Shown: piece after piece, positions 1 through 60,328 of the stretch
How the letters are laid out: each line of letters opens with the position of its first letter
Position numbering within the stretch: the stretch's first letter is position 1
Program-made: the position numbers and the translations under genes
The notes under the pieces: generated by a model
Told to the model about the DNA's origin: nothing
Databases searched by the model: none
Seen by the model: the letters and a program-made list of their open reading frames with translations, nothing else
NCBI GenBank assembly: GCA_964384025.1
Contig: CAYLJJ010000029.1
Span: 1 to 60,328 of the forward strand
Direction: 5' to 3'
DNA from: an uncultured Nannocystaceae bacterium
GTDB taxonomy: Bacteria > Myxococcota_A > Bradymonadia > UBA7976 > UBA1532
Length of the DNA stretch: 60,328 nt

Positions 1-675
1 TGCTCAGGGTGGGGCCATTTCTCGGGATCACATACCCCTCAAGTGGGGCCACTTTCGAGTATCAGACCTACACAGAGGATATAATAACAGTAGTTCCTGT
101 TATCATTATAAAAAACGGGTCATTTTGGCTGAAGACAAGGTCAACTCTAACCGAATCCTCTCCACAGATGGTGGAGACAAAGTGGACCTCTACGACGACT
201 ACAATAACCTTAATATTAGCGGAGACTTTGATATTCGCCTGCATGTTAATCCTCAGTGTAGTTCTAATTTAAGTTGCGCCTATGTAGTGAAATACTATTC
301 TGATGCAGGTTTCAGTCCGAACGAAACGAGAAGTCGTGAATCGCAAAAACTGATCGCATGTAGAAACTTGGTAAATTTGGTTGACTATTTGTATATACGC
401 ATGTGATATTGTATGTCGTTGACATTAGAGCATATTTGTTAAACCACACTAAAACTATAAAATTCTCTGCTTTATCATTTATATATCAATGTTATCGGTT
501 TGGATACACAGGATCATCAACCATACCATCTAAGCAATGAGGGGGCTTATCATCGATCCCAGACTCCATATCGCTCACAGGCAGGAGGATAAGGGGAAAG
601 TTTTTAGAGCTTCAACTCCGTAAGAATCTATGATGTGCTCCTCACCCTCATCTAATCAAAGGCTCTGGAGGAGAG

Positions 676-1191
676 ATGTCAGATCTCAGGATTCAACTCA
701 GCGACAACCAGCAACTCTCCAAACATCTCTTGATCCCCAAGATCATCTTTGGGGCCCTCATGGTTTCTATCCCCATCTATATGTTCTTAGGGCAACTCAT
801 CTGCTCTAGAGGAGAGGCTCCCAAGGCTCCTGAGCAGTTCCAACTCCTGATCTATATCTTCACTGGCCTCTCTGGCTTGCTCCTCTTGGGGATCCCTATC
901 ATCAGGAGATTTTTGATGCCTCCCAGGGCTACCGAACCTGCTCGACTGGGAGCAGAGGAGTCGATCTCTACAGAAGCCTTCCAACCGCTCTTCCAGAAAT
1001 TTTTTAGCGCTTCCATAATCTCCTGGGCGCTCAGCGAGAGCATCGCTATCTACGGTTTGGTGATCACCTTTCTCCTGCACGATGTGCAGTATATCGTTGG
1101 CTTTGGGCTCTTGGGGATGTTCTCAATGTCGCTCTATTTCCCTCGACTCTCTCTCTTTAAAGAGATCTTACGTGGAAGCCTGAGGCCCTGA
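676..1191 (+). CDS. hypothetical integral membrane protein (about 4 predicted TM helices)
   Basis: ORF of 171 aa with several long hydrophobic stretches, an AGGAG-like RBS (ctggaggagagATG) and high-GC codon usage. No recognisable family. Confidence 0.45.
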   Translation: MSDLRIQLSDNQQLSKHLLIPKIIFGALMVSIPIYMFLGQLICSRGEAPKAPEQFQLLIYIFTGLSGLLLLGIPIIRRFLMPPRATEPARLGAEESISTEAFQPLFQKFFSASIISWALSESIAIYGLVITFLLHDVQYIVGFGLLGMFSMSLYFPRLSLFKEILRGSLRP

Positions 1192-1201
1192 GCACTCCTT
1201 T

Positions 1202-2674
1202 ATGAAGAGATTTATACTCCTCCTTTTCGCCCAGTTTTTGGCCTGCTCCTCACCCCCTGTTCGTCTTAAGCTCCCTCGCCCCAAGCTGCCTCAGGAGATC
1301 TTGTTCCGAGGCAAACATGACTCCTTTAACCAAAAATATTTTGTTGCTCTTAGAGAGGGCCGCATCTGGGTGAAAGCCAGAAAAGGGGCGAGAGATTGGC
1401 ATCTCTTGGGGGCTACTGGCTTGCCGGAAGGAGACGACCTTGTTCGCTTCCCAAAGCCCAGGCGAATCCTGGAGATCTCCGCCGATGGCCTCCATCTGAC
1501 CGCGCTCTCGGCGGCTGGAGTGTTCTATCGAGGTGACAATCTGAACAGCGCCTCGCATGTGGAGGGCTGGTTTAACTGGACGGACCGTTGGGGTTGGCCT
1601 GTAGGCCGAGGTGAGGGGATGCGCTTAGAGTGGCCTTCAACTTACGGCTGGTCTGTCTCTGACTCTCACCCCTTTGAGGTAGACCATTATGAAGATCCTA
1701 ATGGTACAGAGCATAGTGTGGGCTTGGGGGTCGCTCATATCTACCGCTTGGGTCCCGAGGGCCGCCGCCTTCACTTCAATGATTGGTGGTTGCCCAATGA
1801 TTGGAGCCGTCAAATCTGTGGACCCAAGCAGGGCGCCTTTAAAGCCCTGAACATCAGCACCAGTGCCTCTACGATCTTCCTCATTACCGAGCGAGGAGAG
1901 ATGTATACCCGCCTCTATGACTTTGATACTGCGGGTGAAAATGATCTCCTGACCTACTCTTATATTATCACTGGAGATGATGGCACTACCCGCAAGCTGC
2001 CCGCCGAGCCCTGGCGGCTTCAGCCGAAGACGGGAGGGTTGATCACCCAAAAGATCACGATCTTTCAGGATGGCGAGGGTAACGCTGCGCGGATTTTGCG
2101 GGTGGTGGGTCGCAAGGAAGATCAGGAGGGCTATTTTGAGAAGCGGATCTTTGACACAGTGTGGCGTTTCCATCCAAAGGCAGGGCTCTTAGACAGTCCT
2201 ATCCTTAATCCACCTGGCCGCCCTCCCCCGCCGCTACCGCTTCCCGTTAAACACTTGAACTACCAGGGTTGGCTCTCCTTAGACTCAGAGAGGATCCCCG
2301 TGAAACTCTCCAGCTTCCAGCCCTTCTGCTCCCCTTCAGAGATCAGCCTCTCCTTTGGCGATCAGGTGATGAAGTTGCCCTTTCACCATGTCCATACGCT
2401 GGTTAAGAGGAGGCGTGAGACTCTCTACTGGGAGAAGGGCAAATCTGCGCAGATCAAGGTGTCAATCCTCTTCCCCAGCCCCCTCAAGGCGATCAAAAAG
2501 AGGGGCTGGAGGAAGCGAATCAAGAAGTATCGAGTGATCAATCTCCTGGGCTGGGCTGATCAAAAGGAGATCAGCCTGGAGGAGATCCCCTGGAGCACTC
2601 CATTTCGAGTCCCCGCCCGAGAGAAGCCCCTCTGGGGCCGCTTTAAGATCAGGCTCAATAGAGAGGGTCTTTGA
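1202..2674 (+). CDS. hypothetical lipoprotein
   Basis: 490-aa ORF. N-terminus MKRFILLLFAQFLAC has a signal peptide with a lipobox (L-A-C). No family recognised by eye. Confidence 0.5.
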   Translation: MKRFILLLFAQFLACSSPPVRLKLPRPKLPQEILFRGKHDSFNQKYFVALREGRIWVKARKGARDWHLLGATGLPEGDDLVRFPKPRRILEISADGLHLTALSAAGVFYRGDNLNSASHVEGWFNWTDRWGWPVGRGEGMRLEWPSTYGWSVSDSHPFEVDHYEDPNGTEHSVGLGVAHIYRLGPEGRRLHFNDWWLPNDWSRQICGPKQGAFKALNISTSASTIFLITERGEMYTRLYDFDTAGENDLLTYSYIITGDDGTTRKLPAEPWRLQPKTGGLITQKITIFQDGEGNAARILRVVGRKEDQEGYFEKRIFDTVWRFHPKAGLLDSPILNPPGRPPPPLPLPVKHLNYQGWLSLDSERIPVKLSSFQPFCSPSEISLSFGDQVMKLPFHHVHTLVKRRRETLYWEKGKSAQIKVSILFPSPLKAIKKRGWRKRIKKYRVINLLGWADQKEISLEEIPWSTPFRVPAREKPLWGRFKIRLNREGL

Positions 2675-2754
2675 GATGGGTAGGAGAGTTTAGTCCTATT
2701 GAAGAGGACGTGGGGAGGGAACTCTTAAAGAGTGTCTTGAAGGTTTAGAGAGGC

Positions 2755-3741
2755 TCAGTAGGCGCCGCAGACCACACCATGGGCGACGACATAGATGTCA
2801 CCGGAGAGGTCGGGGACGACGAAGGCGTCGAAGGCTACGTCGTTGAGGTCATGCTTGTGGGGGTACTGACCTGGGGCGACGGTGTACTCACCGTTGCTGT
2901 CCACAGCCAGAGGTGCATTGCCTACATAGAGATGGGTCTCCTGCATGTAGAAGCCCTCGAAGGACTGATAGGAGACTATAGCTACAGAACCATCATAGCT
3001 GACGTTCAGGGTTCCGACGTGGGTGCCCTTGTTCAAGTCGCACTGGCCTGCTCCACCGTAAATCTCAAAGGCGTAGCTGCCAGGGCCAATCGGTCCGTTG
3101 CTCCAGCCCCAACGGTTGAAGCCATCGTCGATGTTGTCTTCATCAAAGTCCGCGCCGATGAAGCAGGTTCCATAGTCCCCGCCGAAGGCGAAGGTGGTCT
3201 CACAACTGACAGGCTCGGGGGGATCGACAGGATCATCTTCACAGGTGAGGGTGAAGTTGAAGTAGGTGGCCCAGTTGCCCTTCACGACGATGGGATCACC
3301 TGCGCCCCAGCCTGTCTCAGTCTGGAAGGTCCCATCGCCGTTGTCGCGCTGCACCGCGGCATGAGCAGCGACATAGTAGGTGGTGTCAGCCATGGGGCAA
3401 GAGAAGTTCAGGATCGAGAGGGGGAGGGTGAAGCTATAGCTCGTGGCGCCAGCGAGATCTTCCGCTTGGTAGGGGAAGTTGCCAATCTTGGGGTTGCCCT
3501 TGCGGGTCTGAGGCATGTCAGCCAAGTCATCGCCAACCCAGAGATGAGTCTCCATGAGACCCCAACCATCCTTGGTGCTGTAACTGACGACGAGATCTTC
3601 ATCCACAACTTCTACGCAAACAAGACCTGCGTCGATGTTTTGTCCAGCGTAGAGGATCTCGCAATGGCTACCACCGACGACGGTGGCTTGCTGAGCGAAG
3701 GTGAAGGCAGGGAAGAGCAAGAGGAGAGAAAGCAACTTCAA
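2755..3741 (-). CDS. secreted protein with an internally duplicated domain (ETHLWVG / ETHLYVG)
   Basis: Long minus-strand ORF. The likely real start is the TTG at 3741, preceded by AGGAG with a 7-nt spacer, giving MKLLSLLLLFPAFTFA-QQ (signal peptide). The ORF-track start at 3882 lies in AT-rich DNA and is probably upstream read-through. Two homologous halves are visible in the translation. Confidence 0.45.
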   Translation of the reverse strand: MKLLSLLLLFPAFTFAQQATVVGGSHCEILYAGQNIDAGLVCVEVVDEDLVVSYSTKDGWGLMETHLWVGDDLADMPQTRKGNPKIGNFPYQAEDLAGATSYSFTLPLSILNFSCPMADTTYYVAAHAAVQRDNGDGTFQTETGWGAGDPIVVKGNWATYFNFTLTCEDDPVDPPEPVSCETTFAFGGDYGTCFIGADFDEDNIDDGFNRWGWSNGPIGPGSYAFEIYGGAGQCDLNKGTHVGTLNVSYDGSVAIVSYQSFEGFYMQETHLYVGNAPLAVDSNGEYTVAPGQYPHKHDLNDVAFDAFVVPDLSGDIYVVAHGVVCGAY

Positions 3742-4075
3742 GGTTGGACTCCTGTGGGCTAGAATTGCGGCCTGGTTGTTAATATGAAATGTGAGTTTCT
3801 TGATGGATAAGGTAGTTAAATTGGTTTTTGATCGAAAGTATTTTTTATGTCTGAAGTTGGAAAACTTCTCTTCCTTCGACATAACAATTGTAATTACAGT
3901 AGCTTACTGCTCCTCGAACAAGAAGAGCATTGGAAGAGTTTTTATAGTTCAGGCATAAAATTCTCTAATTTAAGGTTGCCCACGAGAGAACAAGCATCAG
4001 CTCCAGCCCGAAAGCTTCAGGCAGTGAGAGAAATTCTGCGATGAGATTCGGGCTGTTCTCCTCACAACCAGGAGA

Positions 4076-4684
4076 TTAATCTTTATCCTCCGAGTTCAAC
4101 TCCTCCTCAGGGAATGCTCGCGCCTTGAGCAGCTTCGAGAGGCCAGGGATCCAGTCAGGGGCCATCACAGGGCGACCCTCAGAGCGAGCAGAGACGAGGG
4201 GACAGCGAACGCCGACGGTGTCTAAATGCCGAGGAGCCAAGCTTTTACGATCTGGGGCCTCCTTGGGCGCGTGCCAATCTCTCCAGAGTAGAACCCACCA
4301 CTCCGTTCGAACTCGCACCACCACCGCCGCCAAGAGCCCATGCTGTTCATAATCGTCCAGCTCCGCAGCCTGCCCTGGGATGATCGCTGAGAGAGGGATC
4401 GAAGCTTCAGAGGTCCCCTTGATCTCTAAGAGCCCTCCAGGACCATCAGGGCGATGAAGATCGATATCAACCCCCGCACCGGGCAGATAGCAGGCGATGA
4501 AGTGCCCCTTATTGCGAGGGTGCCCACGGAGGCGACGGTGAGGGGTGGGGCGCTTACGAACACGCCAGCCCCTCGATCGCCACAGCTCTGCACCCGCCAT
4601 CACCAGAGCCTCGGTCTGCTCTCCTTGAGATCGGGCCTTACGCCCCCCTATAACCTGGGCGCGTTGACTCCTCATTGCGCTCAT
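4076..4684 (-). CDS. small PD-(D/E)xK-type nuclease-like protein (Hjc/restriction-endonuclease-like fold)
   Basis: 202-aa ORF. Its ATG overlaps the recD stop (ATGA), implying translational coupling. Translation shows an E ... D(IDL) ... E-I-K spacing (GEQTE ... GVDIDLHRPDG ... LLEIKGT) typical of the PD-(D/E)xK nuclease core. The assignment is by motif only. Confidence 0.4.
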   Translation of the reverse strand: MSAMRSQRAQVIGGRKARSQGEQTEALVMAGAELWRSRGWRVRKRPTPHRRLRGHPRNKGHFIACYLPGAGVDIDLHRPDGPGGLLEIKGTSEASIPLSAIIPGQAAELDDYEQHGLLAAVVVRVRTEWWVLLWRDWHAPKEAPDRKSLAPRHLDTVGVRCPLVSARSEGRPVMAPDWIPGLSKLLKARAFPEEELNSEDKD

Positions 4685-6663
4685 CTTTCTCCTCTCTCCA
4701 AGCTCTCACTGAGCCCTGAATGTCGCTGTGTCTTGCGGCAGACGGCTCGCTCCAAAAGCTCCATCTCTCCCAAGAAGATTACCCCCCGTCGGCTCCGCGT
4801 CATCGCGGTGTAGAGCAGCTCTCGGCTGAGCAGGGGACCATCTCTAAGGGGCAGCATTACCCCTACCTGATCAAACTCAGAGCCCTGAGCTTTGTGTACC
4901 GTCATGGCGTAGCACAGCTCCAAGCGGCCCCGCAGGGAGTCTAGAGAGAAGCATCTTGGGCCTGTCTCGCCTGGAAAGATCACCATCTCTCGCCACCCAC
5001 CCGGCTGCTGTACATGTAAGACCAGCCCCTGGTCTCCATTAAAGAGCTGACGATCATAGTCGTTGTGGAGCATCATCACTGGCGCTCCAGGCAAAAAGCC
5101 CCCATCGGGTGATCGCCCCGCTTCCTGAGCCAGGATGGCGTGGAGGCGTGCATTGAGTCGCTCAGAGCCGGTCTCAAAGCTGCGAGTCAAGCAGAGCAGA
5201 CGTGCGTTGGCCTGCTGTTTAAAGAGCCGCTCCAAGGCGGGACGCTCCTCAAGCTCCAGGCTCCAGATTCGCTCACGCAGGGCACAAAGCGCCTGATCTT
5301 GAGAGCCCAGCTCCTCGATAAGCCACCACCTGAGGAAAGCCCACAGGTTTTGATGATCTGTAGGGAGCAGCTCCACCCCTTGCCGCTTTAACTCAGAGAC
5401 TCGCCGTCGAGCTTGAATCAGGGCTGTGCCTCGCTCCCAACCCTTGAGGGCGGGATCCCCCCGCTTAACCCTCCAAGCGACCTCTAAGATCGAACGCCCC
5501 CCTGGATTGTCTGCGCGCATCCTAAAGTTGCGGCTCAGGCGCAGAGATTTGGGTCTCGCGATGGGAGCAGCGAGGAGATCACGGAAGACCGCCCCCGCCG
5601 CCACCGAGGGGAGCTGGTCAGCATCTCCCAACAGGACCAAGCGACAGCGAGGGGCCAGAGCAGCCGACAGACGCTCCATCAGAAAGAGGTCGATCATCGA
5701 ACTCTCATCAACGATGAGCACCTCAGCAGAGATGGGGTTGTTGCTGTGGTGTAGGAAACGCTCATTCCTGGGGGAGTAGCCCAAGAGGCGGTGCAGGGTC
5801 TGAGGATCGGGCAACTCGGCAGCCAACTGAAGATCTGCCTCAGCAGGGGCCTTTAGAGCAGCGAGCCCCTCGCGAATCGATTCTCGCATTCGCCAAGCGG
5901 CCTTCCCTGTGGGTGCGGCGAGGAGGAGCTGCCTTGGGGCGGTGCCCAAGCGTACGAGAGTCTGAAGCAGGGCCACTACGATAGAGGTCTTACCTGTACC
6001 AGGTCCCCCAGCGATAAGCGTGAGGCTCTGCTGAGCCGCCTCCACCACCGCTTGCAACTGCTCGTTGGAGAGAGAGAGCGCCGGCTCTCTAGGGCAGCGA
6101 ACCACCTCCTCTAGGGCTTGATGTGCGCGCGGCTCAAAGCGCAGAGGGCTTCTGAGTCGCGCTCCTAGGCTACTCGCCAAGCGCTGCTCAGCGGCCCACA
6201 TGCGCTGAGGATAGAGCCAGCCCTCCAAGAGCAGAAAGGGGCGATCTTGAGCCTCAGGCTCTTCTGCTACGATTCCCTGAAGCTGTCTATCCTGGAGCAA
6301 GCCTTGAAGACGCTCAAACAAACGCCTCGCCCAGGGGCTCTCTCTCTCCTGAGGAGGGGGCTCTTGACAGAGGACTTGAAAGCGTCGGAGCAGCTGCTCT
6401 TGAGCTCCAGGGAGGCGCAGCGGCGAGCGCGTGCTGCCTTGGCGCATATCGGCGATACAGGAGAGCAGAAGGGCGGTCACCGCCAGATGATCCAGAGGTG
6501 TTAGATAGGAGAGAAAGCGCGCCATCTCTAACGCCAAGGCGGGGCTTTCAGGCTCCAGATTAAAGCGGGCGGCGTTCCTGGAGAAGGCGCGGATCAGACG
6601 AGCCTCAACCCCCAGGTCCTCTCCCAGATCTTCACGAAAATATCGCTCCCAAGCGCTCTCCAA
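4681..6663 (-). CDS. recD: exodeoxyribonuclease V alpha subunit RecD (RecD1-type SF1 helicase)
   Basis: 660 aa. Walker A GGPGTGKTS; LAAPTGKAA; TLHRLLG; Walker B LIVDESSMID; GDADQL; C-terminal AMTVHKAQGSEFD and RHSGL. The N-terminal region shows the LYxxRMW and AVTALLLS motifs shared with E. coli RecD. Confidence 0.85.
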   Translation of the reverse strand: MESAWERYFREDLGEDLGVEARLIRAFSRNAARFNLEPESPALALEMARFLSYLTPLDHLAVTALLLSCIADMRQGSTRSPLRLPGAQEQLLRRFQVLCQEPPPQERESPWARRLFERLQGLLQDRQLQGIVAEEPEAQDRPFLLLEGWLYPQRMWAAEQRLASSLGARLRSPLRFEPRAHQALEEVVRCPREPALSLSNEQLQAVVEAAQQSLTLIAGGPGTGKTSIVVALLQTLVRLGTAPRQLLLAAPTGKAAWRMRESIREGLAALKAPAEADLQLAAELPDPQTLHRLLGYSPRNERFLHHSNNPISAEVLIVDESSMIDLFLMERLSAALAPRCRLVLLGDADQLPSVAAGAVFRDLLAAPIARPKSLRLSRNFRMRADNPGGRSILEVAWRVKRGDPALKGWERGTALIQARRRVSELKRQGVELLPTDHQNLWAFLRWWLIEELGSQDQALCALRERIWSLELEERPALERLFKQQANARLLCLTRSFETGSERLNARLHAILAQEAGRSPDGGFLPGAPVMMLHNDYDRQLFNGDQGLVLHVQQPGGWREMVIFPGETGPRCFSLDSLRGRLELCYAMTVHKAQGSEFDQVGVMLPLRDGPLLSRELLYTAMTRSRRGVIFLGEMELLERAVCRKTQRHSGLSESLERGER

Positions 6664-6666
6664 GTT

Positions 6667-7704
6667 TTAGGGCTCCTCGGCGATGCCTTGAATCTCGATC
6701 CCCTCCATAACGATCTCGGTACAGAGCGCCACCGCGTTACAGTCCCCCTCTAGATCAGGATCGCAGTCTAGGGCGGTGCCCTCCTCAATGCGAGCATCAA
6801 AGCGTAGCCCCAGAGCTTGAAAGAGGCTCAGAACGCTTTGAGGATCTGAGCCTGGACGAAGGAAATCAGCGAAGCGCTGACACATCCCCTCAGGGGGTGT
6901 TTCATCTAGGGGAAAGCAGTAGTTCAGCATCCCTTGGAGAAACTCCAGAAAGGCAGCCTCTGTAAGATAGCCGGAGAGCTTACCCCCAAAGAGAGCAAAA
7001 CCCGGCTCCCAGACCTCGACGCTGCCCGCCAACTCCAGCTGAGAGATATTGAGTTCAGAGTTCAGGCGGGGCATGGGGATGGGGATATTTACCGGACCAA
7101 ACTCAAGCCACTGCCCCAAGATCGAGAGCTGCTCAAAGAAGACCAGAGCATTCTGCTCAGGATCCTCCCCTATAAAGCTGGAGGGATGCACCCAGAAACT
7201 TCCTCCTTCACCCAGGGCACCAAAGTAAAAGGAGAGATCACTGCTCTCCAGCTCGTCCACTCGTAGACCCTCCTCCCAGTCATGGAGCTGAGCCATAAGC
7301 AGCAGAGGGATCTCCCCAGTCTGAAGATTGGGAGTTACAAACTGCGCTAAGCCCTGCTCTCCTGCGATAGAAGCCAAGAGCTGGAGGCTGGTCCCCAAGC
7401 TCTCTCCCACCAACTCACAGCCTGCCGCGATCGCGCTGGCCCGATCTCTGGGGATCTCCAAGTAGACGATGCGAGCGGAAGGCCCCCAGGTGTTATGAGG
7501 ACCCAAAGGAGGGCCGATGGCGCCCCCTTCACCTCCAAAGCCACCTATACCCCCTTCACCCGCTTGACCAGCAGCACCACCTCCTCCAGTAGCTGCATCG
7601 GGCACCAACCCCTGATCAACATCAGGTGCTTGAGTGTCATCATCATTGTTACAGGCCCAAAGCAGTAGGCTAAGGCCCAGCAGGATGGTAAAGCGCATAT
7701 TCAC
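6667..7704 (-). CDS. hypothetical lipoprotein with Gly-rich N-terminal linker
   Basis: 345 aa. MNMRFTILLGLSLLLWAC lipobox. GGGGAAGQAGEGGIGGFGGEGG low-complexity tract. Its stop lies 3 bp upstream of the recD start on the same strand. Confidence 0.5.
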   Translation of the reverse strand: MNMRFTILLGLSLLLWACNNDDDTQAPDVDQGLVPDAATGGGGAAGQAGEGGIGGFGGEGGAIGPPLGPHNTWGPSARIVYLEIPRDRASAIAAGCELVGESLGTSLQLLASIAGEQGLAQFVTPNLQTGEIPLLLMAQLHDWEEGLRVDELESSDLSFYFGALGEGGSFWVHPSSFIGEDPEQNALVFFEQLSILGQWLEFGPVNIPIPMPRLNSELNISQLELAGSVEVWEPGFALFGGKLSGYLTEAAFLEFLQGMLNYCFPLDETPPEGMCQRFADFLRPGSDPQSVLSLFQALGLRFDARIEEGTALDCDPDLEGDCNAVALCTEIVMEGIEIQGIAEEP

Positions 7705-7933
7705 CTCCAGGGAGGGTATAACAAGGCCAAGGTTCCCTTGACTAGGAGGGCAGAGTGAAAGCGACCATCATCGACAGCCACCACTGGGAAACAGAACAGG
7801 CGGGGCTCGGCGCAAAGAGCCCTGACGGTTCAGCTGAGACATGTTCTAATATTAACACTCAAAATGCATTCTGTACCAACAATACAATTACTACCTACCA
7901 CATATTTTTTATCAATAAAACTTTTTTTTCGAG

Positions 7934-7957
7934 AAATTAGCAAAAAACTGCTAATTT
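7934..7957. promoter_or_regulatory. perfect palindrome AAATTAGCA-N6-TGCTAATTT in the AT-rich divergent region
   Basis: Seen directly. Preceded by a T8 run. Lies about 230 bp upstream of the minus-strand recD operon start and about 400 bp upstream of the MCP gene. Confidence 0.4.
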
Positions 7958-8358
7958 TGAGGATGCCATTTTGAAATAAAGAAATTCCATGGCTGAATTG
8001 GGGTTTACCAATATTTTTTATGTTTGTTTTGTGGGATGTGTTAGGCAACCAATATTAAAACGATTTTGAGTGCTTGCCCAAGAGCGCTTTGGAGCACCCC
8101 TACTTTTTGAGGCCCTCTAACCATCGCCCTTTGGAGATTGACCTATCCCGTTCAAGTTGTTCAGACATAGGACCGATCGTGAAGATCAAGTAAGTTTCGC
8201 GTTCACTTGCAGTGAATCCAAGCGAGGTGGTGATGTACAGCAGGGAGAGCGTAGAGACCCTTCAATAGCTCAGAAAGCAAAACGCTTGCATTTTCCAAAA
8301 AACAGGAAGGTGAGGCTTGATCGGGCATCAGAAGAGCGTCAGCTGTGAGAGGAGGCTT

Positions 8359-10368
8359 ATGAACGGCTCAGGTGGCTTCAGGCTCAGCGATATGAAGTTA
8401 AAGAGCAAACTCGTGCTGGCGGCAGCTTTTCCGCTGATCTGCGTTGTCGTTGTGGGGCTCACGGCGATGCAGAAGGTCAACTCACTCCATGAGACCACCT
8501 CCTGGGTTGAACACACACATGAGGCGATCCAGCTCGCCCAGGAGATTCAAGGGAGCGTCATCGATCTTGAAACCGGCCTGCGTGGCTACTTGATCTCCGG
8601 AAAAGAGGAGTTTCTTGAACCTTTCCACGCTGGCAAGAAGACGCTGAAGTTGGTGTACTCAAAGACACACAAGCATGTGGCGGACAACCCCGATCAGCTC
8701 AAGCGCATCTCGACAATTGAGGCTCTCGTTAACAGCTGGCTCAAGGAGGCGGCGGTGCCCATGATGACAAAGCGACAAGTCATCAATGAGGGCGCTGAGA
8801 TCCTCAAAAACTTCAAGGAGTTTCAGAGCCGCACTCTTGGCAAGGAGATCTTTGATGAGCTGCGGGTTGTGCTCTCAAGGCTCGAAGCCGCCCTGTCGGC
8901 GAGTGGCCACAAGAAGGCGCAGCCTATCCTGCTTCAAATCCTCCTCGATATGCTGAACATGGAGACGGGCCAGCGCGGTTTTCTGCTCAGCGGACTCGAC
9001 AGCTCCCTTGAACCTTTCAAGAGTGGGCAACTCGCCCTTGAGGGGCACATCAGAGCAATGCAGAGCTATGCGCGCTCAAATCGGCTCAGCGCGATGGAGC
9101 CCCTCATACAGCGCGTGGAGGCGTTGTCTGCTCGTTGGGTGTCTGAGGTCGCCAAGCCAGAGATCCAAGCGCGCTATGCGGTCAACGACATCAAAGTGAC
9201 CATAGATGATGTTGCAGCGGTGGTCGAGAGCGGTATCGGCAAGCGTTATATGGATCAGATTCGAGCTCAGATCGCTGGGTTTCAAGACGCTGAGCGAGCG
9301 CTCCTGAAGCCTCGCCGTGAGTTGGCCAACGCGGATGCTTCCATGGCCACCCAGGTTATCATCATCGGGAGTCTCCTGAGTGTGGTGCTCCTTCTCTTCG
9401 CTATGTTGCTCCTCAATCGCGCAGTGGCTACGCCCATCGCGAAGATCATAGAGCGGATGGAGGAGATCGCGGAGGGGGATCTCAGGCAGCGCGTCGAAGT
9501 TCATGGCGTTGATGAGATTGGGCAGTTCTCCTTATCTTTCAACGCCTTCGTAGAGAAGTTCCAGGTGGCCATGCAGGAGATCGCCAACAATGCGAGCCAG
9601 CTCGCGAGCACCTCTGCACAGATGATGGCGGTCAGCTCTTCCATGGCAAACAACGCTAACGAGACAATGATAGAGGTCAGGACCGCCAGTGACTCAGCTC
9701 AAGTCGTCAGTACGAGCGTACACTCGGTGGCAGGTGCGACCGAGGAGATGAGCGCGTCCATCAGCGAGATCGCGCAGCAAGCAACGCGGGGTGCTCAGAT
9801 CGCCAATGAAGCGACCCACGAGGCTGCGGATACGAATTCGATGGTAAAGCGGCTCGGAGAGGCCAGCCAGGAGATCAACGAGGTGACCCAACTTATCTCT
9901 CTGATCGCGGAGCAGACAAACTTGCTGGCCCTCAATGCCACGATCGAGGCGGCTCGCGCGGGAGATTCTGGGCGAGGGTTTGGGGTTGTCGCTAACGAGG
10001 TCAAGGCCCTGGCGGAGCAGACCCGGAAGGCGACAACGGAGATCGCCATGAAGGTGCAGGCGATTCAGACTGAGACAAACTCAGCTGTCCAGTCCATCAG
10101 CAACATCGCCAAGGTTGTTGAACATATCGATGAGATCTCCTCAATCATCGCTGGCGGCGTTGAGGAGCAGAAGGCCACGACCGCCGAGATCAACTCACGC
10201 CTGACAGATGCGGCGATGGCGAGCACAGAGATTTCAGAGCGCTTTGAGGGAGTCACCCGCGCTGCTGTAGGTACAAATGATGGCGCGGATGAATCAAAAG
10301 GAACCGCCTCAGAACTTTCAAAAATGGCCTCCGCTCTGGAGGCCCTACTGAGCCAGTTCAGGTATTAA
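8359..10368 (+). CDS. methyl-accepting chemotaxis protein with periplasmic CHASE3 sensor domain, HAMP and MCP signalling domain
   Basis: ORF 8317..10368. GAGAGGAGG precedes the ATG at 8359; alternative starts are 8317 and 8392. A TM segment is followed by a CHASE3-like region ([20 protein letters not shown] ... [11 protein letters not shown]) and a second TM. A HAMP domain follows, then the highly conserved MCP hairpin ([34 protein letters not shown]). Confidence 0.85.
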
Positions 10369-10805
10369 AGATTTCTTTAATTTATATGTTTTAGTTTTTA
10401 AAAAAGAGCGTTCAGATATTGTCAACTTAAGCAAACAGGTGCAATCGAAAGTGTGGATAATATCTTTGTTGCGTTCGAAAATCAACAATTATAGGTTAAG
10501 CGGGCGGGGTCTCTAGAATCGGCTTGGGACCGTAGATACAGCTTGATACTACTCGTTATATTCATCTGTACCAAACTGTGACTCCCTTTGTGACCACCAG
10601 CAAGGGCACTCCCGAGAAGATAATGCCAAAACATGCCGTATTTTTCGTAATGAGACACGAAAATATGCGGTTATAATCGTTGTATTTCATCTCTCATGAA
10701 GATGATCTCTGCCCCACCTTGAAATTGGAGTGGTGCTCATCAAATTGAGTCGTTTATCTCTCATCAAAACTTGGCAGTCCAGTCTGAATTCGTCACGATG
10801 GATCT

Positions 10806-11270
10806 ATGAATACACAATCACCTGAGACAACCGCCCGCGATGTGATGAATATCGCGCCAACCGTAACCCCTTCTACCTCGATCAAAGAGCTCGCGAAGAT
10901 GCTCCTCAACACAGGCCTTGATGGCGCGTGCGTAGTCGAGAAAGAGCGCCTCGTGGGTGTTGTGACTGCTATGGATCTCATCTTCCAGAAGAAACGGGTG
11001 CACCTGCCCTCGTTCTTCACCTTCCTCGACGCCCTCATCCCGCTTGAATCGCCCAGTCGGCTTGAGGAGGAGCTGCGGAAGCTTGCAGGCTCCACTGTCG
11101 CAGACATCATGACTACTTCCATCCGTACTGTCTCCAGCCACACTCCCCTCGATGAAGTCGCCCAGCTCATGGTGGAGCATCATCTGACGATCTTGCCCGT
11201 CATTGATGGCCCACGGCTGTTAGGGATGGTAGATAAGCCTACCATGATTCGTGTCGCTGTGGGTATTTGA
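10806..11270 (+). CDS. CBS-pair domain protein
   Basis: 154 aa with two CBS-like modules (VVTAMDLIF; HLTILPVIDGPRLLGMVD). It is flanked by AT-rich non-coding DNA. Confidence 0.65.
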   Translation: MNTQSPETTARDVMNIAPTVTPSTSIKELAKMLLNTGLDGACVVEKERLVGVVTAMDLIFQKKRVHLPSFFTFLDALIPLESPSRLEEELRKLAGSTVADIMTTSIRTVSSHTPLDEVAQLMVEHHLTILPVIDGPRLLGMVDKPTMIRVAVGI

Positions 11271-11674
11271 AGGTTTCTATTCTCTTTACCACTGGTTCTT
11301 TTGCTGTTGTCAATGAAATCGCACAGCGCCTACGTAAGAAAGAAAGTTGTCTTTTCGGTAGTACGGTGATACTAATTTTTTAAAATGCTCGCACTTGGTA
11401 TTTAACTTGAGAATTCTTCTAAATATCCATAAAAAACGAATACCATGAGGTGTTTATAAGCTTATAAAGATAAAATACTGGGATGTTCGTATTTGAAATC
11501 CAATTTTTTAGTTGAAAAAAGTATGTTACAACACAAAAAACAAGCATGCAAATGCAACCCATGTAATAAACAATTCTTTGAGAATCCCAACCGTGCATCT
11601 TTAAGGAGAGCTTACTTCGAGATCGGCGATATCGAAGAAATATCCTCTCGCCTTTTAAGGTTCTCTCCTGCCTG

Positions 11675-12388
11675 ATGAGATGCTTGATCCTCTTTCTGTT
11701 GATGACAAGCGGGCTGAGCGCCACGCCCAGACCAAACTCTGAGGAGCTGCTCTGCCCTCCAAAGAGACGACAGGTCTGGTTAGAAGGCTTTCAGTTGGCG
11801 GTAGATATCAAGCGGGCGCTGCTGGCCATCCGCCCCCTCAAAGGCTCCTCTCCGAAGGTAGAGCGCCTACAGTTTCAGCCTGGAGATCTTTTGGTAGCGC
11901 TGGCCCCGAGCGAGATCAACGCTGTCTTGGGGGCTTTTCATGAGCAGCGCTTGCGGATTAAACTCAGCCAAAAATCTCAACGATGTGGGGCTTTCCAAAC
12001 CCAGAAGATCAGCTTCTTCGACCTTCAGCTGCCCCTGACAGAGGTTGAACCTGAGTATCAAAGAAGGCGACCTGAGCTGCGTGTGCGGGTCGGAGGAGAT
12101 GGGCCTGGTGGAACGCAGCTTCGTCTTCGAGCAGAGCAGATCGCGAGGCGCTGCCTCCGCTATATGAACACCTCTCTGCTGCGCGGAGCGCTTATCGTCG
12201 AGCTGCGCAGCAGCCCTCTTGGGCTGCCTGAGCCCCCTCGGATGGTGGTCGATGGCCTTATCCGGCCTCTATTGAGCCGCTGCCTCCTCAATGAGCTTCG
12301 ACACAGCGAGCTGCTTTGGAGAGAGCTGCCTCCTGGTGCCCGTGATCTCCTCCCCTTTTATTTTGGGCCTCGTGTAGATTCTCCCTGA
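11675..12388 (+). CDS. hypothetical secreted protein
   Basis: 237-aa ORF with an N-terminal signal peptide (MRCLILFLLMTSGLSA). High-GC codon usage. No family recognised. Confidence 0.35.
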   Translation: MRCLILFLLMTSGLSATPRPNSEELLCPPKRRQVWLEGFQLAVDIKRALLAIRPLKGSSPKVERLQFQPGDLLVALAPSEINAVLGAFHEQRLRIKLSQKSQRCGAFQTQKISFFDLQLPLTEVEPEYQRRRPELRVRVGGDGPGGTQLRLRAEQIARRCLRYMNTSLLRGALIVELRSSPLGLPEPPRMVVDGLIRPLLSRCLLNELRHSELLWRELPPGARDLLPFYFGPRVDSP

Positions 12389-13056
12389 GTTGAGGGTAGA
12401 ATCCGTGCGTCTCCCTGCCAAAGAAGATCCCTAACTCGACCTGAGATCCAAGCTCGGGGAACCACCCCTGAGAGCTTATCCAAGGGGCAGCTGCGGCGAT
12501 TGTCACAGAGCAGGAAGAGATGCCCTGGAGGAATCTCCATCTCAGGCAGCTCCATCATCCAGGGCTTGGCACTGCCCAGATGATCGCCCAGGATATGGTG
12601 CTGTTGTTGAGGATTGAGTGGCTCAGTAAAGGATTGCTGACGAAGGGTTCGATCCGCCTCTCGATAAGCAAAGGGCTCCTCTACATGAACCTCCAAAGGC
12701 AGCTCATCCAAGACCAGGAGTCCATCAAGGGAGGCGATCTGCTGACCCTCCAAAGCCAAGACACGGCGAAGGACACGGCGCTCGCCCTGCTCAACGAGGA
12801 CAACATCTCCCTGGGTGATCTCGGGCTGAGCCTGAATCAGAAGGATGTCCCCCTCTAGGATATTGGGAGCCATAGTATTGCCGCGCACGATGACCAACTC
12901 AAAGAGAAAGATCCGCACCAACAGCAACAACAATAGAGGAGGGAGCAGCAGCCACTTGAGGAGACCTCTGCGCCTGGGTCGCCAAGCGGAAGATGAGGAG
13001 AGTGAGGATCTCCTCTTGCCAGAGAGCAATCGGCGCCTGGGTCGTCGGCGCTTCAT
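12358..13056 (-). CDS. S26 family signal peptidase I-like protein (non-canonical Thr/Arg at catalytic positions)
   Basis: An Arg-rich N-terminus and a TM helix are followed by VRGNTMAPNILEGDILLI, which aligns to the SGSMxPTL box with Thr at the nucleophile position. VLRRVLALEG aligns to the YxKRxxGLPGD box, with Arg for Lys. The C-terminal CDNRRSCPLD corresponds to the GDNRxxSxDSR box. Confidence 0.55.
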   Translation of the reverse strand: MKRRRPRRRLLSGKRRSSLSSSSAWRPRRRGLLKWLLLPPLLLLLLVRIFLFELVIVRGNTMAPNILEGDILLIQAQPEITQGDVVLVEQGERRVLRRVLALEGQQIASLDGLLVLDELPLEVHVEEPFAYREADRTLRQQSFTEPLNPQQQHHILGDHLGSAKPWMMELPEMEIPPGHLFLLCDNRRSCPLDKLSGVVPRAWISGRVRDLLWQGDARILPSTQGESTRGPK

Positions 13057-13075
13057 TCAGATGGGGAGGAGGCCA

Positions 13076-13576
13076 TCAGAGCCGCTCAAGCTCCTGAGCG
13101 ATACGATCCAGAACACCGTTGACAAACTTGCTGCTCTTGTCGGTCCCATAGCGTTTGGCGATCTCGATCGCTTCGTTGAGGACCGCAGGCCCTGGCGTTC
13201 CCCCCTCAAAGGCCAACTCAAAGACCGCTAGACGCAGGATGTTGCGATCCACCCGGTTCATCCGCAGCACTTTCCAGTTGTGAGAGAAGCGCTGGATCAG
13301 CTCGTCGATGTTCTGGCGGTTGTCCATCACCCCTTGAACAAGCAGCTCGACAAAGGGCCAGTGCCGCTCCTCAGAGAGGAGGTGCTGAAGATGCTTGAGT
13401 TGGCGTGGGGAGAGCTGATTGAAGAGGCTCTCCAAAAACTCAGGATCGTCCCGGAAGGACTCAGCGAAAGAGTTGAGCGCCTCTGATGAGTCCTGGAATC
13501 TGCGAAGGTCCAGAGTAAAGAGGACCAGAAAAGCCCACTCCCGAGCAACATGACGACCTGAGATGGGGGTGCTCAC
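13076..13576 (-). CDS. nusB: transcription antitermination factor NusB
   Basis: 166 aa. [13 protein letters not shown] and the canonical position immediately after ribH (4-bp overlap). Confidence 0.85.
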
Positions 13577-14049
13577 GAGGCCCCCATCTTCTTGAGGAGA
13601 TCGGCCATCTCAATGGCAGAGAGGGCTGCCTCGGCGCCCTTGTTTCCAGCCTTGGTGCCCGCCCGCTCGATCGCCTGCTCGATGCTGTCGGTGGTGAGGA
13701 CGCCAAAGGTGATGGGGATCCCCATCTGTAGAGAGACCTGAGCCAAGCCCTTGCTGCTCTCAGCCGCGACATAATCAAAGTGGGGTGTGCTCCCCCGGAT
13801 GATCGCGCCCAGGGCGATGATGGCGTCTACCTTACCGCTGGTAGCCACCCGCTTAGCCAATAGAGGCAACTCCCAGGCGCCAGGGACCTTGAAGACCTGA
13901 ACATCTTCAGCGCGGACACCGTGACGCCGCAATGTGTCCATAGCGCCTTCTAAGAGACGATCGACGATAAAGTGGTTAAAGCGCGTGACCAGGATGCCAA
14001 AGCGAAGCCCCTGGGCGATAAGTTGGCCTTCTAGAGTGCGTGGGTTCAT
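13573..14049 (-). CDS. ribH: 6,7-dimethyl-8-ribityllumazine synthase
   Basis: 158 aa. [21 protein letters not shown] ... VPGAWELP ... [16 protein letters not shown], hallmark lumazine synthase motifs. Confidence 0.9.
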
Positions 14050-14070
14050 GACTCTCCAATCTCTTGATCT

Positions 14071-15201
14071 TTAAGCTTTGCTTGGGCGCGGTGGGATAGA
14101 GATCTGCTCGACGATCTCCAGACCATAGCCCTCCAAGCCTTTGATGCGCGCCTCGCTACAGCTTAACAAGCGGATCTTTTTGACCCCCTGATCCAGGAGA
14201 ATCTGCGCTCCAATTCCAAACTCTCTTAGGGTCGCGATCGGCTCAGGTCCCCCCCGAAGCTCCTGAGAGACACGCGGGGCGGGTTTCTGGAGGTAGACCA
14301 GGACCCCTTGACCCTCCGCCTCCATACAGCGGAGGGCATACTCCAGACGCCAACGTGAGTCATAGGGAGCACAGCGAAAGACATCGCCCAACAAGCTCTC
14401 TTGATGAACACGACCCAGGACAGGCTGTCTTGGATCAGGTGTCCCTTTGACGATGGCGAGGTGCTCCAGGGCGCCCACCTTACTGCGGTAGCTGAGAACC
14501 TTAAACTCGCCTATCTCCGCGACCTCCAAGCGCTGCTCGGCGATGCGCTTGACCAAGCGCTCCTTACAGAGGCGATAGCTGATGATGTCTGCCACCGAGA
14601 GCATCAAGAGGCCTCGCTCACGAGCAAAAACCTCCAGCTGAGGTCGACGAGACATGCTGCCATCCTCGTTCATGATCTCGCAGATCACCCCAGCGGGCTC
14701 TAGGCCCGCGAGGCGAGCCAGATCGACAGAGCCCTCTGTCTGCCCTGTGCGCACCAACACCCCTCCCGCCTTGGCGCGTAGGGGGAAGATATGCCCTGGG
14801 CGCGAGAGCTGCTCAGGGCGAGCTTGGGGAGCGACCGCCGTGCGGATGGTGTGAGCTCGGTCTGCTGCGCTGATCCCCGTAGTTACTCCTTCGGCGGCCT
14901 CTATGCTCACCGTAAAAGCGGTCCCAAACTTACTGTTGTTCTCGTTCACCATCAGCGGGAGGTTCAGCTGGTCACAGCGAGCAGGGGTCAGGGAGAGGCA
15001 GATCAGACCACGGCCCTCTCGGGCCATAAAGTTGATGCTCTGGGCGGTGACCTTCTCGGCGGCCATCACCAGATCACCTTCATTCTCTCGATCCTCATCA
15101 TCGACGAGGATCACCATCTCACCCTGGCGGATCAGCTGGATGGCTTGCTCGACACGCTCCAGGCTCTCAGACTCTCGATCATTCATCTCTTTATAACTCA
15201 A
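14071..15201 (-). CDS. ribB: 3,4-dihydroxy-2-butanone-4-phosphate synthase fused to a degenerate GTP cyclohydrolase II-like domain (RibBX-type)
   Basis: The N-terminal half is a DHBP synthase ([20 protein letters not shown]). The C-terminal half aligns to RibA but lacks the Zn-binding Cys motif (ECLTGD ... RCDCG is replaced by ESLLGD ... RCAPYDSRW) and the NNPKK region. Confidence 0.8.
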
Positions 15202-15842
15202 TCAGTAAAGCCGCAGCGGGCCAGAAGCTCTAGATCGATGCTCCCCTGGGCACGGCTCCCAAGGAGGCGCTCTACATACTTTCCCAGGAGATCCACCTCT
15301 AGGTTGACCTGTGAACCAGGGCGTTTTTTATGAAGCTGAACAACACCTTGGCTATGGGGGATAAGGACTACGCTAAAGCGCCCAGGCTTGAGATCATTGA
15401 TGGTCAGGCTGATCCCATCTATGGCGATAGAACCCTTCTCAACCAGGTAGCGCTCCAGCCCTGAGGGCAGAGAGAACCAGAGGCGCAGGGCCTCGCCCAG
15501 AGGCTCACTGCGCTCCAGACGACCTAGGCCATCGATATGACCGGCGACGAGATGTCCTCCCAGACGATCTCCCAGCTTCAACGCGCGCTCTAGATGAAGC
15601 AGCTCTCCTGGACGGCGCTGTCCCAGGGTGCTGCGGCTCAGGCTCTCTACAGAGGCCTCCACCCTGAACTCTCGCTCTGTAAAGGCGATGACGCTCAAAC
15701 AGGCACCATCTACAGCTACGCTGTCCCCCAGGCGCATCCCCTCCAGCAGCTCAGCAGGCGCGCTGATCTCAAGCTGAAGTCCAGGCCCTCTCCGCTGTAG
15801 GCCCTTAAGCTGGCCGCTGGCCTCGACGAGACCTGTAAACAT
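15198..15842 (-). CDS. ribE: riboflavin synthase (alpha subunit)
   Basis: Starts MFTGLVE (canonical MFTGI(V)E). 214 aa with two lumazine-binding repeats. Confidence 0.85.
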   Translation of the reverse strand: MFTGLVEASGQLKGLQRRGPGLQLEISAPAELLEGMRLGDSVAVDGACLSVIAFTEREFRVEASVESLSRSTLGQRRPGELLHLERALKLGDRLGGHLVAGHIDGLGRLERSEPLGEALRLWFSLPSGLERYLVEKGSIAIDGISLTINDLKPGRFSVVLIPHSQGVVQLHKKRPGSQVNLEVDLLGKYVERLLGSRAQGSIDLELLARCGFTD

Positions 15843-15859
15843 AGAGGGCTCCTTAAATA

Positions 15860-16924
15860 TCAGCGGCGGGCAGGGTACAAGATCTGGCCTCGAAAGCGCA
15901 GATCCCTCCCTAGAATTTTGATCTCAGGTTGATCGATACGCCAAGCAGCAGAGACGCTGGGGACTGAGGGCAGGTTCAAGACCGGGCGACCTCGCCCCAG
16001 CCAGAGCGGCGCGACATAGAAAAGAGCCTCATCTGCCAAGCCCTCTTTAAGGAGGCTGCCGTGGAGATGCCCTCCCCCCTCCACCAGGAGAGAGAGGACC
16101 CCTCGACGGGCCAGGGCCTCAAGCATCGGCTTCAAAGCCAGCCCCTCTGGCGCCAACGGCAGGGCCTCCAACTCAGCGCCTCGCTCTTCAAGAGCAGAGA
16201 TCCGCTCAGGGGCAACCTCAGGTCCATGGAAAATGAGCGCTCCGGGTCGCAGGAGGGCCGCATCTGGGGGAAGCCTGAGGAGCCTGTCCAGGAGGACTGG
16301 ACGGGGGTCTTCCCCCTCTGCCAAACGCACGTTCAGGCGGGGGTTATCGGCCAGCGCAGTTCCTGAAGCGACCAGGACAGCATCTACCTGAGCGCGCAGC
16401 GCATGCACCTCTCGCCGTGCCTCCTCTCCGGTGATCCATTTGGAGTCCCCGCTCTGGGTGGCGATGCGACCATCTAAGCTGACGGCAGCCTTGATGATCA
16501 CCCAGGGGCGACCCTCCAAGAAGCGGAAGAAGGGGGCGAGCTGCAGGGCACAGGCCTCAGCTTCACAGCCCTGTTTGACCTCAATGCCAGCAGCGCGGAG
16601 GGCCTGAACCCCGCCCCCATCGACCAGAGGGTTGGGATCTTGAAGCCCTACGAAGACACGCTTGATCCCCGCTGTGATGATCGCCTCGGTGCAGGGAGGG
16701 GTTCGCCCTTGATGGCAACAGGGCTCGAGGGTGACATAGAGATCAGCCCCTCGGGCGGCGGCGCCCGCCTCTCTGAGGGCTAAGATCTCCGCGTGAGCTT
16801 CTCCAGGAGGTTGAGTCACACCCCTCCCCAGGATCTCTCCCTCCCGCGCGATGACACAGCCCACCATCGGATTGGGGCTGACTCGATGCCGGGCCTCTGC
16901 GACCAAGCGGAGGGCCTCTCTCAT
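15860..16924 (-). CDS. ribD: bifunctional diaminohydroxyphosphoribosylaminopyrimidine deaminase / 5-amino-6-(5-phosphoribosylamino)uracil reductase
   Basis: 354 aa. HAEILALREAG ... LYVTLEPCCHQGRTPPC (CMP/dCMP deaminase Zn motif) followed by a RibD C-terminal reductase domain. Confidence 0.9.
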   Translation of the reverse strand: MREALRLVAEARHRVSPNPMVGCVIAREGEILGRGVTQPPGEAHAEILALREAGAAARGADLYVTLEPCCHQGRTPPCTEAIITAGIKRVFVGLQDPNPLVDGGGVQALRAAGIEVKQGCEAEACALQLAPFFRFLEGRPWVIIKAAVSLDGRIATQSGDSKWITGEEARREVHALRAQVDAVLVASGTALADNPRLNVRLAEGEDPRPVLLDRLLRLPPDAALLRPGALIFHGPEVAPERISALEERGAELEALPLAPEGLALKPMLEALARRGVLSLLVEGGGHLHGSLLKEGLADEALFYVAPLWLGRGRPVLNLPSVPSVSAAWRIDQPEIKILGRDLRFRGQILYPARR

Positions 16925-16940
16925 GAACAGGGGAAAGATC

Positions 16941-17394
16941 TTAGGGCTCCAGGGCGCTGATCTTCTCTAAGCGCCCTTGGTGACGGCCCCCTTCAAAGCG
17001 GGCATTTAAAAAAGCCTCCACTGCTGCGAAGAGAGGCAGCTCACCCAGCAGGCGGCCTCCCAGGCAGAGGATATTGGCATCGTTATGCTGTCGAGCTAGA
17101 CGAGCGCTCAGCTCATCGTGAGCCAGGGCTGCGCGAACCCCTGAGATCTTGTTGGCGGCGATCGACATCCCGATGCCAGTACCACAGAGCAGGATCCCAA
17201 GCTCTGCCTCTCCAGCGACCACCGCGTGGCCCAGCTTGGCGGCGAAGTCGGGATAGTCGCAGCGCGCCGAAGAGTAAGGCCCCAGATCGAGGAGCTTCAT
17301 CTGGGGTCGCACCATGCTCAGTTGAGAGAGCAACGCGGCCTTGGCCTCAAAGGCCGCATGATCGGAGGCGATCAGGATTTTCAAGCTTATTGCT
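16941..17394 (-). CDS. rpiB: ribose-5-phosphate isomerase B (RpiB/LacAB family)
   Basis: LKILIASDHAAFEAK ... LCGTGIGMSIAANK ... The likely start is the TTG at 17394, preceded by GAAGGAG. The ORF-track start at 17474 overlaps the fabF 3' end and is probably an upstream extension. Confidence 0.75.
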
Positions 17395-17454
17395 CCTTCA
17401 TGGCGCTGAGTCAGGGCCCGTCCGCAAATGGCTTCGGCAGAGGCTTTGCCTCCA

Positions 17455-18702
17455 TCATTTAGGCCATCGCCCAAAGAGGAGGCTCACATTACTGCCCCCA
17501 AAACCAAAGCTGTTGCTCATGGCGGCCTGAAAGCGAGCCTCGCGGGCCTCATTGGGCACATAGTCCAGATCACAATCAGGATCTGGGGTCTTGTAGTTGA
17601 TCGTGGGGGGGATCGCGCTATGTTTTAGGGAGAGCACTGTAATAGCGGCCTCAACCGCTCCTGCAGCGCCCAACATATGCCCCGTCATCGACTTACTGCT
17701 GCTCACCCAGAGCGTATCAGCGTGCGCTCCAAAAACCCCTCGGATGGCGCGGGTCTCTGCGAGATCATTAAGGGGGGTGGAGGTGCCGTGGGCGTTGATA
17801 TAGCCCACCGCCTCTGGAGGCAGCTCAGCGTCTTGCAGCGCGAGGCTCATGGCGCGACGAGCGCCTCGACCAGAGGGCTCGGGCTGGGTCATATGGAAGG
17901 CGTCTGAAGCTTGGCCATAACCCAAAAGCTCCGCTAGGATGGGGGCTCCTCGACGCTGGGCAAACTCCAACTCCTCTAAGACCAGGATCGCGCTCCCCTC
18001 AGCGCAGACAAAGCCATCTCGATCAGCATCAAAGGGGCGGCAAGCACGCTCAGGCTCCTCGTTGCGAGTGGAGAGGGCTCGTAGGGCGGCAAAGCCGGCG
18101 ATGCCCAGAGGGGTGATGGTAGCTTCACAGCCCCCCGCCAACATCAGATCAACCTCTCCACGCAGAATTTGATGGGCTGCTTCTCCTAAGCTATGCGCTC
18201 CGGTAGAGCAAGCGCTGACGCTGCCCAGGTTGGGTCCCTGAGCGCCAAAGCGGATCGAAACTTGTCCAGGGGCGAGGTTGGCGATGAGCCGAGGAATCAT
18301 AAAGGGGCTGATGCGGCGAGGTCCTCTCTTACGGAGCACCTCAGCGGCGATCTCGATCGTCTCTAAGCCGCAGAGACCCACCCCAATATGAACACCTGCG
18401 CGCTCTCCCAAGGGTGCTGAGAGTCCAGCAGACTCCACCGCTTCACAGGCCGCCGCCATGGCGAACTGAATAAAACGATCCATCCTGCGCAGTTCTCTTT
18501 TGGGGATCCAACGCAGAGGATCAAAGCCTTTGACCTCTCCGGCGATGCGCACAGAAAAGGCGCTGGAGTCAAAGCGGCTGATGGGAGCGATCCCGCCTTG
18601 AGCAGCGAGGAGCGAGGACCAAGTGGCAGAGACACCGACACCTATGGGGGTCACAAGGCCAACGCCGGTGACCACCACCCGCCGCTCTGAAGCTCTCATC
18701 AA
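17455..18702 (-). CDS. fabF: 3-oxoacyl-[acyl-carrier-protein] synthase II
   Basis: 415 aa. [15 protein letters not shown]. Active-site Cys context (SACSTGAH), [11 protein letters not shown] and GHMLGAAG motifs. Confidence 0.9.
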
Positions 18703-18724
18703 CTCTCCTGGGGATCTTTGAAGT

Positions 18725-18961
18725 CTACTCTACATGCTGTTGGATGTAGTTGATGGCATCTTGAACGCTGCGGATATTCTCAGCATCTTCGTCTGGAATC
18801 TCCACATCAAAGAACTCCTCCATCGCCATCACCAACTCTACCAAGTCCAGTGAATCAGCGCCGAGGTCATCGATAAAAGAGGCTTCAGGGACGACCTCTT
18901 CCTCGCTGGCGTCAAGCTGCTCAACGATGATCTGGCGGACTCTCTCTTCAACGCTGGGCAT
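18725..18961 (-). CDS. acpP: acyl carrier protein
   Basis: 78 aa. [18 protein letters not shown] phosphopantetheine attachment motif. Confidence 0.9.
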
Positions 18962-19063
18962 GGGGACCTCTGATAGATCTTCTGCTGGGGTACAGCCCTC
19001 AGCCTGAGTATGCTGTCAACCTCAAGGCGGGGTGTCAAGACTGGATTGGGGAGTAAGGCGCTT

Positions 19064-20149
19064 CTACTCAGAGCCAGAATAGGAGCCGCTGGTTCTCGTG
19101 ATGGGCAGCTCAGAGGTACAGGTGTTCTCATCGGGTGGGGCGCTCTCTTTCAGGGCCTGCTTAAGGCGCTTAACCAACTCAAGCCCTGCATATCTTCGTG
19201 CCAAGCTGACCGCTTGAGCCAGGGCTCGAGGGGTAGAGGAGCCATGGGCGACAATGCCGATCCCATCTAGACCCAGGAGCGGGGCACCCCCCACGCTCAT
19301 CCAATCCAGCTCCTCACGAAGCTTGCGTAGAGAGCGGCTCATCAGGAGAGCTCCAACTGAGCCCACAAGATCACCTCTGAGATGTTCACGGGCCTTATCG
19401 AGGAGCGCCAGAGCGATACCCTCAGAGAGCTTAAGGACGATGTTGCCCACAAAGCCGTCTGTGACCACAACATCTGTCTCACCGAGGGGCAGGCTTTGCC
19501 CTTCGATATAGCCCACATATTTGAGATCGGTCATGCTCAAGAGGCGGTGAGCCTCTCTTAGAGTTTCTGTTCCCTTGGTCAACTCAATCCCATTAGAAAG
19601 CAGCGCCACCCTGGGACGAATGCGACCCAACTCAATCTCAGCGTAAGCGGCTCCCATCAGGGCAAACTGCACCAAGTGGCTGGCACGACACTCTACGTTG
19701 GCGCCCATATCTAAGAGTACTGTAGGGGCTCTTCGAGTGGGCATCGTGCTGGCGATGGCGGGGCGTTCACAGCGCGGCAGGCGTCGCAGCGTGAGGAGCC
19801 CTACGGCCATCATCGCTCCGGTGTTTCCAGCCGAGACGAAGCCGCAGGCGCGGCCCTCCTTGACCAGACGAAAGCCCAAGTGCATAGAGCTTTGCTGTTT
19901 GGCTCGGGCAGCGCGGCCGGGGTGCTCAGCCATGCCGATCGCCTCAGGGGCGTGGATCAGCTCCAAGCCCTCTCGACTCCCACCAAGGCGTTTCAGCTCC
20001 GCTTCAACGCGAGGCTCATCCCCCAATAAAATAAGAGGACCTTGACCCTCACGGAGAGCCTGTAAGGCGGCTTCCACCGCGACCGCAGGAGCCCGATCTC
20101 CCCCCATGGCATCCAAGGCCACCGGAGGTGATTCAGGGCGGTCGCTCAC
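19064..20149 (-). CDS. plsX: phosphate acyltransferase PlsX
   Basis: 361 aa. ALDAMGGDRAP N-terminal motif. Canonical position after rpmF. Confidence 0.9.
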   Translation of the reverse strand: MSDRPESPPVALDAMGGDRAPAVAVEAALQALREGQGPLILLGDEPRVEAELKRLGGSREGLELIHAPEAIGMAEHPGRAARAKQQSSMHLGFRLVKEGRACGFVSAGNTGAMMAVGLLTLRRLPRCERPAIASTMPTRRAPTVLLDMGANVECRASHLVQFALMGAAYAEIELGRIRPRVALLSNGIELTKGTETLREAHRLLSMTDLKYVGYIEGQSLPLGETDVVVTDGFVGNIVLKLSEGIALALLDKAREHLRGDLVGSVGALLMSRSLRKLREELDWMSVGGAPLLGLDGIGIVAHGSSTPRALAQAVSLARRYAGLELVKRLKQALKESAPPDENTCTSELPITRTSGSYSGSE

Positions 20150-20150
20150 C

Positions 20151-20339
20151 TCAGGCCTCGATCTCTACGACCTCTAGGACATAGCGATCCTTGTACCAGC
20201 CACAGGTGGTACAGATCCGATGAGGCTCTTTGGGCTGTTCACACTTAGGGCAGCTGTTATAGACCGCTGCCTTGATTTTGTGATTGGCTCGCCTGGAGTC
20301 GCGCTTAGAACGGGACTTCCTTCGCTTAGGGACGGCCAT
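20151..20339 (-). CDS. rpmF: 50S ribosomal protein L32
   Basis: 62 aa. MAVPKRRKSRSKRDSRR and C-terminal Zn-ribbon CPKCEQPKEPHRICTTCG. Confidence 0.9.
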   Translation of the reverse strand: MAVPKRRKSRSKRDSRRANHKIKAAVYNSCPKCEQPKEPHRICTTCGWYKDRYVLEVVEIEA

Positions 20340-20375
20340 ACTCTCTCTCCATTGCGCGGCGCTCCGCGCTTAATC

Positions 20376-20927
20376 TCAGATCAGTTTCTTTTTGAGTTCC
20401 AACAGAGGGGCCCAGCGGGGGTCGATGGGCTCAGGCTCAGGCTCCTCCAGGGAGACACAGACAGCCTCTACGCTGGCGCAGTTTGGGTTCATCGGGAGAG
20501 CCAACAGGATCTCTTCCCGAAAAACCACCTTGAGATCAACCTCTACTCCAGAGAAGTTATACACCTCTGGGGCTTGATCCTGCTCATCCAAGTTGATCTC
20601 TTCTAAGCCTTCTTGGGGAGGCTCCCCTTGAGCGAGAGTGACTTGAACCTTCTGCTTCAGATGCAGCTCCTGTTCGTTGAGGCAACGAACACAGGCAAAG
20701 TTCAACTTGAGGTCAAACTCCCCCTTAAGGAAGATCTCTCCACCCTCAACTCGGTAAAGCTCGCCCTTCAAATGTGCAGGACCAGGGACCCCATAACCCA
20801 AATCCCCCAAGAGACCTTTTAAATCGGGGAGAAGGTAGGTGGCAGAGAGTTCCCCCTCGAAGGGGGTCATCTGAGCACCCAGCTCATCCAACCTAAATTT
20901 TAGGGGGAGAGGTTTCATAACCCTCAT
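20376..20927 (-). CDS. yceD: YceD/DUF177 family protein
   Basis: 183 aa. Conserved CxRCL...C motif (FACVRCLNE). Canonical position upstream of rpmF-plsX. Confidence 0.7.
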   Translation of the reverse strand: MRVMKPLPLKFRLDELGAQMTPFEGELSATYLLPDLKGLLGDLGYGVPGPAHLKGELYRVEGGEIFLKGEFDLKLNFACVRCLNEQELHLKQKVQVTLAQGEPPQEGLEEINLDEQDQAPEVYNFSGVEVDLKVVFREEILLALPMNPNCASVEAVCVSLEEPEPEPIDPRWAPLLELKKKLI

Positions 20928-21102
20928 CGAGTATAGGGAGGCGGCACTCTAGCGATCTGATCTGCCCCTGTCAATCGCTCTATTCCCTCCCAGTCCCAGC
21001 TTTTGAAGAGGCACATGATCAAGCAGAGAGAGCTGGCTTGCATCGATCCGAACGGTGTTTACTATAGAGCGCTTTTTTTGCAAGTTTATGGGAGGAGCGA
21101 GG

Positions 21103-23964
21103 ATGCTCCAGTTTCTTCAGAAGGTCTTTGGGAGCGCCAATGATCGCGCTCTGAAAAAGATCCAACCTCTGCTCCAGCGTGTCAACGCCTTTGAGCCCAA
21201 GATCAAGGCCCTAGATAACGCTGATTTGAAGGCGATGACAGCTCAATTCAAGGAGCGGCTGGAGCGAGGAGAGTCTCTAGATGCGCTTCTCCCTGAGTCC
21301 TTCGCGGTTGCTCGGGAAGCCGCCTGGAGAGTACTGGGAATGCGACCTTATGATGTACAGATCATCGGGGGTATTGCGCTTCACCAAGGCCGCATCTGTG
21401 AGATGAAGACGGGAGAGGGTAAGACCCTCGTAGCCACCCTGCCTTGCTACCTTAACGGCCTCAGCGGAGAGGGCGTCCATGTCATCACGGTTAACGACTA
21501 TCTGGCTCGACGTGACGCTGAGTGGATGGGACAGCTCTACCGCTGGTTGGGGCTCTCTGTGGGGATCAATGTTCATGAGCTGGACGATCAGGGACGCCAA
21601 GCCGCCTACAACTCAGATATAACCTATGGCCAAAACAATGAGTTTGGCTTCGATTATCTCCGCGATAATATGAAATATGGCCTGAGCGATTATGTACAAC
21701 GAGAGCTGAACTACGCCATCATCGATGAGGTCGATTCCATCCTCATTGATGAGTCCCGTACGCCTTTGATCATCAGCGGCCCTGCCGAGGACTCCTCAGA
21801 ACTCTATGTCAGTGTGGATAAGCTGATCCCTCGCCTCAAGAAGGATATCCACTACAACGTAGATGAGAAAGCCCACGCTGCGACTTTGACAGAAGATGGG
21901 GTGGAGCGTTTGGAGCAGATGCTTGAGGTGGACAACCTCTATGAGCCGGGTAACATCGTCCTGCTCCACCATGTCAATAACGCTCTTCGCGCCCACACCA
22001 TGTATCGCCGTGATGTGCACTATCTGGTCAAGTCGGGCGAGGTGATCATCATCGATGAGCACACCGGACGTCTGATGTCTGGGCGACGGTGGTCTGATGG
22101 TCTCCATCAGGCGGTGGAGGCCAAAGAGGGGGTCCATATCCAGTCGGAGAACCAGACCCTGGCGACCGTCTCCTTTCAGAACTATTTCCGCCTCTACAAA
22201 AAATTGGCAGGGATGACAGGGACAGCCAAGACAGAGGAGGAGGAGTTCCAGAAGACCTATGAGCGCGACACGGTGGTGATCCCCACCAATGAATCCATTC
22301 AGCGCTTTGATCAACCCGACACGGTCTATCGCACCGAACGGGGGAAGTTCCGCGCCTGTGTCTCTCAGATCAAAGAGTGTCACGCCAAGGGTCAGCCCGT
22401 GTTGGTGGGCACCACCAGCGTAGAGAAATCGGAGATCATCCACCGGATGCTTAAAAAGGAGGGGATCGATCACAGCGTCCTCAACGCCAAGCATCACCTC
22501 AAAGAAGCTTCCATCGTCGCCCAGGCGGGACGCCTGGGTTCTGTCACCGTGGCCACCAATATGGCGGGTCGTGGGACAGATATCATCTTGGGAGGCAACA
22601 CCGAGCATTGGGGTCAGTCTCTTCTGGAGGAGGAGGGCTATGGCGTTCGACATACCGAAGAGTGGGAGAAGCTGGAGGATTTCGTTAAGCAAATCTGCAT
22701 CCACAACGAAGAGAACGCCCGGCAGATGTTGAAGGAGGAGGAGGTCCTCTCCCATATCCCGGAAGAGGTCATCGCTCGCATCGCTGAGACTCGGGATATT
22801 TTTGGTCGAGAGCAGAAAGAGGTCCTGGGCGCTGGGGGGCTCTTTATCCTGGGTACAGAGCGCCATGAGAGTCGTCGCATCGACAATCAGCTCCGTGGAC
22901 GCTCAGGGCGTCAGGGTGATCCAGGTGAGAGCCGCTTCTTTCTCTCCCTGGAGGACGATCTCATGCGGATCTTCGCCAATGATCGTATCGCCGGTATCAT
23001 GGAGCGCTTGGGGATGAGCGATGATGCGCCCATCGAACACAAGATGGTCAGCAAAGCGATCGAGAATGCTCAAGAGCGCGTGGAAGCTCAACACTTTGAC
23101 GCCCGTAAGAACCTCCTCGAATATGACGACGTGATGGATCAGCAGCGCAAGACCATCTACGGATGGCGTCTTAGGATCCTCAGCGCGACTGAAGAGAGCC
23201 TATCTGAGATGTGCTTGGACGCCATCGACGACCTGGTTAACAACATGGTTGAGGGACATTGCAACGATCAGATGCGTCCTGAAGAGTGGGATGTTGGGGC
23301 GCTTGAGGAGAACACCCTCTTTCAGTTTAACCACAAGGTCGATCTCTCAGATCTACCTTTGGCTAAGCCCCGATTTAAGGAGCGCATCTACTTTGATGTG
23401 GAGAAGCCCTTCCAGGCCAAGACAGAGGAGGTCAACCAAACCCAAGAGGGGCTGATGCTCCGCCTGCAGAAGGATCTCTTCTTACGGCAGATCGACGAGC
23501 AGTGGAAGCAGCACCTCCAGACCATGGATCAGCTGAGAACCGGTATCGGCCTCCGCGGCTATGGGCAGCGGGATCCTAAGAAGGAGTATCAGAAGGAGGG
23601 CTACCGCCTCTTCCAAGATCTCCTTATCAATATCAAGTCCCAGGTGATGGGCCAGCTCTACCGCCTAAAGGTGAAGTCGGAAGAGGAGGTTAGGCGGGAG
23701 GAGGAGGCTTATAGGCGACAGATCGAGGAGCGCCAACGGCAGATGAAGATGTTGGCCTCTCAGGTGGACAAGTATGATCCCTCCAGCCAGAAGGGTCCCG
23801 ACCCAGATGAGGTCTTGGCGCCCAAACGCTCTGGACGACGGGTCACCGGGACCGTGCGACGCCAACGCCCTAAGATAGGCCGCAACGATCCCTGCTGGTG
23901 TGGCAGCGGGAAGAAGTATAAGAAGTGCCATATGGGTAAGGAGAGCGCGCCTAAGGAGAGCTAA
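21103..23964 (+). CDS. secA: preprotein translocase ATPase SecA
   Basis: ORF 21055..23964. GGGAGGAG precedes the ATG at 21103 (MLQFLQKVFGSANDRALKK). DEAD-like motor motifs (MKTGEGKTLVATLP; DEVDSILIDE; TNMAGRGTDI). C-terminal Zn finger CWCGSGKKYKKCH. Confidence 0.95.
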   Translation: MLQFLQKVFGSANDRALKKIQPLLQRVNAFEPKIKALDNADLKAMTAQFKERLERGESLDALLPESFAVAREAAWRVLGMRPYDVQIIGGIALHQGRICEMKTGEGKTLVATLPCYLNGLSGEGVHVITVNDYLARRDAEWMGQLYRWLGLSVGINVHELDDQGRQAAYNSDITYGQNNEFGFDYLRDNMKYGLSDYVQRELNYAIIDEVDSILIDESRTPLIISGPAEDSSELYVSVDKLIPRLKKDIHYNVDEKAHAATLTEDGVERLEQMLEVDNLYEPGNIVLLHHVNNALRAHTMYRRDVHYLVKSGEVIIIDEHTGRLMSGRRWSDGLHQAVEAKEGVHIQSENQTLATVSFQNYFRLYKKLAGMTGTAKTEEEEFQKTYERDTVVIPTNESIQRFDQPDTVYRTERGKFRACVSQIKECHAKGQPVLVGTTSVEKSEIIHRMLKKEGIDHSVLNAKHHLKEASIVAQAGRLGSVTVATNMAGRGTDIILGGNTEHWGQSLLEEEGYGVRHTEEWEKLEDFVKQICIHNEENARQMLKEEEVLSHIPEEVIARIAETRDIFGREQKEVLGAGGLFILGTERHESRRIDNQLRGRSGRQGDPGESRFFLSLEDDLMRIFANDRIAGIMERLGMSDDAPIEHKMVSKAIENAQERVEAQHFDARKNLLEYDDVMDQQRKTIYGWRLRILSATEESLSEMCLDAIDDLVNNMVEGHCNDQMRPEEWDVGALEENTLFQFNHKVDLSDLPLAKPRFKERIYFDVEKPFQAKTEEVNQTQEGLMLRLQKDLFLRQIDEQWKQHLQTMDQLRTGIGLRGYGQRDPKKEYQKEGYRLFQDLLINIKSQVMGQLYRLKVKSEEEVRREEEAYRRQIEERQRQMKMLASQVDKYDPSSQKGPDPDEVLAPKRSGRRVTGTVRRQRPKIGRNDPCWCGSGKKYKKCHMGKESAPKES

Positions 23965-23974
23965 ACAGATAAAT

Positions 23975-24008
23975 ATCGATATATGATTATCGATGTTCTC
24001 TTTTTTTC
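23975..24008 (+). terminator. inverted repeat ATCGATA-N6-TATCGAT followed by a CTCTTTTTTTCC tract, 10 bp after the secA stop
   Basis: Seen directly. The stem is AT-rich and weak, but it is followed by a T7 run. It could be the secA terminator and/or an operator for the MVP-like gene. Confidence 0.35.
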
Positions 24009-24166
24009 CCTCCAGATGATCCCCAAAACGCTCCCAAGCCTACAAGGCACAGCCTCTGCACAGGGGCCGCTCACTTCAAAGAACCTCAGCTTCAGGCTTT
24101 ACCCCAGGTCGCTAGAGGAGGAGACTCTCAGCGACCCTTTCAGTGGGAGACACCAAGGGAGAGAGA

Positions 24167-26680
24167 ATGAGTCGAGATCGTATCGAGCGAGATGATTACG
24201 CCGCGCGCAGAGGACGAACCACCAGCAATGAGTTGGTTCTGAGCGTTGGAGAGTATGCCTTCACTCAGGACACCACCTCCGGGATCATCAAGGTCCACAC
24301 AGGGCCTACGGTGGTCAACGTCACCGGCCAGGAGTTCTCTGTCACTTACGACCTGGAGAGCAGGCATTTTAAGCGCATCTCTCTAGAAGAGGCGCGGCAG
24401 AAGAGCCCGCTGGCACCCCAAGGACACTACTGCATCCTCTGGAACCCCGCTCTGGATGAGCGCCACCCTACAGAGCGAGATAAGCTGGTCGCCCCCGACC
24501 TGCTCATGGGGCAGCGGGTTAATATCCCCGGTCCCTGCACCTTCTCGCTCTGGCCCCAACAGAGCGCTCAGGTCTTAGAAGGGCACCATCTGCGCTCCAA
24601 TCAGTACCTCCTGGTGCGGGTCTATGATGAGGAGCAGGCCAACAAGAATTGGGGGACAGCGGTGGTCAAGCCTGCTCAGGGAGAGGCGGAGGAGGAGCTG
24701 ACCGTCCCCGCCCCTGAGGCGCTCAATGTAGGGCGGCTGATCATCATCCGAGGGGATTCAGTCTCCTTTTATATTCCTCCCACCGGGGTAGAAGTGGTCC
24801 CCGATGATGAGAAGAACTATGTACGTGAGGCCCTCACCCTAGAGCGCCTGGAGTACGCCATTCTCATTGATGAGAATGGCAACAAGCGCTATGAGCGTGG
24901 TCCTCAGGTGGTATTTCCCCAGCCCACGGAGCACTTCTTTGAGGAGCAGACCAAAAAGGGGGGGCGTATTCGGGCCTTTAAGCCGATCGAGCTCAACGAG
25001 ATCCAGGGCCTTCACATTAAGGTGATCGCCGACTATGAGGAGCTGGGGGTTCAGTATAAGGAGGGCAAGGAGCTGTTTATCACAGGGAAGGATATCCAGA
25101 TCTACTTCCCCCGTCAGGAACACTCCCTGGTCTCCTACGATGGTAAGTCCAAGCACTTCGCTACGGCGGTGCCGGCTGGAGAGGCCCGCTATGTGATGAA
25201 TCGCAAGACGGGGCAGATCCGCATGGTGAAGGGACCCACCATGCTCCTCCCTGATCCTCGAGATGAGGTGATCGTTCGTCGGGTGCTCTCTGATAAGGAG
25301 TGCGCGCTCTGGTATCCAGGGAATCAAGAAGCCCAGACCTATAATCAGCACCTCCGCAGCCTCTCTCGCCGCGCTCCCACTACCCGGCGGGGTGTGGTCA
25401 GTGAGGGAGAGGTGGGTCGCAGCCGCAAGCTCAAGGGCTATCGTGGGCAGAGGACAGAGAGCAGCAACGTCAGTTCTGACAGCCACGCTGTCGTCGCCGA
25501 TGAGTTCTCGCGGGGCTCAACTTACACTGAGCCCCGCACCGTCACCCTAGACACTAAGTTTGCCGGGGTCCCCACCCTGGACATCTGGACGGGCTACGCG
25601 GTGATGCTTATCTCCCGAACGGGAGAGCGCAAAGTAGAGATGGGCCCGGTCAGTCTCCTCCTGGGCTACGACGAGAGCCTTGAGGTGCTGCAGATGAGCA
25701 CTCAGACACCCAAGAACAAAGAGGAGCTGATCCGCACTGTCTACCTGAGGGTCAAGAACAACCAGGTCAGCGATGAGGTGGAGGCGGAGACCCGCGATCA
25801 TGTCAAGGTCTCAGTGATCCTCTCTCTGCGGGTCAACTTCGAGGGAGAGCCCAAGCTCTGGTTTGAGGTGGAGAACTACGTCCAGTTCCTCTGTGATCAT
25901 GTGCGCAGCCTGCTTAAGGCTCATATCCGCCAGGTCCCTGTGGAGGAGTTCTACGCCCGCACCGAGGACTTTGTCCGCGATGTGATCCTGGGAAAGAAGA
26001 TCGACGATCGGCGAGAGGGTCGCTTCTTCTCCGAGAATGGCATGCGCATCAAGGATGTGGAGGTCCTTCAGGTCAAACTGGGAGACAGCCGTATCGCTCA
26101 GCTCCTTAATGAGGCTCAACACAGCGCGGTGGAGTCCAACATCGCTCTGGCCAAGGCGGAGAAGGAGCTTGAGGTCGGTAAGCGGATGGAGAGCATCCAG
26201 CAAGAGAAGCTGGAGGCGGAGGCGGAGACCGCTCGCCACAAAGCAAATCTCAGCGTAAACGCGATCAAGCGGGATCTAGATGTTCGCTTGAGCCGGGTGA
26301 CCGCCACTGTTCAGGAGCAGCAGGAGCGCATCGAGGCTCAAAAGGCCACCGACATGGTCGCCAACCTCGCTCAGGAGGCTGCCCTAGAGCGAGAACGCTT
26401 GGAGCAGAAACAGGAGTTGGATCTAGAGAAGGAGCGGCAAGGTCTTCATCTGGACAACCTCAACGCAGAGACTCAGGCGATGGTAGCGCGCTTTGGTGCT
26501 GCGCAGGAGGGCTTCTCTGAGGCCCTGCTCTCTCTGAGCCAGAAGGAGACCTTGGTGAAGGTGGCCGAGGCGCTCTCCGTGCAGAAGATGCTGGGAGGGG
26601 ACAGCTTCGTTGAGGTGGTTCAGAAGATCTTTGAGAACAGTCCTCTGGCGGGGCTCTTGAACGCTGATAAGGAGGAGTGA
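24167..26680 (+). CDS. major vault protein (MVP)-like protein: N-terminal vault repeats, SPFH-like shoulder and C-terminal coiled-coil cap-helix
   Basis: ORF-track start is a GTG at 24143; an ATG at 24167 is preceded by AAGGGAGAG. The translation (837 aa) aligns by eye along its whole length with eukaryotic MVP. Examples are [23 protein letters not shown] ~ [36 protein letters not shown] ~ PRHYCTVANPV / [26 protein letters not shown] ~ AIPLDENEGIYV; and [27 protein letters not shown] ~ [25 protein letters not shown]. Further matches are [19 protein letters not shown] ~ ETADHARLQLQLAYNWHFE and a Glu/Ala/Arg-rich coiled-coil tail ~ cap-helix. Confidence 0.75.
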   Translation: [837 protein letters not shown]

Positions 26681-27721
26681 TCAGCTCTCTCTGGGAGTGA
26701 TCTCTTTTTTCAATATCGGAGCGGCCTTGAGCGCAGCCTTGCCCTCTTTTACATAGACTCGAAAGTGAACATCCGAGCAGGCGAAGCGATCGATGAGCGT
26801 GCGGCGGGTGCGCAAAAGACGCTCCCGAAAGCGAAGGTAGTCCAGAGCCGCTGTAGCCTCACCACAGCGAGACTTGGCCTCTCGAAAATCTCCAAAAATC
26901 GCCTCCAGGCTGGACTCTAACTCGGGAGACTGCTTGGGACTCCTCTCCTCCAGTTTTAGGGGTTTGTTGGGGAGTAGCTCCTCTGAAGGGCTCTTTTCTC
27001 TGCTTGATCTCTGTTCCAATAAAACCCCTAAGAGCCAAGCTCCAAGGATAACGGTCAATAGGCTCATGGTTCTACGAAGCTCTGAGCGGGCCGCCGCGAT
27101 GATTTTCATCAAGCTCAACCGAGACTTCTCCGGGTATCTCAGCGCCAGTCCCAGACCAGGCAGCTCAGGAGAGGATCTCCAACCGCTGCCTTTGGAAGGG
27201 CTCTTCCCTCCTGCCAGGAGGCTGATCCCCGGATATAGATCTCCAGGGAGTGGGACAAGCTGCAACAGTACACCGGAGCCAACTGGAACTCTCAACAACC
27301 AGTGATGCCTTGAGCCTCCACCTGGATATTTCAAGAGATGACGGCTCTCCGGCTTCTCCAAGGCCAGGAGCTGAGGCTCTGTTGCCCAGGGTTGAGCTGC
27401 AGGGGAATGAACCAAGACTTCTGCCTCTTGATCCAGGAGAAGCCAAGCGGGGTTGGGCTCCAAAAGCTCAAGAGCGTCCAGGCTGGGGGCTGTCTCTCCT
27501 ACCTCCAGAGCCAAAAGCAGCGCGGGATCCAAGGCCAAGGTTTTCAGGACACGCTCTTGCTCCTTCAAGCCCGTTTCAATCTGTTTCAGCAGCGCCTCCG
27601 CCTCAAGTTCCAGGCGCTGCCGCGCTGGCTCCGCTTGATCCTTCAGCATAGAGTAGGTCCCGCTCAGACCCAGGGCCAAGAGCAGGAGCAGTGATAGATA
27701 CCAGCTTCGCGCCCACCACAT
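26681..27721 (-). CDS. hypothetical membrane-anchored protein (N-terminal TM, coiled-coil-rich)
   Basis: 346-aa ORF convergent with the MVP-like gene. MWWARSWYLSLLLLLALGLSG TM/signal anchor. Downstream of the GT2 gene on the same strand. Confidence 0.35.
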   Translation of the reverse strand: MWWARSWYLSLLLLLALGLSGTYSMLKDQAEPARQRLELEAEALLKQIETGLKEQERVLKTLALDPALLLALEVGETAPSLDALELLEPNPAWLLLDQEAEVLVHSPAAQPWATEPQLLALEKPESRHLLKYPGGGSRHHWLLRVPVGSGVLLQLVPLPGDLYPGISLLAGGKSPSKGSGWRSSPELPGLGLALRYPEKSRLSLMKIIAAARSELRRTMSLLTVILGAWLLGVLLEQRSSREKSPSEELLPNKPLKLEERSPKQSPELESSLEAIFGDFREAKSRCGEATAALDYLRFRERLLRTRRTLIDRFACSDVHFRVYVKEGKAALKAAPILKKEITPRES

Positions 27722-27938
27722 CAGCAGATCTCACTCCAAGCAAAGGATATCTTTAACCTGTCCCAGAGCCAGAGAGCCAGCCCCAAGAGTAGAGGGGAAA
27801 GCTTTAGGGTTAGAAACGGCGCCTTGAATTTGGAGGATTGAGTGAGCCTCATCTCCCTACACCAGGATGATGAAGGCTGAGATGATCTTTGGAGGGTGGA
27901 GGAAGGAAGGAAAGAGTGCCCCCTCCTGATTGATAAAA

Positions 27939-29435
27939 TCAGGTAGATGTGACGGTTTTTTGTTCTCGTCGACGGAAAGACCACTGAAACAGGCTCATCA
28001 ATCCGGTATAGAGGAAACCAAATTGGAAGAGCAGCATAAATGGCAATGCCATCCAAAGTTCAGACTGAACGCAGTAGAAAACTGTGTATGTGTAATAAAA
28101 TCCTAAGAAGAGTTCAATATATGGCAGATAATTACGTCCCCCTCGATACTTTTTCTTCTTACTGATTTCAGCCTTTTTTCCATCTACGGCCAATTTTGGA
28201 GTACGCACAAAGGGGGTCTCATGACCAAAGAGAGCTTCTATGGTTGCTTTAGCATTGTTCACCGAAAGACCAATGCCCAAAGCCAGGACAAAGGGCAGAA
28301 AGATGATCGATTGCCACCAATGGTCCCAATGTGCAGCCTCTCGTTGGCTCACTAGATAGAAAAAGCAAACTGAGACCGTTGCTCCTAAGAAGAAGGGCAA
28401 ATCTAAAAGAAGTGATGATTGATACATCGCATTTTCTACTCTAATATGCAGAGAGAAGGGCATCAGTAGAGAGAGGATGATCATCATCACATAGGCAACA
28501 TTGTTGGTCAGATGGATAAAAGCTTCCATCTTAACCTTGAAGGAAAGGTTGCTTTTGAGGATACGAGGGAGCAGTTTGAGTGCTACTTGAATCGAGCCTT
28601 TAGCCCAGCGATGTTGCTGAGTCTTAAAGGCGTTCATCTCAACCGGTACCTCGGCTGGAGAGAGCAGATCGTTGAGAAAAACAAAACGCCAACCCTCCAG
28701 TTGAGCACGGTAGGAGAGGTCAAGATCCTCAGTGAGGGTATCATGTTGCCAACCCCCAGCTTCCTCGATACAGGTTTGCCTCCAAATTCCAGCAGTTCCG
28801 TTGAAATTAAAGAAGCGTCCAGAGCGGTTTCGAGCAGTGTGCTCGATCATGAAGTGTCCATCCAAGAGGATGCTCTGGGCTTGTGTCAAAAAAGAGTAGT
28901 TTCGGTTGATGTGGTCCCAACGAGTCTGGACCATCCCGATTCCCTCATCTTTGAAGTAGGGTGTCGTTACTTCCAGGAAGTTCTCTGGAGGTAGGAAGTC
29001 TGCGTCAAAGACTGCGATCAGCTCTCCCTGAGCGACCTCCATTCCTTCTTGAAGTGCCCCCGCTTTGAAACCTTCTCGGTTGGTTCGATGGATATAGACG
29101 ATCTGAACGCCCTTCTCCTGCCATTCCTCGACTTTGGCTCGGGCGATCTCTTGGGTATCGTCCGTGGAGTCGTCGAGGATCTGGATCTCCAAAGCCTCCT
29201 TGGGGTAGCGGATACGGCAGACTTGGTCGATCAAACGTCCGACCACGTAGCGTTCGTTAAAGAGGGGGAGTTGAATGGTGACCTTGGGTAGGTCTTTGGC
29301 CTCTCCAGGCACCACCGGTCTCTGCTTCTTGTGCCGATAGTACAAAAAAGCCATGTGATACCGGTGGCCGCCATAGAAACTCAGGCCAACCAGAACCCCG
29401 AAATACACCAACAGGAAGATGATTTCGCCGGGCAT
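27939..29435 (-). CDS. family 2 processive beta-glycosyltransferase (cellulose-synthase-like / NodC-like)
   Basis: 498 aa. An N-terminal TM is followed by QILDDSTDDT (D,D), DADF (DxD) and QHRWAKG (QxxRW), then a multi-TM C-terminal region. This is the classic GT2 processive synthase signature. Confidence 0.8.
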   Translation of the reverse strand: MPGEIIFLLVYFGVLVGLSFYGGHRYHMAFLYYRHKKQRPVVPGEAKDLPKVTIQLPLFNERYVVGRLIDQVCRIRYPKEALEIQILDDSTDDTQEIARAKVEEWQEKGVQIVYIHRTNREGFKAGALQEGMEVAQGELIAVFDADFLPPENFLEVTTPYFKDEGIGMVQTRWDHINRNYSFLTQAQSILLDGHFMIEHTARNRSGRFFNFNGTAGIWRQTCIEEAGGWQHDTLTEDLDLSYRAQLEGWRFVFLNDLLSPAEVPVEMNAFKTQQHRWAKGSIQVALKLLPRILKSNLSFKVKMEAFIHLTNNVAYVMMIILSLLMPFSLHIRVENAMYQSSLLLDLPFFLGATVSVCFFYLVSQREAAHWDHWWQSIIFLPFVLALGIGLSVNNAKATIEALFGHETPFVRTPKLAVDGKKAEISKKKKYRGGRNYLPYIELFLGFYYTYTVFYCVQSELWMALPFMLLFQFGFLYTGLMSLFQWSFRRREQKTVTST

Positions 29436-29564
29436 CCTCGAATTTCCACTGGTTTTAAGCCGGCGCAGTATAGGGAGGCCTCATTCTGCTGTCAACGGGG
29501 GAATTGGGAGAAGAGAAGGGAACGAGGTGGAAGCCTTATGCTGCTCTGGAAGGAGTGAGGGCTC

Positions 29565-30335
29565 TCAATCCAAAAGCATCTCTTGCAAAATAGGCCGCAG
29601 CTGAGTGATCGCCTTTGAGCGGATCTGGCTGATGCGTGACTCGGTGACTCCGAGAATAGAGCCTATCTCCTTCAGATTTAGATCTTCGAAATAATAAAGG
29701 CTCAGAACTACCCGTTGACGTTCGGGGATTTTTTGAAGCGCTTTGAGCATGAGAGCGCGTCGATTGCTCTTCTGGCTGTGTAGCTCTGGATCCTTCGCAG
29801 AAACATCAGGAATGCAGTCCAGGAAGTTGCGACGCTCCTCTCTGGAGCCCCCTAAATCTTCTATGGAGATAAGGGAATGAGCCCGCGCCTTCTCTGCCAG
29901 TTTATGAAATTCGTTTAGGCTTAGGCCCATCTCCTGGGCCAGCTCATTCTGAGTCGCAGGACGACCTAAGCGAGCGGTGAGGTCTCGAGCCACGTTGTTG
30001 ATGTTGTTGCTCTTCTGCCGCACACTTCGAGGAACCCAGTCCAGAGAGCGCAGCTCATCGACCATCGCCCCTCGGATACGAATCTCTGCATAACTCTTAA
30101 AGTTGCGGCTTTTCTCTGGATCGTACTTCTCTGCTGCATCGATCAGACCCATAACTCCCGCGGATTTTAGATCATCTATCTCTACGTTGGCGGGGAGACG
30201 GGCGATCATCTTATAGGCGACTTTGTTGATCAGATAAGCGTATCTCTCAACCACCTGATTTCGCTTGAGGCTGTGTAGGGGCAAGGAGTCGATCTGAGGA
30301 GCGAGTTGGTTCATTTTTGAGTTCCAAAGTTCCAA
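29565..30335 (-). CDS. fliA: RNA polymerase sigma factor, FliA/WhiG (sigma-28) family
   Basis: 256 aa. Region 2 DLKSAGVMGLIDAAEKYDPEKSRNFKSYAEIRIRGAMVDELR. Region 4 HTH (LNLKEIGSILGVTESRISQIRSKA). Confidence 0.8.
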   Translation of the reverse strand: MELWNSKMNQLAPQIDSLPLHSLKRNQVVERYAYLINKVAYKMIARLPANVEIDDLKSAGVMGLIDAAEKYDPEKSRNFKSYAEIRIRGAMVDELRSLDWVPRSVRQKSNNINNVARDLTARLGRPATQNELAQEMGLSLNEFHKLAEKARAHSLISIEDLGGSREERRNFLDCIPDVSAKDPELHSQKSNRRALMLKALQKIPERQRVVLSLYYFEDLNLKEIGSILGVTESRISQIRSKAITQLRPILQEMLLD

Positions 30336-30518
30336 GGCTTGTGCGACGCCTAGAGTGTGCAGCTATCAGGCCAAGCTGAGAGCCTCGCTCTTGGTCTTTG
30401 GGGGGTCATTTATGACCACCCAGGCCTTTAGTTTTTCGAAGCCGCCTGTACGGGTCACTTTTTACCCAGAGGTTTAAATCTACCCGTTATGTTTTGGGGG
30501 ATCAAAGAAAGCTAGGAT

Positions 30519-32327
30519 CTAAGGAGAGCCCAGACAGTGGCTGAAGGAGATGGGCATCTCAATCTGGACCTGCTCCTCGCTGAGAGAGAGCCCTATCTCT
30601 GCGATAGGCTGCTCTGGGCCTTCTCTATCGCAGCTCCAAGATTCCCAGATACTCCCCGCTTCTAGATAGGCGATGATTCGAAAATCTCCTGGAGCTAAGA
30701 TCAAGCGCCTCTCCTCAGAGAGGGCACGATCATCACTCCAACCACCGCGCTCCTCTATATAGAAGCGTAGGGAGGGGGGTAAGATGTTGATCGCTTCTAG
30801 ATCAAATATTGGCAGAACTTCAGCTCGGGGTACTGAGCAGCTTGAACTTGGGAGCCTCCAAGCACCGATATCGCTCATCTCTCCCTCGACGATCTCCAAA
30901 AAAAAGAGCTCTGTACTGCTTCGATCTTTGAAAGCAGCGGTTTCACAACTCAGGAAACGACCATCTCGATCTGTGTCCAGATAGATGCGCGCCCAGTAAG
31001 CTCCAGGAGAGACCTCTCCGACCTGGGTAAAGGGGGTGTTCTCAGCCAACTCCCAGTGATTTTCAAAGAGGAGAAGGTTGCGCGCCTCCCCCTCCTCCTC
31101 AGGATAGAGTGCGATGCGAACGGGGCGACCACTACCCTCAGGGCCCAACTCTCGTTCAGCGAGGAGCTGGCCTTGGAGTCCGGTAAGGATCCCAGGACAG
31201 TTGCGGCTCTCCAGGTTCAGAATCCCAACATCGAGGAGTTCTCCAGGGAGCAGCTCCAGTTCTCTATAAAGATAGGCACGGTCTAGGCCTGCTTGGAGGC
31301 CATCACAGGGAGAGAAGCGCGCATCTCCATCTCGATCCAGCCAGAGGAGCAGAGACCAGCGTCCCTCCTGAAGTCCGGTCAAAGTGAAGCGACGAGGGAG
31401 ACGTTCGCCCAAAGCCAGGAGTTGTTCTGAGGCCTCCCCTTGAGATGAGAGGCTGATATAGAGCTGTCCCTCATCTCCAACTGGGGCTTGGATCTCGCCT
31501 TGAATCCCCGTGAAGGTCTCATCACAGTCAAGAAGCGGCTCCAACTTTAGAGGCTCTGGGAGGGCGCGTATAAGACCCGACCGGATCTCAAAGGAGCCAA
31601 GCGAAGCGAAGTAGCGATCAGCTCCTCCCAACTCTCCTCCGCAAGCGGAAGGCAGACCATCTCCATCCTCATCTAGGAAGAAGTTGAGTTGGTAGGCGCC
31701 GGGGAGCAGCTCAGTCAGCTCAAAGGGGACCACCCCCTGAATTCCTTGAGGAAAGAGTGGAATCAGGAAAGGCTGAAGATCGCTCTCCTCCTGAGGGGTC
31801 AAGCTGAGCAGCAGAGGCGCACTGGGAGCTTCCTCGGGGAGCTGAAGAACTCCAGAGAGCCCCGTCTCCAGATCTCCAGGACCACAGAGTCGGCGCTTGA
31901 GGAGCAGCTCAGCCTCTCCACCAGGACGTGGCTGTAACTTGAGCTGAGCGAAGAGGTTATCGAAGTTATCTGCTTGCTCCATATGGCTGGGTTCAGCGGG
32001 GAAAGGGCAGGCATCAAAGTGAGCATCGTCATCTCGATCTCGAAAGAGGGTCAAACGCAGCTCTATTTGGGGGAGTTGGAGCTGGATTTCTCGCTCTGAT
32101 TCCGCCAGCTCAAGGAGCTCCTGTCCACCCTCAGACTCGATCAATAGACGCAGGGGGAGCAGCTCAGCGCCGCTCTCATCTCTCCAACGCAGAGTGTAGG
32201 CAGCCACTGGCTGATCTTGAAGCTCGGGGAGACTCAACTCTCCAGGCCCTTCGAGATCTTCTCGGGGAGGAGCACAGCTCAGGAGCAAAAACAGGAGCGG
32301 AAACCCATATAGGGATTTTCTGAACAT
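30519..32327 (-). CDS. hypothetical lipoprotein (602 aa) with DxDGDG-type acidic motifs
   Basis: MFRKSLYGFPLLFLLLSCAPP lipobox. Repeated DRDGDARF / DTDRDGRF / DEDGDG motifs. No family recognised. Confidence 0.45.
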   Translation of the reverse strand: MFRKSLYGFPLLFLLLSCAPPREDLEGPGELSLPELQDQPVAAYTLRWRDESGAELLPLRLLIESEGGQELLELAESEREIQLQLPQIELRLTLFRDRDDDAHFDACPFPAEPSHMEQADNFDNLFAQLKLQPRPGGEAELLLKRRLCGPGDLETGLSGVLQLPEEAPSAPLLLSLTPQEESDLQPFLIPLFPQGIQGVVPFELTELLPGAYQLNFFLDEDGDGLPSACGGELGGADRYFASLGSFEIRSGLIRALPEPLKLEPLLDCDETFTGIQGEIQAPVGDEGQLYISLSSQGEASEQLLALGERLPRRFTLTGLQEGRWSLLLWLDRDGDARFSPCDGLQAGLDRAYLYRELELLPGELLDVGILNLESRNCPGILTGLQGQLLAERELGPEGSGRPVRIALYPEEEGEARNLLLFENHWELAENTPFTQVGEVSPGAYWARIYLDTDRDGRFLSCETAAFKDRSSTELFFLEIVEGEMSDIGAWRLPSSSCSVPRAEVLPIFDLEAINILPPSLRFYIEERGGWSDDRALSEERRLILAPGDFRIIAYLEAGSIWESWSCDREGPEQPIAEIGLSLSEEQVQIEMPISFSHCLGSP

Positions 32328-32479
32328 ATTTTAAAGTTAAGCATTCTCCAGGCCAAAAAGGCAAACCCAGCACAATCTAATGATTTGATTGAGAAACTCA
32401 GATTTCATCTTCTTCCCTCTGGAGCTGGGTACTGACATCATTGTCAGGGCAGCTCAAGTTGGGTTGCGAGGAGGGAGAG

Positions 32480-33466
32480 ATGTTTGATCTGAACGGCGCC
32501 ATCCTCGCAGCGGGTCTGGGGACTCGACTCCAGCCCTTGACTGAGCAGCACCCCAAGCCCTTATTGCCGATGGGAGGACGTCCTCTCCTGGAGCACAGCC
32601 TGGATCACTTGAAGGGCCTGAAAATCCAGAAGATTGGGATCAACCTCCACCACCTGGGAGCGCAGATTCCTCCCGCTTTGAGTGCTCGCGATGAGGATCT
32701 GAGCTTTCTCTATGAGGCTCAGCTCCAGGGCACTGGAGGGGGGATCCGAGAGATCGCCGCAGCGCTGCCAAAGAAGCCTCTGTTGGTCCTCAACGGGGAT
32801 ATCCTCTTTGACTTCCCCCTGGCCCCCCTCATCACTCAGCACAGAGCCTCTGGGGCTCTGGGCACATTGGCCCTATTGCGACTCCCTGAAGATTCTCCCT
32901 TCAACCGCGTTCGGGTCGATGTTCAGGGTCGGGTCCACCGCATTGCAGAGGTCCTGGGGCCGGAGCCGGAGCGAGGGATCTTAGGGGGCGCCTACACCGG
33001 CATCCAGATCTTGGAGCCTGAGCTGTTGGCGGCGATCCCTGAAGGCCCCTGTGACATCCTCAGGAGCGCTTGGCGTCAGAAGATGAACGAAGGCGCGGCC
33101 CTCTTTGGGGTCTTTGTAGAGGGCTTCTGGAGCGACGTTGGAACTCCTGATCGCTATCTTGAAGCGCATTTGGCGATCCTGAGGGGGGAGCTCTTGGTGT
33201 CACATCTACCTCCAGCAGATCACCTGGGTCGTCGCCTTCATCCGAACGCTTGGGTTCATCCTGAGGCGGAGATCGGGCCTCACTGTGTGATCTTGGAGGG
33301 AGCTCGCGTAGGTCCAGGGGCGCGGCTCTCAGAAAGCTTTATTGACAAGAGAGCCGAGGTACAGGCAGGAGCTCAACTCCAACGCTGTCTGCTCTGGTCA
33401 GGGAGCCAGCTCAAGGGGCGACACCAAGATCTTATTTCTGGGCCTGAATTCAGAGTTCAGCTTTGA
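32480..33466 (+). CDS. sugar-1-phosphate nucleotidyltransferase with C-terminal left-handed beta-helix (GlmU/GCD1-like)
   Basis: ORF 32441..33466. GGAGGGAGAG precedes the ATG at 32480 (MFDLNGAILAAGLGTRLQPLT ... KPLLPMGGRPLL). An NTP_transferase G-x-G-T-R motif is followed by hexapeptide-repeat-like C-terminal sequence. Confidence 0.7.
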   Translation: MFDLNGAILAAGLGTRLQPLTEQHPKPLLPMGGRPLLEHSLDHLKGLKIQKIGINLHHLGAQIPPALSARDEDLSFLYEAQLQGTGGGIREIAAALPKKPLLVLNGDILFDFPLAPLITQHRASGALGTLALLRLPEDSPFNRVRVDVQGRVHRIAEVLGPEPERGILGGAYTGIQILEPELLAAIPEGPCDILRSAWRQKMNEGAALFGVFVEGFWSDVGTPDRYLEAHLAILRGELLVSHLPPADHLGRRLHPNAWVHPEAEIGPHCVILEGARVGPGARLSESFIDKRAEVQAGAQLQRCLLWSGSQLKGRHQDLISGPEFRVQL

Positions 33467-33941
33467 GGAACTCCTAAAAAACGCTCGTTTCGTTCTCGAT
33501 CATTTTGAATGAAAATAGCATACCATTGCAATGAACCACTCTGGAATAAAGTCCAGAGTATGCTTTAGCAACTGAAATTCGTTACAAACAAGTCGATCAT
33601 CAACCTACGGATAATGTTAATGTCATTTTTATCGCATATTCGGCGGAATAGTTCTCTTATTTTGAATCAAACATTATCTGTTGAAACTTTGTCTCTATAC
33701 TTTATTATCCACACAAGATAGACCCTTAAATCATATATTGAATGCGAAGACTTACGATATGATCTCATCATTATGATTATATAAAAGTTTTGCGCTAAAA
33801 TGCAGACTTTTTACCCATGGTACGGAGAATCAATCTGACTGATCCAGCGCCCTGTCGGCTCAGATTTTCGAACAGACCCAAAAGATCTGCTACACTCCAC
33901 CACCGCCAAATCAACATCCCCAGAGAATATCGAGGGAGCCC

Positions 33942-35564
33942 ATGAACCCCAAACAGGTCCTAAAACTCGAACTCTCCTTTGAACAGGAGAGCGTCTTACC
34001 TGGAGTGGAGAGTGAGATCCATCTCGTGGCTCGTGTCGATCCTCTTCAAGGAGGGATCGAGGCGGAGCGCCCATCGATCTCTGTGGTCTTCGTACTGGAT
34101 GTCTCTGGTTCAATGACAGGCCCCCCCCTGGCCCATGTCATCGAGGCCAGCTGCTCGCTCATCGATCGCCTAGAAGAAGCAGATCAGGTCGCCGTAGTAG
34201 CTTTCGCTGACAACGCTACTGAGGTAGCTGGACTTGGTCCCATGACCAAGGTGAACAAGGCCCGCGTCAAGCGGCGACTGCGACGCCTGGAGGCGGGCGG
34301 CTGCACCTCCATCGAAGCGGGTATGAGGATCGCTAAACATCTCCTTCCAGAGCGCCATCTTCATGAGCGACAACTGATGATCCTGCTGAGCGACGGCCAA
34401 CCCAACCGAGGGATCAGCGATCCTCCCGGATTAGCGCGGCTCGCTGAAAGCTTCCGACCCGATATCGCCATCTCTACCCTGGGCTTTGGCCCCCACCACG
34501 ATGAAGATGTACTCAGCGCCATCTCCGACGCGGGCTCTGGAGTCTACTCCTATATCGCCAACCCCTTGGAGTGCAGTTTTGAGTTGGGCCGCGCCCTGGG
34601 CGCTCAGGGTGACATCGTCGCTGATGCCCTGGAGATTCTGCTTCGACCTGAAGAGGGGGTTGAGATCCTCCAGATCTTAAGCCATCAGCGCAGTCGATTT
34701 GGTGCTGAGGGCCTGCTCATCCCTCTCAGCGATGCTTTAGAGGGCCGCCCTCAGTTTCTGGTCGCCAAGTTGAGCCTCTCAGCTTCTCAACCTCCTGGAA
34801 GTTGGAGGGGGGTCTTAGAGGTTTGCCTGCGCTACCGCGTCGCTGGAATGAAGGAACAGATGAGCCTCAGAGAGAGGCTCTCTATTCCCATTGAGGAGGG
34901 AACGCCCAAGCGCAGAGAGGAGATCTGGGCTCGAGTGCTCCTCGCTCGGGGAGAGGAGGCGCGGAGGGAAGCTCGACTTATGGCAGATCGAGGGGCCTTT
35001 GAAGGCGCCGCTGCGGTTCTTCGAAAGATCATCAAAGAGATGGAGGCGACCCCAGGTTATGAAGAGGGGGATGGCTCTGATCTCTCTGAGGCCTTGGAGC
35101 AGCTCTTGGATGAGGTAATGGCCTATGAGCGCAAACCCAAGATAGAGGAGTACAAAACCTTTCGCCGTATGAGTATGGGTATGGATCTTCAAGCGGGAGG
35201 TACTCATGCCAGCGATTGGCGACCTCAGAGCAGCAAGTCGATAGCGATCCAAGATTTGATGTTAAACGCGCTTCCAGAGGCATATCTCCTGGGAAGGACA
35301 GGCTTCAACGCGGGCCAGCGTTATCCACTCAAAGGAGAGATCAGCCTGGGGCGAACCTCAGCCAATGACATTATGATTGGCTCTCCTCGGGTAAGCAGGC
35401 GTCATGCTCGTATCCTAGGGCGTGAGGGACGCTATATGATCAGCGATCTGGGCAGTACCAATCCCACCCTGATCAATGGACAGATTCTCCATCGACCTCA
35501 TCTACTTCGCTCAGGAGATGAGATCTGCTTAGGGGAGGAGATCTTCATCTATATCGAAGATTAA
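33942..35564 (+). CDS. VWA domain protein with C-terminal FHA domain
   Basis: 540 aa; GAGGGAG RBS. VFVLDVSGSMTG (MIDAS DxSxS) ... LLSDGQPN (vWA). C-terminal GRTSANDIMIGSPRVSRRHARI ... ISDLGSTNPTLINGQ (FHA signature G-R ... S ... H ... N-G). Confidence 0.75.
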   Translation: MNPKQVLKLELSFEQESVLPGVESEIHLVARVDPLQGGIEAERPSISVVFVLDVSGSMTGPPLAHVIEASCSLIDRLEEADQVAVVAFADNATEVAGLGPMTKVNKARVKRRLRRLEAGGCTSIEAGMRIAKHLLPERHLHERQLMILLSDGQPNRGISDPPGLARLAESFRPDIAISTLGFGPHHDEDVLSAISDAGSGVYSYIANPLECSFELGRALGAQGDIVADALEILLRPEEGVEILQILSHQRSRFGAEGLLIPLSDALEGRPQFLVAKLSLSASQPPGSWRGVLEVCLRYRVAGMKEQMSLRERLSIPIEEGTPKRREEIWARVLLARGEEARREARLMADRGAFEGAAAVLRKIIKEMEATPGYEEGDGSDLSEALEQLLDEVMAYERKPKIEEYKTFRRMSMGMDLQAGGTHASDWRPQSSKSIAIQDLMLNALPEAYLLGRTGFNAGQRYPLKGEISLGRTSANDIMIGSPRVSRRHARILGREGRYMISDLGSTNPTLINGQILHRPHLLRSGDEICLGEEIFIYIED

Positions 35565-35594
35565 ATTTTCATTTCAATATTTATTAATACATCC

Positions 35595-35852
35595 TCATAA
35601 AAACATCCGGCTGTACTTCCAACGAGAGAACCATTGGTGAGCGACAATTTTATCCACCCAAGCGGGTCCTTCCGGGAGTTCCTCCCATGAACAACCTGTA
35701 ATTAGAATGTAAAGGATTGTGTTGGCAGCATGCTTCGCCTCAAGATCTGAATATTCGGAAGAGTTTTTCTTAGACCTTGAAAGAATTGTTCCAAAAATGC
35801 TCCACTCAAGATCGTCAAGGTCTACAAAATCCTTTTTCATACTCTCTCCCAT
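35595..35852 (-). pseudogene. IS5/IS4-superfamily transposase N-terminal fragment (remnant)
   Basis: 85-aa ORF in low-GC DNA. LDDLEWSIFGTIL ... NTILYILITGCSWEELPEGPAWVDKIVAHQWFSRW matches the conserved N-terminal module of IS5-family transposases (LTDEQW..I..LLP ... NAILYVLRTGCQWRDLP ... TVYRRFRRW). A stop follows immediately; no DDE domain is present. Confidence 0.5.
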
Positions 35853-35974
35853 CTAAAAATATAGTAAATTTTATCATTTTTCAGCATAAAAATCAATCAA
35901 TTGACGTGCAAATTGAGTTATAAGGAATGTTTTTTGCCGCGCCTATAGTGCCTGCCCAGAGAACCTATAAGAAG

Positions 35975-36502
35975 TTACATTTCATACTCTCCAAAATCTT
36001 TGGGGTCCATCTCTTCGAGCATCTTAGCCATACGCTGACGCCCCTCTTCATCATCTGCGGAGAAGATGGGGGGCTGCTTCTGGGCTCGTTCTGGGAGAGG
36101 CTGAGCTACGGCCAGCAGCTCAGAGGCGACCCAGAGAGGAGCCCCAGTCCTAAGAGCCAGGGCGACAGCGTCTGAGGGGCGACAGTCGATGCGGCTGATG
36201 GTCTCATCCTGGGCTTGCAGATAGAGATCTGCAAAATAGGTCCCTCCCTTAAGGCCCCTCAGCTCCACTTTGAGGACTTGGGCTTTAAGGGCGTTGATGA
36301 TCATCTTGAGGAGATCATGGGTCAGGGGACGAGGGCTGCGCTTACGCTCTAGAGCGAGGGCGATGGCGTTGGCTTCAGGGGCGCCGATCCAGATGGGCAG
36401 CAGCAGGCGCCCACCCTCATCTTGAAGGAGGAGGATAGCGCGCTTCTTCTGATCCAGGGCCAAACCCCGGATCATAAAACGGAGATAGCGTCTCTTAGTC
36501 AT
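35975..36502 (-). CDS. bifunctional nuclease family protein (DUF151/BFN domain)
   Basis: 175 aa. ILLLQDEGGRLLLPIWIGAPEANAIALALE ... RPLTHDLLKMIINALKAQVLKVEL ... DCRPSDAVALALRTGAPLWV, typical DUF151 motifs. Confidence 0.65.
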   Translation of the reverse strand: MTKRRYLRFMIRGLALDQKKRAILLLQDEGGRLLLPIWIGAPEANAIALALERKRSPRPLTHDLLKMIINALKAQVLKVELRGLKGGTYFADLYLQAQDETISRIDCRPSDAVALALRTGAPLWVASELLAVAQPLPERAQKQPPIFSADDEEGRQRMAKMLEEMDPKDFGEYEM

Positions 36503-36514
36503 TTGATCCTTATT

Positions 36515-37705
36515 TTATCTCTTGAGGAGCGCCAGGGTCTCCATATGTCCGGTATGGGGGAAGAGATCAAAGGGTTTAAGGCGCGTCAAGCGCCAGCCCA
36601 GCTTGAAGAGGAGGCGCAGATCTCGGCTGAGGGTACTGGGCTCACAGGAGAGATAGAGCAGGCGACGCAGCCCCAGCTCATGAAGCGCGCGCAGCGCCTG
36701 AGCGGCGCCCCGTCGAGGAGGATCGAGGAGAGCTGCATCGAAGGGACCCTGAGGAAGCTTTCGTGCTTCTCCTTGAAGGACCAGTGCTTGTCCCGGTGCT
36801 CGTCGCTCCGCCTCTCTTTGGAGCGCTTTGACCGCCTCTGGTGCTCTCTCTATAGCGCTGAGGCGATGCCCCGCCTCTAAGAGAGGTAGGCTGAAGTTCC
36901 CAGAACCACAAAACAGCTCCAGGATATGTTCAGCATCTGAGAGGACCTCCAAGACCGCCTCCACCAAAGCCTGATTGCCCTCTTGATGAGCCTGCAAGAA
37001 GGCTGTAGCAGGGTGAGGGACTTGGGCAGCGCCCATGAGGTTCTGAGGGCTGCCCAGGCTCCCCCTGGAGTGGCTTAGACCATGAATACAGGGCTCCGCC
37101 ATCAACGCCCGGGCCTGTCGAGAAGAGAGCTGCGCTGAGAAGGCTAGGGTTCCTGAGGAGGCCCCAGGAGCGGCGCTCAGACGAACGCTCCCCTCTGGAA
37201 GAGAGGGAGCTGCTCTTAAAGCCCCTAAGAGAGCGTTCAGCTCGGGACGAAGGGCTGGGCAGTGGGGCAGATCGAGGATCTCAGAGGAGCCCGCCCGACG
37301 AAAACCCAGGCGCTCTCCGTCACAGTGGACTCTCGCGGTAGAGCGCCAAGCCTGCCCTTTAAAATGGGCGAAGGGCTCAAGAGGAATCTTGGAGGGCTCA
37401 ATCGGCTTCAGGGAACGGAGCAGATGTTGATGTAGGGCTTCACGCTGAGCTTCTGGAGGGATCGCCTGCCAGGGGCAGCCCCCGCATTGGGGAAAGTGGG
37501 CGCAGAAGGGAGCTGTTCGATCAGGGCTGGGCTTCAGCAGCTTGAGGAGCTGGGCGCGGTGATAGCGCTTATATGTTTGGCTGATCTGGAGACGAACCTG
37601 ATCTCCTGGCGCAGCACCTCGAAAGAGCGTAATGCGTCCATCTGGAGCATAGGCCAGGACCTCACCACCAAAGACTGGGCGCTTCACCTGGGCCTCAAAG
37701 ATCAT
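36515..37705 (-). CDS. rlmD: 23S rRNA (uracil-C5)-methyltransferase RlmD/RumA family (TRAM + Fe-S + SAM MTase)
   Basis: 396 aa. N-terminal TRAM (VLAYAPDGRITLFRGAAPGDQVRLQI). CAHFPQCGGCPWQ cluster cysteines. LELFCGSGNFSLPLL SAM motif. C-terminal PFDLFPHTGHMETL. Confidence 0.8.
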   Translation of the reverse strand: MIFEAQVKRPVFGGEVLAYAPDGRITLFRGAAPGDQVRLQISQTYKRYHRAQLLKLLKPSPDRTAPFCAHFPQCGGCPWQAIPPEAQREALHQHLLRSLKPIEPSKIPLEPFAHFKGQAWRSTARVHCDGERLGFRRAGSSEILDLPHCPALRPELNALLGALRAAPSLPEGSVRLSAAPGASSGTLAFSAQLSSRQARALMAEPCIHGLSHSRGSLGSPQNLMGAAQVPHPATAFLQAHQEGNQALVEAVLEVLSDAEHILELFCGSGNFSLPLLEAGHRLSAIERAPEAVKALQREAERRAPGQALVLQGEARKLPQGPFDAALLDPPRRGAAQALRALHELGLRRLLYLSCEPSTLSRDLRLLFKLGWRLTRLKPFDLFPHTGHMETLALLKR

Positions 37706-38295
37706 CGCAGAGGATTCCGCTCTGTGTTTCCAGGGAAGCTGGTGTAGAGGGGACCTCGACGAACCTCAAAATCAAACTCTCCACGCAGAACCCCAAGGAG
37801 ATGCTCGACTCGGCGACCATCCCGCACCTCAAGCCAGAGCAGCTCCCCTGTGATCTGATCGCCATCCTCCACTCCAAATCTCAAAAAGCGCAGCTCTCCT
37901 TGGAGTTGAAAGCTCTGGGTGGAGTCTCGACAGCGCTCAAAGAGGAGCAGGGAGGCTCTGATCTCACCTTGAGGCTTGATAGAGATGGAGCGCTCAAGAT
38001 TGCCTCGTAGGCGTCGTATATCTTGGATCTCCAGGAGCAAACCGTCCACCTCCCCAAAACGCCGCCCTCCCTTCTGGATGCGGATAAGGGCGTGTTCATC
38101 CTCCAACTCTAGGGAGAAGAAGTCTGGATCCAACCTAAAAGCAGAGCACTCTTCGACGGGCGTGTTGAGGTCGCACTGGTAACTGAGTTCCTCTCCATCT
38201 TCACAGCCTGGAATGTTGAGGCTGCCTTGGATCTGTCCACTGCCTGGAGGTTCCACACAGGAGAGCAGGAGTAAGCTGATGAGCGCTTGGCGCAT
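37702..38295 (-). CDS. hypothetical lipoprotein
   Basis: 197 aa. MRQALISLLLLSCVEPP lipobox. Overlaps the rlmD start by 4 bp. Confidence 0.4.
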   Translation of the reverse strand: MRQALISLLLLSCVEPPGSGQIQGSLNIPGCEDGEELSYQCDLNTPVEECSAFRLDPDFFSLELEDEHALIRIQKGGRRFGEVDGLLLEIQDIRRLRGNLERSISIKPQGEIRASLLLFERCRDSTQSFQLQGELRFLRFGVEDGDQITGELLWLEVRDGRRVEHLLGVLRGEFDFEVRRGPLYTSFPGNTERNPLR

Positions 38296-38349
38296 TGTCC
38301 CCTTTCATCTGCTCTCTCTGTGTCCCACAGAAGCGCTCGGATGAAAAGC

Positions 38350-39117
38350 CTACTCCTCTAAGAGACGGCAGCTCACCGGAACCCCCACTCCCAAGCCAAA
38401 GCGTTGAGCTGCAGAACCTCCTCGGACAGCCAGCTCTAGGGTACCCTCTGAGCCCAGGACCAGGACCGCGTGACCTGGCTGAGCGGCAGCATAATAGGGC
38501 GCAGGACCACGAAAGCGGAGGCTGCCCACCATCAGCTCTAAGGGCCCAGAGACAGGCAGGTTGGTGATCAGGTTACCGAAGCGATCCACCTCAATCACGT
38601 GTCCCCTCCAGAGCCCCTCCTCATACTCAGGCCGAAAGCGCCTAAGCTTGACCTTCAGCTCACAGGGGGGACCCAAATCGACCATATTGCCTCCAGCAGC
38701 GAGGAAGCCTGCGGCGGGAGCAAAGAGGTCGCGGCCATGAAAGGTCGCGCTGAGAGGCGGGGCCTTGATCAACTCGGGGTTGATCTGATGCACCTGAATC
38801 TCCCCCTCTAGGACCTCAAGGATATCGGTAAGGACCCCATTATCTGGCGCCACAAAGGTTTGCCCCGCAGCGCGAACAGCTACAGCGGCGCGATCTGAGC
38901 CCACCCCTGGATCGACGACGATGAGGTGCAGGCTGCCTTGGGGGAAATGAGGAACTGATCGCATTAAGACTCGAGAAGCCTTCTCTCGATCTCCTGGAGC
39001 GAGGTGGTGGGCCAGATCGATGAGCTGTGTCTGAGGGGCACGAGAGAGGATCACCCCCCTCATCGCCCCTACAAAGCCATCTTGATCACCAAAGTCAGTC
39101 AGTAGGGTGACGATCAT
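38350..39117 (-). CDS. SAM hydroxide adenosyltransferase family protein (DUF62; fluorinase/chlorinase-like fold)
   Basis: MIVTLLTDFGDQDGFVGAMRGVIL ... LIDLAHHLAPGD ... matches the conserved N-terminus of the DUF62/SalL/FlA family. The start is probably the internal ATG at 39117; the ORF track gives 39147. Confidence 0.65.
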   Translation of the reverse strand: MIVTLLTDFGDQDGFVGAMRGVILSRAPQTQLIDLAHHLAPGDREKASRVLMRSVPHFPQGSLHLIVVDPGVGSDRAAVAVRAAGQTFVAPDNGVLTDILEVLEGEIQVHQINPELIKAPPLSATFHGRDLFAPAAGFLAAGGNMVDLGPPCELKVKLRRFRPEYEEGLWRGHVIEVDRFGNLITNLPVSGPLELMVGSLRFRGPAPYYAAAQPGHAVLVLGSEGTLELAVRGGSAAQRFGLGVGVPVSCRLLEE

Positions 39118-39121
39118 CACA

Positions 39122-39736
39122 TTATCCCAACAGGTTGAAGAGTACATCCAGCTTAAGGCGGAGGCGAATAAGCAAACGCCTTGGCTCCACCGGCGCGTCG
39201 GTCGGCAGATGAAGATCTGTGTCCGCTACAAGGATAAAACGCAGCGCCTCTAGAAGAGGAGCGGCTCGAAGCAGGGCGCCCTCCTCATAGAGCAACTCTC
39301 GAGCGGCGATATTGCGTCCTGCTGGGATGGCGATGGTAGAGCCCAGAGGCCAAGCTTCTTTAAAAGGATCAGGGCTCTCTGTAGGAGCCATACGCAGCTG
39401 AACAATCCCCAAATCAGCGGGGATGCCATTGGGAGAGACCTCATACTCCAGCTTACGCAGCGTGACGGCTAGGATACGATCCCGGTTCTCTTCCAGGGCT
39501 TGAGCCTCATCTCCCCGTCCCTCTTGGCGGAGGGTCTCCAAGAGATCAAGCTCCAGGGAGGCTTGGATAGGGATGTTTAGCTCGACGGGAGACGCGGGGA
39601 TCTCTTGCTCGGGGAGCCGAAAGACAACAGGGATCTCCGCCTCCATCTCAAAGCGCGTGACCTCCTGGAAGCCCAACTCCTGACAGCTGAGCAGGCTGAG
39701 GCTGAGCAGCAGGGCTGAGAGTTCACTCCAGGACAT
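39122..39736 (-). CDS. hypothetical lipoprotein
   Basis: MSWSELSALLLSLSLLSC lipobox. No family recognised. Confidence 0.35.
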   Translation of the reverse strand: MSWSELSALLLSLSLLSCQELGFQEVTRFEMEAEIPVVFRLPEQEIPASPVELNIPIQASLELDLLETLRQEGRGDEAQALEENRDRILAVTLRKLEYEVSPNGIPADLGIVQLRMAPTESPDPFKEAWPLGSTIAIPAGRNIAARELLYEEGALLRAAPLLEALRFILVADTDLHLPTDAPVEPRRLLIRLRLKLDVLFNLLG

Positions 39737-39765
39737 GGCGATCTCCTCCCCCAAGCCTCAGAGGC

Positions 39766-40050
39766 TCAGATCAAAAACTTGAGCCCCTCTAAAGCGCCTG
39801 CGGCCTCATAGAGCGCCTCCACCTGCTCCAAGCGCTCATGGTGGATGCGATATTTACAAGCCACCCAGGCCCCTCGTCTTTTGAAGGTCTGGGCTCTGAG
39901 GCGCTCCGGTTCGATCAGCGCAGCGATCATCTCTTGGGTGCGCTGCTCAAAGATCTCAACAGGACCTCCAACAAAGCTGTGGTTGAGCACGGCGGGGAGC
40001 GCGAGGCCCTCCTGGACCGCTTCTCTCTTCGTAAACACAGGGCGTTTCAT
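39766..40050 (-). CDS. small hypothetical protein (94 aa)
   Basis: ORF with host-like codon usage lying between two minus-strand genes. No motif recognised. Confidence 0.25.
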   Translation of the reverse strand: MKRPVFTKREAVQEGLALPAVLNHSFVGGPVEIFEQRTQEMIAALIEPERLRAQTFKRRGAWVACKYRIHHERLEQVEALYEAAGALEGLKFLI

Positions 40051-41702
40051 TTGAGGTCTCCAGGGGGGGGGCTTGGATCGCAGGGTGTCCCCTTCATGAT
40101 GATTTCCAGTTTGCTGCGCCCCTTGATCTCCACCCGCTGCTTTTTCTTATGCTTCCCTGAGCGGAGTTTGAGGTTCAGCACCCCCTCTTTTAAGAGATAA
40201 CGGTGAAACTGTCCATCAGGACAGCGAGTCTTCCACTTCTCTCCTGCCCGCGTGGGCATCTCTTTGATCTTCACCTGAGCCTTTAGCGGACGTCCTTGAG
40301 CATCAAGAACCCGCAGAGAGAGGCTGGGACCCTCAAAGAAGCGCCTGAAGAGCTGCTTCCAGGAACGCCGTAGGACTCTCACCACTCGGTCTCGTGCCTC
40401 CATCTCTCTGGGAGACCAGCGTCCCCCCTCAACCAGGAGCGCGAGGGTCCCATGCGCATATCGGTGCCAGTCCTGATCGACCCCATCCACTGGGTAGAGG
40501 TTGCGCTTTACCCGAAAGGAGCGGTTGTCCAGAGGCTGCGTTCCTAGAGCCTTGGCGACCCCCTCAGCGACCACCCAAGCTTCATTGGGCTCAGGGTTGC
40601 GCACGCCTGGAATGGTGTAGGGAGCCAGCACCGCTACAGTCCCGGTGTGGTAGGAGATGGAGCCCACAAAGCGCTCTCGCTGCGCCAAGCTGATCATCGC
40701 CTGGGTCTCCGGCTCTGAAGCCGCCCGCTTCCCTCGATAATAGGGGCTGTTGCGGCTTGAGCGGCTCCCTCGCTCTCCCAGTTTGCCCCAACGGAAGGGA
40801 TAGTTGCGATTGAGATCGACCCCCTCAGGGTAGGGCTGGCGACCATCTCCATTGACATCATGGCGGTTCTTGCGACCCACGCGAGCGGACTCATCGATAA
40901 AGGTGGTGAGGCCATCTGGGTTGATCAGGGGGACACACCAGATCACCGCCTCTCGCAACCAGCGCTCCAGCTCCACATCTGGGCGCTCCAAGAGGCTCTG
41001 GATGGCGTCCAGGGTAAACTCGATAGAGAGAATCTCGCTGCCGTGGTGAGCGCTGTTAAGCAGAAAGGCAGGGCGGGGGTCGCGAGCCTTGATCTCATGC
41101 GCGATCCCCAGGGCCAGGATAGGGCGGCCTTGGCGGCTTTGCCCCAACACTTGAAGTTGAGTCTGCTTGGGAAAGCGGCGGTGATAGCCCCGTAGGAGCG
41201 CCTCTACCATCTTGGGATCTTTGTAACTCAGGTTGATCCGAAAACCATCCCGGGTCTCCTCGGGGGGCTGGTGGCGAAGCTGTAGGTAGTTGGGAGCCAG
41301 ATATTTCCAGGGCAGCTCGGTCAAGAAACCTCTAGGAGGTGGTTGTCCTTCACAGAAGAGCTGCTCTAAGCCAGGGAGATCTGTACGCCAAACATCTCGC
41401 TCTGGCAGCGTCTCCATCCAGCGGAGGCCGGGCCGGGCCATAGGAGGCTGCTTGGGATCGAAGTAGAGGATCAACGGTGGCCCCTCCAGCCCCAGTGGAG
41501 AGCTGTGGCTGCACTCCTCCCAGCGACTCAGAAAGGCCAGAGCACCCAAGCCCTTCTCTTTGATAAAGAGCCCTGGAGAACCCTCCAGCTTAGGGGCTTT
41601 ACGGGTCCCAAGAGAGCCCAACCAAGCGCCATCATCTGCATCAAAGGCGCTGAGCATTACGCTGCCTCCCAAGAGCAGAGCCAGGATCTCCAAGCGCTTC
41701 AT
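40047..41702 (-). CDS. secreted M14-family zinc carboxypeptidase
   Basis: M14 signatures AHHGSE (HxxE Zn ligands), GVDLNRNYPFRWG (NRN substrate-binding box), SYHTG (third Zn His). The probable start is the ATG at 41702 (MKRLEILALLLGGSVMLSA signal peptide). The ORF-track start at 42092 adds an Arg-rich 130-aa extension overlapping the neighbouring gene. Confidence 0.7.
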   Translation of the reverse strand: MKRLEILALLLGGSVMLSAFDADDGAWLGSLGTRKAPKLEGSPGLFIKEKGLGALAFLSRWEECSHSSPLGLEGPPLILYFDPKQPPMARPGLRWMETLPERDVWRTDLPGLEQLFCEGQPPPRGFLTELPWKYLAPNYLQLRHQPPEETRDGFRINLSYKDPKMVEALLRGYHRRFPKQTQLQVLGQSRQGRPILALGIAHEIKARDPRPAFLLNSAHHGSEILSIEFTLDAIQSLLERPDVELERWLREAVIWCVPLINPDGLTTFIDESARVGRKNRHDVNGDGRQPYPEGVDLNRNYPFRWGKLGERGSRSSRNSPYYRGKRAASEPETQAMISLAQRERFVGSISYHTGTVAVLAPYTIPGVRNPEPNEAWVVAEGVAKALGTQPLDNRSFRVKRNLYPVDGVDQDWHRYAHGTLALLVEGGRWSPREMEARDRVVRVLRRSWKQLFRRFFEGPSLSLRVLDAQGRPLKAQVKIKEMPTRAGEKWKTRCPDGQFHRYLLKEGVLNLKLRSGKHKKKQRVEIKGRSKLEIIMKGTPCDPSPPPGDLK

Positions 41703-42067
41703 CCCCTTACGAGGTCGGAGGCGGAAAGCGGGACCCAGACCCTTCAAGTTGAGCCCATCAAAGCGCACAAAGCGGATCTTGCGTCCTTTGAGCTGAAGCC
41801 CCAGGCCCTTGAGACGACCTTTGCGGAGCGCGGCTCGAAGGATCAGTACTCCTTTGGGACGCGGGCGATCAAAGCGCGCTCGCAGCCAGCCGTTCTGACG
41901 AGGGCTGCCCGCCAACCAATAAGCTGGCCCCTCTCTCGCTTTGAGTTTGCCCCCTCCGATGGACCAGTCACCCACTGAAAGCTGCTCAGAGGGAGGGCGC
42001 TCAGGGCCGACCAAGATCTCCTCACTGGGCTGAAAGGGAGGAACGATGAGAAGTTGGGTGCTGTAGA

Positions 42068-44086
42068 TCAGCGATAGGAGGCGCGATCGCAACGTTCTAC
42101 CACCACCGCCGGACGATCAACATCAGGCCAGTCAAATCCATGCATATTGGGAACATAGAGGAGGCAGAGCGTATCTGTTCCCGCCTCAAGGGGGAGCCAC
42201 CACCAGAGGTTGAGGATATCGAATAGACCACAACCAAAGAGCTCCTCCAGGATCCCGATATCGGCGGGATCGACGCCCAGCGCCTCCAGATCCTGTTCAC
42301 AGACATACTCCTGATGATCGTCATCTGTTCCTTCGATCGTCTCAACCTCAACGCCTCCAGTCATCAGAACCTCATCTATCTCCAGGATGTTGCAAGCGAT
42401 GACGCTGCGCTCCTCAGAGAAGCGCCTCCAACACTCCGCCATAAGCCCCAGGAGTTGTACTTGAACATCCATATCAGCACCACCAATGAGCGTTCGGGCG
42501 GCGCAGAAGCCACCGGTGGTACAGCTGCTTCGATCAGCTTGACAGTGCATATCCTCTCGACACTCTACACAGCTCTCCTCTTCTGAGTGGCAGAAGAGAT
42601 CACCGCTACAATCGCAGTCTTCTCCACACGCGCCCCCTTGAGATTGATGGCAGCGCCGCTCTTGACCAGGACAGTTAGCGACGAGGCTACACTCCGCCCC
42701 TGTAGGACACTGTCGATCCTCTGCGCAAGGTTCTCCGCTCTGAATCCGACACTCCCCTGCCACCTCATCACAGTGGAGATGAGCGCTGACGGCACAGTCA
42801 TTATCTTCACGACAGGAGGTGCCAGGCCCACCTACACAGACCTGTCCATCACAGATCTGCCCTCGCCTAGGGCACTCATCGATGGTCTCGTTGCAGTTGT
42901 CATCCACGCCATTACAAACCTCGCGAGCATCGGGGTTGACCTCAGGATTCTGATCATCACAGTCAGGCCCCCCGTTGGGGCAGGCCCCACTCCCAAAACC
43001 ATCCCCATCCAGATCGACACACTCACCAGTGCCCTGATGGATACAGGGACGATCCCCCCCTACACAGTCATCATCGATGTTATTGCCGCAGATTTCATCG
43101 CGATTTTGATGGATGCGAGGATCGGAGTCATCGCAATCTTCAGCCAGGCAGCCACGCCCCTCTCCATGCCCATCCTGATCTCGGTCAACGCACTCCTGCG
43201 CGATGGCTCCATCTCGCCCACTGCAATCTTGATCGATCCCATCTCCAGGAATATCCCAAGCGGCGGGGTTGATATTGGGGTTCTGATCGTCACAATCCGC
43301 CCCGATACAGTCATCTCCTGTACCAAAGCCATCATGATCCCGATCTTGACAATGTTGGGGACAGGATAGGTCTTGGCCGTTACAGTCCTGATCGACACCA
43401 TCCCCGCAGATCTCACTGGCCCAGCGATTGATCTGAGCATTGCTGTCATCGCAATCATCGCCACGGCAGCCGGAGCCCACCCCAAAGCCATCCTGATCAG
43501 CGTCAGTACAGTTGGGCATACAGGGCACATCACCTCCCTGGCAGTCATCATCACGGAAATTGCCGCAGATCTCCTCAGCTCCTGGGTTCACCGAGGGGTT
43601 CTGATCATTACAGTCTCCACCTTGGGCGTTTCGATTGGCGTTACAGTTCTGAGCCTCCCAGCCATCCTGATCCAGATCATCACAGGCAACGCAGGCGGGG
43701 TCTCGGCTGGGGAGCTGGCCGTTGCAGTCATTGTCAATCTCATTGCCACAGTTTTCATCTCGACCGGGATGGATCGCTGGATCTCGATCCGCGCAATCTC
43801 CTCCTCGATGAGCAGGGTTGGGGTTACAGCTTCGTTCCTGCCAACCATCACCATCAGCGTCGATACAGCCCGTGCCACCGCCTCCCGCAACACCTCCGCC
43901 GCCAGCCATCCCAGCTCCACCTGCCTGACCTCCGCTGCCCACCTCAGGGCCGCTCGCTTGGCTATCCTCCTCGACTACCCCTCCTCCCCCGGCGCCATCC
44001 AAGGCGACATCTTCTTCATAAGCGACAGGCTCTATCTCCTCAGCGCAGGCAGAGAGCAAAAACAGCGCGGCGATCCAAATCCTCAT
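42068..44086 (-). CDS. secreted Cys-rich protein made of tandem MopE-type putative metal-binding repeats
   Basis: 672 aa. MRIWIAALFLLSACA lipobox/signal. At least 8 repeats of the form C..DxDxDG(F/W)...C...DCDDxxxxxxPGxxExCGNxxDDDCxG, followed by a Cys-rich C-terminal domain. Confidence 0.7.
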   Translation of the reverse strand: MRIWIAALFLLSACAEEIEPVAYEEDVALDGAGGGGVVEEDSQASGPEVGSGGQAGGAGMAGGGGVAGGGGTGCIDADGDGWQERSCNPNPAHRGGDCADRDPAIHPGRDENCGNEIDNDCNGQLPSRDPACVACDDLDQDGWEAQNCNANRNAQGGDCNDQNPSVNPGAEEICGNFRDDDCQGGDVPCMPNCTDADQDGFGVGSGCRGDDCDDSNAQINRWASEICGDGVDQDCNGQDLSCPQHCQDRDHDGFGTGDDCIGADCDDQNPNINPAAWDIPGDGIDQDCSGRDGAIAQECVDRDQDGHGEGRGCLAEDCDDSDPRIHQNRDEICGNNIDDDCVGGDRPCIHQGTGECVDLDGDGFGSGACPNGGPDCDDQNPEVNPDAREVCNGVDDNCNETIDECPRRGQICDGQVCVGGPGTSCREDNDCAVSAHLHCDEVAGECRIQSGEPCAEDRQCPTGAECSLVANCPGQERRCHQSQGGACGEDCDCSGDLFCHSEEESCVECREDMHCQADRSSCTTGGFCAARTLIGGADMDVQVQLLGLMAECWRRFSEERSVIACNILEIDEVLMTGGVEVETIEGTDDDHQEYVCEQDLEALGVDPADIGILEELFGCGLFDILNLWWWLPLEAGTDTLCLLYVPNMHGFDWPDVDRPAVVVERCDRASYR

Positions 44087-44182
44087 CTTGATCCCTCACC
44101 CCCGCTCCGGGGTGCTTCGATCCTGAAACAGCAGGGCTCTTTAAGGCAAGCCAATTATTCTCGTGATTTATAGCGGCTCAGA

Positions 44183-44209
44183 GGCTGGATAAACGGTGTA
44201 TATCCAGCC
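44183..44209. promoter_or_regulatory. perfect 9-bp inverted repeat GGCTGGATA-N9-TATCCAGCC between two minus-strand genes
   Basis: Seen directly in the sequence. It sits just downstream of the stop of the 44214..45920 gene and upstream of the 42068..44086 gene. No T-run follows, so it is a stem-loop or operator rather than a canonical intrinsic terminator. Confidence 0.35.
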
Positions 44210-44213
44210 CACC

Positions 44214-45920
44214 TCAGCGCTCCTCAGCAAACGGCAATATGTCAGGGGTGATGAAGCCCGGCGTACTGTAGGTTTGTCGGCGACCGTTCATGTCGAAGCT
44301 GGCCTCAAGAGTGTAGAGGCTGAAGCCAGCATCTGGCGCTTCAAGCGCGACAACGAAAGTGCCATCTGGCTCTGGTTCCAGTAAGCGGGCTGACCAAATC
44401 TCACCCACGAGAGCAAAGCGGAAGTCTCGAGCTTCGGGGTTAGTCGCGACCCACAGTTTGACCTCATCGGGTGGTGGAGCAGCGGAGAAGGTCAATACAT
44501 CACCATCACGGCTCCAACTCATCTGTGGGCGGGGCTGCCCTTCGACCACCGCGCGGAACCATGGAACGACCGTCGCGAGCACATCGCTGATCGCCTCATT
44601 AAGCGAGTGACCAGTGTTGGCAAACTGCCGGTAGACAGTCTCTCCGGGCAGCTCGTCGAGATATAGCGACGCCGCATCGGGTAGGAAGAATTCATCACCC
44701 GCTGCGGTGAGGATCAGCTTGGGCATGGTCAGTCGATCGAGATATGAGATGGGATCAACGATCGCCAAGAGCGCCTCGCTTTCGGGGCTGCCTAAGCGAG
44801 CGATGACGCCCTGCTCGACATAATCTGCGATCGCCTCAGAGTAGAATCCATAGGCTTCAAAATGGCGTTCAATCTGTAACCCCATATGCAATACATCAAA
44901 CACCCCAGGCGCGATGGCGCGCACTCGATCATCATAAATGCCGGTCAGCCACGTTGTCGCCCCGCGCTTTGAGAACCCAGTTACGATCACATCCTGGACT
45001 TCAACCCCCTCAAGCTCATCGTCAAACTCCTGCACTGCGTCAATGCTACGTACCACCGCTTTTGTCATCGGTAGGTAGGCTGGCCAAGTAGGATCACCTG
45101 TCTCCATCATCTTGTTCCAGGTCCAGGCGACGAGCGCATCTTCGCTGTAGGGCTCACCAACATCAGAGAAGATCAATGGTTGGCTGGGGATTTGGGATAT
45201 GTTGATGACCACCGCCTGCATCTGAGTGCTGAGCAAGAAGCCAAGCTGTATAGCGTCCTCGTCAAGCTGCGCATCGGGGCTGGGATGACTGCTGCCGCTG
45301 ATGATCACCAACGCGGTGTCAGTTGAGACTAACGGGGGCACGATAATTGAGACTTCATGGGTCCAGATGGTTCGATTCACCTCCTCCTCAGTACGCCATC
45401 GCTGACTATCAACCAGCAACAGATAGGCTTTATAGGTGGGGGTAAGCTCTTCATCGATGAGCTGCCAGCCAAAGGTTTCATCATCGGCGCGTATATAGTC
45501 GCCGAGCGGTCCCTCAAGCGGAGGGCGTGTCGGAGAAGGCTCAGCGTCGAGGATCTCTCCAGTGTCAAGGACCTGCCCTAAATCAAGGGTCTGCCCTGAG
45601 TCGAGGGCCTGCCCTGAGTCGAGGGTCTGCCCTGAGTCAAGGATCTGCCCTGAGTCGAGGATCTGCCCTGAGTCGAGGATCTGCCCTGAGTCGAAGGTCT
45701 GCCCTAGATCAGGGGTCTGTCCTAGATCAGGAATCTGCCCTAAATCAGGTTGCGATATGACTACATCAGGCTGCGGTGCTGTTGTGTCTGATGTTGAGCC
45801 ATCGCTGGATCCATCACAGGCGAGGAAGCCACCAGACAGTACAAAGATCGTCAAGAGTGTTCGGATAGAATTGAAGCTGTGCATGTCGGGTGCATAGCTT
45901 GGTTGATGGAGAGCGGTCAA
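44214..45920 (-). CDS. secreted lipoprotein with N-terminal 6-aa tandem repeats and a C-terminal hydrolase-like domain (possibly PqaA/PhoPQ-related family)
   Basis: 568 aa. The lipobox FLAC follows an N-terminal hydrophobic stretch. About 11 x (L/P)D(S/L)GQ(I/T) repeats. The C-terminal globular domain has GFSKRGATTW. The family name is uncertain. Confidence 0.45.
   Translation of the reverse strand: MTALHQPSYAPDMHSFNSIRTLLTIFVLSGGFLACDGSSDGSTSDTTAPQPDVVISQPDLGQIPDLGQTPDLGQTFDSGQILDSGQILDSGQILDSGQTLDSGQALDSGQTLDLGQVLDTGEILDAEPSPTRPPLEGPLGDYIRADDETFGWQLIDEELTPTYKAYLLLVDSQRWRTEEEVNRTIWTHEVSIIVPPLVSTDTALVIISGSSHPSPDAQLDEDAIQLGFLLSTQMQAVVINISQIPSQPLIFSDVGEPYSEDALVAWTWNKMMETGDPTWPAYLPMTKAVVRSIDAVQEFDDELEGVEVQDVIVTGFSKRGATTWLTGIYDDRVRAIAPGVFDVLHMGLQIERHFEAYGFYSEAIADYVEQGVIARLGSPESEALLAIVDPISYLDRLTMPKLILTAAGDEFFLPDAASLYLDELPGETVYRQFANTGHSLNEAISDVLATVVPWFRAVVEGQPRPQMSWSRDGDVLTFSAAPPPDEVKLWVATNPEARDFRFALVGEIWSARLLEPEPDGTFVVALEAPDAGFSLYTLEASFDMNGRRQTYSTPGFITPDILPFAEER
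45550..45762. repeat. about 11 tandem copies of an 18-bp unit (consensus ctgccctgagtcgaggat on the + strand), in-frame within the 44214..45920 CDS
   Basis: Direct reading of the sequence shows the tandem copies. They generate the mirror ORFs 45527..45760 and 45562..45897 on the opposite strand. Confidence 0.85.
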
Positions 45921-46040
45921 GGAGCGATTAAGTATGTTCTTGAGCGCCTCTCAAGAACACCCAACACCATCGAGAAACTTCGACAATTACAGACCACAGG
46001 GGAGGGTCAGCGTTTCTCCTGAGGCTTTATTAAGAATGGC

Positions 46041-48206
46041 TCAGAAGAGGCTACACATCTGGACCGAGCAGGGATCACCTCGGCCATCTCCATCTTGATC
46101 CTCTTGGCCCGGGTTAAAGAGCCGAGGGCAGTTATCACAAAGATCACCCAGGCCATCCCCATCTTGATCAAGTTGGGCTGGATCGGGGTGGAAGGGGCAG
46201 AGATCACAGAGATCACCCAGGCCATCTTTATCCAAATCCTGCTGATCTGGGTTGGGCTCAGAGGGACAGCTATCGCAGAGATCACCATAACCATCCCCAT
46301 CCAGATCCTGCTGCTCTGGGTTGGCCACCTCAGGGCAGTTGTCGCTGCCCTGGCAGACCCCATCCTGATCTACAAACTCATCTCCACAGACACCACCCAA
46401 AGAGCGCTCTAAAACAAGGACCCCGTAGGCAACCGCACTGCTCTGTCGCCAATAGCCCCGACGACCATCAGAAGGCCAACTGCCCTCTACATGTTGATTC
46501 TCGGTGAGCTGCCAAGCGAAGTCGTAGTACCAGCCCCGGGGCTCCTCTGGATAGCCATCCAAGACCGGATCTCTTAGACCCCCGATCTCCTCAGCGCTGA
46601 TCCCCTCAGCCTCCTTGGTGACCTCCAGCGCTTTGGCTGCCGCCCAGAGGTGGTAGTAGTAGGACTGCCGCCAGCCACCCACATGATCATCAAAGTGATA
46701 GTTGTCCCTCAGCCAACGCATTCCTGCTTGAACGCGCTGGTCATCAGTTTCTAGACCCGCGAGGCGATAGGACCAGATCCCCGCTGCGGTCATCGCGCTG
46801 GTAGAGGGGGTCTCTAAGCAACCACGATATTTCATACCCCCATCCTCATTTTGAACGTTCTGGAGGAAATTAACCGCCATCGCGAGACTATCGACAGCCT
46901 CTGGAATCTGGCTGGAGGCGGCGCTCAATCCAGCCATGGCGAACTGAGTGGTTGAGAGATCTCCATCTTGCTGAGGGCTGCGATAGTTCCATCCTCCAAA
47001 GTTGCACCACTCACTGTTGCCCGATTGGTGCGCCTTGAGGCTTGATGTCCCCCGAGAGATCGCTTGACTGACCGGGAAGCCAGCCTGGACATCATCTGGC
47101 CCCCCTGTTTCTAGGTAACGAGAGAGGAACATCAAGGCGCTCCCAGTCCCATAGGCGTAGGGCGCACCGCTGCCTTTAAGGGCGGGATCCAGACCCATCA
47201 GATAGGCAGCCATCCTTCTTAAACGCGCCTGATCCTCCTCCTCAGCCCCCTCATAGCCACGCACGGGCGCCTGCCAATGAGCGCTGGCGCGACGCTCAAG
47301 GAGGGCGAGACCCGCCAAACCTGTAGACCAACCATCAACCGCGCCCTCATGCTCTTGAGCGCGGAGCCAATTCAGACCCCGCTCAATCCCCTCATCAACA
47401 CGAAGTCCAAAAGGGGTCAAGGGTCCCTCAGCGATGCCTGCCATGTTCAGCTCTGGCTGCTCCTGAACATGTATGGGGAAGGAGAGCCCCGTACAGAAAT
47501 CAGGGTGTCCCTCTTCGCAGGCGGAGAGCTGAAGTCCATAATCTCCAGGGGTTCGAGTCATGAACTCAAAGCGAAGCCCCTCAGCGAGGCTGTCAAAATC
47601 AGCCTCCTCTGGAGTCTCTAGGATCTCCCAATGAAGCTCGATGGGATCCCCTTCGTTGTCCTGAACAGAGGCCAGGAGGCTTAGAGCCTCGCAGACCAAG
47701 ATGAACTTAGAGGGTTCAAAGCTCAGGGACTCAATAAAGGGAGGGGAGTTGATCGCCGCCATCACGTCCAAGCCGCCTCTGGAGGGCGCTTGACAGCGCG
47801 CCATCAGGAGCAGCTCGGTGGTCTCTCCCTCGCGGATATCTACCCTCTCCTCTCCAGGCTCACATTGAGGCGCGGGCAGTCCAGGGCTCTCCATTGGAAT
47901 CACCCGTACCAAGTAGATCCCAGCCTCCAAGACCGTGTAGGCGTCAGCGAAACGTCGCCCCTCAGGACCCAGATGCCCTGGCAGCCCCTCCTCCTCAAGA
48001 GGAAGATAGCGACTACTGAGCAAGATCCCATCCTCGCGCTCCACCTCAAAGAGAAATCCCGCCAGTTCCAGATCTCCAGCACTCAACTGGAGACTTAAAC
48101 TGCCCATCATCGGGAGCGGAGCCCCCTCCAAATTATCGTGATTTTCATTGCAGGCGGGGAGGAGAAAGAGGCTAAAGATCAAGAGCTGTAAGATGTTCCG
48201 GAGCAT
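46041..48206 (-). CDS. lipoprotein with prenyltransferase/terpene-cyclase-like alpha/alpha-toroid repeats and C-terminal thrombospondin type-3 (TSP3) Ca-binding repeats
   Basis: 721 aa. [19 protein letters not shown] lipobox. Several Q..DG.W repeats ([33 protein letters not shown]). The C-terminus carries 4-5 DxDxDGxGDxCDxCP..xNP.Q.D motifs typical of TSP3 repeats. Confidence 0.55.
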
Positions 48207-48438
48207 GAGGCACCTCCAGAAACTAGCTTCGGCATCTTCTAATATTTATATTATTTCCAGGTCCCTTCTGACTCATCCTGAGCTGGAGTCTCGAAGGTTT
48301 GCTTTGCTGGGCTCCTACTGCACCGTGATCCCGATGTCGAGAACAAACAGATATGACAATGGAGACCCCTGCAACCTCACCGAAGAGTGACAGCTTGGAG
48401 GCTCCTTCACTCCCGTTGCTGGAGAGTCTTTCCAAAAT

Positions 48439-50133
48439 TCAGCTTCGCTTAGCCAAGCGGATCAACTCTGTAGCGTTAGCGCGAGTTGTTCGAGTGATCT
48501 GAGCACCACCCAGCATCCGCGCCAGCTCTTCAACCCGCGCTTGATGACTCAGCTGCTCTACGCTGCTGAGCGTACGCCCCCTCTCCACCCGCTTGGAGAC
48601 ATGTAGGTGTTGATCGCCTTGAGCAGCGATCTGAGGCAGATGAGTGATACAGAGAGCTTGACGGCTGACGCTCACCGCCTTGAGCTTGCGACCGATCGCC
48701 TCGGCGGTGGGTCCCCCCACTCCCGTGTCCACCTCATCAAAGAGATAGGTGTCCACTGGATCTTGAGCAGCGATGACCCGCTTGACGGCCAACATAAATC
48801 GGCTCAGCTCTCCTCCGCTGGCGATGCGATGGATGGGTAGGGGCTCCTCTCCAGGGTTGGCGCTAAAGAGAAACTCCACCCGATCTGCACCTTTGAGGCT
48901 GACAAAGCGCTCAGCCACCCTCAAACCAAGGCTGGTAGGCTCTAAGCGAAGGCGCAGGGTGGCGCGCTCCATCGCCAGATCGCTCAGCTCACCCTGCACC
49001 GCTTCTACGAGCGCCTCAGCCCCCTCTCCGCGTGCCTGACTCAACAGCTCAGCCTCTCGAAGCAGCCGCGCTCCGCTCTCAGCGCGGCCTTGGTGGAGGC
49101 TCTCTAAGATCTCCTCGCTCCGAGAGAGTTCACTCAGTTCTCTCTCCAGGAAGCGTTGGTGTTGGATCACCTCAGCGATGCTGCTGCCATACTTTTTGCG
49201 CAGGTAGGCGAAGAGGGCGAGCCGCGCCTCTACCTGCTCTAGACGCCGGGGATCAGCGCTCAGCTCACGGCCATAGGCTCCAATGCTGTGAGCGGTCTCC
49301 TCAACGATGGCGAGGGCTGAGGAGAGCTCCTTGAGCAGAGGATAAAAGCTGGGCTCCAGCTCAACAAGCTGCTCCAGACGAGGGAGAGAGCGCGCGATGA
49401 GATCAGCCGCCGCGCCCTCCATGGAGTACAGCTCCCACTGAATCTGATCTGAGGCTTGCCTAAGCCGCGCCACATTCCCCAGACGAACCGACTCCTGTTC
49501 TAGTTTCTCCTCCTCATCGGGATCTTTAAGTTGGGCGCTGTGCAGCTCTGAGAGTTGAAAACGCAGATAATCTTCTCGTTGGGCTCGCCCTCTTAGATTG
49601 GCTTCCAAGGCTGCGATGCGCTGATCCCAGCCCTGAAGTTCTCGCCAAGCCTGCTCTACTCGCGCTCGTAGAGGAGCTAGGTTGGAGACACGATCAAGGA
49701 TCTCCAGCTGAGCATCAGGGTGCCGAAGGCTGTGATGTTCATGCTGCCCTGAGACATCTACGAGACCCTGAGTCAGACGGCTCAAGAGCCCCACGGTAGC
49801 GAGGCAGCCGTTGATATAGACTCGGTGGCGGCCATTGCGAGAGATGATTCGGCGGATGAGCAGCTCATCTCCAGCCCCTAGGCCCGCCTCCCCTAAGCGT
49901 TCGCGGACGCTGGGTTGACGGCTGAGATCAAAGAGCGCCTGTACCTCGGCCCTAGAGGAGCCAGTGCGGATCAGCTCTGAGCGAGCGCGTCCTCCCAAAA
50001 GCAGAAGTAGCGCGCTGATGAGGATCGATTTACCCGCTCCGGTCTCCCCTGTGATCACCGTGAGCCCTGGCTCCAGCTCAAGATCGACCCGGTCGATGAT
50101 GGCGAAGTCAAAGATTGAGAGGCTCCTGAGCAT
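48439..50133 (-). CDS. recN: DNA repair protein RecN
   Basis: 564 aa. MLRSLSIFDFAIIDRVDLELEPGLTVITGETGAGKSIL (Walker A) and C-terminal LFDEVDTGVGG signature/Walker B. Confidence 0.9.
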   Translation of the reverse strand: MLRSLSIFDFAIIDRVDLELEPGLTVITGETGAGKSILISALLLLLGGRARSELIRTGSSRAEVQALFDLSRQPSVRERLGEAGLGAGDELLIRRIISRNGRHRVYINGCLATVGLLSRLTQGLVDVSGQHEHHSLRHPDAQLEILDRVSNLAPLRARVEQAWRELQGWDQRIAALEANLRGRAQREDYLRFQLSELHSAQLKDPDEEEKLEQESVRLGNVARLRQASDQIQWELYSMEGAAADLIARSLPRLEQLVELEPSFYPLLKELSSALAIVEETAHSIGAYGRELSADPRRLEQVEARLALFAYLRKKYGSSIAEVIQHQRFLERELSELSRSEEILESLHQGRAESGARLLREAELLSQARGEGAEALVEAVQGELSDLAMERATLRLRLEPTSLGLRVAERFVSLKGADRVEFLFSANPGEEPLPIHRIASGGELSRFMLAVKRVIAAQDPVDTYLFDEVDTGVGGPTAEAIGRKLKAVSVSRQALCITHLPQIAAQGDQHLHVSKRVERGRTLSSVEQLSHQARVEELARMLGGAQITRTTRANATELIRLAKRS

Positions 50134-50264
50134 GAGGGCTTATGGCACGAAGCGCCGCGAGGCTCAAGATCAGGAGCGCCGGAATCCTTGCAGTTCTGCT
50201 CGGAGATCGCCAATATTGCGGCCCCGCTCCCTCGAATCAAACCATCCCGAGGGTCGGAAAAAGC

Positions 50265-50867
50265 ATGTTGAATCTCTATTTGACCCCTCGCAGCGCGGGC
50301 CTCTGCCCCTCTGAAGAGGCGATCAACTCTGTCCTTCAGTTCCTCAACCAGCACGATCTCATCGGAGAAGAGGTCGATGGTGCCTTCAGCCCCGGTATGG
50401 AGGTGGCTGAGTGGTTTAATCTAGATGCCCGTGATGATCTCCTTCCCGCAGAGCTGACTTTTGAGTCGTTCAGCGTTCAGACGCGCAGCAAGCCCTGCTT
50501 TCTACCCGAAGCTCAGCCTGGAGAGAGCTTCGTCGCTTGCTGCAAGATCTGCGGGGATGCTCTGGATGGAGGACCACTGGATGAGGCCTTGGCGCGCTTG
50601 GGCTTCTTTCCGGTGAACCGCTTCCAGTATGACTGCCCCTCCTGCCGAACCTGTCTGGGCCTTAAAGAGATCGACTTCGGACAAAACGTCGCTGAGGCTC
50701 GCTTCTGGTTCTTCTTGGAGGGGGCCGCCACCAGCCGCCTCAAGGGGGGCCTCCTCGATATCTTGGGACGCAAGTTGGGCAGCAACCTCCTGGTGATCCC
50801 CGAGGTGCCCTTAGAGTTTCTAGAGGATTGGGCTCCTGCTGTGAGGCGCCGACGCAGGTTCTCCTGA
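50265..50867 (+). CDS. hypothetical protein with CxxC...CxxC zinc-ribbon-like motifs
   Basis: ORF 50142..50867. The 50142 start would abut the divergent recN start, so the internal ATG at 50265 is more plausible. CCKICGD ... YDCPSCRTC. Its stop overlaps the start of the next gene (TGATG). Confidence 0.35.
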   Translation: MLNLYLTPRSAGLCPSEEAINSVLQFLNQHDLIGEEVDGAFSPGMEVAEWFNLDARDDLLPAELTFESFSVQTRSKPCFLPEAQPGESFVACCKICGDALDGGPLDEALARLGFFPVNRFQYDCPSCRTCLGLKEIDFGQNVAEARFWFFLEGAATSRLKGGLLDILGRKLGSNLLVIPEVPLEFLEDWAPAVRRRRRFS

Positions 50868-51613
50868 TGCTCCTTAGGGCGCTCTCCTTGACTCTCTGCT
50901 TGGCCTGTCATGCTGAGGAGCCTGTCCCTCCAAAGTTGGATCCAAACCCTTCACAATCTCGGGGGCTTCAGATCGCCGGTCAGGCTGAGGCCAGCCCTCT
51001 GATGCGACGGCTGTTGGGGGTCTTTCAGGCGCAGCAACCGGGAGCGCTTATCCGACTCTTAGCCCCCATCTCTCCCCGAGGAGCACAGCAGGCTTTAAGG
51101 GATGGTCGCCTAGATGGTGTACTCCTGATGGACAGCAGCAAGGGCCTCCTCTTTGCTCAGAGCCGCGCCCTCCTGATGGTTGGTCCCGGCGTGGGAACCT
51201 CCGAACTCTCCTTGAAGGATCTCCTGGGGCTCTTTAATGGAGAGCAGAGCTTCTGGCCTGGGGGGCTGCCTCGAAGCCTTCTTTGGAGAGCTGAAAGGGC
51301 CGCTGCTCAGGCCGCATTGAGGAGACAATATGAGCTTCCAGGACCCAGAGAGGGGCGAGGTTTGCAGGGAGACGCAGAGTTAAGAGAGAACCTGCGCATC
51401 AGCCCTGGCTTGGTGGGAGCCACAGATTCAGGAAGCTTGGCGCTCCACGGTGCCCCTCTCTGGAGGCTGAGGCTACCAAAGCCCGCCCCAAAGCTGGAGA
51501 TCAGGCTGCTCCTCTCTGATGATCCCCCCGCGCGACTCAAGGCTCTGACCCGCTTCCTCAAGAGCCGAGAGGCTCAGGCTCAGATTGAAGAGCTGGGTTA
51601 CGAGCTGCCGTGA
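50866..51613 (+). CDS. periplasmic solute-binding-protein-like accessory protein of the two-component system
   Basis: Signal peptide MLLRALSLTLCLACHA. The PBP-like fold is inferred only from general composition. Translationally coupled to both neighbours. The ORF-track TTG start at 50828 is probably upstream read-through. Confidence 0.4.
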
Positions 51614-52833
51614 AGGAGCTGCTCGCTCCCTTTACCCGCAAGATGGCTCCCTTGGCCCTCACTGCGGCGTTGCTCACAGGAGTCCTGCTGCCCGCTTCTT
51701 GGCAACACCTCGCGCTCCAGGAGAAGCGCGCAGAGGCGCAGAGCTGGGCGCGGCAGCTGGCGGCGCGCTTAGAGCAGCGCGCCGCTGAGCGTCCAGGACT
51801 TTGGGCTTATGACAGCGAATATCTGGAGGCCCTCAGCCGCATCCTCTCCCGCGCCCCCACTTCAGCGCATCTGCGCCTTGATCTCCCTAGACGAGAGGGG
51901 GTCTTTCAGAGCGGCCCCCCCCCTCAATATCCTATCTCCGCCTGGGCGCTCATTCAGGGAGAGGGGCGACGCTTGGGGCGACTGCGGGTGCAACTCTCGG
52001 GAGAGCGCCTCTACTGGATGGGCCTCAAGCTTTGGTTGATAGCCTCTTTGATGGGGCTTCTTTTGGGCTTGGCCCTTTTGGCCCTGCCGCTGATCACCCT
52101 GGGTCGTGTAGAGCGTCGCCGCCGAGGGCTCTGGGATGCTCTCCAAGATGCCAACAGCAGTCTAGAGGCGCGGGTGGAGGAGCGCACCGCTGAGCTGCAG
52201 CGACGTGAGCAGGAGCTGAGCCGCCTGGGAGCTAGACTCCTGGCGGTACAGGAGGAGGAGCGGGCGCGCATCAGCCGCGATCTTCATGATGAGTTGGGTC
52301 AGCTTCTCACCGGACTGCGTCTTCGGTTGACAGCGATGGAGCCGATGGTCGAACGAGCTGGGCGGCAACACCTTCAGAGCGCTCTGGAGGCGGTGGATCT
52401 CGGGGTAGAGCAGATCCGTAACTTGGCTCATGCTCTACGGCCTCCTGAGCTGGACGCTCTGGGTCTAAGCAGCGCTTTAAAGGCCCACGCTGAGAGTTGG
52501 GCAGAGATGGCTCAAATCTCCCTTAAACTTGAGCTTCAAGACCCTCCTTCAGAGCTGGCTGAGCTGTTTTTTCGCATCGCCCAAGAAGCCCTCACCAATG
52601 TAGCGCGCCATGCTCAGGCTGAGCATGTACGCCTTGAGTTGGCTCCCATTGATGACGGCTGGCGGCTGATCGTAGAAGATGATGGCTGTGGGCTCTCTAA
52701 AGAGTCACAGCGCCAAGGTCTAGGGCTCCTGGGGGCTCGAGAGCGCGCTGAACAAGCTGGAGGCTATCTTGACCTGGAGCAGAGCAGCCTGGGAGGGCTC
52801 AAGCTCCTCGCTTGGCTGGAGGTGATCGATTGA
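51610..52833 (+). CDS. sensor histidine kinase (HisKA_3 / NarX-DegS type)
   Basis: 407 aa. Two TM segments. An H-box DLHDELGQLLTGLRL (HisKA_3) and a HATPase_c region (ALTNVARHAQA ... DDGCGL ... GLGLLGARERAE). Confidence 0.85.
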   Translation: MKELLAPFTRKMAPLALTAALLTGVLLPASWQHLALQEKRAEAQSWARQLAARLEQRAAERPGLWAYDSEYLEALSRILSRAPTSAHLRLDLPRREGVFQSGPPPQYPISAWALIQGEGRRLGRLRVQLSGERLYWMGLKLWLIASLMGLLLGLALLALPLITLGRVERRRRGLWDALQDANSSLEARVEERTAELQRREQELSRLGARLLAVQEEERARISRDLHDELGQLLTGLRLRLTAMEPMVERAGRQHLQSALEAVDLGVEQIRNLAHALRPPELDALGLSSALKAHAESWAEMAQISLKLELQDPPSELAELFFRIAQEALTNVARHAQAEHVRLELAPIDDGWRLIVEDDGCGLSKESQRQGLGLLGARERAEQAGGYLDLEQSSLGGLKLLAWLEVID

Positions 52834-53444
52834 AGATCCGTGTCTTTGTCGTTGAGGACCACACCATCGTTCGACAGGGCCTCATCGCCTTGCTGGAGTC
52901 CTGTGAAGATCTCCTGCTCGTCGGGGAGGAGGGGGATGGGCGCCGCGCCTTGGCGGCTATCCCGGAAGCTCAGCCCGACGTTGTGCTCTGTGATCTGGCT
53001 CTGCCGGGGCTCTCTGGCTTGGAGATCCTACAGCGCCTCCAGGAGCTGGAGAGTCCCCCCAAGGTTCTGATCCTTTCTATGTATCATGATCCCGTCTGGG
53101 TACAGCGCGCGGTGGAGGCGGGAGCCAAAGGTTATCTGCTCAAGGGGGCTGGAGTACAGGATGTGACCAAGGCGATCCGCGCGGTCGCGGCAGGAGAGAC
53201 CTTCCTCTCACCTGGGGCTCAGCGCTCCATCCATGCCAGCCCGCTCTCTCCTCGGGAGCGTGAGATCCTGACCCTTCTGGCCAGCGGTCACACCAGCAAG
53301 GAGATGGGGGGCATCCTGGGTATCAGCCCTCGAACAGCGGAGCATCATCGTGCTCGCTTGATGAGCAAACTCAATATCAATGATGTCGCTGGGCTGACCC
53401 GTTACGCGATCCGTAACGGCTTTGTAGATCAGAACCTCCGTTAG
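52830..53444 (+). CDS. NarL/LuxR-family response regulator
   Basis: REC domain ([16 protein letters not shown] ... [11 protein letters not shown]) with a LuxR HTH ([43 protein letters not shown]). The TTG at 52830 is preceded by GGAGGTGA; the ORF-track ATG is at 52812. Confidence 0.85.
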   Translation: [204 protein letters not shown]

Positions 53445-54151
53445 AGCCCCAACTTATGAACAATGATCCCTTCTGAGGCGCGCACACTCTTGAGGCACCA
53501 ACGCGCCAGCAATAGGCGTTGCCGCGCTTGAGGCAGATCTCCCTGAGATCCCTCCTCTGCCCGCATCGCTCGAACTCGAGGGACCAGATGAGAGAGGCTC
53601 ATCCCCACCGAGACAGAGACGTTGAAGCTCTCGGTGAAACCATACATCGGGATACGAAAGCTCTCATCACAGCCCGCCAAGGTCTCTGGCAACAGCCCTG
53701 TCTTCTCACTGCCAAAGAGCAGCAGGAGGGGCTCATCGATCGGGATCTGGCTTAACTCAAAGCGGGCGCGTGGCCCTGCACCAAAGACCCGCATCCCTCG
53801 TGCTCTCGCCCAGCTCATCATCGCTTCAGGGCTGGACAGGCGGTGGAGGTCTAACCAAGCGTGGGCCGCCATGCTGACTTGGCTGGAGACTCCAGGGAGC
53901 GGGAAGGCATGGCGGGCCTCTACGCTGACTACATCCTGGAGTCCCATCCCTTCCGCGCTGCGCAGGCAGGCTGCACCATTGTGGCTGTGGTAGAGATCTT
54001 CTAAACCCAACGCCAAGCTCTCCAAACGCAATGAGAGGACCTCCTGCATCCGTCTCAGGCGCTCCTCAAGCATATGGGGGGAGAGGGCCTCAATGATCGC
54101 CTCAACGGGGAGCTGATGGCCCTTAATTTCTAGGGTGTTGGGGATATTCAT
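53441..54151 (-). CDS. SpoU/TrmH-family RNA 2'-O-methyltransferase
   Basis: 236 aa. C-terminal FRIPMYGFTESFNVSVSVGMSL (SPOUT knot motif IPM.G..ESLNVS.A). Confidence 0.7.
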   Translation of the reverse strand: MNIPNTLEIKGHQLPVEAIIEALSPHMLEERLRRMQEVLSLRLESLALGLEDLYHSHNGAACLRSAEGMGLQDVVSVEARHAFPLPGVSSQVSMAAHAWLDLHRLSSPEAMMSWARARGMRVFGAGPRARFELSQIPIDEPLLLLFGSEKTGLLPETLAGCDESFRIPMYGFTESFNVSVSVGMSLSHLVPRVRAMRAEEGSQGDLPQARQRLLLARWCLKSVRASEGIIVHKLGL

Positions 54152-54388
54152 CCCGCAGGTTTAGCAGGAGCGGAGCGCTCTTTTCTAGGGGTTACGGTTT
54201 ATAGCACCGTCCTCTGAACGAAGAGAGTTTTGGCTGACGCCCAAATATCAATTCCTCCTCTTCGCTCATCGATTGCAGCCGTGTTGGAGGCTCATAGATA
54301 CCACCTCATGGCGTGGGAAAATCTGATGTAGCAGCCTCGATCTTAGGATTGGCGGAACCGGAACGAGTGGGAATCTCGGAGCGCCCGC

Positions 54389-54458
54389 AAGTGTGCATTT
54401 AAAGTGTGCACGAGTGTGCGTGCACATGTGCACTGCACACTAAATGCACATGTGACAT
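54389..54458. promoter_or_regulatory. cluster of overlapping GTGCAC / TGTGCA palindromes at the high-GC/low-GC junction
   Basis: aagtgtgcatttaaagtgtgcacgagtgtgcgtgcacatgtgcactgcacactaaatgcacatgtgacatgg contains three GTGCAC hexamers and three AGTGTGC direct repeats within about 70 bp. Confidence 0.4.
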
Positions 54459-54673
54459 GGATGTCTCACCTTGGAAAAATGGGGATTTTGAGGGTGAGGA
54501 GGGTGATGGGTACGGGGTCAAAGAATGGTGTAAATATTGCTACTGCAATTGAAGTGTTGTTTTGAACTGAAAAAAAACATTTTTGTCTCGATTTTTGATG
54601 TTTTTTTCTGGTTTATTTACTTGGGTAAACTTCTCTGAATTTCAGACACAAAAAATATAAAGGATAAAATTTC

Positions 54674-55573
54674 TTGAGACGTAGAATTAGTATACTAACA
54701 GCAATTTTACTGTTGATGAGTTGTAAAACTCAGTCAGAAATTTGCGGTGAAAATGCAAGATTTAACAATCCAGAGTGTTTTCCCGATGGTGGACCATCAG
54801 GAGGAGGCCTTAAGTATATAAATTTACCTGTGATTGGATCTGACAATGAGTTAGAAATTAAAATGAAATGTGGTGGATATCAAACAAGAGTACTGTTTGT
54901 ACCTGCCGATGGAGAGCCTGAATATGGATTTGTAATTCAAAAGGTTGCTTTCAATATAACTGGATCAGTACCGGAGTATTTTGACCTAAATATTCTGGGA
55001 GTTTTTGATGATGGAAACGATTTTTGCGCTGAAATGGTTAATCATAATATTGTATTCTGGGAAATGTTCCCAGTACACAATAGATATTTAGAACCTATAG
55101 ATATTAATTCGGCTAAACAAGTTCACAGTGATGAACAACTTTTTTCTGTTACGACATACGCAAAATTCTTCACATCCGAAGATGTACGCGAATTTTACGA
55201 TGTTAATGAGTTTACACCATTTGATGATCTTATCAAGGTTATGGGATTTTGTGAAAAACATGTACCAGATCCACATGCTAGCGATTGGAGAAGAAAAATA
55301 ATTCCTGATAACCAAAGATTTTGTCCCTCATTTGCAATAATTGATAGAGAAATTGAATTTTTTGATCCTTATTTAAGCGATGAAAATTTAGGATATATGA
55401 TTGCAAAAGAACTTCCAGTATCAATTGAAGAGCCTACTATATGGACTTCGAGTTCAAATAGTGCATTAGTACGTGAATGGAGTATTAAAACAATAAATTG
55501 TTGTGATTCGACTGATGAGGATATTGATTCGACAATATTACTAAAGGTCCCTCGTTTGGTGGGCAATGATTGA
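54674..55573 (+). CDS. hypothetical lipoprotein (low-GC island gene 1)
   Basis: 299 aa. MRRRISILTAILLLMSC lipobox. AT-rich codon usage distinct from the rest of the window. Confidence 0.5.
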   Translation: MRRRISILTAILLLMSCKTQSEICGENARFNNPECFPDGGPSGGGLKYINLPVIGSDNELEIKMKCGGYQTRVLFVPADGEPEYGFVIQKVAFNITGSVPEYFDLNILGVFDDGNDFCAEMVNHNIVFWEMFPVHNRYLEPIDINSAKQVHSDEQLFSVTTYAKFFTSEDVREFYDVNEFTPFDDLIKVMGFCEKHVPDPHASDWRRKIIPDNQRFCPSFAIIDREIEFFDPYLSDENLGYMIAKELPVSIEEPTIWTSSSNSALVREWSIKTINCCDSTDEDIDSTILLKVPRLVGND

Positions 55574-56213
55574 TTCAATCATGAATATGAAGAAACCAAT
55601 ATTGATATTGTTAATTACAATGCAAGTATATGGTTGTAATGTTTCGTCAGTTTACTATTTAAGTGATAATCAGGTCAAAATAATAAGATATTTGCACAGT
55701 TTGCCAAGTTGGGAGGCCGTTTTCGAATATCCTGTTGAATTCCATAAGTTTTTTATGGCTGCATATTTATTAAAATCTGTGAATGATGATGAACGAAGAG
55801 AAATTCTCGCAAATTTTGTTCGAATTGCACCTGATTATCCACCTAATAGATTTTTTGAAAGAAGATTTTATATTCTTTTAAGGGTTATGTTTGAATTACC
55901 AAACAGAATTTCGCAAAATGAAGCAAGACCTTTCCATAATTGGATATATACCGGCAATATTAGAAATAAAAAATGGTTTTCAATAACCTGGCCGGTGATT
56001 ATTGGCGCGAATAAGTCTAAATTAATAATAAAACACCCTACTTTCAGAGAAAGTTATGATGGAATGATGGAATATGACTTTATGGTTGATAGATATAAGT
56101 TTAGGTCGCGCAAAGAATTGCGTATACATCAATATTCAATACTTAAACAAATCAAGTATCCAGAGGGGCAAATGCAGTTTTTTAGAAAACAAAAAGGAGG
56201 AGAAAAAAGATGA
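55566..56213 (+). CDS. hypothetical secreted/lipoprotein (low-GC island gene 2)
   Basis: 215 aa. MNMKKPILILLITMQVYGC lipobox-like. Overlaps both neighbours, indicating an operon. Confidence 0.45.
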   Translation: MIDSIMNMKKPILILLITMQVYGCNVSSVYYLSDNQVKIIRYLHSLPSWEAVFEYPVEFHKFFMAAYLLKSVNDDERREILANFVRIAPDYPPNRFFERRFYILLRVMFELPNRISQNEARPFHNWIYTGNIRNKKWFSITWPVIIGANKSKLIIKHPTFRESYDGMMEYDFMVDRYKFRSRKELRIHQYSILKQIKYPEGQMQFFRKQKGGEKR

Positions 56214-58429
56214 CAGATTTTAAGATGTACGGGTTATCAATTATTATGGTCTTGTTTGGGTGTAGTCCAAGTATAGACTCACTATTACGATTGGATTCTG
56301 GAACTAAGGATGATTGTATTGATAGTGATGGTGATGGATTTTGCGAAGAAATAGATTGCAATGATTCAGATTATTCTATAAATCCCGATGTAATTGAAAG
56401 CTGTAATGGCGTAGATGACAACTGCAACACCCATATTGACGAAGAGACTATATCTGGAAGTGAATGTCTCTTAAAAAGAAATGGGTGTGAGTTTAGCGGA
56501 ATACATTACTGTAATTTTAATGGTAGTATTATTTGTGATGCTGAAGCCAGCATTCCAGATGAAATTTGCGATGGTATAGATAATGATTGCGATGGTGAAA
56601 TAGACGAAGGTAATCCAGGTGGTGGAGAAGAGTGCGATACAGGAGATCCTGGAATTTGTAATATAGGTGAATGGACTTGTGTAACAAATGCAGAATCTAC
56701 AGGTTTTGGATGTATTCCAAATATCACGCCTGGAACACAAGCAGAGATTTGTGATGGTGTAGATAATGATTGTGATGGTAGTATCGATGAAGATGCTGAC
56801 GGAAACCCAATCGCCACATCATGCTATACAGGCCCTGAAGGAACAAGTGGAGAAGGGCTTTGTTCAGATGGCATATGGACATGTTCAGAAGGACGTTTTG
56901 GTCCATGTATAGGACAGATACGACCTACAGATGAAATCTGCAATGGAAATGATGATGATTGCGATGGAATAGCAGATGAAGGTATGCCTGAAGAATGTGC
57001 CTGTGATCCAAATGCTAACCCTGATCCTGTATATTGTTATACTGGCCCAGCAGAAACAGATGGTGTAGGTTTATGTAATGGCGGTGACGCCATGTGCAAT
57101 GATACTACAAATCTATGGGAAGAATGTGCAGGTGAAATTCTCCCTACAGATGAGCTTTGCGACACTTTTGACAATGATTGCGATGGTATAGCAGATGAAG
57201 GGCTTGGTTTAGGAGATTCCTGTACTGTTGGCATAGGTCAATGTCAAAATACAGGCGTTGTTGAATGTGCCGCAGATCATGGCGTTAGATGTAATGCCAT
57301 AGAGCACGCTTCATCAGATGAGGTTTGCGATGGGATAGACAATGATTGCGATGGTATTATTGACGACATTCCTACGATTAATACAGATTGTAGCATGGGA
57401 ACAGGTACATGCGAAACAACTGGCATATATGTCTGCAATCTTGAAAACAATACCATAGTATGCAATGCACCTCCACCGAATTCATCAGAAGAAGTCTGTG
57501 ATGAAATAGATAATGACTGTGACGGTGATATTGACGAAGGCTTCAATGTCGGAGAAAGCTGTACAGTAGGTATCGGAGCTTGTGAACGTACTGGAATATT
57601 CGCTTGTTCGTTTGACACCACAGTCGTATGTAATATCCAACCTGGCGGACCTGGAGCAGAGATTTGTGATGGAATAGATAATGATTGTGATGGTGAAGTA
57701 GATGAAGGCTTTGGCGTTGGAAATCTATGTGTAGGAATAGGTGAGTGTTCTGATGGTCAACTTGAATGTAATCTGGTTGGAGAGGCCATCTGTAATACAA
57801 ATCCTGGTGGCAGTGCTTATGTAGAAGAGGATGACGTTTGTGATGGGCTAGATAACAACTGCAACGGAAATATAGATGAATACTACTATAGCCTTGGTCA
57901 AAGTTGTAATGAAAGTTGCAATGAAGGCGCATATGAGTGTCATCCAACAAACCAAAACAACACTATATGTAGTACTAGCCCATCTGGAAGTGAAGTCTTA
58001 CAAGAGATTTGCGACGGAATAGATAATGATTGCGACTGGCAAATCGATGAACAGGAAGATTTAGTAGCACCTCTTGCAGATGATCAGCTTGGCGTATGTT
58101 CTGGCAGTCATAAAGATTGCTCTGGGTTATCTGGCTGGACAGAACCAAACTATATAGCCTTTGTTGATATGTATGAAACAGTCGAGGTTTCATGTGATGG
58201 CCAAGATAATGACTGTGACGGCACTGTTGATGAAGACACCGACTTTCCTGAAATTCTAGCAGACAATCAAAATGGTGTTTGCGCTGGGATTGAGAAAGTC
58301 TGCTCTGGGGGAGGGTGGCAGGAACCAGATTATGCAGGCACTATCGGTGCTACATATGAGGCCACTGAGATACTCTGTGATACCCTAGATAACGATTGTG
58401 ACGGCGCTGTAGACGAAGGATGCCCTTGA
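56210..58429 (+). CDS. lipoprotein made of tandem MopE-type Cys-rich putative metal-binding repeats (low-GC island gene 3)
   Basis: 739 aa. MTDFKMYGLSIIMVLFGCSPS lipobox. More than 12 repeats ending in ...E(I/V)CDG(I/V)DNDCDGxIDE. Confidence 0.65.
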   Translation: MTDFKMYGLSIIMVLFGCSPSIDSLLRLDSGTKDDCIDSDGDGFCEEIDCNDSDYSINPDVIESCNGVDDNCNTHIDEETISGSECLLKRNGCEFSGIHYCNFNGSIICDAEASIPDEICDGIDNDCDGEIDEGNPGGGEECDTGDPGICNIGEWTCVTNAESTGFGCIPNITPGTQAEICDGVDNDCDGSIDEDADGNPIATSCYTGPEGTSGEGLCSDGIWTCSEGRFGPCIGQIRPTDEICNGNDDDCDGIADEGMPEECACDPNANPDPVYCYTGPAETDGVGLCNGGDAMCNDTTNLWEECAGEILPTDELCDTFDNDCDGIADEGLGLGDSCTVGIGQCQNTGVVECAADHGVRCNAIEHASSDEVCDGIDNDCDGIIDDIPTINTDCSMGTGTCETTGIYVCNLENNTIVCNAPPPNSSEEVCDEIDNDCDGDIDEGFNVGESCTVGIGACERTGIFACSFDTTVVCNIQPGGPGAEICDGIDNDCDGEVDEGFGVGNLCVGIGECSDGQLECNLVGEAICNTNPGGSAYVEEDDVCDGLDNNCNGNIDEYYYSLGQSCNESCNEGAYECHPTNQNNTICSTSPSGSEVLQEICDGIDNDCDWQIDEQEDLVAPLADDQLGVCSGSHKDCSGLSGWTEPNYIAFVDMYETVEVSCDGQDNDCDGTVDEDTDFPEILADNQNGVCAGIEKVCSGGGWQEPDYAGTIGATYEATEILCDTLDNDCDGAVDEGCP

Positions 58430-58760
58430 GCCTTTTTCGTTCCTTCCTGCCACTACTGCTTGTTCTCTTCCTATGCGCTTCAGCGTCTTCTCATGAACAC
58501 CCAAGTGAAGTTCAAAAAGGGGGGATCATTTCGAGCTATAACAATCCTCTATGGATTTGCTGGAGATGCTATAGGTATAGATTTCACTGAACATGAAACA
58601 TCACAGAAGGATATTCGTCGTATATTTGGATTCAATCCATGTATAGAATGGAAAGCTGGAGACAATATATATTTTGGTGCAAATTTAATATTGTTATGGT
58701 TAGACGATCCATTTTCTTATTTTGATACACGACGGTCATTGACTGAAATAGATTTATGAT

Positions 58761-58782
58761 AGAGAATTTTATTCTCTATTTG
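58761..58782 (+). terminator. hairpin AGAGAAT-TTT-ATTCTCT followed by a TATTT stretch, downstream of the island operon
   Basis: Perfect 7-bp inverted repeat with a 3-nt loop, seen directly. The T-tract after it is weak. Confidence 0.25.
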
Positions 58783-58814
58783 GAAAGAATTATGTGTATA
58801 CTTCCCTATCTTAG

Positions 58815-58936
58815 CTGAGTCCGCCGGATTTTGTGGTTAATTCATTCTAAGGGGTTACGTCCACTCATGGCTGCGGCAACAAGCAAATTCTGTAGCCAAT
58901 TCTCGTGGTATGAGAAGCCATTGATATCTTGAAAGG
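58815..58936 (+). repeat. copy 1 of a 122-bp direct repeat (CTGAGTCCGCCGGATTTTGTGGTT ... GATATCTTGAAAGG)
   Basis: Matches 60207..60328 with a single mismatch (a/g at 58840 vs 60232). Confidence 0.85.
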
Positions 58937-59614
58937 GCGAGACTCTTGAAGGATGTCGACGGCGATTACGAGGGGAGTAGGGATGGAAATTCCATATTGA
59001 GGGCCTGCGCGCGAACCATCAGGCGGGTTGATTTGATGGTTCCGTGGAAAGTATTTGTGTGCAAGTAAACGCATTCCACGTGCCTGCTGGTGAAAACAGA
59101 CGTGTGATGCTCTTTAGCTACTACTCTGAAGATACAAACATGCGTTAGGAGGCGCAATATGTACTGTTCAGTCATTCAAACTTATTGCAATTGCTTAAGG
59201 CTCGCATGCTTCATCCTAATAGGAGTTTCGTGTGTCGAAAACACTAATGATTTAGACATAAAAGGAATGTCAAAGGATGTAAGCCTTATTCATGAGCAAA
59301 AAACACCCGATTTTGGCTTACAAAATGGCGATATAAAGCATTTAGAACTTGATATTGCCTTATTAAGTCAGGAAAAATGATAGTTTTCTGGAAGAGCATT
59401 CTCAATGCGAGAACTTAGATGAGCAGGACTGCCTCACCCTTTTCACGTGTGACCCAATATATGGTGATCATCTTAATGATATTGGAGAACTTAGTTCTGG
59501 TTATATTGGCTGTCTAACATCAATAACACCTGAAGGAGATGGTATAAGCTGCAATACTGTTGCTTCTTGCACAGTAGCTACTGAAGGTTCTATTTGCTTT
59601 CGAATTCCACATGA

Positions 59615-60133
59615 TTGTCCACCAGATGGATGGAGCATCGTACATTGCGGGAGTACTCCGGGTTGTATCGAGTAAATTTTATACCTTATAAATATCTGCT
59701 CAGCCTGACTTACTGGATTGGCGGAACTCTTGCCCTTGCAATAATCGGATTACTTATTTTAATATGGTTTAGTTTTTCCCAAGAAAAAGAGGCCCCATGC
59801 GTTATTATTGCAACAATAAATGATGTAAAAATCTTCCAAAGCGAAGTTGATTTTATGCAGGCGCAGTTAATTTTGCAAGGAGGATCAGAGGACCAATATA
59901 GTGCGATGCTTGAGGTCCTTTGGCAGGAAAATGAGCGACAACGTCGCAAATTAATACCTGCTCCGACACGAGCTGATGCCCGACGGATTGCAGTAAGACG
60001 ACTTCGCCATGAACGTCTAAGTAATCATACGAATCCACAACTGAAACTTGGGAATATACCACAAAATACTCAGTTTACGGATTGTGGACTGAATATTATT
60101 AGCAAGGAAGCATATAATCGTGTTTTTCAGTAG
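59615..60133 (+). CDS. hypothetical protein (172 aa) inside the repeat-bounded segment
   Basis: AT-rich ORF with one TM-like segment (LALAIIGLLILIWF). No family recognised. Confidence 0.3.
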   Translation: MSTRWMEHRTLREYSGLYRVNFIPYKYLLSLTYWIGGTLALAIIGLLILIWFSFSQEKEAPCVIIATINDVKIFQSEVDFMQAQLILQGGSEDQYSAMLEVLWQENERQRRKLIPAPTRADARRIAVRRLRHERLSNHTNPQLKLGNIPQNTQFTDCGLNIISKEAYNRVFQ

Positions 60134-60206
60134 AATTTTAAATCCTTAATCCCTGAGTGAATATCTTAATATTTTCACAAAGAATCCTGAGTTCATCTCA
60201 TTATTC

Positions 60207-60328
60207 CTGAGTCCGCCGGATTTTGTGGTTGATTCATTCTAAGGGGTTACGTCCACTCATGGCTGCGGCAACAAGCAAATTCTGTAGCCAATTCTCGTGG
60301 TATGAGAAGCCATTGATATCTTGAAAGG
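60207..60328 (+). repeat. copy 2 of the 122-bp direct repeat; it runs to the window edge and may extend further
   Basis: See copy 1. This copy is preceded by three spaced (T/C)CCTGAGT motifs at about 60152, 60185 and 60206. Confidence 0.85.

Follow-up and report, generated by a model that had tools for sequence, protein, structure and literature searches.

Organization of the recD Locus

The window (the whole stretch of DNA that was analysed, 60,328 nucleotides) carries three tightly packed genes, all on the minus strand and with the same ORF coordinates as in the initial annotation: a lipoprotein-like gene, recD and a gene encoding a 202-aa protein. In the order in which they would be transcribed, the features of the locus are:

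6667..7698, minus strand: lipoprotein-like gene, 343 aa from the ATG at 7698 (alternative GTG at 7704)
6664..6669, minus strand: junction between the lipoprotein-like gene and recD (TAA stop, one AAC triplet and TTG start, in the same frame), read from the sequence
4681..6663, minus strand: recD, encoding a RecD1-type SF1B helicase (alpha subunit of exodeoxyribonuclease V), 660 aa, TTG start
4681..4684, minus strand: ATGA overlap between the start of the recU-like gene and the TGA stop of recD, read from the sequence
4076..4684, minus strand: predicted divergent RecU-family Holliday-junction resolvase gene, 202 aa

Both junctions are as the initial annotation described them: the upstream gene ends 3 bp from recD (TAA, AAC, TTG), the TTG start of recD following that TAA at 3 nt without any change of reading frame, and the small gene starts on the recD stop as ATGA. 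Moreover, the ATG of the recU-like gene is preceded, at 4 nt and within recD, by a GGAG motif, and the geometry of the ATGA overlap suggests that the translation of this gene is coupled to that of recD. Promoter, terminator and Rfam scans of the region returned nothing above background.

Regarding the upstream gene, the ORF (7704..6667) would encode 345 aa from the GTG, while the ATG at 7698, with a GGAGG 5 nt upstream, is the likelier start (343 aa), which is also the length of the public gene call. By eye, the N-terminus of the protein (MRFTILLGLSLLLWAC) is signal-peptide-like, with a lipobox-like L-W-A-C: the segment LLLWAC (residues 11–16 from the ATG at 7698) fits L-x-[AG]-C, yet a Trp at position −2 is unusual. 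After the putative signal peptide comes a Gly-rich stretch (GGGGAAGQAGEGGIGGFGGEGGAIG), which forms a linker to a Cys-containing C-terminal domain. This protein has no match in Pfam, NCBIfam, PHROG, PADLOC or the PDB sequences.

The neighbourhood is composed of a riboflavin operon, nusB, a signal peptidase gene, fab genes, secA and recN, while the flanking genes of 375 aa and 490 aa belong to no recognisable family. No recB or recC was found in the 60-kb window by Pfam scans of the ORFs of at least 150 aa up to position 54151 and of the largest one beyond, which agrees with the earlier statement that neither gene adjoins recD. Three 3′ ORFs left out of the scan (54674..55573, 55566..56213 and 59615..60133) are, at 172–299 aa, far too small to be either gene. 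Around the recU-like gene, we found no phage signs: no neighbour matches a PHROG, and there is neither an integrase nor a tRNA. Since its GC content and codon use are those of the host housekeeping genes, the recU-like gene is no recent arrival. Finally, the pairing of recD with a recU-like gene was seen in one population only, all five metagenome contigs that carry it matching the window at 99.99% identity or more, and the adjacency thus gains no evolutionary support.

RecD Is of the RecD1 Type

The helicase had been described as RecD1-type, and profile and structure comparisons bear this out. The protein matches the NCBIfam recD equivalog (TIGR01447) above its curated cutoff (340.5 vs. 310.15 bits) and over nearly all of its length (profile positions 16–596 of 597), whereas its score against the RecD2 model (TIGR01448) is 285.8 bits, under the cutoff of 500. 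Its best match among solved structures is the RecD of E. coli (1w36 chain D; E 6e-63, 216 bits), compared to E 3.5e-38 and 135 bits for the RecD2 of D. radiodurans. It contains the Pfam domains AAA_19, AAA_30, UvrD_C_2 and SH3_13 and displays, like RecD1, the SF1B motifs GGPGTGKT and VDESSM in addition to the SH3 domain.

In E. coli, the RecD1-specific N-terminal domain contacts RecC. At the start of the window RecD, ESAWERYF lines up with N-terminal residues conserved in its homologues, hence the TTG start is correct, and over the first ~140 residues the alignment to recB-coupled relatives is good. The alignment to TIGR01447 begins at profile position 16, corresponding to RecD residue 46, and the phmmer alignment to the E. 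coli RecD covers residue 140 onward only. What sets the window gene apart from the recD of known RecBCD systems is its context, i.e., no adjacent recB or recC, a lipoprotein-like gene before it and a resolvase gene after it.

The closest recD relatives belong to metagenome-assembled genomes (MAGs) of Myxococcota, at 47–51% identity. Two of them (P0004 and P0006) are coupled to recB and two others (P0003 and P0005) stand alone, and the window RecD is about equally distant from both sets (48–53% identity). We therefore consider the order of genes around recD to be fluid in this group, and a stand-alone position to mark no separate family. The initial annotation had raised the question of whether the small gene always follows recD: no RecU-like gene does so among the closest recD relatives (nearest 51% identical). 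The genes found 3′ of recD in relatives (406 aa in L009 and 186 aa in L007) were considered as candidate counterparts and rejected, both being unrelated to the 202-aa protein and without any Pfam family. Rocha et al. 2005 (PMC1193525) describe RecD1 as systematically associated with RecBC. Altogether, we assume that the window RecD is an ordinary RecD1 subunit working within RecBCD, with recB and recC presumably located in another part of the genome.

The 202-aa Protein Belongs to a Divergent Branch of the RecU Family

A phmmer search with the 202-aa protein recovered 71 homologue clusters (best E 2.5e-37), so that the ORF corresponds to a real gene; the possibility of a spurious high-GC ORF, raised with the initial annotation, is thereby ruled out. 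Aligned with 67 of the phmmer hits (all with E < 1e-3), the protein forms a set of 68 sequences, 50 of which match the Pfam RecU family (PF03838; best E 9.7e-26). The window protein itself has no match in Pfam at E values up to 1, nor in NCBIfam, and 17 of the 67 other members of the alignment likewise lack a Pfam RecU match, which flags the window protein as belonging to a divergent RecU branch that escapes the Pfam model. Used as a profile, the alignment matches the sequences of five RecU crystal structures over nearly their full length (E 5e-21 to 1e-17) and recovers 1629 proteins, PF03838 being present in all 120 of the matches listed. The best direct sequence match of the protein is PHROG 843 (E 3.9e-14). 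Other searches had less reach: a word-index homology search found only the protein itself, a direct search of the PDB sequences with the single protein yielded noise only, and a tblastn of deposited phage genomes gave one weak match (Phage nd4; 29% identity, E 1e-5). A search with a three-sequence alignment recovered distant Firmicutes RecU genes, two distant viral contigs and two metagenome contigs (one of them already known), none of these loci showing linkage to recD.

The E…D…E-x-K pattern pointed out in the initial annotation (E25, D73 and E87-I-K89) withstands comparison with the homologues: all 68 sequences have E25, D73 and K89, E87 is the majority residue and Q105 is at least 90% conserved, the latter two being invariant among the nine closest sequences. 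Counted from the alignment to 1zp7, window residues E25/D73/E87/K89/Q105 correspond to E36/D88/E101/K103/Q120 of the B. subtilis RecU. Hence, as far as the sequence goes, the predicted catalytic residues are intact.

An alignment-based AlphaFold (AF2) model of the protein reached a mean pLDDT of 93 and a pTM of 0.86, and replaced a single-sequence model with a pLDDT of 42. When this model was compared to the PDB with Foldseek, as had been proposed, the top 11 matches were all RecU chains (E 4e-9 to 7.5e-6; TM normalised to the target 0.58–0.78), archaeal Hjc coming as a second tier (E 1e-5 to 1e-3), while the top matches in BFVD were phage RecU proteins (E 4.5e-13). The test for the RecU “stalk” located a hairpin at residues 41–66. 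From this profile and structure evidence, the 202-aa protein is a PD-(D/E)xK nuclease and a divergent representative of the RecU family of Holliday-junction resolvases. The earlier suggestion of a restriction-endonuclease fold of the Hjc-like resolvase kind was thus right, RecU being the more precise family name.

The window protein shares with the RecU of Firmicutes and Mollicutes (PF03838; 1zp7, 1rzn, 2fco, 1y1o, 5fdk) its fold (target-normalised TM up to 0.78), its length of ~200 aa, the E/D/ExK/Q constellation and a conserved K-x-P-x-P segment ahead of the beta-hairpin. It differs from the solved RecU proteins by an identity of only 16–22%, a score below the Pfam model and an acidic C-terminal tail (~20 residues, low-confidence in the model and specific to the window protein). 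Its genomic setting is different as well: the host recD is closest to that of Myxococcota, and the gene lies 3′ of recD, not 5′ of the penicillin-binding protein (PBP) gene ponA. With archaeal Hjc, the protein has in common the nuclease superfamily and the E…D…ExK layout, but the structural match is much weaker (TM ~0.35–0.6; rmsd 6–8 Å), there is no match at the sequence level, and the protein carries RecU-type additions, namely a beta-hairpin and C-terminal elements.

Its Nearest Relatives Are Phage Genes

The closest likeness is to phage RecU-like resolvases (PHROG 843; BFVD entries such as A0A8S5MGG3 and the RecU of Aeribacillus phage AP45), which provide both the best sequence and the best structure matches. 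The nearest homologues are 40–50% identical, and the five closest ones with informative contigs all lie in phage-like strings of short overlapping genes that include integrase, ParB, HTH repressors, amidase, methylases and DUF5131 (the contigs of P0124, 1 kb, and P0130, ~1 kb or shorter, were uninformative). One of these homologues (P0135) is found directly 3′ of RecE-like and RecT-like genes, whereas recD adjoins none of the five closest homologues with recognisable neighbours. In contrast to phage recU genes, the window gene is located in a chromosomal housekeeping region, with a host-like composition, no recognisable phage neighbours and an apparent coupling to a cellular recD.

A Recombination-Repair Operon as the Preferred Interpretation

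On this evidence, we consider it rather probable that the three genes form a chromosomal operon in which RecD is a RecBCD subunit and a domesticated RecU-type resolvase of phage origin is co-expressed with recD. The locus looks like an unusual arrangement of an ordinary recombination-repair operon, showing signs neither of a new helicase-nuclease system nor of anti-phage defence, because the small gene is a divergent RecU-type gene whose nearest relatives are phage genes. Under this model, the 202-aa protein would act as a Mg2+-dependent PD-(D/E)xK homodimer nicking two strands of a four-way junction, and its gene would have come from the phage branch of the RecU family before being domesticated. 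Its translation would depend on that of recD through the ATGA overlap, and the enzymes that start and finish double-strand-break recombination would therefore be made together, a logic shared with phage modules where a resolvase gene comes after exonuclease and annealase genes.

Host-like composition, intact predicted catalytic residues and the precise start/stop overlap with recD, which would be surprising in a decaying remnant, all speak against the 202-aa gene being a decayed prophage relic or a selfish element inserted by chance behind recD, without any role in host recombination. The phage-like contexts of all its closest homologues, the phage RecU proteins as best structural matches and the two flanking genes without recognisable family would fit such an origin, yet no other recognisable phage gene lies nearby (no PHROG match among the neighbours, no integrase and no tRNA), and we regard this explanation as rather unlikely. 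We also deem it unlikely that RecD and the RecU-like nuclease constitute a dedicated machine working without RecBC, for example with RecD translocating or branch-migrating the junction and the resolvase cutting it. Characterised RecU enzymes partner RuvAB and are not known to partner RecD, and the RecD at hand is of the ordinary RecD1 kind: some of its nearest relatives are recB-coupled and share its conserved N-terminus. It is true that the ATGA overlap suggests matched synthesis, that recB and recC are absent within 60 kb, that the lineage-specific acidic C-terminal tail of the nuclease could be a docking element and that, in another Myxococcales MAG, a stand-alone recD is overlapped by an unrelated 406-aa gene. 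However, the pairing was not found again in the relatives of RecD (nearest 51%) or of the nuclease, and the conserved helicase-nuclease module imagined at the outset is thus not borne out. A stronger proposal, namely that in this lineage a RecD1 and a phage-derived RecU-type resolvase physically interact in a RuvAB-RuvC-like manner, and that the pair could act without RecBC or replace RuvC as the junction resolvase of a cell outside Firmicutes, appears quite improbable to us.

As for an anti-phage defence module, with the helicase as sensor or motor and the nuclease as effector, RecD-like helicases do occur in several defence systems, and the window RecD has PADLOC matches to several unrelated ones (e.g., typeIV_RecD, 1.3e-50; PDC-S68, 9e-44). 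Nevertheless, these matches are partial and limited to the common helicase core, the full-length match being to the housekeeping recD equivalog. Neither the nuclease, a member of a junction-resolvase family, nor any neighbour matches PADLOC, and the surroundings are core metabolism without further defence genes. The defence-type effector once envisaged for this locus is therefore highly improbable, and we retain the recombination-repair operon.

With the 202-aa protein, a known family gains a new member, in a context seen just once, and the practical value of identifying it lies mainly in better annotation; it would be important only if RecD and this protein proved to act in a complex or if RuvC or RecBC were missing from the genome. 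To our knowledge, textbooks restrict RecU to Firmicutes, Mollicutes and their phages, other bacteria using RuvC. A host-adapted RecU-type gene tied to a Myxococcota-like recD would exemplify a phage resolvase recruited to a cellular operon.

Gene arrangement

Between positions 4076 and 7704, three minus-strand ORFs follow each other with almost no spacing:

7704..6667, minus strand: lipoprotein-like ORF (likelier ATG start at 7698)
6663..4681, minus strand: recD, 660 aa, TTG start
4684..4076, minus strand: RecU-like ORF, 202 aa

The couplings described in the initial annotation are borne out: the upstream gene ends 3 bp before recD, with only its TAA and one AAC codon ahead of the in-frame TTG (6661–6669, minus strand), while the small gene starts on the recD stop, the sequence ATGA providing both its ATG and the TGA of the helicase gene (with a GGAG 4 nt 5' of this start). 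We consider the TTG to be the right start of recD, because the protein begins with residues that line up with conserved N-termini in its homologues; this N-terminus is 5–10 residues shorter than those of its relatives. Judging from the spacing, the three genes probably form a single transcript; no promoter or terminator stood out in a scan of the region.

The upstream ORF most likely starts at ATG 7698, a choice based on the GGAGG lying 5 nt upstream and on the public gene call of 343 aa. Its product opens with a hydrophobic signal sequence whose last residues are LLLWAC; a Gly-rich segment and a domain containing Cys come next. The Gly-rich part of the earlier description (“Gly-rich lipoprotein”) is thus directly visible, whereas the lipoprotein label, although reasonable, is a reading by eye of the LLLWAC signal sequence, since the product had no match in Pfam, NCBIfam, PHROGs, PADLOC or PDB sequences.

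Family of the 202-aa protein

When used as a query, the 202-aa sequence retrieved no match from Pfam, NCBIfam or PDB sequences, and only itself from a word-index search of 5.8 billion proteins, while its single-sequence AlphaFold model was unusable (pLDDT 42). When phmmer was run exhaustively against 1.84 billion cluster representatives, it returned 71 matches at E ≤1e-3 and 20 at E ≤1e-10 (the query's own cluster included), the best true homologue showing 50% identity (E 2.5e-37). In an alignment of 68 sequences, G21, E25, D73 and K89 are invariant, G60, G81, Q105, L109 and G116 nearly so, and E87 of the E-x-K motif is the majority residue (invariant in the nine closest sequences). Counted on the alignment with 1zp7, E25/D73/E87/K89/Q105 correspond to E36/D88/E101/K103/Q120 of Bacillus subtilis RecU, which we take to be its active site. 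Moreover, PF03838 (Pfam RecU) is matched by 50 of the 68 members (best E 9.7e-26), and the alignment profile recovered all five RecU crystal-structure sequences over nearly the full length (E 5e-21 to 1e-17). The alignment-based AlphaFold model is confident (pLDDT 93, pTM 0.86), and Foldseek ranked 11 RecU chains on top (TM to target 0.58–0.78), followed by archaeal Hjc, one of the folds put forward in the initial annotation. Finally, the best matches in a viral structure library were phage proteins named RecU (E 4.5e-13), and the sequence alone matches PHROG 843 “Holliday junction resolvase” (E 3.9e-14).

Altogether, the homologues, the conserved residues and the RecU profile and structure matches establish that the ORF is a real gene; that it might be a spurious high-GC ORF is contradicted by the 71 matches and the conserved catalytic residues. 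The protein, correctly taken for a nuclease beforehand, is by family a predicted divergent RecU-type resolvase: profile homology, catalytic residues and fold all agree on RecU, the exception being the direct match to the Pfam model, which failed. Its acidic C-terminal tail (FPEEELNSEDKD; 4076–4135, minus strand; residues ~183–202), modelled at low confidence (pLDDT about 63) and lacking in its homologues, could be a protein-docking element.

The RecD helicase

The 660-aa helicase is of the RecD1 type, as initially proposed. It passes TIGR01447, the NCBIfam equivalog for exodeoxyribonuclease V subunit alpha (340.5 bits, cutoff 310; profile positions 16–596 of 597), but stays below the cutoff of the RecD2 model (286 vs. 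500 bits), and its best solved relative is Escherichia coli RecD (E 6e-63), with Deinococcus radiodurans RecD2 far behind (E 3.5e-38). Its closest database relatives share 47–51% identity, and those that are named are Myxococcota or Myxococcales MAGs. Among the four relatives examined in context, two (P0004 and P0006) overlap the 3' end of recB (1183–1186 aa) and two (P0003 and P0005) are stand-alone. All five proteins are roughly equidistant (48–53% identity); therefore, a stand-alone position does not mark a separate recD subfamily, and the order of the genes next to recD is fluid in this group, in which the site 3' of recD seems to gather various coupled genes.

The absence of recB and recC next to recD extends to the whole 60-kb window, which spans the complete NCBI contig: Pfam scans covering all ORFs of at least 150 aa as far as position 54151, and the largest of those further on, detected no recB, recC or ruvC, and the three 3'-end ORFs outside these scans (172–299 aa) are below recB/recC size. 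Since RecD1 is systematically associated with RecBC (Rocha et al. 2005, PMC1193525), we infer that recB and recC are encoded elsewhere in the same genome. In a Myxococcales MAG (GCA_020633555.1, locus L009, 7965–9185), a 406-aa gene that belongs to no Pfam family and is unrelated to the RecU-like protein overlaps another stand-alone recD by 4 bp.

Relatives and origin of the RecU-like gene

Contexts were looked up for seven near homologues. The contigs of P0124 and P0130 (about 1 kb or less) are uninformative, and the five others are all phage-like:

P0122 (50% identity): among seven short, mostly overlapping genes, two matching PHROGs without known function
P0123: near genes for HTH repressors, ParB-like protein, integrase and amidase
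P0125: near DUF5131, two methylases, a LexA-like DNA-binding protein and PAPS reductase
P0126: within a string of small overlapping genes
P0135: directly 3' of genes for a RecE-like exonuclease and a RecT-like annealase, the second of which it overlaps (L026, 1–2259)

The last locus is a compact phage recombination module of overlapping RecE-like, RecT-like and RecU-like (resolvase) genes. In a neighbour-joining tree, which is only indicative owing to its long branches, the window protein groups with P0122, P0123 and P0135 in a loose radiation outside a tight PF03838-bearing cluster. That the small gene might regularly follow recD is not supported: none of the seven homologues has recD beside it, and when the three closest sequences were used to scan genomes, viral contigs and metagenomes, no further recD-linked copy emerged. 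The gene was seen on five metagenome contigs, each with an identity of at least 99.99% to the window; its recD context is unusual and seen only once.

From these relatives, we infer a phage origin. Both phage RecU-like resolvases (PHROG 843; viral structure library matches) and resolvases of prophage origin on bacterial chromosomes are already known. If it did come from a phage, the gene would be an ancient arrival that kept an intact active site. Its composition (GC 0.61, GC3 0.62) and synonymous codon preference resemble those of recD and of the contig housekeeping genes, in contrast to the clearly deviant final 6 kb of the window. No phage family was matched among its neighbours, nor was any tRNA or integrase found nearby; the surroundings comprise an MCP gene, a CBS-domain gene, signal peptidase, nusB, the riboflavin operon, fabF and plsX, secA, a sigma factor and recN.

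Functional interpretation

RecU has been described as the RuvC replacement in Firmicutes and Mollicutes (PMC1193525). In contrast to this cellular RecU, the window protein belongs to a host whose recD is closest to Myxococcota, its gene follows recD rather than lying beside ponA, and it carries the acidic tail; from its residues and model, it is nevertheless predicted to work like RecU. Ribosomes ending recD would restart at the overlapping ATG, which would tie resolvase synthesis to that of RecD. The latter would work within RecBCD in the opening steps of double-strand-break repair, and the RecU-type dimer would cut Holliday junctions at the last stage of the same pathway. Such co-expression of the two ends of the pathway, with a like gene order in phage recombination modules (exonuclease, annealase, resolvase), is the reading we favour as fairly probable.

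That the gene is instead a functionless remnant of the phage from which it may derive is rather doubtful, and a true RecD–resolvase complex working without RecBC is unlikely; the finding would gain weight if the genome lacked RuvC or RecBC, or if RecD and the RecU-like protein bind. As for the defence-type effector initially envisaged, it appears very improbable, because the nuclease has no PADLOC match, the PADLOC matches of recD are limited to the generic helicase core and the context is one of core metabolism.

Other features of the contig

From ~54000 to 60328, GC drops from about 0.58 to 0.31–0.42, and three genes (54674–55573, 55566–56213 and 56210–58429) have clearly foreign codon usage; the contig probably ends in an acquired island. 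Large secreted-looking proteins (42068–44086, minus strand; 46041–48206, minus strand; 56210–58429, plus strand) bear repeats of the MopE Cu-binding or thrombospondin type 3 kind, those of the third being of the MopE type. Proteins with MopE repeats are also found flanking recB-recD in the related Myxococcota MAGs. The contig also encodes a bifunctional-nuclease-domain (BFN_dom) protein (35975–36502, minus strand) and a RecN-like SMC protein (48439–50133, minus strand). Finally, the contig encodes a bacterial homologue of the protein that forms the eukaryotic vault shell: a product of 845 aa (24143–26680, plus strand), which matches the Major Vault Protein shoulder domain (E 1e-21) as well as a vault repeat.

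Follow-up and report, generated by a model that had tools for sequence, protein, structure and literature searches.

The question of what the vault does has stood open since 1986, and TEP1, PARP4 and vault RNA are not universal even among eukaryotic vaults. Major vault protein (MVP) homologues were published from myxobacteria, Bacteroidota, Chloroflexota and cyanobacteria in 2013 and 2019 (Daly et al. 2013, PMC3762200; Sokolskyi 2019, bioRxiv 10.1101/872010) and from Asgard archaea in 2026 (PMC12962969). The earlier bacterial entries are from Corallococcus coralloides (H8MNI3), Plesiocystis pacifica (A6FXM1 and A6FXE2), Enhygromyxa salina, Microscilla, Saprospira and Herpetosiphon, among others, and in the literature no bacterial MVP has apparently been shown to form particles. 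The association of rtcB with an MVP gene was already reported by Burroughs and Aravind (2016), as cited in bioRxiv 10.64898/2026.06.17.732918. In human vaults, a loop with the pattern S-x-G-[KR]-P-K contacts NAD+/ADP-ribose, and the residues of this pocket are listed in PMC12280208.

We found a gene for an MVP homologue at positions 24167–26680 (plus strand) of a myxococcotal DNA stretch of 60,328 nucleotides, which was analysed as a whole and is called the window here. We are practically certain that its product is a genuine homologue of eukaryotic MVP over almost its whole length and a member of the bacterial family described below. The reading frame runs without interruption from ATG 24167 to TGA 26678–26680 and encodes 837 residues. 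A Shine-Dalgarno-like AAGGGAGAG (24155–24163, plus strand), read from the sequence, precedes this ATG and provides a GGGAG-type ribosome-binding site 5–10 nt upstream of the start codon. The JGI gene call differs, starting at TTG 24233 and giving 815 aa; the ATG start agrees with the homologues, which have about ten residues ahead of a conserved DLVL motif. The gene is present in a single copy in the window, its GC content (0.585) is close to that of its neighbours, and its GC and GC3 resemble those of secA, which ends at 23964, 202 bp upstream. Folding of this 202-nt spacer gave a terminator-like hairpin with a T-run just 3' of secA (23972–24007, plus strand; a 10-bp stem followed by CUCUUUUUUU; z -2.5), an indication that transcription of the MVP gene starts from a separate promoter. 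Another terminator-like hairpin with a T-run, from a consensus scan, lies right after the MVP stop codon (26684–26708, plus strand), and is weak evidence because such sites in the region are no commoner than in shuffled sequence. With terminator-like hairpins on both sides, the MVP gene is a stand-alone transcription unit without a conserved partner.

Pfam matched MVP_shoulder (PF11978) to residues 531–640 (profile positions 2–118 of 118, E 9.9e-22, 77.6 bits, cut-off 25) and Vault_3 (PF17795) to residues 485–527 (E 9.4e-8, 32.5 bits against a cut-off of 28.8); each of the two was found in all 56 relatives searched. The N-terminal 480 residues gave no Pfam match, and Vault, Vault_2 and Vault_4 are absent from the Pfam results for the window protein. 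By Pfam alone, the N-terminal vault repeats claimed in an earlier note on this DNA would have to be given up, but profile and structure comparisons overturn this conclusion. In hhalign, a profile of 88 bacterial relatives aligned collinearly with human MVP (99.9%, E 2.6e-32, 660 columns), with window residues 25–793 (the start also mapped at 22) on human residues 7–798, and the N-terminal half alone gave E 2.6e-11. In the N-terminal-half comparison, residues 100–220 showed no detectable sequence similarity to MVP, and an hhalign self-comparison of this half returned nothing. Against the MVP chains of the PDB, the relatives' profile gave E 3e-29 (window 473–801 on MVP 465–825). This similarity is far beyond chance and upholds the full-length homology proposed in the earlier note. 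Identity to human MVP is about 23% in local alignments, BLASTP gave an E-value of only 6e-11, and single-sequence phmmer against the PDB found no MVP. The phmmer matches of residues 368–461 to the phage tube proteins XkdM and CD1364 (marginal E 0.004–0.006) were judged spurious, since the matched segment is a disordered low-confidence loop. The human MVP reference was made by joining residues 1–549, a 100% match to PDB chain 11dr_A, to residues 465–825 from the PDB alignment. A search for eukaryotic MVPs with the human C-terminal fragment gave only fragments of at most 628 aa, which were left out of the comparisons.

All motifs on which the earlier note had relied occur in the window protein, and most of them keep the register of human MVP. 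HYCILWNP (87–94) aligns with human HYCTVANP (57–64), and two 19-residue motifs are also in register, one of them facing human ETADHARLQLQLAYNWHFE. On the other hand, 'AI.IDEN' is out of register and reflects a resemblance between repeats: window residues 231–237 align with R6 of MVP, not with the AIPLDEN of R7/R8.

The domain order of the window protein is the same as that of eukaryotic MVP: staves, an R8-like insert, an R9-like repeat, shoulder, cap helix and C-terminal tail (all coordinates on the plus strand). An AF2 model built on an alignment of 88 diverse sequences reached a pLDDT of 82.7 overall and above 90 over residues 20–420 and 470–640; with 32 close homologues, the pLDDT of the N-terminal half was below 50. 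A charged N-terminal tail (residues 1–21; 24167–24229), predicted to be disordered (pLDDT below 50 at 1–18) and lying outside the hhalign alignment that starts at 22, is followed by tandem antiparallel β-sheet modules (residues 22–372; 24230–25282) corresponding to MVP R1 up to the β core of R8. These modules number about six to seven, and the equivalent of R2–R5 takes 135 aa against 216 aa in human MVP. Residues 373–469 (25283–25573) comprise a helical insert (376–423) and a basic disordered loop (425–466), as assigned from AF2 secondary structure and pLDDT; they correspond to the helical/disordered part of MVP R8 and are about 57 aa longer, the hhalign map placing R8 at window residues 332–449. 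An R9-like repeat (residues 470–530; 25574–25756), the Vault_3 region of Pfam, carries a 'keyhole loop', S511-x-x-x-P515-K516, and leads into the shoulder domain with its SPFH/Band-7 fold (residues 531–640; 25757–26086). The AF2 model then shows a single continuous cap helix of 137 residues (641–777; 26087–26497) with a high content of Ala, Glu, Leu and Gln; its counterpart in the alignment is the cap helix of MVP (647–802). The C-terminal tail (residues 778–837; 26498–26677; pLDDT below 50) is a possible equivalent of the cap ring. It is conserved in the family: among close relatives, the positions of F783-S-E-A-L...K798...Q806...G811 range from conserved to almost unchanging. The Pfam shoulder match and the modelled helix bear out the SPFH-like shoulder and the Glu/Ala-rich cap-helix tail described previously.

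A superposition of the predicted monomer on rat MVP had also been suggested. In Foldseek, the model matched rabbit, human and rat vault chains at 5.5e-33 to 5e-25 (TM up to 0.47–0.52), the R1–R7 crystals at 2.4e-15, and SPFH cages at 8e-7 at best. An N-terminal array of five-stranded antiparallel β-sheet vault repeats is present. According to the model, the repeats likely number about seven to eight, compared with nine in vertebrate MVP, with R2–R5 compressed. The wall is not a one-to-one copy of R1–R9, as seen from the missing Pfam Vault, Vault_2 and Vault_4 matches and from the lack of MVP similarity at residues 100–220.

S511 and K516 of the keyhole loop do not vary among the 88 relatives, and the counterpart of K516 in the human NAD+/ADP-ribose pocket is K506. 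The window protein has T514 where the family has K or R and Q513 where the family has G, and the pocket residues R507, H509, R511, W545 and K573, which make up most of the NAD+ pocket, are not conserved. In sequence, the keyhole loop is partly conserved; among the contributions of the window is the observation that this loop, known from the human nucleotide pocket, is retained with its Lys.

The bacterial family comprises 600 clusters at 50% identity (E ≤ 1e-30). We confirmed 537 loci among GTDB species genomes; almost all belong to Myxococcota, often with two per genome, and JGI annotates the close relatives as 'major vault protein'. Together with the publications since 2013, these numbers contradict the statement that bacterial copies are at most sporadic: the window protein is an uncharacterised member of a large myxobacterial family already in the literature, not a rare transfer. 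It falls in an early-branching marine clade together with the loci L006 and L007. Conservation, assessed over 88–142 relatives, is strongest in the β repeats and the shoulder, where numerous Gly, Pro and aromatic positions do not vary. Judged by its SecA, the host is an uncultured member of Myxococcota, and a single MAG (GCA_018813065.1) supplies both the nearest SecA (78%) and the nearest MVP (70%); thus, the MVP gene looks vertically inherited within this mainly myxobacterial family.

Gene neighbours were surveyed at 82 related loci. Once shadow ORFs lying across the MVP gene, which at first made up most of the result, were filtered out, no gene was common to more than 14 of the 82 loci, and no family-wide partner was found among them. 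In the closest genome, secA and the MVP gene lie on separate contigs with different contexts. The secA neighbourhood emphasised in the earlier note does exist, but these two observations indicate that the adjacency is incidental. Similarly, the convergent ORF (346 aa, two hydrophobic segments) abuts the MVP stop codon as described, but is not a conserved partner. A vWA-FHA protein (33942–35564) was considered as a vPARP-like partner and rejected, being 7 kb away and not conserved beside homologues. The impression that no vPARP or TEP1 partner is visible agrees with our scans: no TROVE or PARP domain was detected in nine flanking and nine more distant ORFs of the window, nor in the Pfam calls of the surrounding 22 kb. 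The window gave no Rfam match at the gathering threshold, vault RNA included, and no tRNA-like gene, a permissive search giving one sub-threshold chance match.

In 10 of the 82 loci, all from one clade, rtcR is found with rtcB–MVP; the MVP gene is co-oriented 4–100 bp behind rtcB, and a divergent rtcR is adjacent. The window copy lies outside this clade. A tblastn search with RtcB from locus L028 found nothing in the 60-kb window, and neither an Rfam RNA nor a gene for RtcB, RtcR, a kinase, TROVE or PARP lies near the window copy. The ten rtcB–MVP loci gave no Rfam match at the gathering threshold, and four genes downstream of rtcB–MVP in L086 had no Pfam match even at E 0.1. An apparently conserved '386-aa' ORF was discarded as a low-complexity antisense shadow of rtcR.

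Our main reading is that the window protein is an MVP homologue that assembles into a cage, for which homology and assembly together have a probability of roughly 0.6. Cage assembly taken by itself, argued from analogy, is placed a little lower, just above even odds. Monomers would pack side by side, like those of MVP and all structurally characterised SPFH-clan proteins, with the cap helices joined in a helical barrel, the shoulders closing the dome and the repeats making up the wall. The hollow shell so formed would be vault-like, soluble and cytoplasmic, with a wall shorter than that of the eukaryotic vault because of its about seven to eight repeats instead of nine. Such a shell might sequester RNA, RNP or nucleotide-related cargo under stress, an idea that comes from the rtcR/rtcB-linked paralogue clade and the partly conserved S-x-G-[KR]-P-K loop. 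We consider it tentatively, with the odds clearly against it, that the family builds vault-like closed cytoplasmic shells of about seven to eight repeats, with no need of TEP1 or PARP4, in an ancestral RNA-damage or nucleotide-stress role. For the window copy, an RNA or nucleotide-stress role drawn by analogy is slightly more doubtful still; an RNA-repair function would be an extrapolation here, since no rtcB or rtcR is nearby and the copy is outside the RtcB-linked clade.

Instead of a free vault of two halves, the protein might form a membrane-apposed SPFH dome or scaffold of the HflK/C, flotillin, stomatin or prohibitin type, that is, a single cup on the inner membrane organising or protecting membrane proteins. 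We regard this as unlikely: no 19-residue segment has a Kyte–Doolittle mean above 1.6, neither a TM segment nor a hairpin anchor is present, and the anchor position of SPFH proteins is taken by about 450 aa of vault repeats. Moreover, Foldseek puts MVP structures about 25 orders of magnitude ahead of SPFH structures, and no NfeD or FtsH-type partner is found nearby. Alternatively, the MVP fold might be kept but yield no closed shell; the protein would then serve as an extended scaffold, coiled-coil or fibrous, similar to the TolA-like role put forward by earlier authors for bacterial MVP-like proteins. According to bioRxiv 10.1101/872010, the long helix with its many Ala and Glu residues is close to TolA domain II in composition, and the repeat number differs from that of MVP; on the other hand, the strongest conservation lies in the β repeats and shoulder, which fits a precisely packed lattice and not a spacer, no TolA match was obtained in Pfam or the PDB, and the coiled-coil similarity is compositional. 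This possibility is more improbable than the membrane-apposed dome.

MVP is best known from eukaryotes, and cyanobacterial MVPs about 54% identical to those of eukaryotes were interpreted as horizontally transferred (PMC3762200), so that a recent eukaryote-to-bacterium transfer or eukaryotic contamination could be imagined. It is effectively refuted for the window gene by the low identity to human MVP and the poor single-sequence matches given above, by the housekeeping setting on a 70-kb contig (secA, plsX, fabF, rib genes and a sigma factor), by nearest relatives that are hundreds of Myxococcota proteins, by the nearest genome shared between SecA and MVP, by the lack of introns and by the host-like GC. 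The earlier note was therefore right to set contamination aside, while its proposal to date the transfer loses its object, there being no sign of a eukaryotic transfer. Equally far-fetched is the idea that the gene is carried by a prophage or mobile element, in the manner of the phage-borne MVP homologues described for gut Caudoviricetes (bioRxiv 10.1101/2023.11.10.566534). The weak phmmer match of residues 368–461 to XkdM (E 0.004) would speak for it, but is marginal and within the disordered loop; no phage or mobility genes flank the gene among its housekeeping neighbours, and its GC is not atypical.

If the family does build closed shells with an ancestral RNA-damage or nucleotide-stress role, Myxococcota would be a tractable prokaryotic system for vault function and a candidate for the lineage from which the eukaryotic vault came, or for its sister. 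A bacterial family with MVP architecture, hundreds of diverged members, simple genetics and, in one clade, an RNA-repair operon link would be a good route to vault function, an opportunity that comes from the already published family and not from the window locus. The window contributes a clean, well-supported example from early-branching marine Myxococcota, with evidence for a vertically inherited, stand-alone gene, and a confident model pointing to a shortened repeat wall.

Among known systems, SPFH/Band-7 proteins (HflK/C, QmcA, flotillin, stomatin, prohibitin and erlin) share with the window protein an SPFH fold followed by a long helix, a module with which they build closed oligomeric cages. 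Unlike them, the window protein has no membrane anchor, its SPFH domain is preceded by about 500 aa of vault repeats, and its Band_7 score is below the Pfam cut-off. The RtcB-associated MVP homologues belong to the same family (52–55% identity to the window protein) but to another clade, and the window copy has neither rtcB nor rtcR within 60 kb. The earlier myxobacterial homologues come from the same phylum and have a reported identity to eukaryotic MVP of about 25%, the same level; the earlier bacterial homologues have the shoulder and Vault_3 as in the window protein, with Band_7 in some, and are likewise uncharacterised experimentally. From taxonomy and domain signature, we infer that the window protein belongs to the same subfamily as these named entries. 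The Asgard homologues (Nat Microbiol 2026, PMC12962969), set beside it by description only, are also prokaryotic and known from prediction only, with a shoulder, a cap helix and a repeat number below nine; they belong to another domain of life, and five repeats are reported for them versus about seven to eight here. Compared with eukaryotic MVP (rat, human and rabbit; PDB 4V60, 4HL8, 6BP7, 9BW5 and 9Z4W), the window protein differs in its low identity (about 23%), its compressed R2–R5 (135 versus 216 aa), its R8 insert longer by about 57 aa, most of its NAD+/ADP-ribose pocket residues and the absence of TEP1, PARP4 and vault RNA from the window. Nevertheless, the two have a collinear domain order, similar lengths (837 versus 861–893 aa), cap helices of about 140–155 residues and the keyhole Lys (K516 and human K506) in common, and eukaryotic MVP is by a wide margin the best structural and profile match of the window protein.

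The product of the ORF at 24167-26680 (+) is a homologue of the eukaryotic major vault protein (MVP), and we consider this identification robust. BLASTP of the window protein against human MVP reached just 6e-11, with a collinear alignment across residues 224-803, and phmmer with this single sequence did not find MVP in the PDB. A profile built from 32 relatives did retrieve MVP chains (human, rat and rabbit) at about 3e-29, with residues 473-801 paired to 465-825. The human sequence, checked beforehand against PDB chain 11dr_A, was then compared by hhalign with a profile of 88 diverse relatives. This gave a probability of 99.9% and an E-value of 2.6e-32 over 660 aligned columns, collinear between family-profile columns 25-793 (window residues 22-779 on a re-run) and MVP 7-798. 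We compared the N-terminal half separately, to keep the SPFH-like shoulder from driving the score. Residues 1-466 matched MVP 1-456 (97.3%, E 2.6e-11), residues 1-110 matched vault repeat R1 (E 1.4e-5) and residues 200-400 matched R6-R8 (E 6.5e-9), while residues 100-220 gave no match to MVP in this test. The homology asserted in the earlier note is thus borne out. The Pfam search it proposed gave support only in part: MVP_shoulder matched residues 531-640 over the whole profile length (9.9e-22) and Vault_3 matched residues 485-527 (9.4e-8), with Band_7 slightly under threshold, but nothing in Pfam matched residues 1-480. Among 56 relatives, the shoulder and Vault_3 are detected in every one, the classical Vault repeat in four (best 4.7e-5) and Vault_2 in one.

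The single MVP gene in the window (+) codes for 837 aa and is unbroken between its ATG at 24167 and the TGA at 26678-26680. A Shine-Dalgarno-like sequence read on the + strand, AAGGGAGAG, lies 4-12 nt 5' of the ATG. The JGI gene call for an identical database protein (P0001) starts at a TTG 22 codons further in, giving 815 aa; the ATG start is reasonable because about 10 residues precede the conserved DLVL motif in relatives. The secA gene ends at 23964, and the 202-nt spacer opens with a 10-bp hairpin and then a T-run, which looks like a secA terminator. A second terminator-like hairpin is found 3' of the MVP stop codon. With such hairpins on both sides, the MVP gene looks like a separate transcription unit. 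Its GC (0.585) and GC3 (0.73) are close to the secA values, and no TM-like segment was found in the protein.

Bacterial MVP homologues have been published since 2013, when Daly et al. described them in Corallococcus, Plesiocystis (two copies), Microscilla, Saprospira, Flexibacter and Herpetosiphon, with about 25% identity to eukaryotic MVP, as well as cyanobacterial copies resembling HGT (PMC3762200). Homologues from Myxococcales, Cytophagales and Oscillatoriales were analysed by Sokolskyi in 2019 (bioRxiv 10.1101/872010), and phage copies were reported in a 2023 preprint (bioRxiv 10.1101/2023.11.10.566534). At E<=1e-3, our word-indexed protein search returned 5180 proteins, of which the best 120 are all full length (91-99% coverage) with 50-71% identity; the named ones come from Myxococcota MAGs, and many are called 'major vault protein' by JGI. 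An exhaustive search of 50%-identity representatives found 1185, 882 and 600 clusters at E<=1e-3, 1e-10 and 1e-30, respectively, and a GTDB scan (one genome per species) confirmed 537 MVP loci, with two copies in several genomes. The best 80 of the 537 are nearly all from Kofleriaceae, Haliangiales, Nannocystaceae, Polyangia, Sandaracinaceae and unclassified Myxococcota. These numbers do not support the view that bacterial copies are at most sporadic.

The earlier note also envisaged a transfer that a phylogeny could date. The window SecA shows 78% identity to that of a Myxococcota MAG and 69-73% to those of Myxococcales and Bradymonadia MAGs. One MAG, GCA_018813065.1, provides both the best SecA match and the best MVP match (70%), on separate contigs, which argues for vertical inheritance of the MVP gene; a datable transfer is not supported. 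A 50%-identical homologue lies on a contig labelled Candidatus Achromatium palustre (LFCU01000241.1, locus L021) and assigned to a gammaproteobacterium, whereas the hits around it in our search are myxobacterial; the cause is lateral transfer or else faulty binning. Another homologue outside the window (P0045, 1095 aa, on 8 contigs) scores 27.7 bits, above the cut-off of 22, for an N-terminal WGR domain (residues 106-172). It may be a real fusion or an artefact of merging in the gene call; PARP enzymes are known to carry WGR domains, which bind nucleic acids.

The secA neighbourhood, to which the earlier note drew attention, appears to carry no meaning. On this 70-kb JGI metagenome contig, the genes run in the order rib genes, rpiB, fabF, acpP, plsX, rpmF, yceD, secA, MVP, a convergent 346-aa ORF, a GT2 glycosyltransferase and a sigma factor. 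The 346-aa ORF (26681-27721, -) has N-terminal and internal hydrophobic segments and no Pfam match, its stop directly abuts the MVP stop codon, and it was not found beside MVP in other genomes. We compared the flanking ORFs of 82 MVP loci all-against-all after removing shadow ORFs, and no neighbour was conserved in more than 14; none of the window neighbours occurs at any of the four homologous loci inspected with gene calls. The adjacency of secA and of the convergent membrane ORF is therefore incidental. A gene 7 kb downstream (33942-35564, +) encodes a 540-aa protein that combines vWA at its N-terminus with FHA at its C-terminus. PARP4 and TEP1-like proteins also contain vWA domains, but the gene is not conserved in the vicinity of MVP homologues. 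Positions 54001-60328 have a GC of 0.40, against 0.56 elsewhere in the window, and a strongly positive GC skew. An assembly junction or a foreign island could account for this segment, whose genes include ORFs lacking any Pfam match and one (56210-58429) for a 739-aa protein that carries six metal-binding repeats of the MopE type.

Two recurrent linkages were found among the relatives. In 10 of the 82 loci (L016 (=L086), L026, L028, L030, L035, L038, L042, L046, L047 and L061), from Kofleriaceae and Haliangiales MAGs, rtcB lies 4-100 bp upstream of MVP on the same strand, alongside a divergent RtcR-domain sigma-54 activator. This operon link is already published and is credited to Burroughs and Aravind 2016 by a preprint (bioRxiv 10.64898/2026.06.17.732918). 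In L086, rtcR (7020-8621, -), rtcB (9367-9966, +) and MVP (10001-12505, +) are followed by four co-oriented uncharacterised genes (12629-18096, +) without Pfam matches, which might encode cargo or minor components. In seven other loci (L025 (=L087), L044, L053, L063, L068, L081 and L082), MVP is followed after 9-90 bp by a co-oriented Ser/Thr kinase gene. Neighbour joining placed the RtcB-linked copies together in one clade and most of the kinase-linked ones in a second, suggesting that two paralogues within one genome are regulated or used differently. The window MVP belongs to neither: its clade, shared with L006 and L007, branches off early. Homologues of the linked rtcB and kinase genes are absent from the window, and no Rfam RNA was found in the window or the rtcB loci.

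The keyhole loop of human MVP (R504, K506, R507, H509, R511) touches NAD+/ADP-ribose (PMC12280208; bioRxiv 10.64898/2026.05.01.722283); of these residues, K506 contacts the diphosphate. In the hhalign alignment, this loop corresponds to a family motif, S-x-G-[KR]-P-K, in which S511 and K516 are invariant among 88 relatives and P515 is present in 87. The window version is S-T-Q-T-P-K (residues 511-516, window 25697-25714), with Q513 and T514. The remaining residues of the human pocket are unconserved, and the loop is a lead towards nucleotide binding rather than evidence for it.

AF2 modelled the N-terminal half poorly when given a shallow alignment. A second model, from 88 sequences, has a mean pLDDT of 82.7, exceeding 90 at residues 20-420 and 470-640. 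It predicts an all-beta N-terminal region, a helical insert (376-423), a disordered loop (425-466), a beta module (470-524), an alpha/beta shoulder and a single continuous helix (641-777). Residues 368-461 (window 25268-25549), in this insert and loop, weakly matched two phage tail-tube proteins, XkdM and CD1364, by phmmer (E 0.004-0.006), probably by chance. The most likely mechanism, judged from the architecture and the behaviour of the clan, would be self-assembly into a vault-like shell, in which the repeats would pack laterally with the SPFH shoulders and a cap-helix barrel. To our knowledge, the monomers of every solved member of the clan pack side by side. Our literature search found no paper on particles built by a bacterial MVP. 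The value lies mainly in the family, a large and untried prokaryotic handle on the vault problem. Domain boundaries of rat and human MVP, reportedly those of Tanaka et al. 2009, were transferred to the window protein through the hhalign alignment. This places R1 at residues 22-85, R6 at 221-272, R7 at 273-331, R8 at 332-449, R9 at 450-530, the shoulder at 531-639 and the cap helix at 640-779. R2-R5, which span 216 aa in MVP, correspond to 135 aa here (86-220) with about half of the columns aligned, and the repeat number is likely about seven to eight. The window protein and eukaryotic MVP are similar in total length, which masks a shortened wall and an enlarged R8 insert in the former.

Follow-up and report, generated by a model that had tools for sequence, protein, structure and literature searches.

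An AT-rich genomic islet carrying a partly decayed cassette of putative lipoprotein genes in an uncultured marine member of the Myxococcota

Composition, borders and gene content of the islet

The window (the whole stretch of 60,328 nt that was analysed) ends in an AT-rich islet that carries three intact genes, the remains of a fourth and probably of a fifth, an orphan ORF and a direct repeat, here called R. A longer copy of the same contig, L001 (window position = L001 position + 46209), extends the view to the right. The features are as follows.

53441-54151, minus strand: SpoU/TrmH-type methylase gene, the left flanking native gene (PF00588, E 2.5e-26; GC 0.59, GC3 0.68)
54387-54459, no strand: nest of short TGTGCA/GTGCAC/TGCACA palindromes (inverted repeats I1-I7) at the GC transition
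54460-60328, no strand: AT-rich islet, GC 0.39, running 113 nt beyond the window end
54674-55573, plus strand: P1, orphan putative lipoprotein of 299 aa; TTG start; signal MRRRISILTAILLLMS-C; GC3 0.21
55566-56213, plus strand: P2, orphan putative lipoprotein of 215 aa; lipobox QVYG-C borderline
56210-58429, plus strand: P3, putative lipoprotein of 739 aa (VLFG-C, by eye); PF11617, E 3e-47
58420-58814, plus strand: gene 4 pseudogene, from alignment with positions 5426-5850 of the sister-cassette contig L004 and from translations
58815-59050, plus strand: repeat R copy 1 (R1), 236 nt, GC about 0.48, non-coding
59159-59675, plus strand: small gene, split over two frames in three-frame translations, for a Cys-rich secreted or lipoprotein-like product
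59615-60133, plus strand: orphan ORF of 172 aa (167 aa from the ATG at 59630), also called as a gene in L001
60207-60328, plus strand: repeat R copy 2 (R2), cut by the window end; whole in L001 at 13998-14232 (window 60207-60441)

Measured per kilobase, GC is 0.60 at 53-54 kb and only 0.32-0.44 across 54-60 kb; at 200-nt resolution the drop is placed between about 54,400 and 54,550. The overall GC is 0.563 for positions 1-54,150 and 0.387 for 54,480-60,328, and no other low-GC stretch in the window is longer than 700 nt. The GC3 of the islet ORFs is 0.21-0.34, compared with 0.634 ± 0.044 (minimum 0.538) for 42 native ORFs (z = -6.6 to -9.6). The switch to AT-rich composition and codon usage described in the first-pass annotation is therefore real and large; its start at 54,180 moves about 300 nt further right, and the background is about 56% GC rather than 60%. 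The native intergenic regions of the host genome are likewise AT-rich.

At the left border, the start of the methylase gene faces the islet. The same annotation had placed a GTGCAC-rich palindromic block here, and indeed 3 of the 5 GTGCAC sites of the window fall within 28 nt (54406-54433). The palindrome nest lies about 215-285 nt upstream of P1 and, judged from its sequence, is a candidate operator or promoter. The promoter-like match at 54452-54480 was no better than chance, and no such nest was found by eye upstream in the sister cassette L006, the only sister upstream region inspected. At the right border (L001 position 14232, window-equivalent 60441), the GC changes sharply from low to high, and a native convergent gene of 301 aa, a sigma-70 region 4 protein, TsaE and NUDIX follow.

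An integrase had been suggested as something to look for beyond the window end. The islet stops 113 nt further, and neither an integrase nor a transposase was found within it or over the next 8 kb of L001 on its right side. No tRNA or tmRNA was predicted by ARAGORN, either in the window or in L001. The left and right borders are not joined by any common repeat of at least 9 nt, target-site duplication or inverted repeat.

It was considered whether a low-GC block had been joined to a high-GC contig by an assembly or binning error. Three assemblies do break within an R copy (the window and L002 at the same position of R2, L003 in R1). However, both junctions recur with 99.98-100% identity in assemblies made separately from different samples (JGI, ENA and Logan), and L001 continues through both R copies into native genes. 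Because the same junctions are found in independent assemblies, the islet is not an assembly artefact, and the probability left for a chimera is negligible; it is effectively refuted. By exact look-up of the SpoU protein, every contig found with it belongs to one clonal population and carries the islet, so that no islet-free allele was seen among these contigs of a single clone. The nearest genomes otherwise have SpoU proteins of 52-61% identity and offer no usable synteny, with only two-component genes still near SpoU.

The lipoprotein operon and its sister cassettes

P1, P2 and P3 are all intact and co-oriented, and they overlap by 8 nt (P1/P2) and 4 nt (P2/P3). This agrees with the operon of three lipoprotein genes proposed at first, except that the unit does not have three genes. 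In L004, gene 4 is an intact, translationally coupled fourth gene, encoding a protein of 208 aa with a signal peptide and the C-terminus ...GIMRY; this protein has no match in Pfam, NCBIfam, PHROG, PADLOC or PDB. Outer-membrane beta-barrel proteins typically combine a signal peptide with amphipathic strands and an aromatic residue at the C-terminus. In the window, gene 4 starts from an ATG inside P3, sharing 10 nt with the 3' end of that gene. Its reading frame is broken by a +1 shift within the A5G6 run near 58515 and by two adjacent nonsense codons at 58757-58762, and it lacks its 3' third. The fragment is 75% identical to the L004 protein over 77 aa and has no Pfam match. The alignment indicates that the cassette operon originally had gene 4, of which only a decayed remnant is left in the window. 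Further right, a 73-aa Cys-rich ORF (59159-59380; no Pfam match) stops at an A-run and a second frame runs on to 59675, so read from its frames this gene is probably a frameshifted pseudogene. The 172-aa ORF has one hydrophobic segment, membrane-spanning in look by eye, and no match in Pfam, NCBIfam, PHROG or PADLOC.

Lipoproteins carry a lipobox near the N-terminus, given by the PROSITE-type rule [LVI][ASTVI][GAS]C. The calls for P1-P3 were made by reading the sequences against this rule by eye: P1 (LLLMS-C) and P3 (VLFG-C) fit, and P2 (QVYG-C) is off at one position. P1 and P2 are orphans. A word-index search of 5.8 billion proteins retrieved only themselves, and neither has a Pfam, NCBIfam, PHROG or PADLOC match. 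When P1 was scanned with full HMMER against 1.84 billion representatives, one weak match was obtained, P0123, from a contig of 74% GC. It spans the signal peptide and the N-terminal about 90 aa of P1; since the signal peptide is included, the TTG start of P1 is supported. An AlphaFold model of P1 made without an alignment was unusable (pLDDT 33).

P3 scores 158.9 bits against PF11617 (Cu-binding_MopE, described as a 'putative metal-binding motif'; gathering cut-off 27) in 10 stretches, and this is its only match in Pfam, NCBIfam, PHROGs and PADLOC. Its sequence consists of roughly 12 units, each 56-61 aa long and rich in Cys and Asp, with the motif CDGxDNDCDGxxDE; the DNA shows 12 repeat copies. 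Its AlphaFold model has a mean pLDDT of 70, with the central repeats mostly at 79-90, but no PDB fold matched the model (best E 0.26) and no PDB chain matched the sequence at E <= 0.01. MopE* is among the PDB entries. With the MopE/CorA copper-binding proteins of methanotrophs, P3 has in common only the short motif that gave PF11617 its name. PF11617 spans just a small region of MopE and is unspecific beyond the putative metal site (PMC6189053). The 'metal-binding' label first given to the module comes from the name of the Pfam family alone, and no copper role for P3 can be inferred.

P3 was also described earlier as a paralogue, by architecture, of the native MopE-repeat protein at 42068-44086. 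PF11617 is found in both (native protein: E 7e-41, 6 stretches), but a close paralogy did not hold up: the best BLASTP segment is 48% identical over 58 aa (E 3e-8), little more than 1-2 repeats. Those relatives of P3 that carry a name come from Myxococcales, Polyangium, Bradymonadia, Deltaproteobacteria and Eisenbacteria, with no member of the Bdellovibrionota among them. As P1 and P2 have essentially no homologues in the searches, nothing supports the suggested Bdellovibrionota-like donor.

The best homologue of P3 outside the cassettes is P0023 (38% identity over 778 aa) on the 70% GC contig L177. Such PF11617 proteins of Myxococcota/Bradymonadia have the same CDGxDNDCDGxxDE units, and the gene order around P0023 (upstream gene, MopE lipoprotein, small protein) is that of the cassette; the small protein shows weak similarity to the gene-4 product (26% over 111 aa, E 3e-6). 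Both P3 and P0023 have, by eye, a Cys soon after a hydrophobic N-terminal segment. In contrast, their GC3 values are 0.26 (P3) and 0.87 (P0023), and their upstream partners differ. MopE-motif genes can occupy DNA of differing composition, as on L094, where a 56% GC gene lies within flanks of about 0.36-0.44 GC.

The close relatives of P3 that were seen all lie on short AT-rich contigs and none on a long low-GC genome contig. They define a family of at least 4 AT-rich cassettes, which have the MopE lipoprotein in common and unrelated upstream genes; the gene for P3 is the conserved core of the family. The sister proteins lie on four short contigs (36-40% GC overall), of which L004 and L005 hold the same cassette (99.8% nt identity). 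The cassette MopE lipoproteins are 51-69% identical in a joint alignment and 50-61% by BLASTP, where P3 has 55-61% identity to P0004, P0005 and P0006 and 50% to P0015. At the nucleotide level, the window is homologous to L004 only at 56553-58032 and 58083-58823. The upstream proteins of L006 and L092 were without a match in Pfam and PHROG, as were those of L004 in Pfam, NCBIfam, PHROGs and PADLOC, and no sister-cassette protein has an NCBI genome recorded as its source. High-GC ends are clear in L004 and L006; on L092, GC over the final 200 nt reaches just 0.53. The sequences flanking the L004 and L006 cassettes do not match the window. The sister cassettes therefore lie at different loci, and allelic replacement at one locus was rejected.

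Synonymous sites have reached saturation between the cassette MopE genes (dS at least 1.06), with GC3 of 0.22-0.26 in all four and dN/dS of 0.15-0.22 in the pairs with estimable dS. The saturated dS, the GC3 near 0.24 throughout and the low dN/dS indicate that they diverged in an AT-rich regime under purifying selection. Decayed genes were found in several cassette copies. An IS91 fragment lies beside the sister cassette L006 only. A recombinase remnant was suspected in a 109-aa ORF at the right border of L004, and this ORF had no family match.

The direct repeat at the right end

R1 and R2 are 97.5% identical and 1392 nt apart. The first-pass annotation had the islet ending in long direct repeats, and a repeat does lie at the right end; the pair does not flank the islet, as it brackets only the last 1.4 kb, with 1.16 kb of decayed small genes between. 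R1 starts at the point where homology to gene 4 is lost, and a few bases (CTG-GTCCG) are shared across this junction. R2 ends exactly where GC turns from low to high, and the stop codon of the convergent 301-aa gene lies 50 nt away. The plus strand of R folds into 4-5 hairpins (-88.8 kcal/mol for 236 nt), and for the 251-nt stretch around R the folding z is -3.4 on the plus strand versus -0.9 on the minus strand. Rfam gave nothing at the gathering score, and within R nothing with E <= 5. No third copy was found at the left border or elsewhere in the searches. Two assemblies compared over 14 kb have only three differences, all inside R1. Metagenome scans with gene 4 and repeat R were empty and did not return the source contig either; these negatives carry little weight because the collection is evidently without these samples.

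The right end could be the remnant of an integrative element, with the R copies as att-like duplications or as the outcome of Campbell-type integration, in which a small circle made up of R and the 1.16-kb segment would have been inserted. In a variant, R might be the 3' part of a hitherto unrecognised structured RNA gene that serves as the integration target. The near identity and spacing of the two copies, the coincidence of R1 with the gene-4 break and of R2 with the GC border, the structure significant on one strand only, and the confinement of the assembly differences to R1 all favour such an event, and integrated elements with att-like direct repeats resemble the islet in having a near-identical pair with one copy at a composition border. 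In contrast to att-bounded elements, the R pair encloses just 1.16 kb of decayed genes, 236 nt is unusually long, and no recombinase lies in the islet or within 8 kb to its right. R also fails to flank the whole islet, the left border has no third copy, and Rfam, ARAGORN and the search for a further copy were all empty. Such a remnant is regarded as quite improbable. It concerns the mechanism only and is compatible with the explanation preferred below.

Origin and possible function of the islet

The searches did not reveal a donor. Both P1 and P2 are orphans, the lone remote match of P1 coming from 74% GC DNA. MopE-motif proteins occur on many IMG/VR contigs (GC 34-51%), but their best HSPs reach at most 132 bits, compared with 412 bits for cellular proteins, and a viral origin was rejected. 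P1 and gene 4 are absent from IMG/VR, blastn gave no match among 50,697 phage records, and PHROG gave none for P1, P2, the 172-aa ORF or the sister-cassette proteins. With no PHROG or phage DNA match and more distant viral MopE-motif proteins, the islet does not qualify as a prophage. The only match in a plasmid search was a short MopE-motif stretch in Chondrinema.

The region is an ordinary genomic islet and not a new system. It has the composition and codon usage of a classical genomic island, without the mobility gene, tRNA/tmRNA or direct repeats around the whole island. It is most like compositionally atypical genomic islets with surface genes, which show a sharp GC and codon break, envelope cargo free of homologues, alternative versions in the same environment and decaying copies. 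Unlike these, the islet here has no integrase, tRNA target or flanking repeats, and its alternative versions are not allelic at one locus.

We consider, with modest confidence, that this AT-rich islet of about 6 kb is a partly decayed modular envelope cassette, most likely from an unsampled AT-rich gene pool. The islet sits in a marine Myxococcota chromosome (about 56% GC), between the SpoU/TrmH methylase gene and the convergent 301-aa gene. The cassette core is P3, with its about 12 Cys/Asp-rich MopE-motif units, translationally coupled to gene 4, whose product is a putative 8-stranded outer-membrane barrel, and the two cassette-specific orphan genes for the putative lipoproteins P1 and P2 stand ahead of this core. 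The source would be an AT-rich pool where the module was diversifying, such as a low-GC relative or a mobile element of the host lineage; the same module exists in GC-rich form too (70% GC contig). Decay has left P1-P2-P3 alone intact, and gene 4 and probably the small Cys-rich gene as pseudogenes, with the right end presumably rearranged around the 236-nt direct repeat and no mobility gene left. We infer that P1-P3 would be exported by Sec and Lol to the outer membrane, where P3 may form a disulfide-rich and probably Ca2+-stabilised stalk that presents or anchors variable partners at the cell surface. The putative purpose of this stalk would be adhesion, or prey or kin contact.

Horizontal acquisition of the islet is plausible. 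It is reasonable to read its origin as foreign or flexible, because saturated dS together with GC3 of 0.22-0.26 ill fits a long stay in a host with GC3 of 0.63. The cassettes could instead be a long-resident, lineage-specific family that was not recently imported but held AT-rich in place, either because AT-rich DNA is selected there (for regulation or silencing) or through gene conversion between cassettes or a mutational bias of the locus. This would suit the diverged cassettes on short contigs that are AT-rich, with GC-rich ends evident on two of them, the lack of an outside donor in 5.8 billion proteins, the AT-rich native intergenic regions, and the occurrence of the MopE and gene-4 module on 70% GC DNA and of the sole remote P1 relative on 74% GC DNA. 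However, no known mechanism keeps GC3 at 0.24 over a dS of at least 1 where genes sit at 0.63, the unrelated upstream genes are better explained by assembly from a gene pool than by duplication in situ, and pseudogenes in several copies speak against strong selection on the locus. We regard long residence in place as unlikely. A bolder reading, which we hold to be doubtful, is a self-perpetuating AT-rich envelope cassette family in marine Myxococcota that has long kept its GC3 near 0.24 in GC-rich chromosomes. In such a family, a conserved MopE-motif lipoprotein and a small outer-membrane partner go with freely exchanged upstream genes for orphan lipoproteins. If true, it would imply a low-GC vehicle (virus, plasmid or lineage-specific gene transfer) or an active AT-preserving mechanism, and the 236-nt repeat would be a recombination site or a new RNA.

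If the preferred reading of a decayed cassette from an AT-rich pool is true, the islet is a clean example of cell-surface variation in uncultured marine Myxococcota, in which interchangeable orphan lipoproteins join a conserved module with a Cys-rich stalk lipoprotein, all on AT-rich DNA. The saturated synonymous divergence at a constant low GC3 gives a concrete handle for tracing the source. Cassettes that assemble as short separate contigs may drop out of composition-based bins.

Composition and borders of the AT-rich islet

The right end of the window is occupied by an AT-rich genomic islet of an ordinary kind, partly decayed, with a cassette for envelope lipoproteins; it belongs to a small family of such cassettes from marine Myxococcota. 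The islet is without mobility functions, and the function of its products can be proposed in outline only. Two features go beyond the ordinary, namely a low GC3 kept through saturated divergence and a structured repeat. The first-pass annotation had read the region as a horizontally acquired low-GC island; its observation was confirmed, and its interpretation was partly supported. The features discussed are:

53441-54151, - strand, SpoU methylase gene, native left flank
54387-54459, nest of short palindromes
54674-55573, + strand, P1, 299 aa
55566-56213, + strand, P2, 215 aa
56210-58429, + strand, P3, MopE-motif lipoprotein, 739 aa
from 58420, gene 4, pseudogene
58815-59050, R1, first copy of direct repeat R
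59159-59675, small Cys-rich gene, divided between two frames
from 60207, R2, second copy of R, cut by the window end

In 1-kb windows, GC was 0.60 at 53-54 kb and then dropped to 0.32-0.44 for the rest of the window, and at 200-nt resolution the transition lay between about 54,400 and 54,550. The overall GC was 0.563 for positions 1-54,150 versus 0.387 for 54,480-60,328; elsewhere in the window, AT-rich patches are only short and intergenic (≤700 nt). GC3 was 0.21, 0.26 and 0.26 in the three large islet ORFs and 0.24-0.34 in the small ones, versus 0.634 ± 0.044 (minimum 0.538) in 42 native ORFs (z = -6.6 to -9.6). The compositional change resides in the coding sequences themselves, and the switch in GC and codon usage claimed earlier is real and large by both sliding GC and GC3. 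The short patches of the 56% GC part lie at 1-750, 7701-8300, 11151-11750, 33351-34000 and 35451-36100 (minimum 0.32-0.36 GC in 300-nt windows), and these five seem to be located mainly between large ORFs. Near its SpoU locus, the nearest genome relative, a Myxococcota MAG of 65% GC, likewise had short GC dips (to 0.41-0.46), at about 2000-3000 and about 13000 of its contig.

The same locus was found in several independent assemblies by exact-protein look-up. Across both junctions, the JGI, ENA and Logan contigs agreed with the window at 99.98-100% identity, and therefore an assembly chimera was rejected. Because the contigs recovered represent a single clonal population, an island-free allele could not show up among them. 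The 70-kb JGI contig L001 (window = L001 + 46209) extends 8 kb beyond the window end and places the right end of the low-GC block at its position 14232, 113 nt past the window. Native high-GC genes on the minus strand follow, encoding a 301-aa protein, a sigma-70 region 4 protein, TsaE and a NUDIX protein. An integrase, which had been suggested as something to look for beyond the window end, was absent from these further 8 kb. No tRNA or tmRNA was found in the window or in L001, and the two borders share no repeat of at least 9 nt.

The GTGCAC-rich palindromic block described at the left border is present and holds three of the five GTGCAC sites of the window. Directly left of SpoU, 51610-53444 encodes a HisKA_3 histidine kinase and a NarL/LuxR-type response regulator; a link between these two-component genes and the palindromic block is conceivable, as a speculation. 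The best matches of SpoU were Myxococcota, Myxococcales and Bradymonadia MAGs at 61, 56 and 52% identity. These genomes are too distant for synteny, and the two-component genes are still near SpoU in only one of them.

Genes of the cassette and its sister versions

The sizes and overlaps reported for the three large ORFs hold, the overlaps being 8 and 4 nt. The lipoprotein signals, read from sequence, are canonical in P1 and P3 and borderline in P2. P3 is built from about 12 units, each 56-61 aa long and carrying the motif CDGxDNDCDGxxDE; this acidic, DxDxDG-like motif presumably resembles Ca2+-binding repeats. Pfam PF11617 matched P3 (E 3e-47, 10 stretches) as well as the native protein at 42068-44086 (E 7e-41, six stretches), in agreement with the MopE repeats assigned to both. 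The structure model of P3 had a mean pLDDT of 70 (mostly 79-90 in the central repeats) and gave no significant fold match in the PDB, where the sequence had no match either. Since the PF11617 model spans only a small part of MopE and has poor specificity (PMC6189053), the name 'Cu-binding_MopE' is not to be taken as a function. In another contig (L094, 685-3936), a MopE-motif gene of 56% GC (GC3 0.59) lies inside flanks of about 0.36-0.44 GC; this is the mirror image of the window, so MopE-motif genes can sit in differently composed DNA both ways.

P1 and P2 are orphans, each retrieving only itself among 5.8 billion proteins. For P1, HMMER run without an index on 1.84 billion representatives added a single weak match, P0123 (E 2e-4; 31% identity, covering the signal peptide and the first 90 residues), encoded on a contig of 74% GC. 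P1, P2 and a 172-aa ORF matched no Pfam, NCBIfam, PHROG or PADLOC family, and the gene-4 fragment and a 73-aa ORF matched nothing in Pfam. The single-sequence structure model of P1 was unusable.

The four closest relatives of P3 (BLASTP identity 59, 61, 55 and 50%) are encoded on short contigs of 36-40% GC overall, and three of them originate from metagenomes that also yielded the window. Two of these contigs, L004 and L005, carry one cassette (99.8% nucleotide identity), which leaves four versions: the window, L004/L005, L006 and L092. The ends of L004 and L006 turn clearly high-GC, whereas L092 reaches just 0.53 in its last 200 nt; at least two of the sister cassettes, too, are therefore AT-rich islets set in GC-rich DNA. 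The flanks of the sister cassettes are unlike those of the window, and thus they occupy other loci or other genomes. At the nucleotide level, the window and L004 are homologous only over 56553-58032 and 58083-58823, which is most of the MopE gene and the next gene. The genes 5' of the MopE gene have no detectable similarity between cassettes; they encode 299 and 215 aa in the window, 633 and 344 aa in L004, 279 and 149 aa in L006, and 322 aa in L092.

Origin of the cassette

The four MopE genes are 0.51-0.69 identical in amino acids pairwise (joint alignment), with dS from 1.06 to saturation and dN/dS of 0.15-0.22 in the five pairs with estimable dS, and GC3 is 0.22-0.26 in all four. These values indicate that the cassette family diverged under purifying selection while staying AT-rich. 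Such a constant low GC3 would be unexpected after so long a residence in a genome of GC3 0.63, which favours repeated acquisition from an AT-rich pool as the reading of these sequences. That pool was not found in protein, viral, phage or plasmid collections; the last two gave no relevant match. A Bdellovibrionota-like donor, as suggested in the first-pass annotation, was not borne out: no evidence points there, and the named relatives of P3 agree with the Myxococcota/Bradymonadia affiliation of SpoU. Low-GC Myxococcales MAGs do exist (one of 43% GC, L010), and the MopE-motif genes they carry resemble P3 no more closely than others do. IMG/VR contigs that encode MopE-motif proteins all have a low GC (median 0.43); a viral origin was nevertheless rejected, as these matches are more distant (≤132 bits) than the cellular ones (412 bits) and it is doubtful whether the contigs are viral. 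The doubt comes from L116, whose neighbourhood includes GroEL and a MoxR-type ATPase. In total, 106 viral-classified IMG/VR stretches encode such proteins, and 80 loci (GC 0.34-0.51) were kept; the proteins are only 26-46% identical to P3, and samples of the window itself (3300009008, 3300007510) contributed some of them.

The best non-cassette homologue of P3 is P0023 (38% over 778 aa), whose gene has a GC3 of 0.87 and lies on a contig of 70% GC. Its gene order is that of the cassette, with an upstream gene (4-nt overlap), the MopE lipoprotein and a small protein, the last bearing a weak, co-linear resemblance to gene 4 (26% over 111 aa, E 3e-6). The two-gene core therefore exists in GC-rich form too, and the window has the AT-rich version. 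On the P0023 contig (L177), 5001-11497 encodes a TSP_3 protein, a 229-aa product, a 920-aa MopE lipoprotein and a weakly gene-4-like 226-aa protein, and is a GC-rich counterpart of the cassette core.

Decay of gene 4 and the repeat R

In L004, the ATG of gene 4 overlaps the MopE stop, and its 208-aa product has a signal peptide and an aromatic last residue. It is predicted to be outer-membrane-barrel-like; database searches gave no support for the barrel. The window copy has the same start, a 1-nt insertion in an A5G6 run and two adjacent nonsense codons (58757-58762), and its last third is lost at 58815-58823, where R begins. To judge from these lesions, the fourth cassette gene is dead in the window. 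In L006 (4217-4520), gene 4 gives way after seven codons to a high-GC, N-terminally truncated IS91-family (Y2_Tnp) transposase ORF. In L005, a 3-nt indel at about 5300 (versus about 5270 in L004) puts an in-frame stop 58 codons ahead of the MopE gene end.

The long direct repeat noted at the islet end was recovered as two copies of 236 nt, 97.5% identical and 1392 nt apart. R1 starts where gene-4 homology stops, and R2 stops at the GC border. For the plus strand of R, a fold with four or five hairpins is predicted (-88.8 kcal/mol over 236 nt), with a folding z of -3.4 versus -0.9 for the minus strand (251-nt stretch around R). The six R1/R2 differences fall in loops or stay paired as G-U in the predicted fold, which carries little weight with two copies. 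R matched no Rfam family, and the search for additional copies gave none. Possible readings of R are an att-like remnant, the footprint of a Campbell-type insertion and an RNA that has escaped recognition. Over 14.1 kb, the window and L001 differ at just three positions, all within R1, which may reflect assembly ambiguity or R1/R2 gene conversion.

Two native, GC-rich, secreted-protein genes on the minus strand also have internal repeats. In the PhoPQ-related protein gene (44214-45920), an 18-nt tandem repeat lies at 45521-45754 (about 13 units, detected as nine 90-nt copies that overlap in register), and the TSP_3 repeat protein gene (46041-48206) contains a 69-nt repeat in three copies at 46126-46332.

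Follow-up and report, generated by a model that had tools for sequence, protein, structure and literature searches.

What are the two near-identical direct repeats that lie at the right end of this 60,328-nt stretch of DNA (the whole of which is called the window here)? A preliminary description, made from the sequence alone, had reported a 122-nt direct repeat at 58815-58936 and 60207-60328, which we confirm (1 mismatch, A at 58839 and G at 60231), and had proposed that it reflects a tandem duplication, the ends of a mobile or integrated element, or a duplicated leader or noncoding RNA (ncRNA). By extending the locus beyond the window, translating the repeat and comparing it with an intact relative, we conclude that the repeats are very probably two same-orientation truncated ends of one divergent insertion sequence (IS) of the IS256/Mutator superfamily, now a fossil.

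An exact look-up of a 739-aa protein encoded at 56210-58429 recovered three contigs of the same locus besides the window (L001, L002 and L003). L001 (JGI 3300009008 Ga0115649_1001620) is a 70-kb contig that runs 8 kb past the window end, and its coordinates are converted as window position = L001 position + 46209. When the comparison is carried past 60328 in this contig, the repeat similarity goes on to ~60441 and then ends; the earlier guess of a longer unit was correct, the whole unit being ~236 nt. Copy 1 occupies 58815-59050 (L001 12606-12841) and copy 2 runs from 60207 to ~60441 (L001 13998-14232), with a start-to-start spacing of 1392 bp. Over ~236 nt their identity is 97.5%, with one 1-nt indel, and the unit has a GC content of 50%; the differences fixed between the copies are a base change, the indel, and unlike right ends. 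The DNA flanking the copies, left and right, is unrelated between them, with nothing beyond chance in shuffle tests, and an apparent likeness just left of both copies (AAAGAAT...) was dismissed by such a test. The window and L001 show 3 differences over 14 kb, all in copy 1 (58960 C/T, 58971 A/G and 58978 T/C), which suggests strain variation or gene conversion focused on the repeat.

A 24-nt probe from the repeat matches at the two copies alone (0 matches in 100 shuffles), and sensitive blastn found no third copy in the window. No match was obtained with the repeat against plasmids and phages (blastn in 'distant' mode) or with parts of it in two exact-pattern scans of viral contigs, and exact-pattern scans of metagenome and genome contigs returned at most 18-23-nt matches, judged by blastn to be chance. 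The features of the locus, read as an IS fossil, are as follows.

58815..59050, minus strand: copy 1, a probable truncated IS end consisting of a terminal inverted repeat (IR) and the 3' end of a transposase pseudogene (direct repeat, tblastn, family HMM).
58815..58840, no strand assigned: probable IS terminal IR of copy 1 (CTGAGTCCGCCGGATTTTGTGGTTAA), its terminus being the CTG at 58815 (likeness to the IRs of the L041 element and of the second family member).
58842..59049, minus strand: probable transposase pseudogene fragment of copy 1 (stop codon at 58842-58844, C-terminal codons, frameshift).
59051..60206, plus strand: spacer of 1156 bp, 39% GC, not IS-derived (no match to the transposase-family HMM).
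59159-59380 (73 aa) and 59630-60133 (167 aa), plus strand: orphan open reading frames (ORFs) of the spacer (no Pfam or PHROG matches).
60152-60158 and 60186-60192, plus strand: two extra CCTGAGT heptamers beside copy 2 (motif search, sequence reading).
60207..60328, minus strand: copy 2, probably the IS end of copy 1 again, interrupted by the end of the window (tblastn, HMM, DNA alignment).
60207..60232, no strand assigned: probable IS terminal IR of copy 2 (IR comparison).

The repeat unit has stop codons in all six reading frames. Its six translations were concatenated into one protein query, and this query gave a single match, to P0046, a 411-aa protein found in two Logan contigs. On the minus strand of copy 2 (L001 14258-14043), one frame corresponds to P0046 aa 338-409, with 48 of 72 residues identical (67%; pairwise E 1e-36, tblastn E 1.3e-29), and the HMM of the P0046 family matches the same copy at model positions 344-417 (E 6e-30). 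The match of copy 1 is split over two frames, covering aa 347-367 and aa 364-409 by tblastn and lying at 59018-58845 and 59175-58969 by the family HMM, because copy 1 carries one extra T at 58997/58998. In copy 2 the match to the transposase is nine residues (27 nt) longer than in copy 1. The pseudogene's stop codon lies at 58842-58844 in copy 1 (where gene callers also place it, at L001 12633-12635) and at 60234-60236 in copy 2, in each case 27 nt from the repeat's left end. Both fragments keep solely residues C-terminal to the catalytic core and, since every catalytic residue is missing, both are inert. Searching all six frames of the window and L001 with the family HMM gave matches at the two copies and nowhere else, and thus the spacer is not IS-derived and no other piece of transposase is present; a weak tblastn match of P0046 aa 76-176 beside copy 1 (E 2.9) was rejected for lack of colinearity and of confirmation by the family HMM. 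P0046 is the closest relative among the best 150 family representatives, and no intact copy of the window's own IS was found, the nearest relative being 67% identical over 72 residues. Six-frame translation of a noncoding repeat, combined with a protein database search, is an effective way of spotting such fossils.

Both copies start at the IS terminus CTG, with the sequence CTGAGTCCGCCGGATTTTGTGG; their first 26 nt match the IR of the element in contig L041, which carries the P0046 gene, at 20-21 of 26 positions, and their left end has the family pattern CTG..CCG.CG...GTGG that is also seen in the IRs of a second family member. At the DNA level the repeat aligns, over the whole unit, with the 3' end of the L041 element in reverse complement, and for copy 2 this alignment runs 30-45 nt further, nearly to the stop codon of a conserved 301-aa gene. 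Copy 2 has more than one right limit, depending on what is compared: ~60441 by similarity to copy 1 and at least 60467 (L001 14258) by similarity to the transposase, while its IS sequence possibly reaches ~60487, adjoining the stop codon of the 301-aa gene at 60492. Each of the window's copies contains one IR, and no inverted copy of the IR is present in the window or L001, even with 3 mismatches allowed. A sharp start at an IS terminus beside different DNA is the signature of a transposition junction, not of a segmental duplication.

The preliminary description had also noted three spaced CCTGAGT motifs preceding copy 2. All three are present (60152, 60186 and 60206), but the third belongs to the repeat, whose start it forms. 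Each of the two extra heptamers consists of CTGAGT, the hexamer at the IS terminus, with the C that precedes it, and shows no likeness to the IR outside the heptamer; the two may be target sequences resembling the IR, or may have arisen by chance. In IS families of the copy-out/paste-in type, a transposase may be attracted to IR-like targets.

The gene for P0046 in L041 is a single 411-aa ORF within a 1400-bp element (1028-2427) that has 26-nt terminal inverted repeats (CTGATTCCGACGGATTTGGTGGCCAG and CTGATGCCGACGGATTTGGTGGCCAC, 96% complementary) and is bracketed by an 8-bp direct target duplication, GTACTGCC (a single example); the second contig with the gene stops exactly at the element's last base. 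The second family member, P0047, occurs in four marine contigs (L043-L046), where the element has perfect inverted repeats (CTGGTGCCGTCGCAGATGGTGG) and right flanks that differ between contigs. An exhaustive HMMER search revealed 1835 cluster representatives of the transposase family at E<=1e-3 and 250 at E<=1e-30, many of them fragmentary, as expected because repeats break assemblies. Among 35 full-length members, 26 match the NCBIfam IS256 transposase model (best E 1.6e-13), 7 match IS1249, and a few match Pfam MULE or Transposase_mut, while none of the 35 reaches a curated cut-off; P0046 itself scores 18.8 bits against NCBIfam IS256 (NF033543), for which the cut-off is 150. Scores below the curated thresholds indicate a divergent relative, not a curated IS256 member.

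In the family alignment D154, D216 and C237 are invariant and H240, N328 and D331 near-invariant, with a D...D gap of 62 aa, a CxxH motif 21 residues past the second D, and an N-x-x-acidic motif ~115 aa further on. In a HMMER alignment these motifs fall on the second catalytic D, the CIVH and the TTNTIE of ISCth4, an IS256-family transposase of solved structure (PDB 6xg8); the underlying PDB profile match is weak (E 0.095) and served motif alignment, not proof. The corresponding residues of ISCth4 are D175/D241/E348 together with C262/H265, and this element makes 8-bp target duplications (PMC7780238). The P0046 family is a large divergent transposase family of IS256/Mutator type that is missed by current Pfam and NCBIfam models.

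IS256-family elements are characterized by a single DDE transposase of ~400 aa (RNase-H-like core, C/DxxH motif in the insertion domain), IRs of ~20-30 bp and target duplications of 8-9 bp. Compared with the IS256 family (IS256, ISCth4; PMC7780238), the L041 element is alike in encoding a DDE transposase of ~400 aa with the D...D and CxxH features, in its 26-nt IRs and in its 8-bp target duplication, and the spacing from D to C in the P0046 family is the same as that of D241/C262 in ISCth4. The differences are that the third catalytic position of the P0046 family is D, not E, and that the subterminal TGTAAA motif noted in the terminal inverted repeats of IS256-family members (PMC7780238) is missing, by reading of the sequences, from CTGAGTCCGCCGGATTTTGTGGTTAATTC and from the IRs of L041 and L043; the window, moreover, holds merely a dead 236-nt end, twice. 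The IS1249 subgroup is linked to the family by the HMM matches already mentioned. With eukaryotic Mutator-like elements (MULE PF10551, Transposase_mut PF00872), which a few members match weakly, the family shares the logic of the DDE plus CxxH core, but these matches are very distant and the architecture of the P0046 family is that of a prokaryotic IS.

The evidence that carries our reading is the homology of the repeats to a transposase C-terminus and to the IR, their sharp start at an IS terminus, and the lack of other transposase-like sequence in the window and L001. Each fragment would consist of one IR, next to which the minus strand carries the final ~65-75 codons of the transposase gene and its stop codon; both would have lost the second inverted repeat along with the transposase N-terminus and the catalytic residues (D, D, CxxH and D/E), and would accordingly be immobile and noncoding. 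Bacterial genomes often contain solo IS ends and pseudogene fragments derived from ISs, and these break short-read assemblies. The window's copies resemble them in being truncated, frameshifted and non-autonomous, in lying at the edge of a foreign-looking island, and in having contig ends inside them; the pair is unusual in the near-equal lengths of its members, their same orientation and their separation of 1.39 kb. A repeat that seemed puzzling at a contig edge would thus be ordinary IS debris, of little biological weight.

How the pair arose is less clear. With a chance a little short of even, two separate insertions 1.39 kb apart would each have been deleted later from inside. A more tentative scenario, somewhat doubtful, is that copy 1 derives from a longer, copy-2-like fragment via homologous recombination that brought in the 1.16-kb spacer; the converse does not hold, because copy 2 retains at least 27 nt more IS sequence and is therefore not derivable from copy 1. 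Several features run against the explanation of the pair as truncated IS ends: independent truncation accounts neither for the near-equal fragment lengths nor for the 1392-bp spacing, which is near the 1400-bp length of the related IS; the two extra CCTGAGT motifs by copy 2 do not follow from it either; and the strong plus-strand fold of the repeat (z -3.6) is not predicted for a decaying pseudogene. The lack of an intact copy of this IS and the family's scores below the NCBIfam IS256 cut-off count against it too.

The repeats belong to a low-GC island of 6.2 kb, from ~54.2 to ~60.44 kb, with 32-44% GC in a window that otherwise has ~56-58% (~56% up to 54.0 kb); in L001 the GC content is back to 55-60% directly after copy 2. 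It is bordered on the left by a SpoU-type methylase gene (53441-54151, minus strand) and on the right by the conserved 301-aa gene (L001 14283-15188, minus strand), whose best named homologue is from Persicimonas caeni (59% identity), which makes a Bradymonadia-like, marine bacterium the probable host. Copy 1 is inside the island, copy 2 forms its right edge, and the GC content of the spacer (39%) equals that of the surrounding island; the IS fragments mark where this low-GC stretch of orphan genes ends on the right. No synteny was found around the homologues of the 301-aa gene in the closest relative (77% at the amino acid level, L038), in Persicimonas caeni (L039) or in L040. Searches of the island ORFs against Pfam and PHROGs gave MopE repeats as the sole match and no phage-like protein, and the 167-aa spacer ORF (59630-60133) has no homologue but itself. 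The orphan ORFs of the island have signal-peptide or transmembrane-like N-termini, and there are no mobility genes beyond the two IS fragments. The MopE match is in the 739-aa protein (56210-58429, plus strand), which has ~10-12 putative metal-binding repeats of MopE type (Pfam PF11617, E 3e-47) with the motif C-x-DG-x-DNDCDG-x-x-DE; at the DNA level these form a 53-nt repeat family with 168-258 nt spacing. In L040 a MopE-repeat protein likewise neighbours the homologue of the 301-aa gene, there at normal GC content.

Two of the broader possibilities concern the fragments themselves: that the 236-nt sequence was exapted as a folded plus-strand RNA, or that the 1.16-kb spacer is a cassette of orphan genes captured by recombination; a third, separate from these, is that the transposase family forms an unnamed clade of the IS256 superfamily. 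We regard this set of proposals as quite unlikely. Exaptation would mean that two 97.5%-identical copies were kept without an intact IS, as an RNA antisense to the old transposase 3' end; the unnamed clade would comprise ~1800 cluster representatives with D as third catalytic residue and no curated model.

Read purely as RNA, the two copies would be plus-strand genes for a structured ncRNA or for an RNA exapted from the IS end; we consider this very unlikely. For the 236-nt plus strand the predicted folding energy is -88.8 kcal/mol (z -3.6; none of 200 shuffles does as well), against z -1.2 for the minus strand; 4 of 5 stem substitutions among three sequenced versions stay paired as G-U, and the copies are 97.5% identical though no intact IS is known. 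That share of wobble-keeping transitions (4 of 5) is not significant, however, and the homologous IS end in L041 folds like shuffled sequences (z -0.29, in one distant homologue), with ~30 of 76 predicted pairs broken and an unfavourable covariation term (+2.1). The stems that the preliminary description named do occur in the minimum-energy fold, but the homologous element does not keep them: the TTCTC/GAGAA stem falls in the conserved codons of NGFSYHxNW and is broken in L041. The Rfam search that had been called for matched no known RNA (no match in the whole window at the gathering threshold, and noise alone at E<=10 over 58600-60328), and neither a promoter nor a terminator frames the repeat unit. 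The proposal of a duplicated leader or ncRNA is not supported, given the lack of an Rfam match, the lack of paralogous downstream genes, and a fold that is not kept in the nearest IS end; the predicted plus-strand fold itself appears unexplained and without support from conservation.

Site-specific integration would give the direct repeats as attL and attR, flanking a 1.39-kb element or the island, and would suit both the foreign-looking low-GC DNA between them and the position of copy 2 exactly at the boundary of island and chromosome. We judge it highly improbable: the spacer and island contain no integrase or recombinase (Pfam, PHROGs), ARAGORN found no tRNA or tmRNA, the left edge of the island has no copy of the repeat, and what is repeated is part of a transposase gene together with the inverted repeat of an IS. 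The same observations bear on the earlier suggestion of the ends of a mobile or integrated element. Its mobile-element origin stands, but the repeats are not two ends bracketing a 1.27-kb segment, since the same end occurs twice in direct orientation; against the bracketing are the missing inverted partner end, integrase and tRNA.

It is similarly improbable that the assembler duplicated or mis-joined one IS fragment. The window and the contigs of two other assemblies do end inside the repeat, and L001 alone spans copy 2 into the chromosome, but three sequences obtained from separate samples and assemblies (the window, L001 and L002) agree in the order copy 1, spacer, start of copy 2, and the copies are distinguished by their fixed differences (base change, indel, different right ends). 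Still less credible is a MITE-like non-autonomous derivative or a composite transposon, with the repeats as ends bracketing the 1.27-kb segment: although the repeats contain a genuine IS inverted repeat and their 1392-bp spacing is near the 1400 bp of the L041 element, the two copies represent a single end facing one way, the IR search with 3 mismatches allowed found no inverted partner in the window or L001, a target-site duplication is absent, and the spacer contains no transposase-like sequence. A tandem duplication of a 1392-bp unit, partly visible owing to the window end, has a negligible probability in spite of the direct orientation and of the sequence past 60328 that the preliminary description could not see, because unrelated sequence follows both copies in L001 (similarity stops ~236 nt into copy 2, and the 200 nt after it have no similarity to the DNA after copy 1), and copy 2 holds at least 27 nt more IS sequence than copy 1.

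L002 ends at the window's last base (60328), 122 nt into copy 2, and L003 ends at window position 58938, 124 nt into copy 1; the window stops inside copy 2 because short-read assemblers break at the repeat. The ends of contigs from independent assemblies indicate that the repeat and its IS family fragment short-read metagenome assemblies, and the source IS belongs to a sizeable IS256-like family outside current Pfam and NCBIfam models. The ends of L042 and L046 are likewise inside or exactly at the ends of IS sequences. Two other repetitive features were seen in the window. At the left edge of the island, an intergenic segment (54385-54460) contains a dense cluster of the short palindromes GTGCAC / GTGTGCA. 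At 45546-45741 there is an 18-nt tandem repeat of 10.9 copies (consensus GTCAAGGATCTGCCCTGA, 83% matches), which yields six of the window's CCTGAGT matches and is unrelated to the IS.
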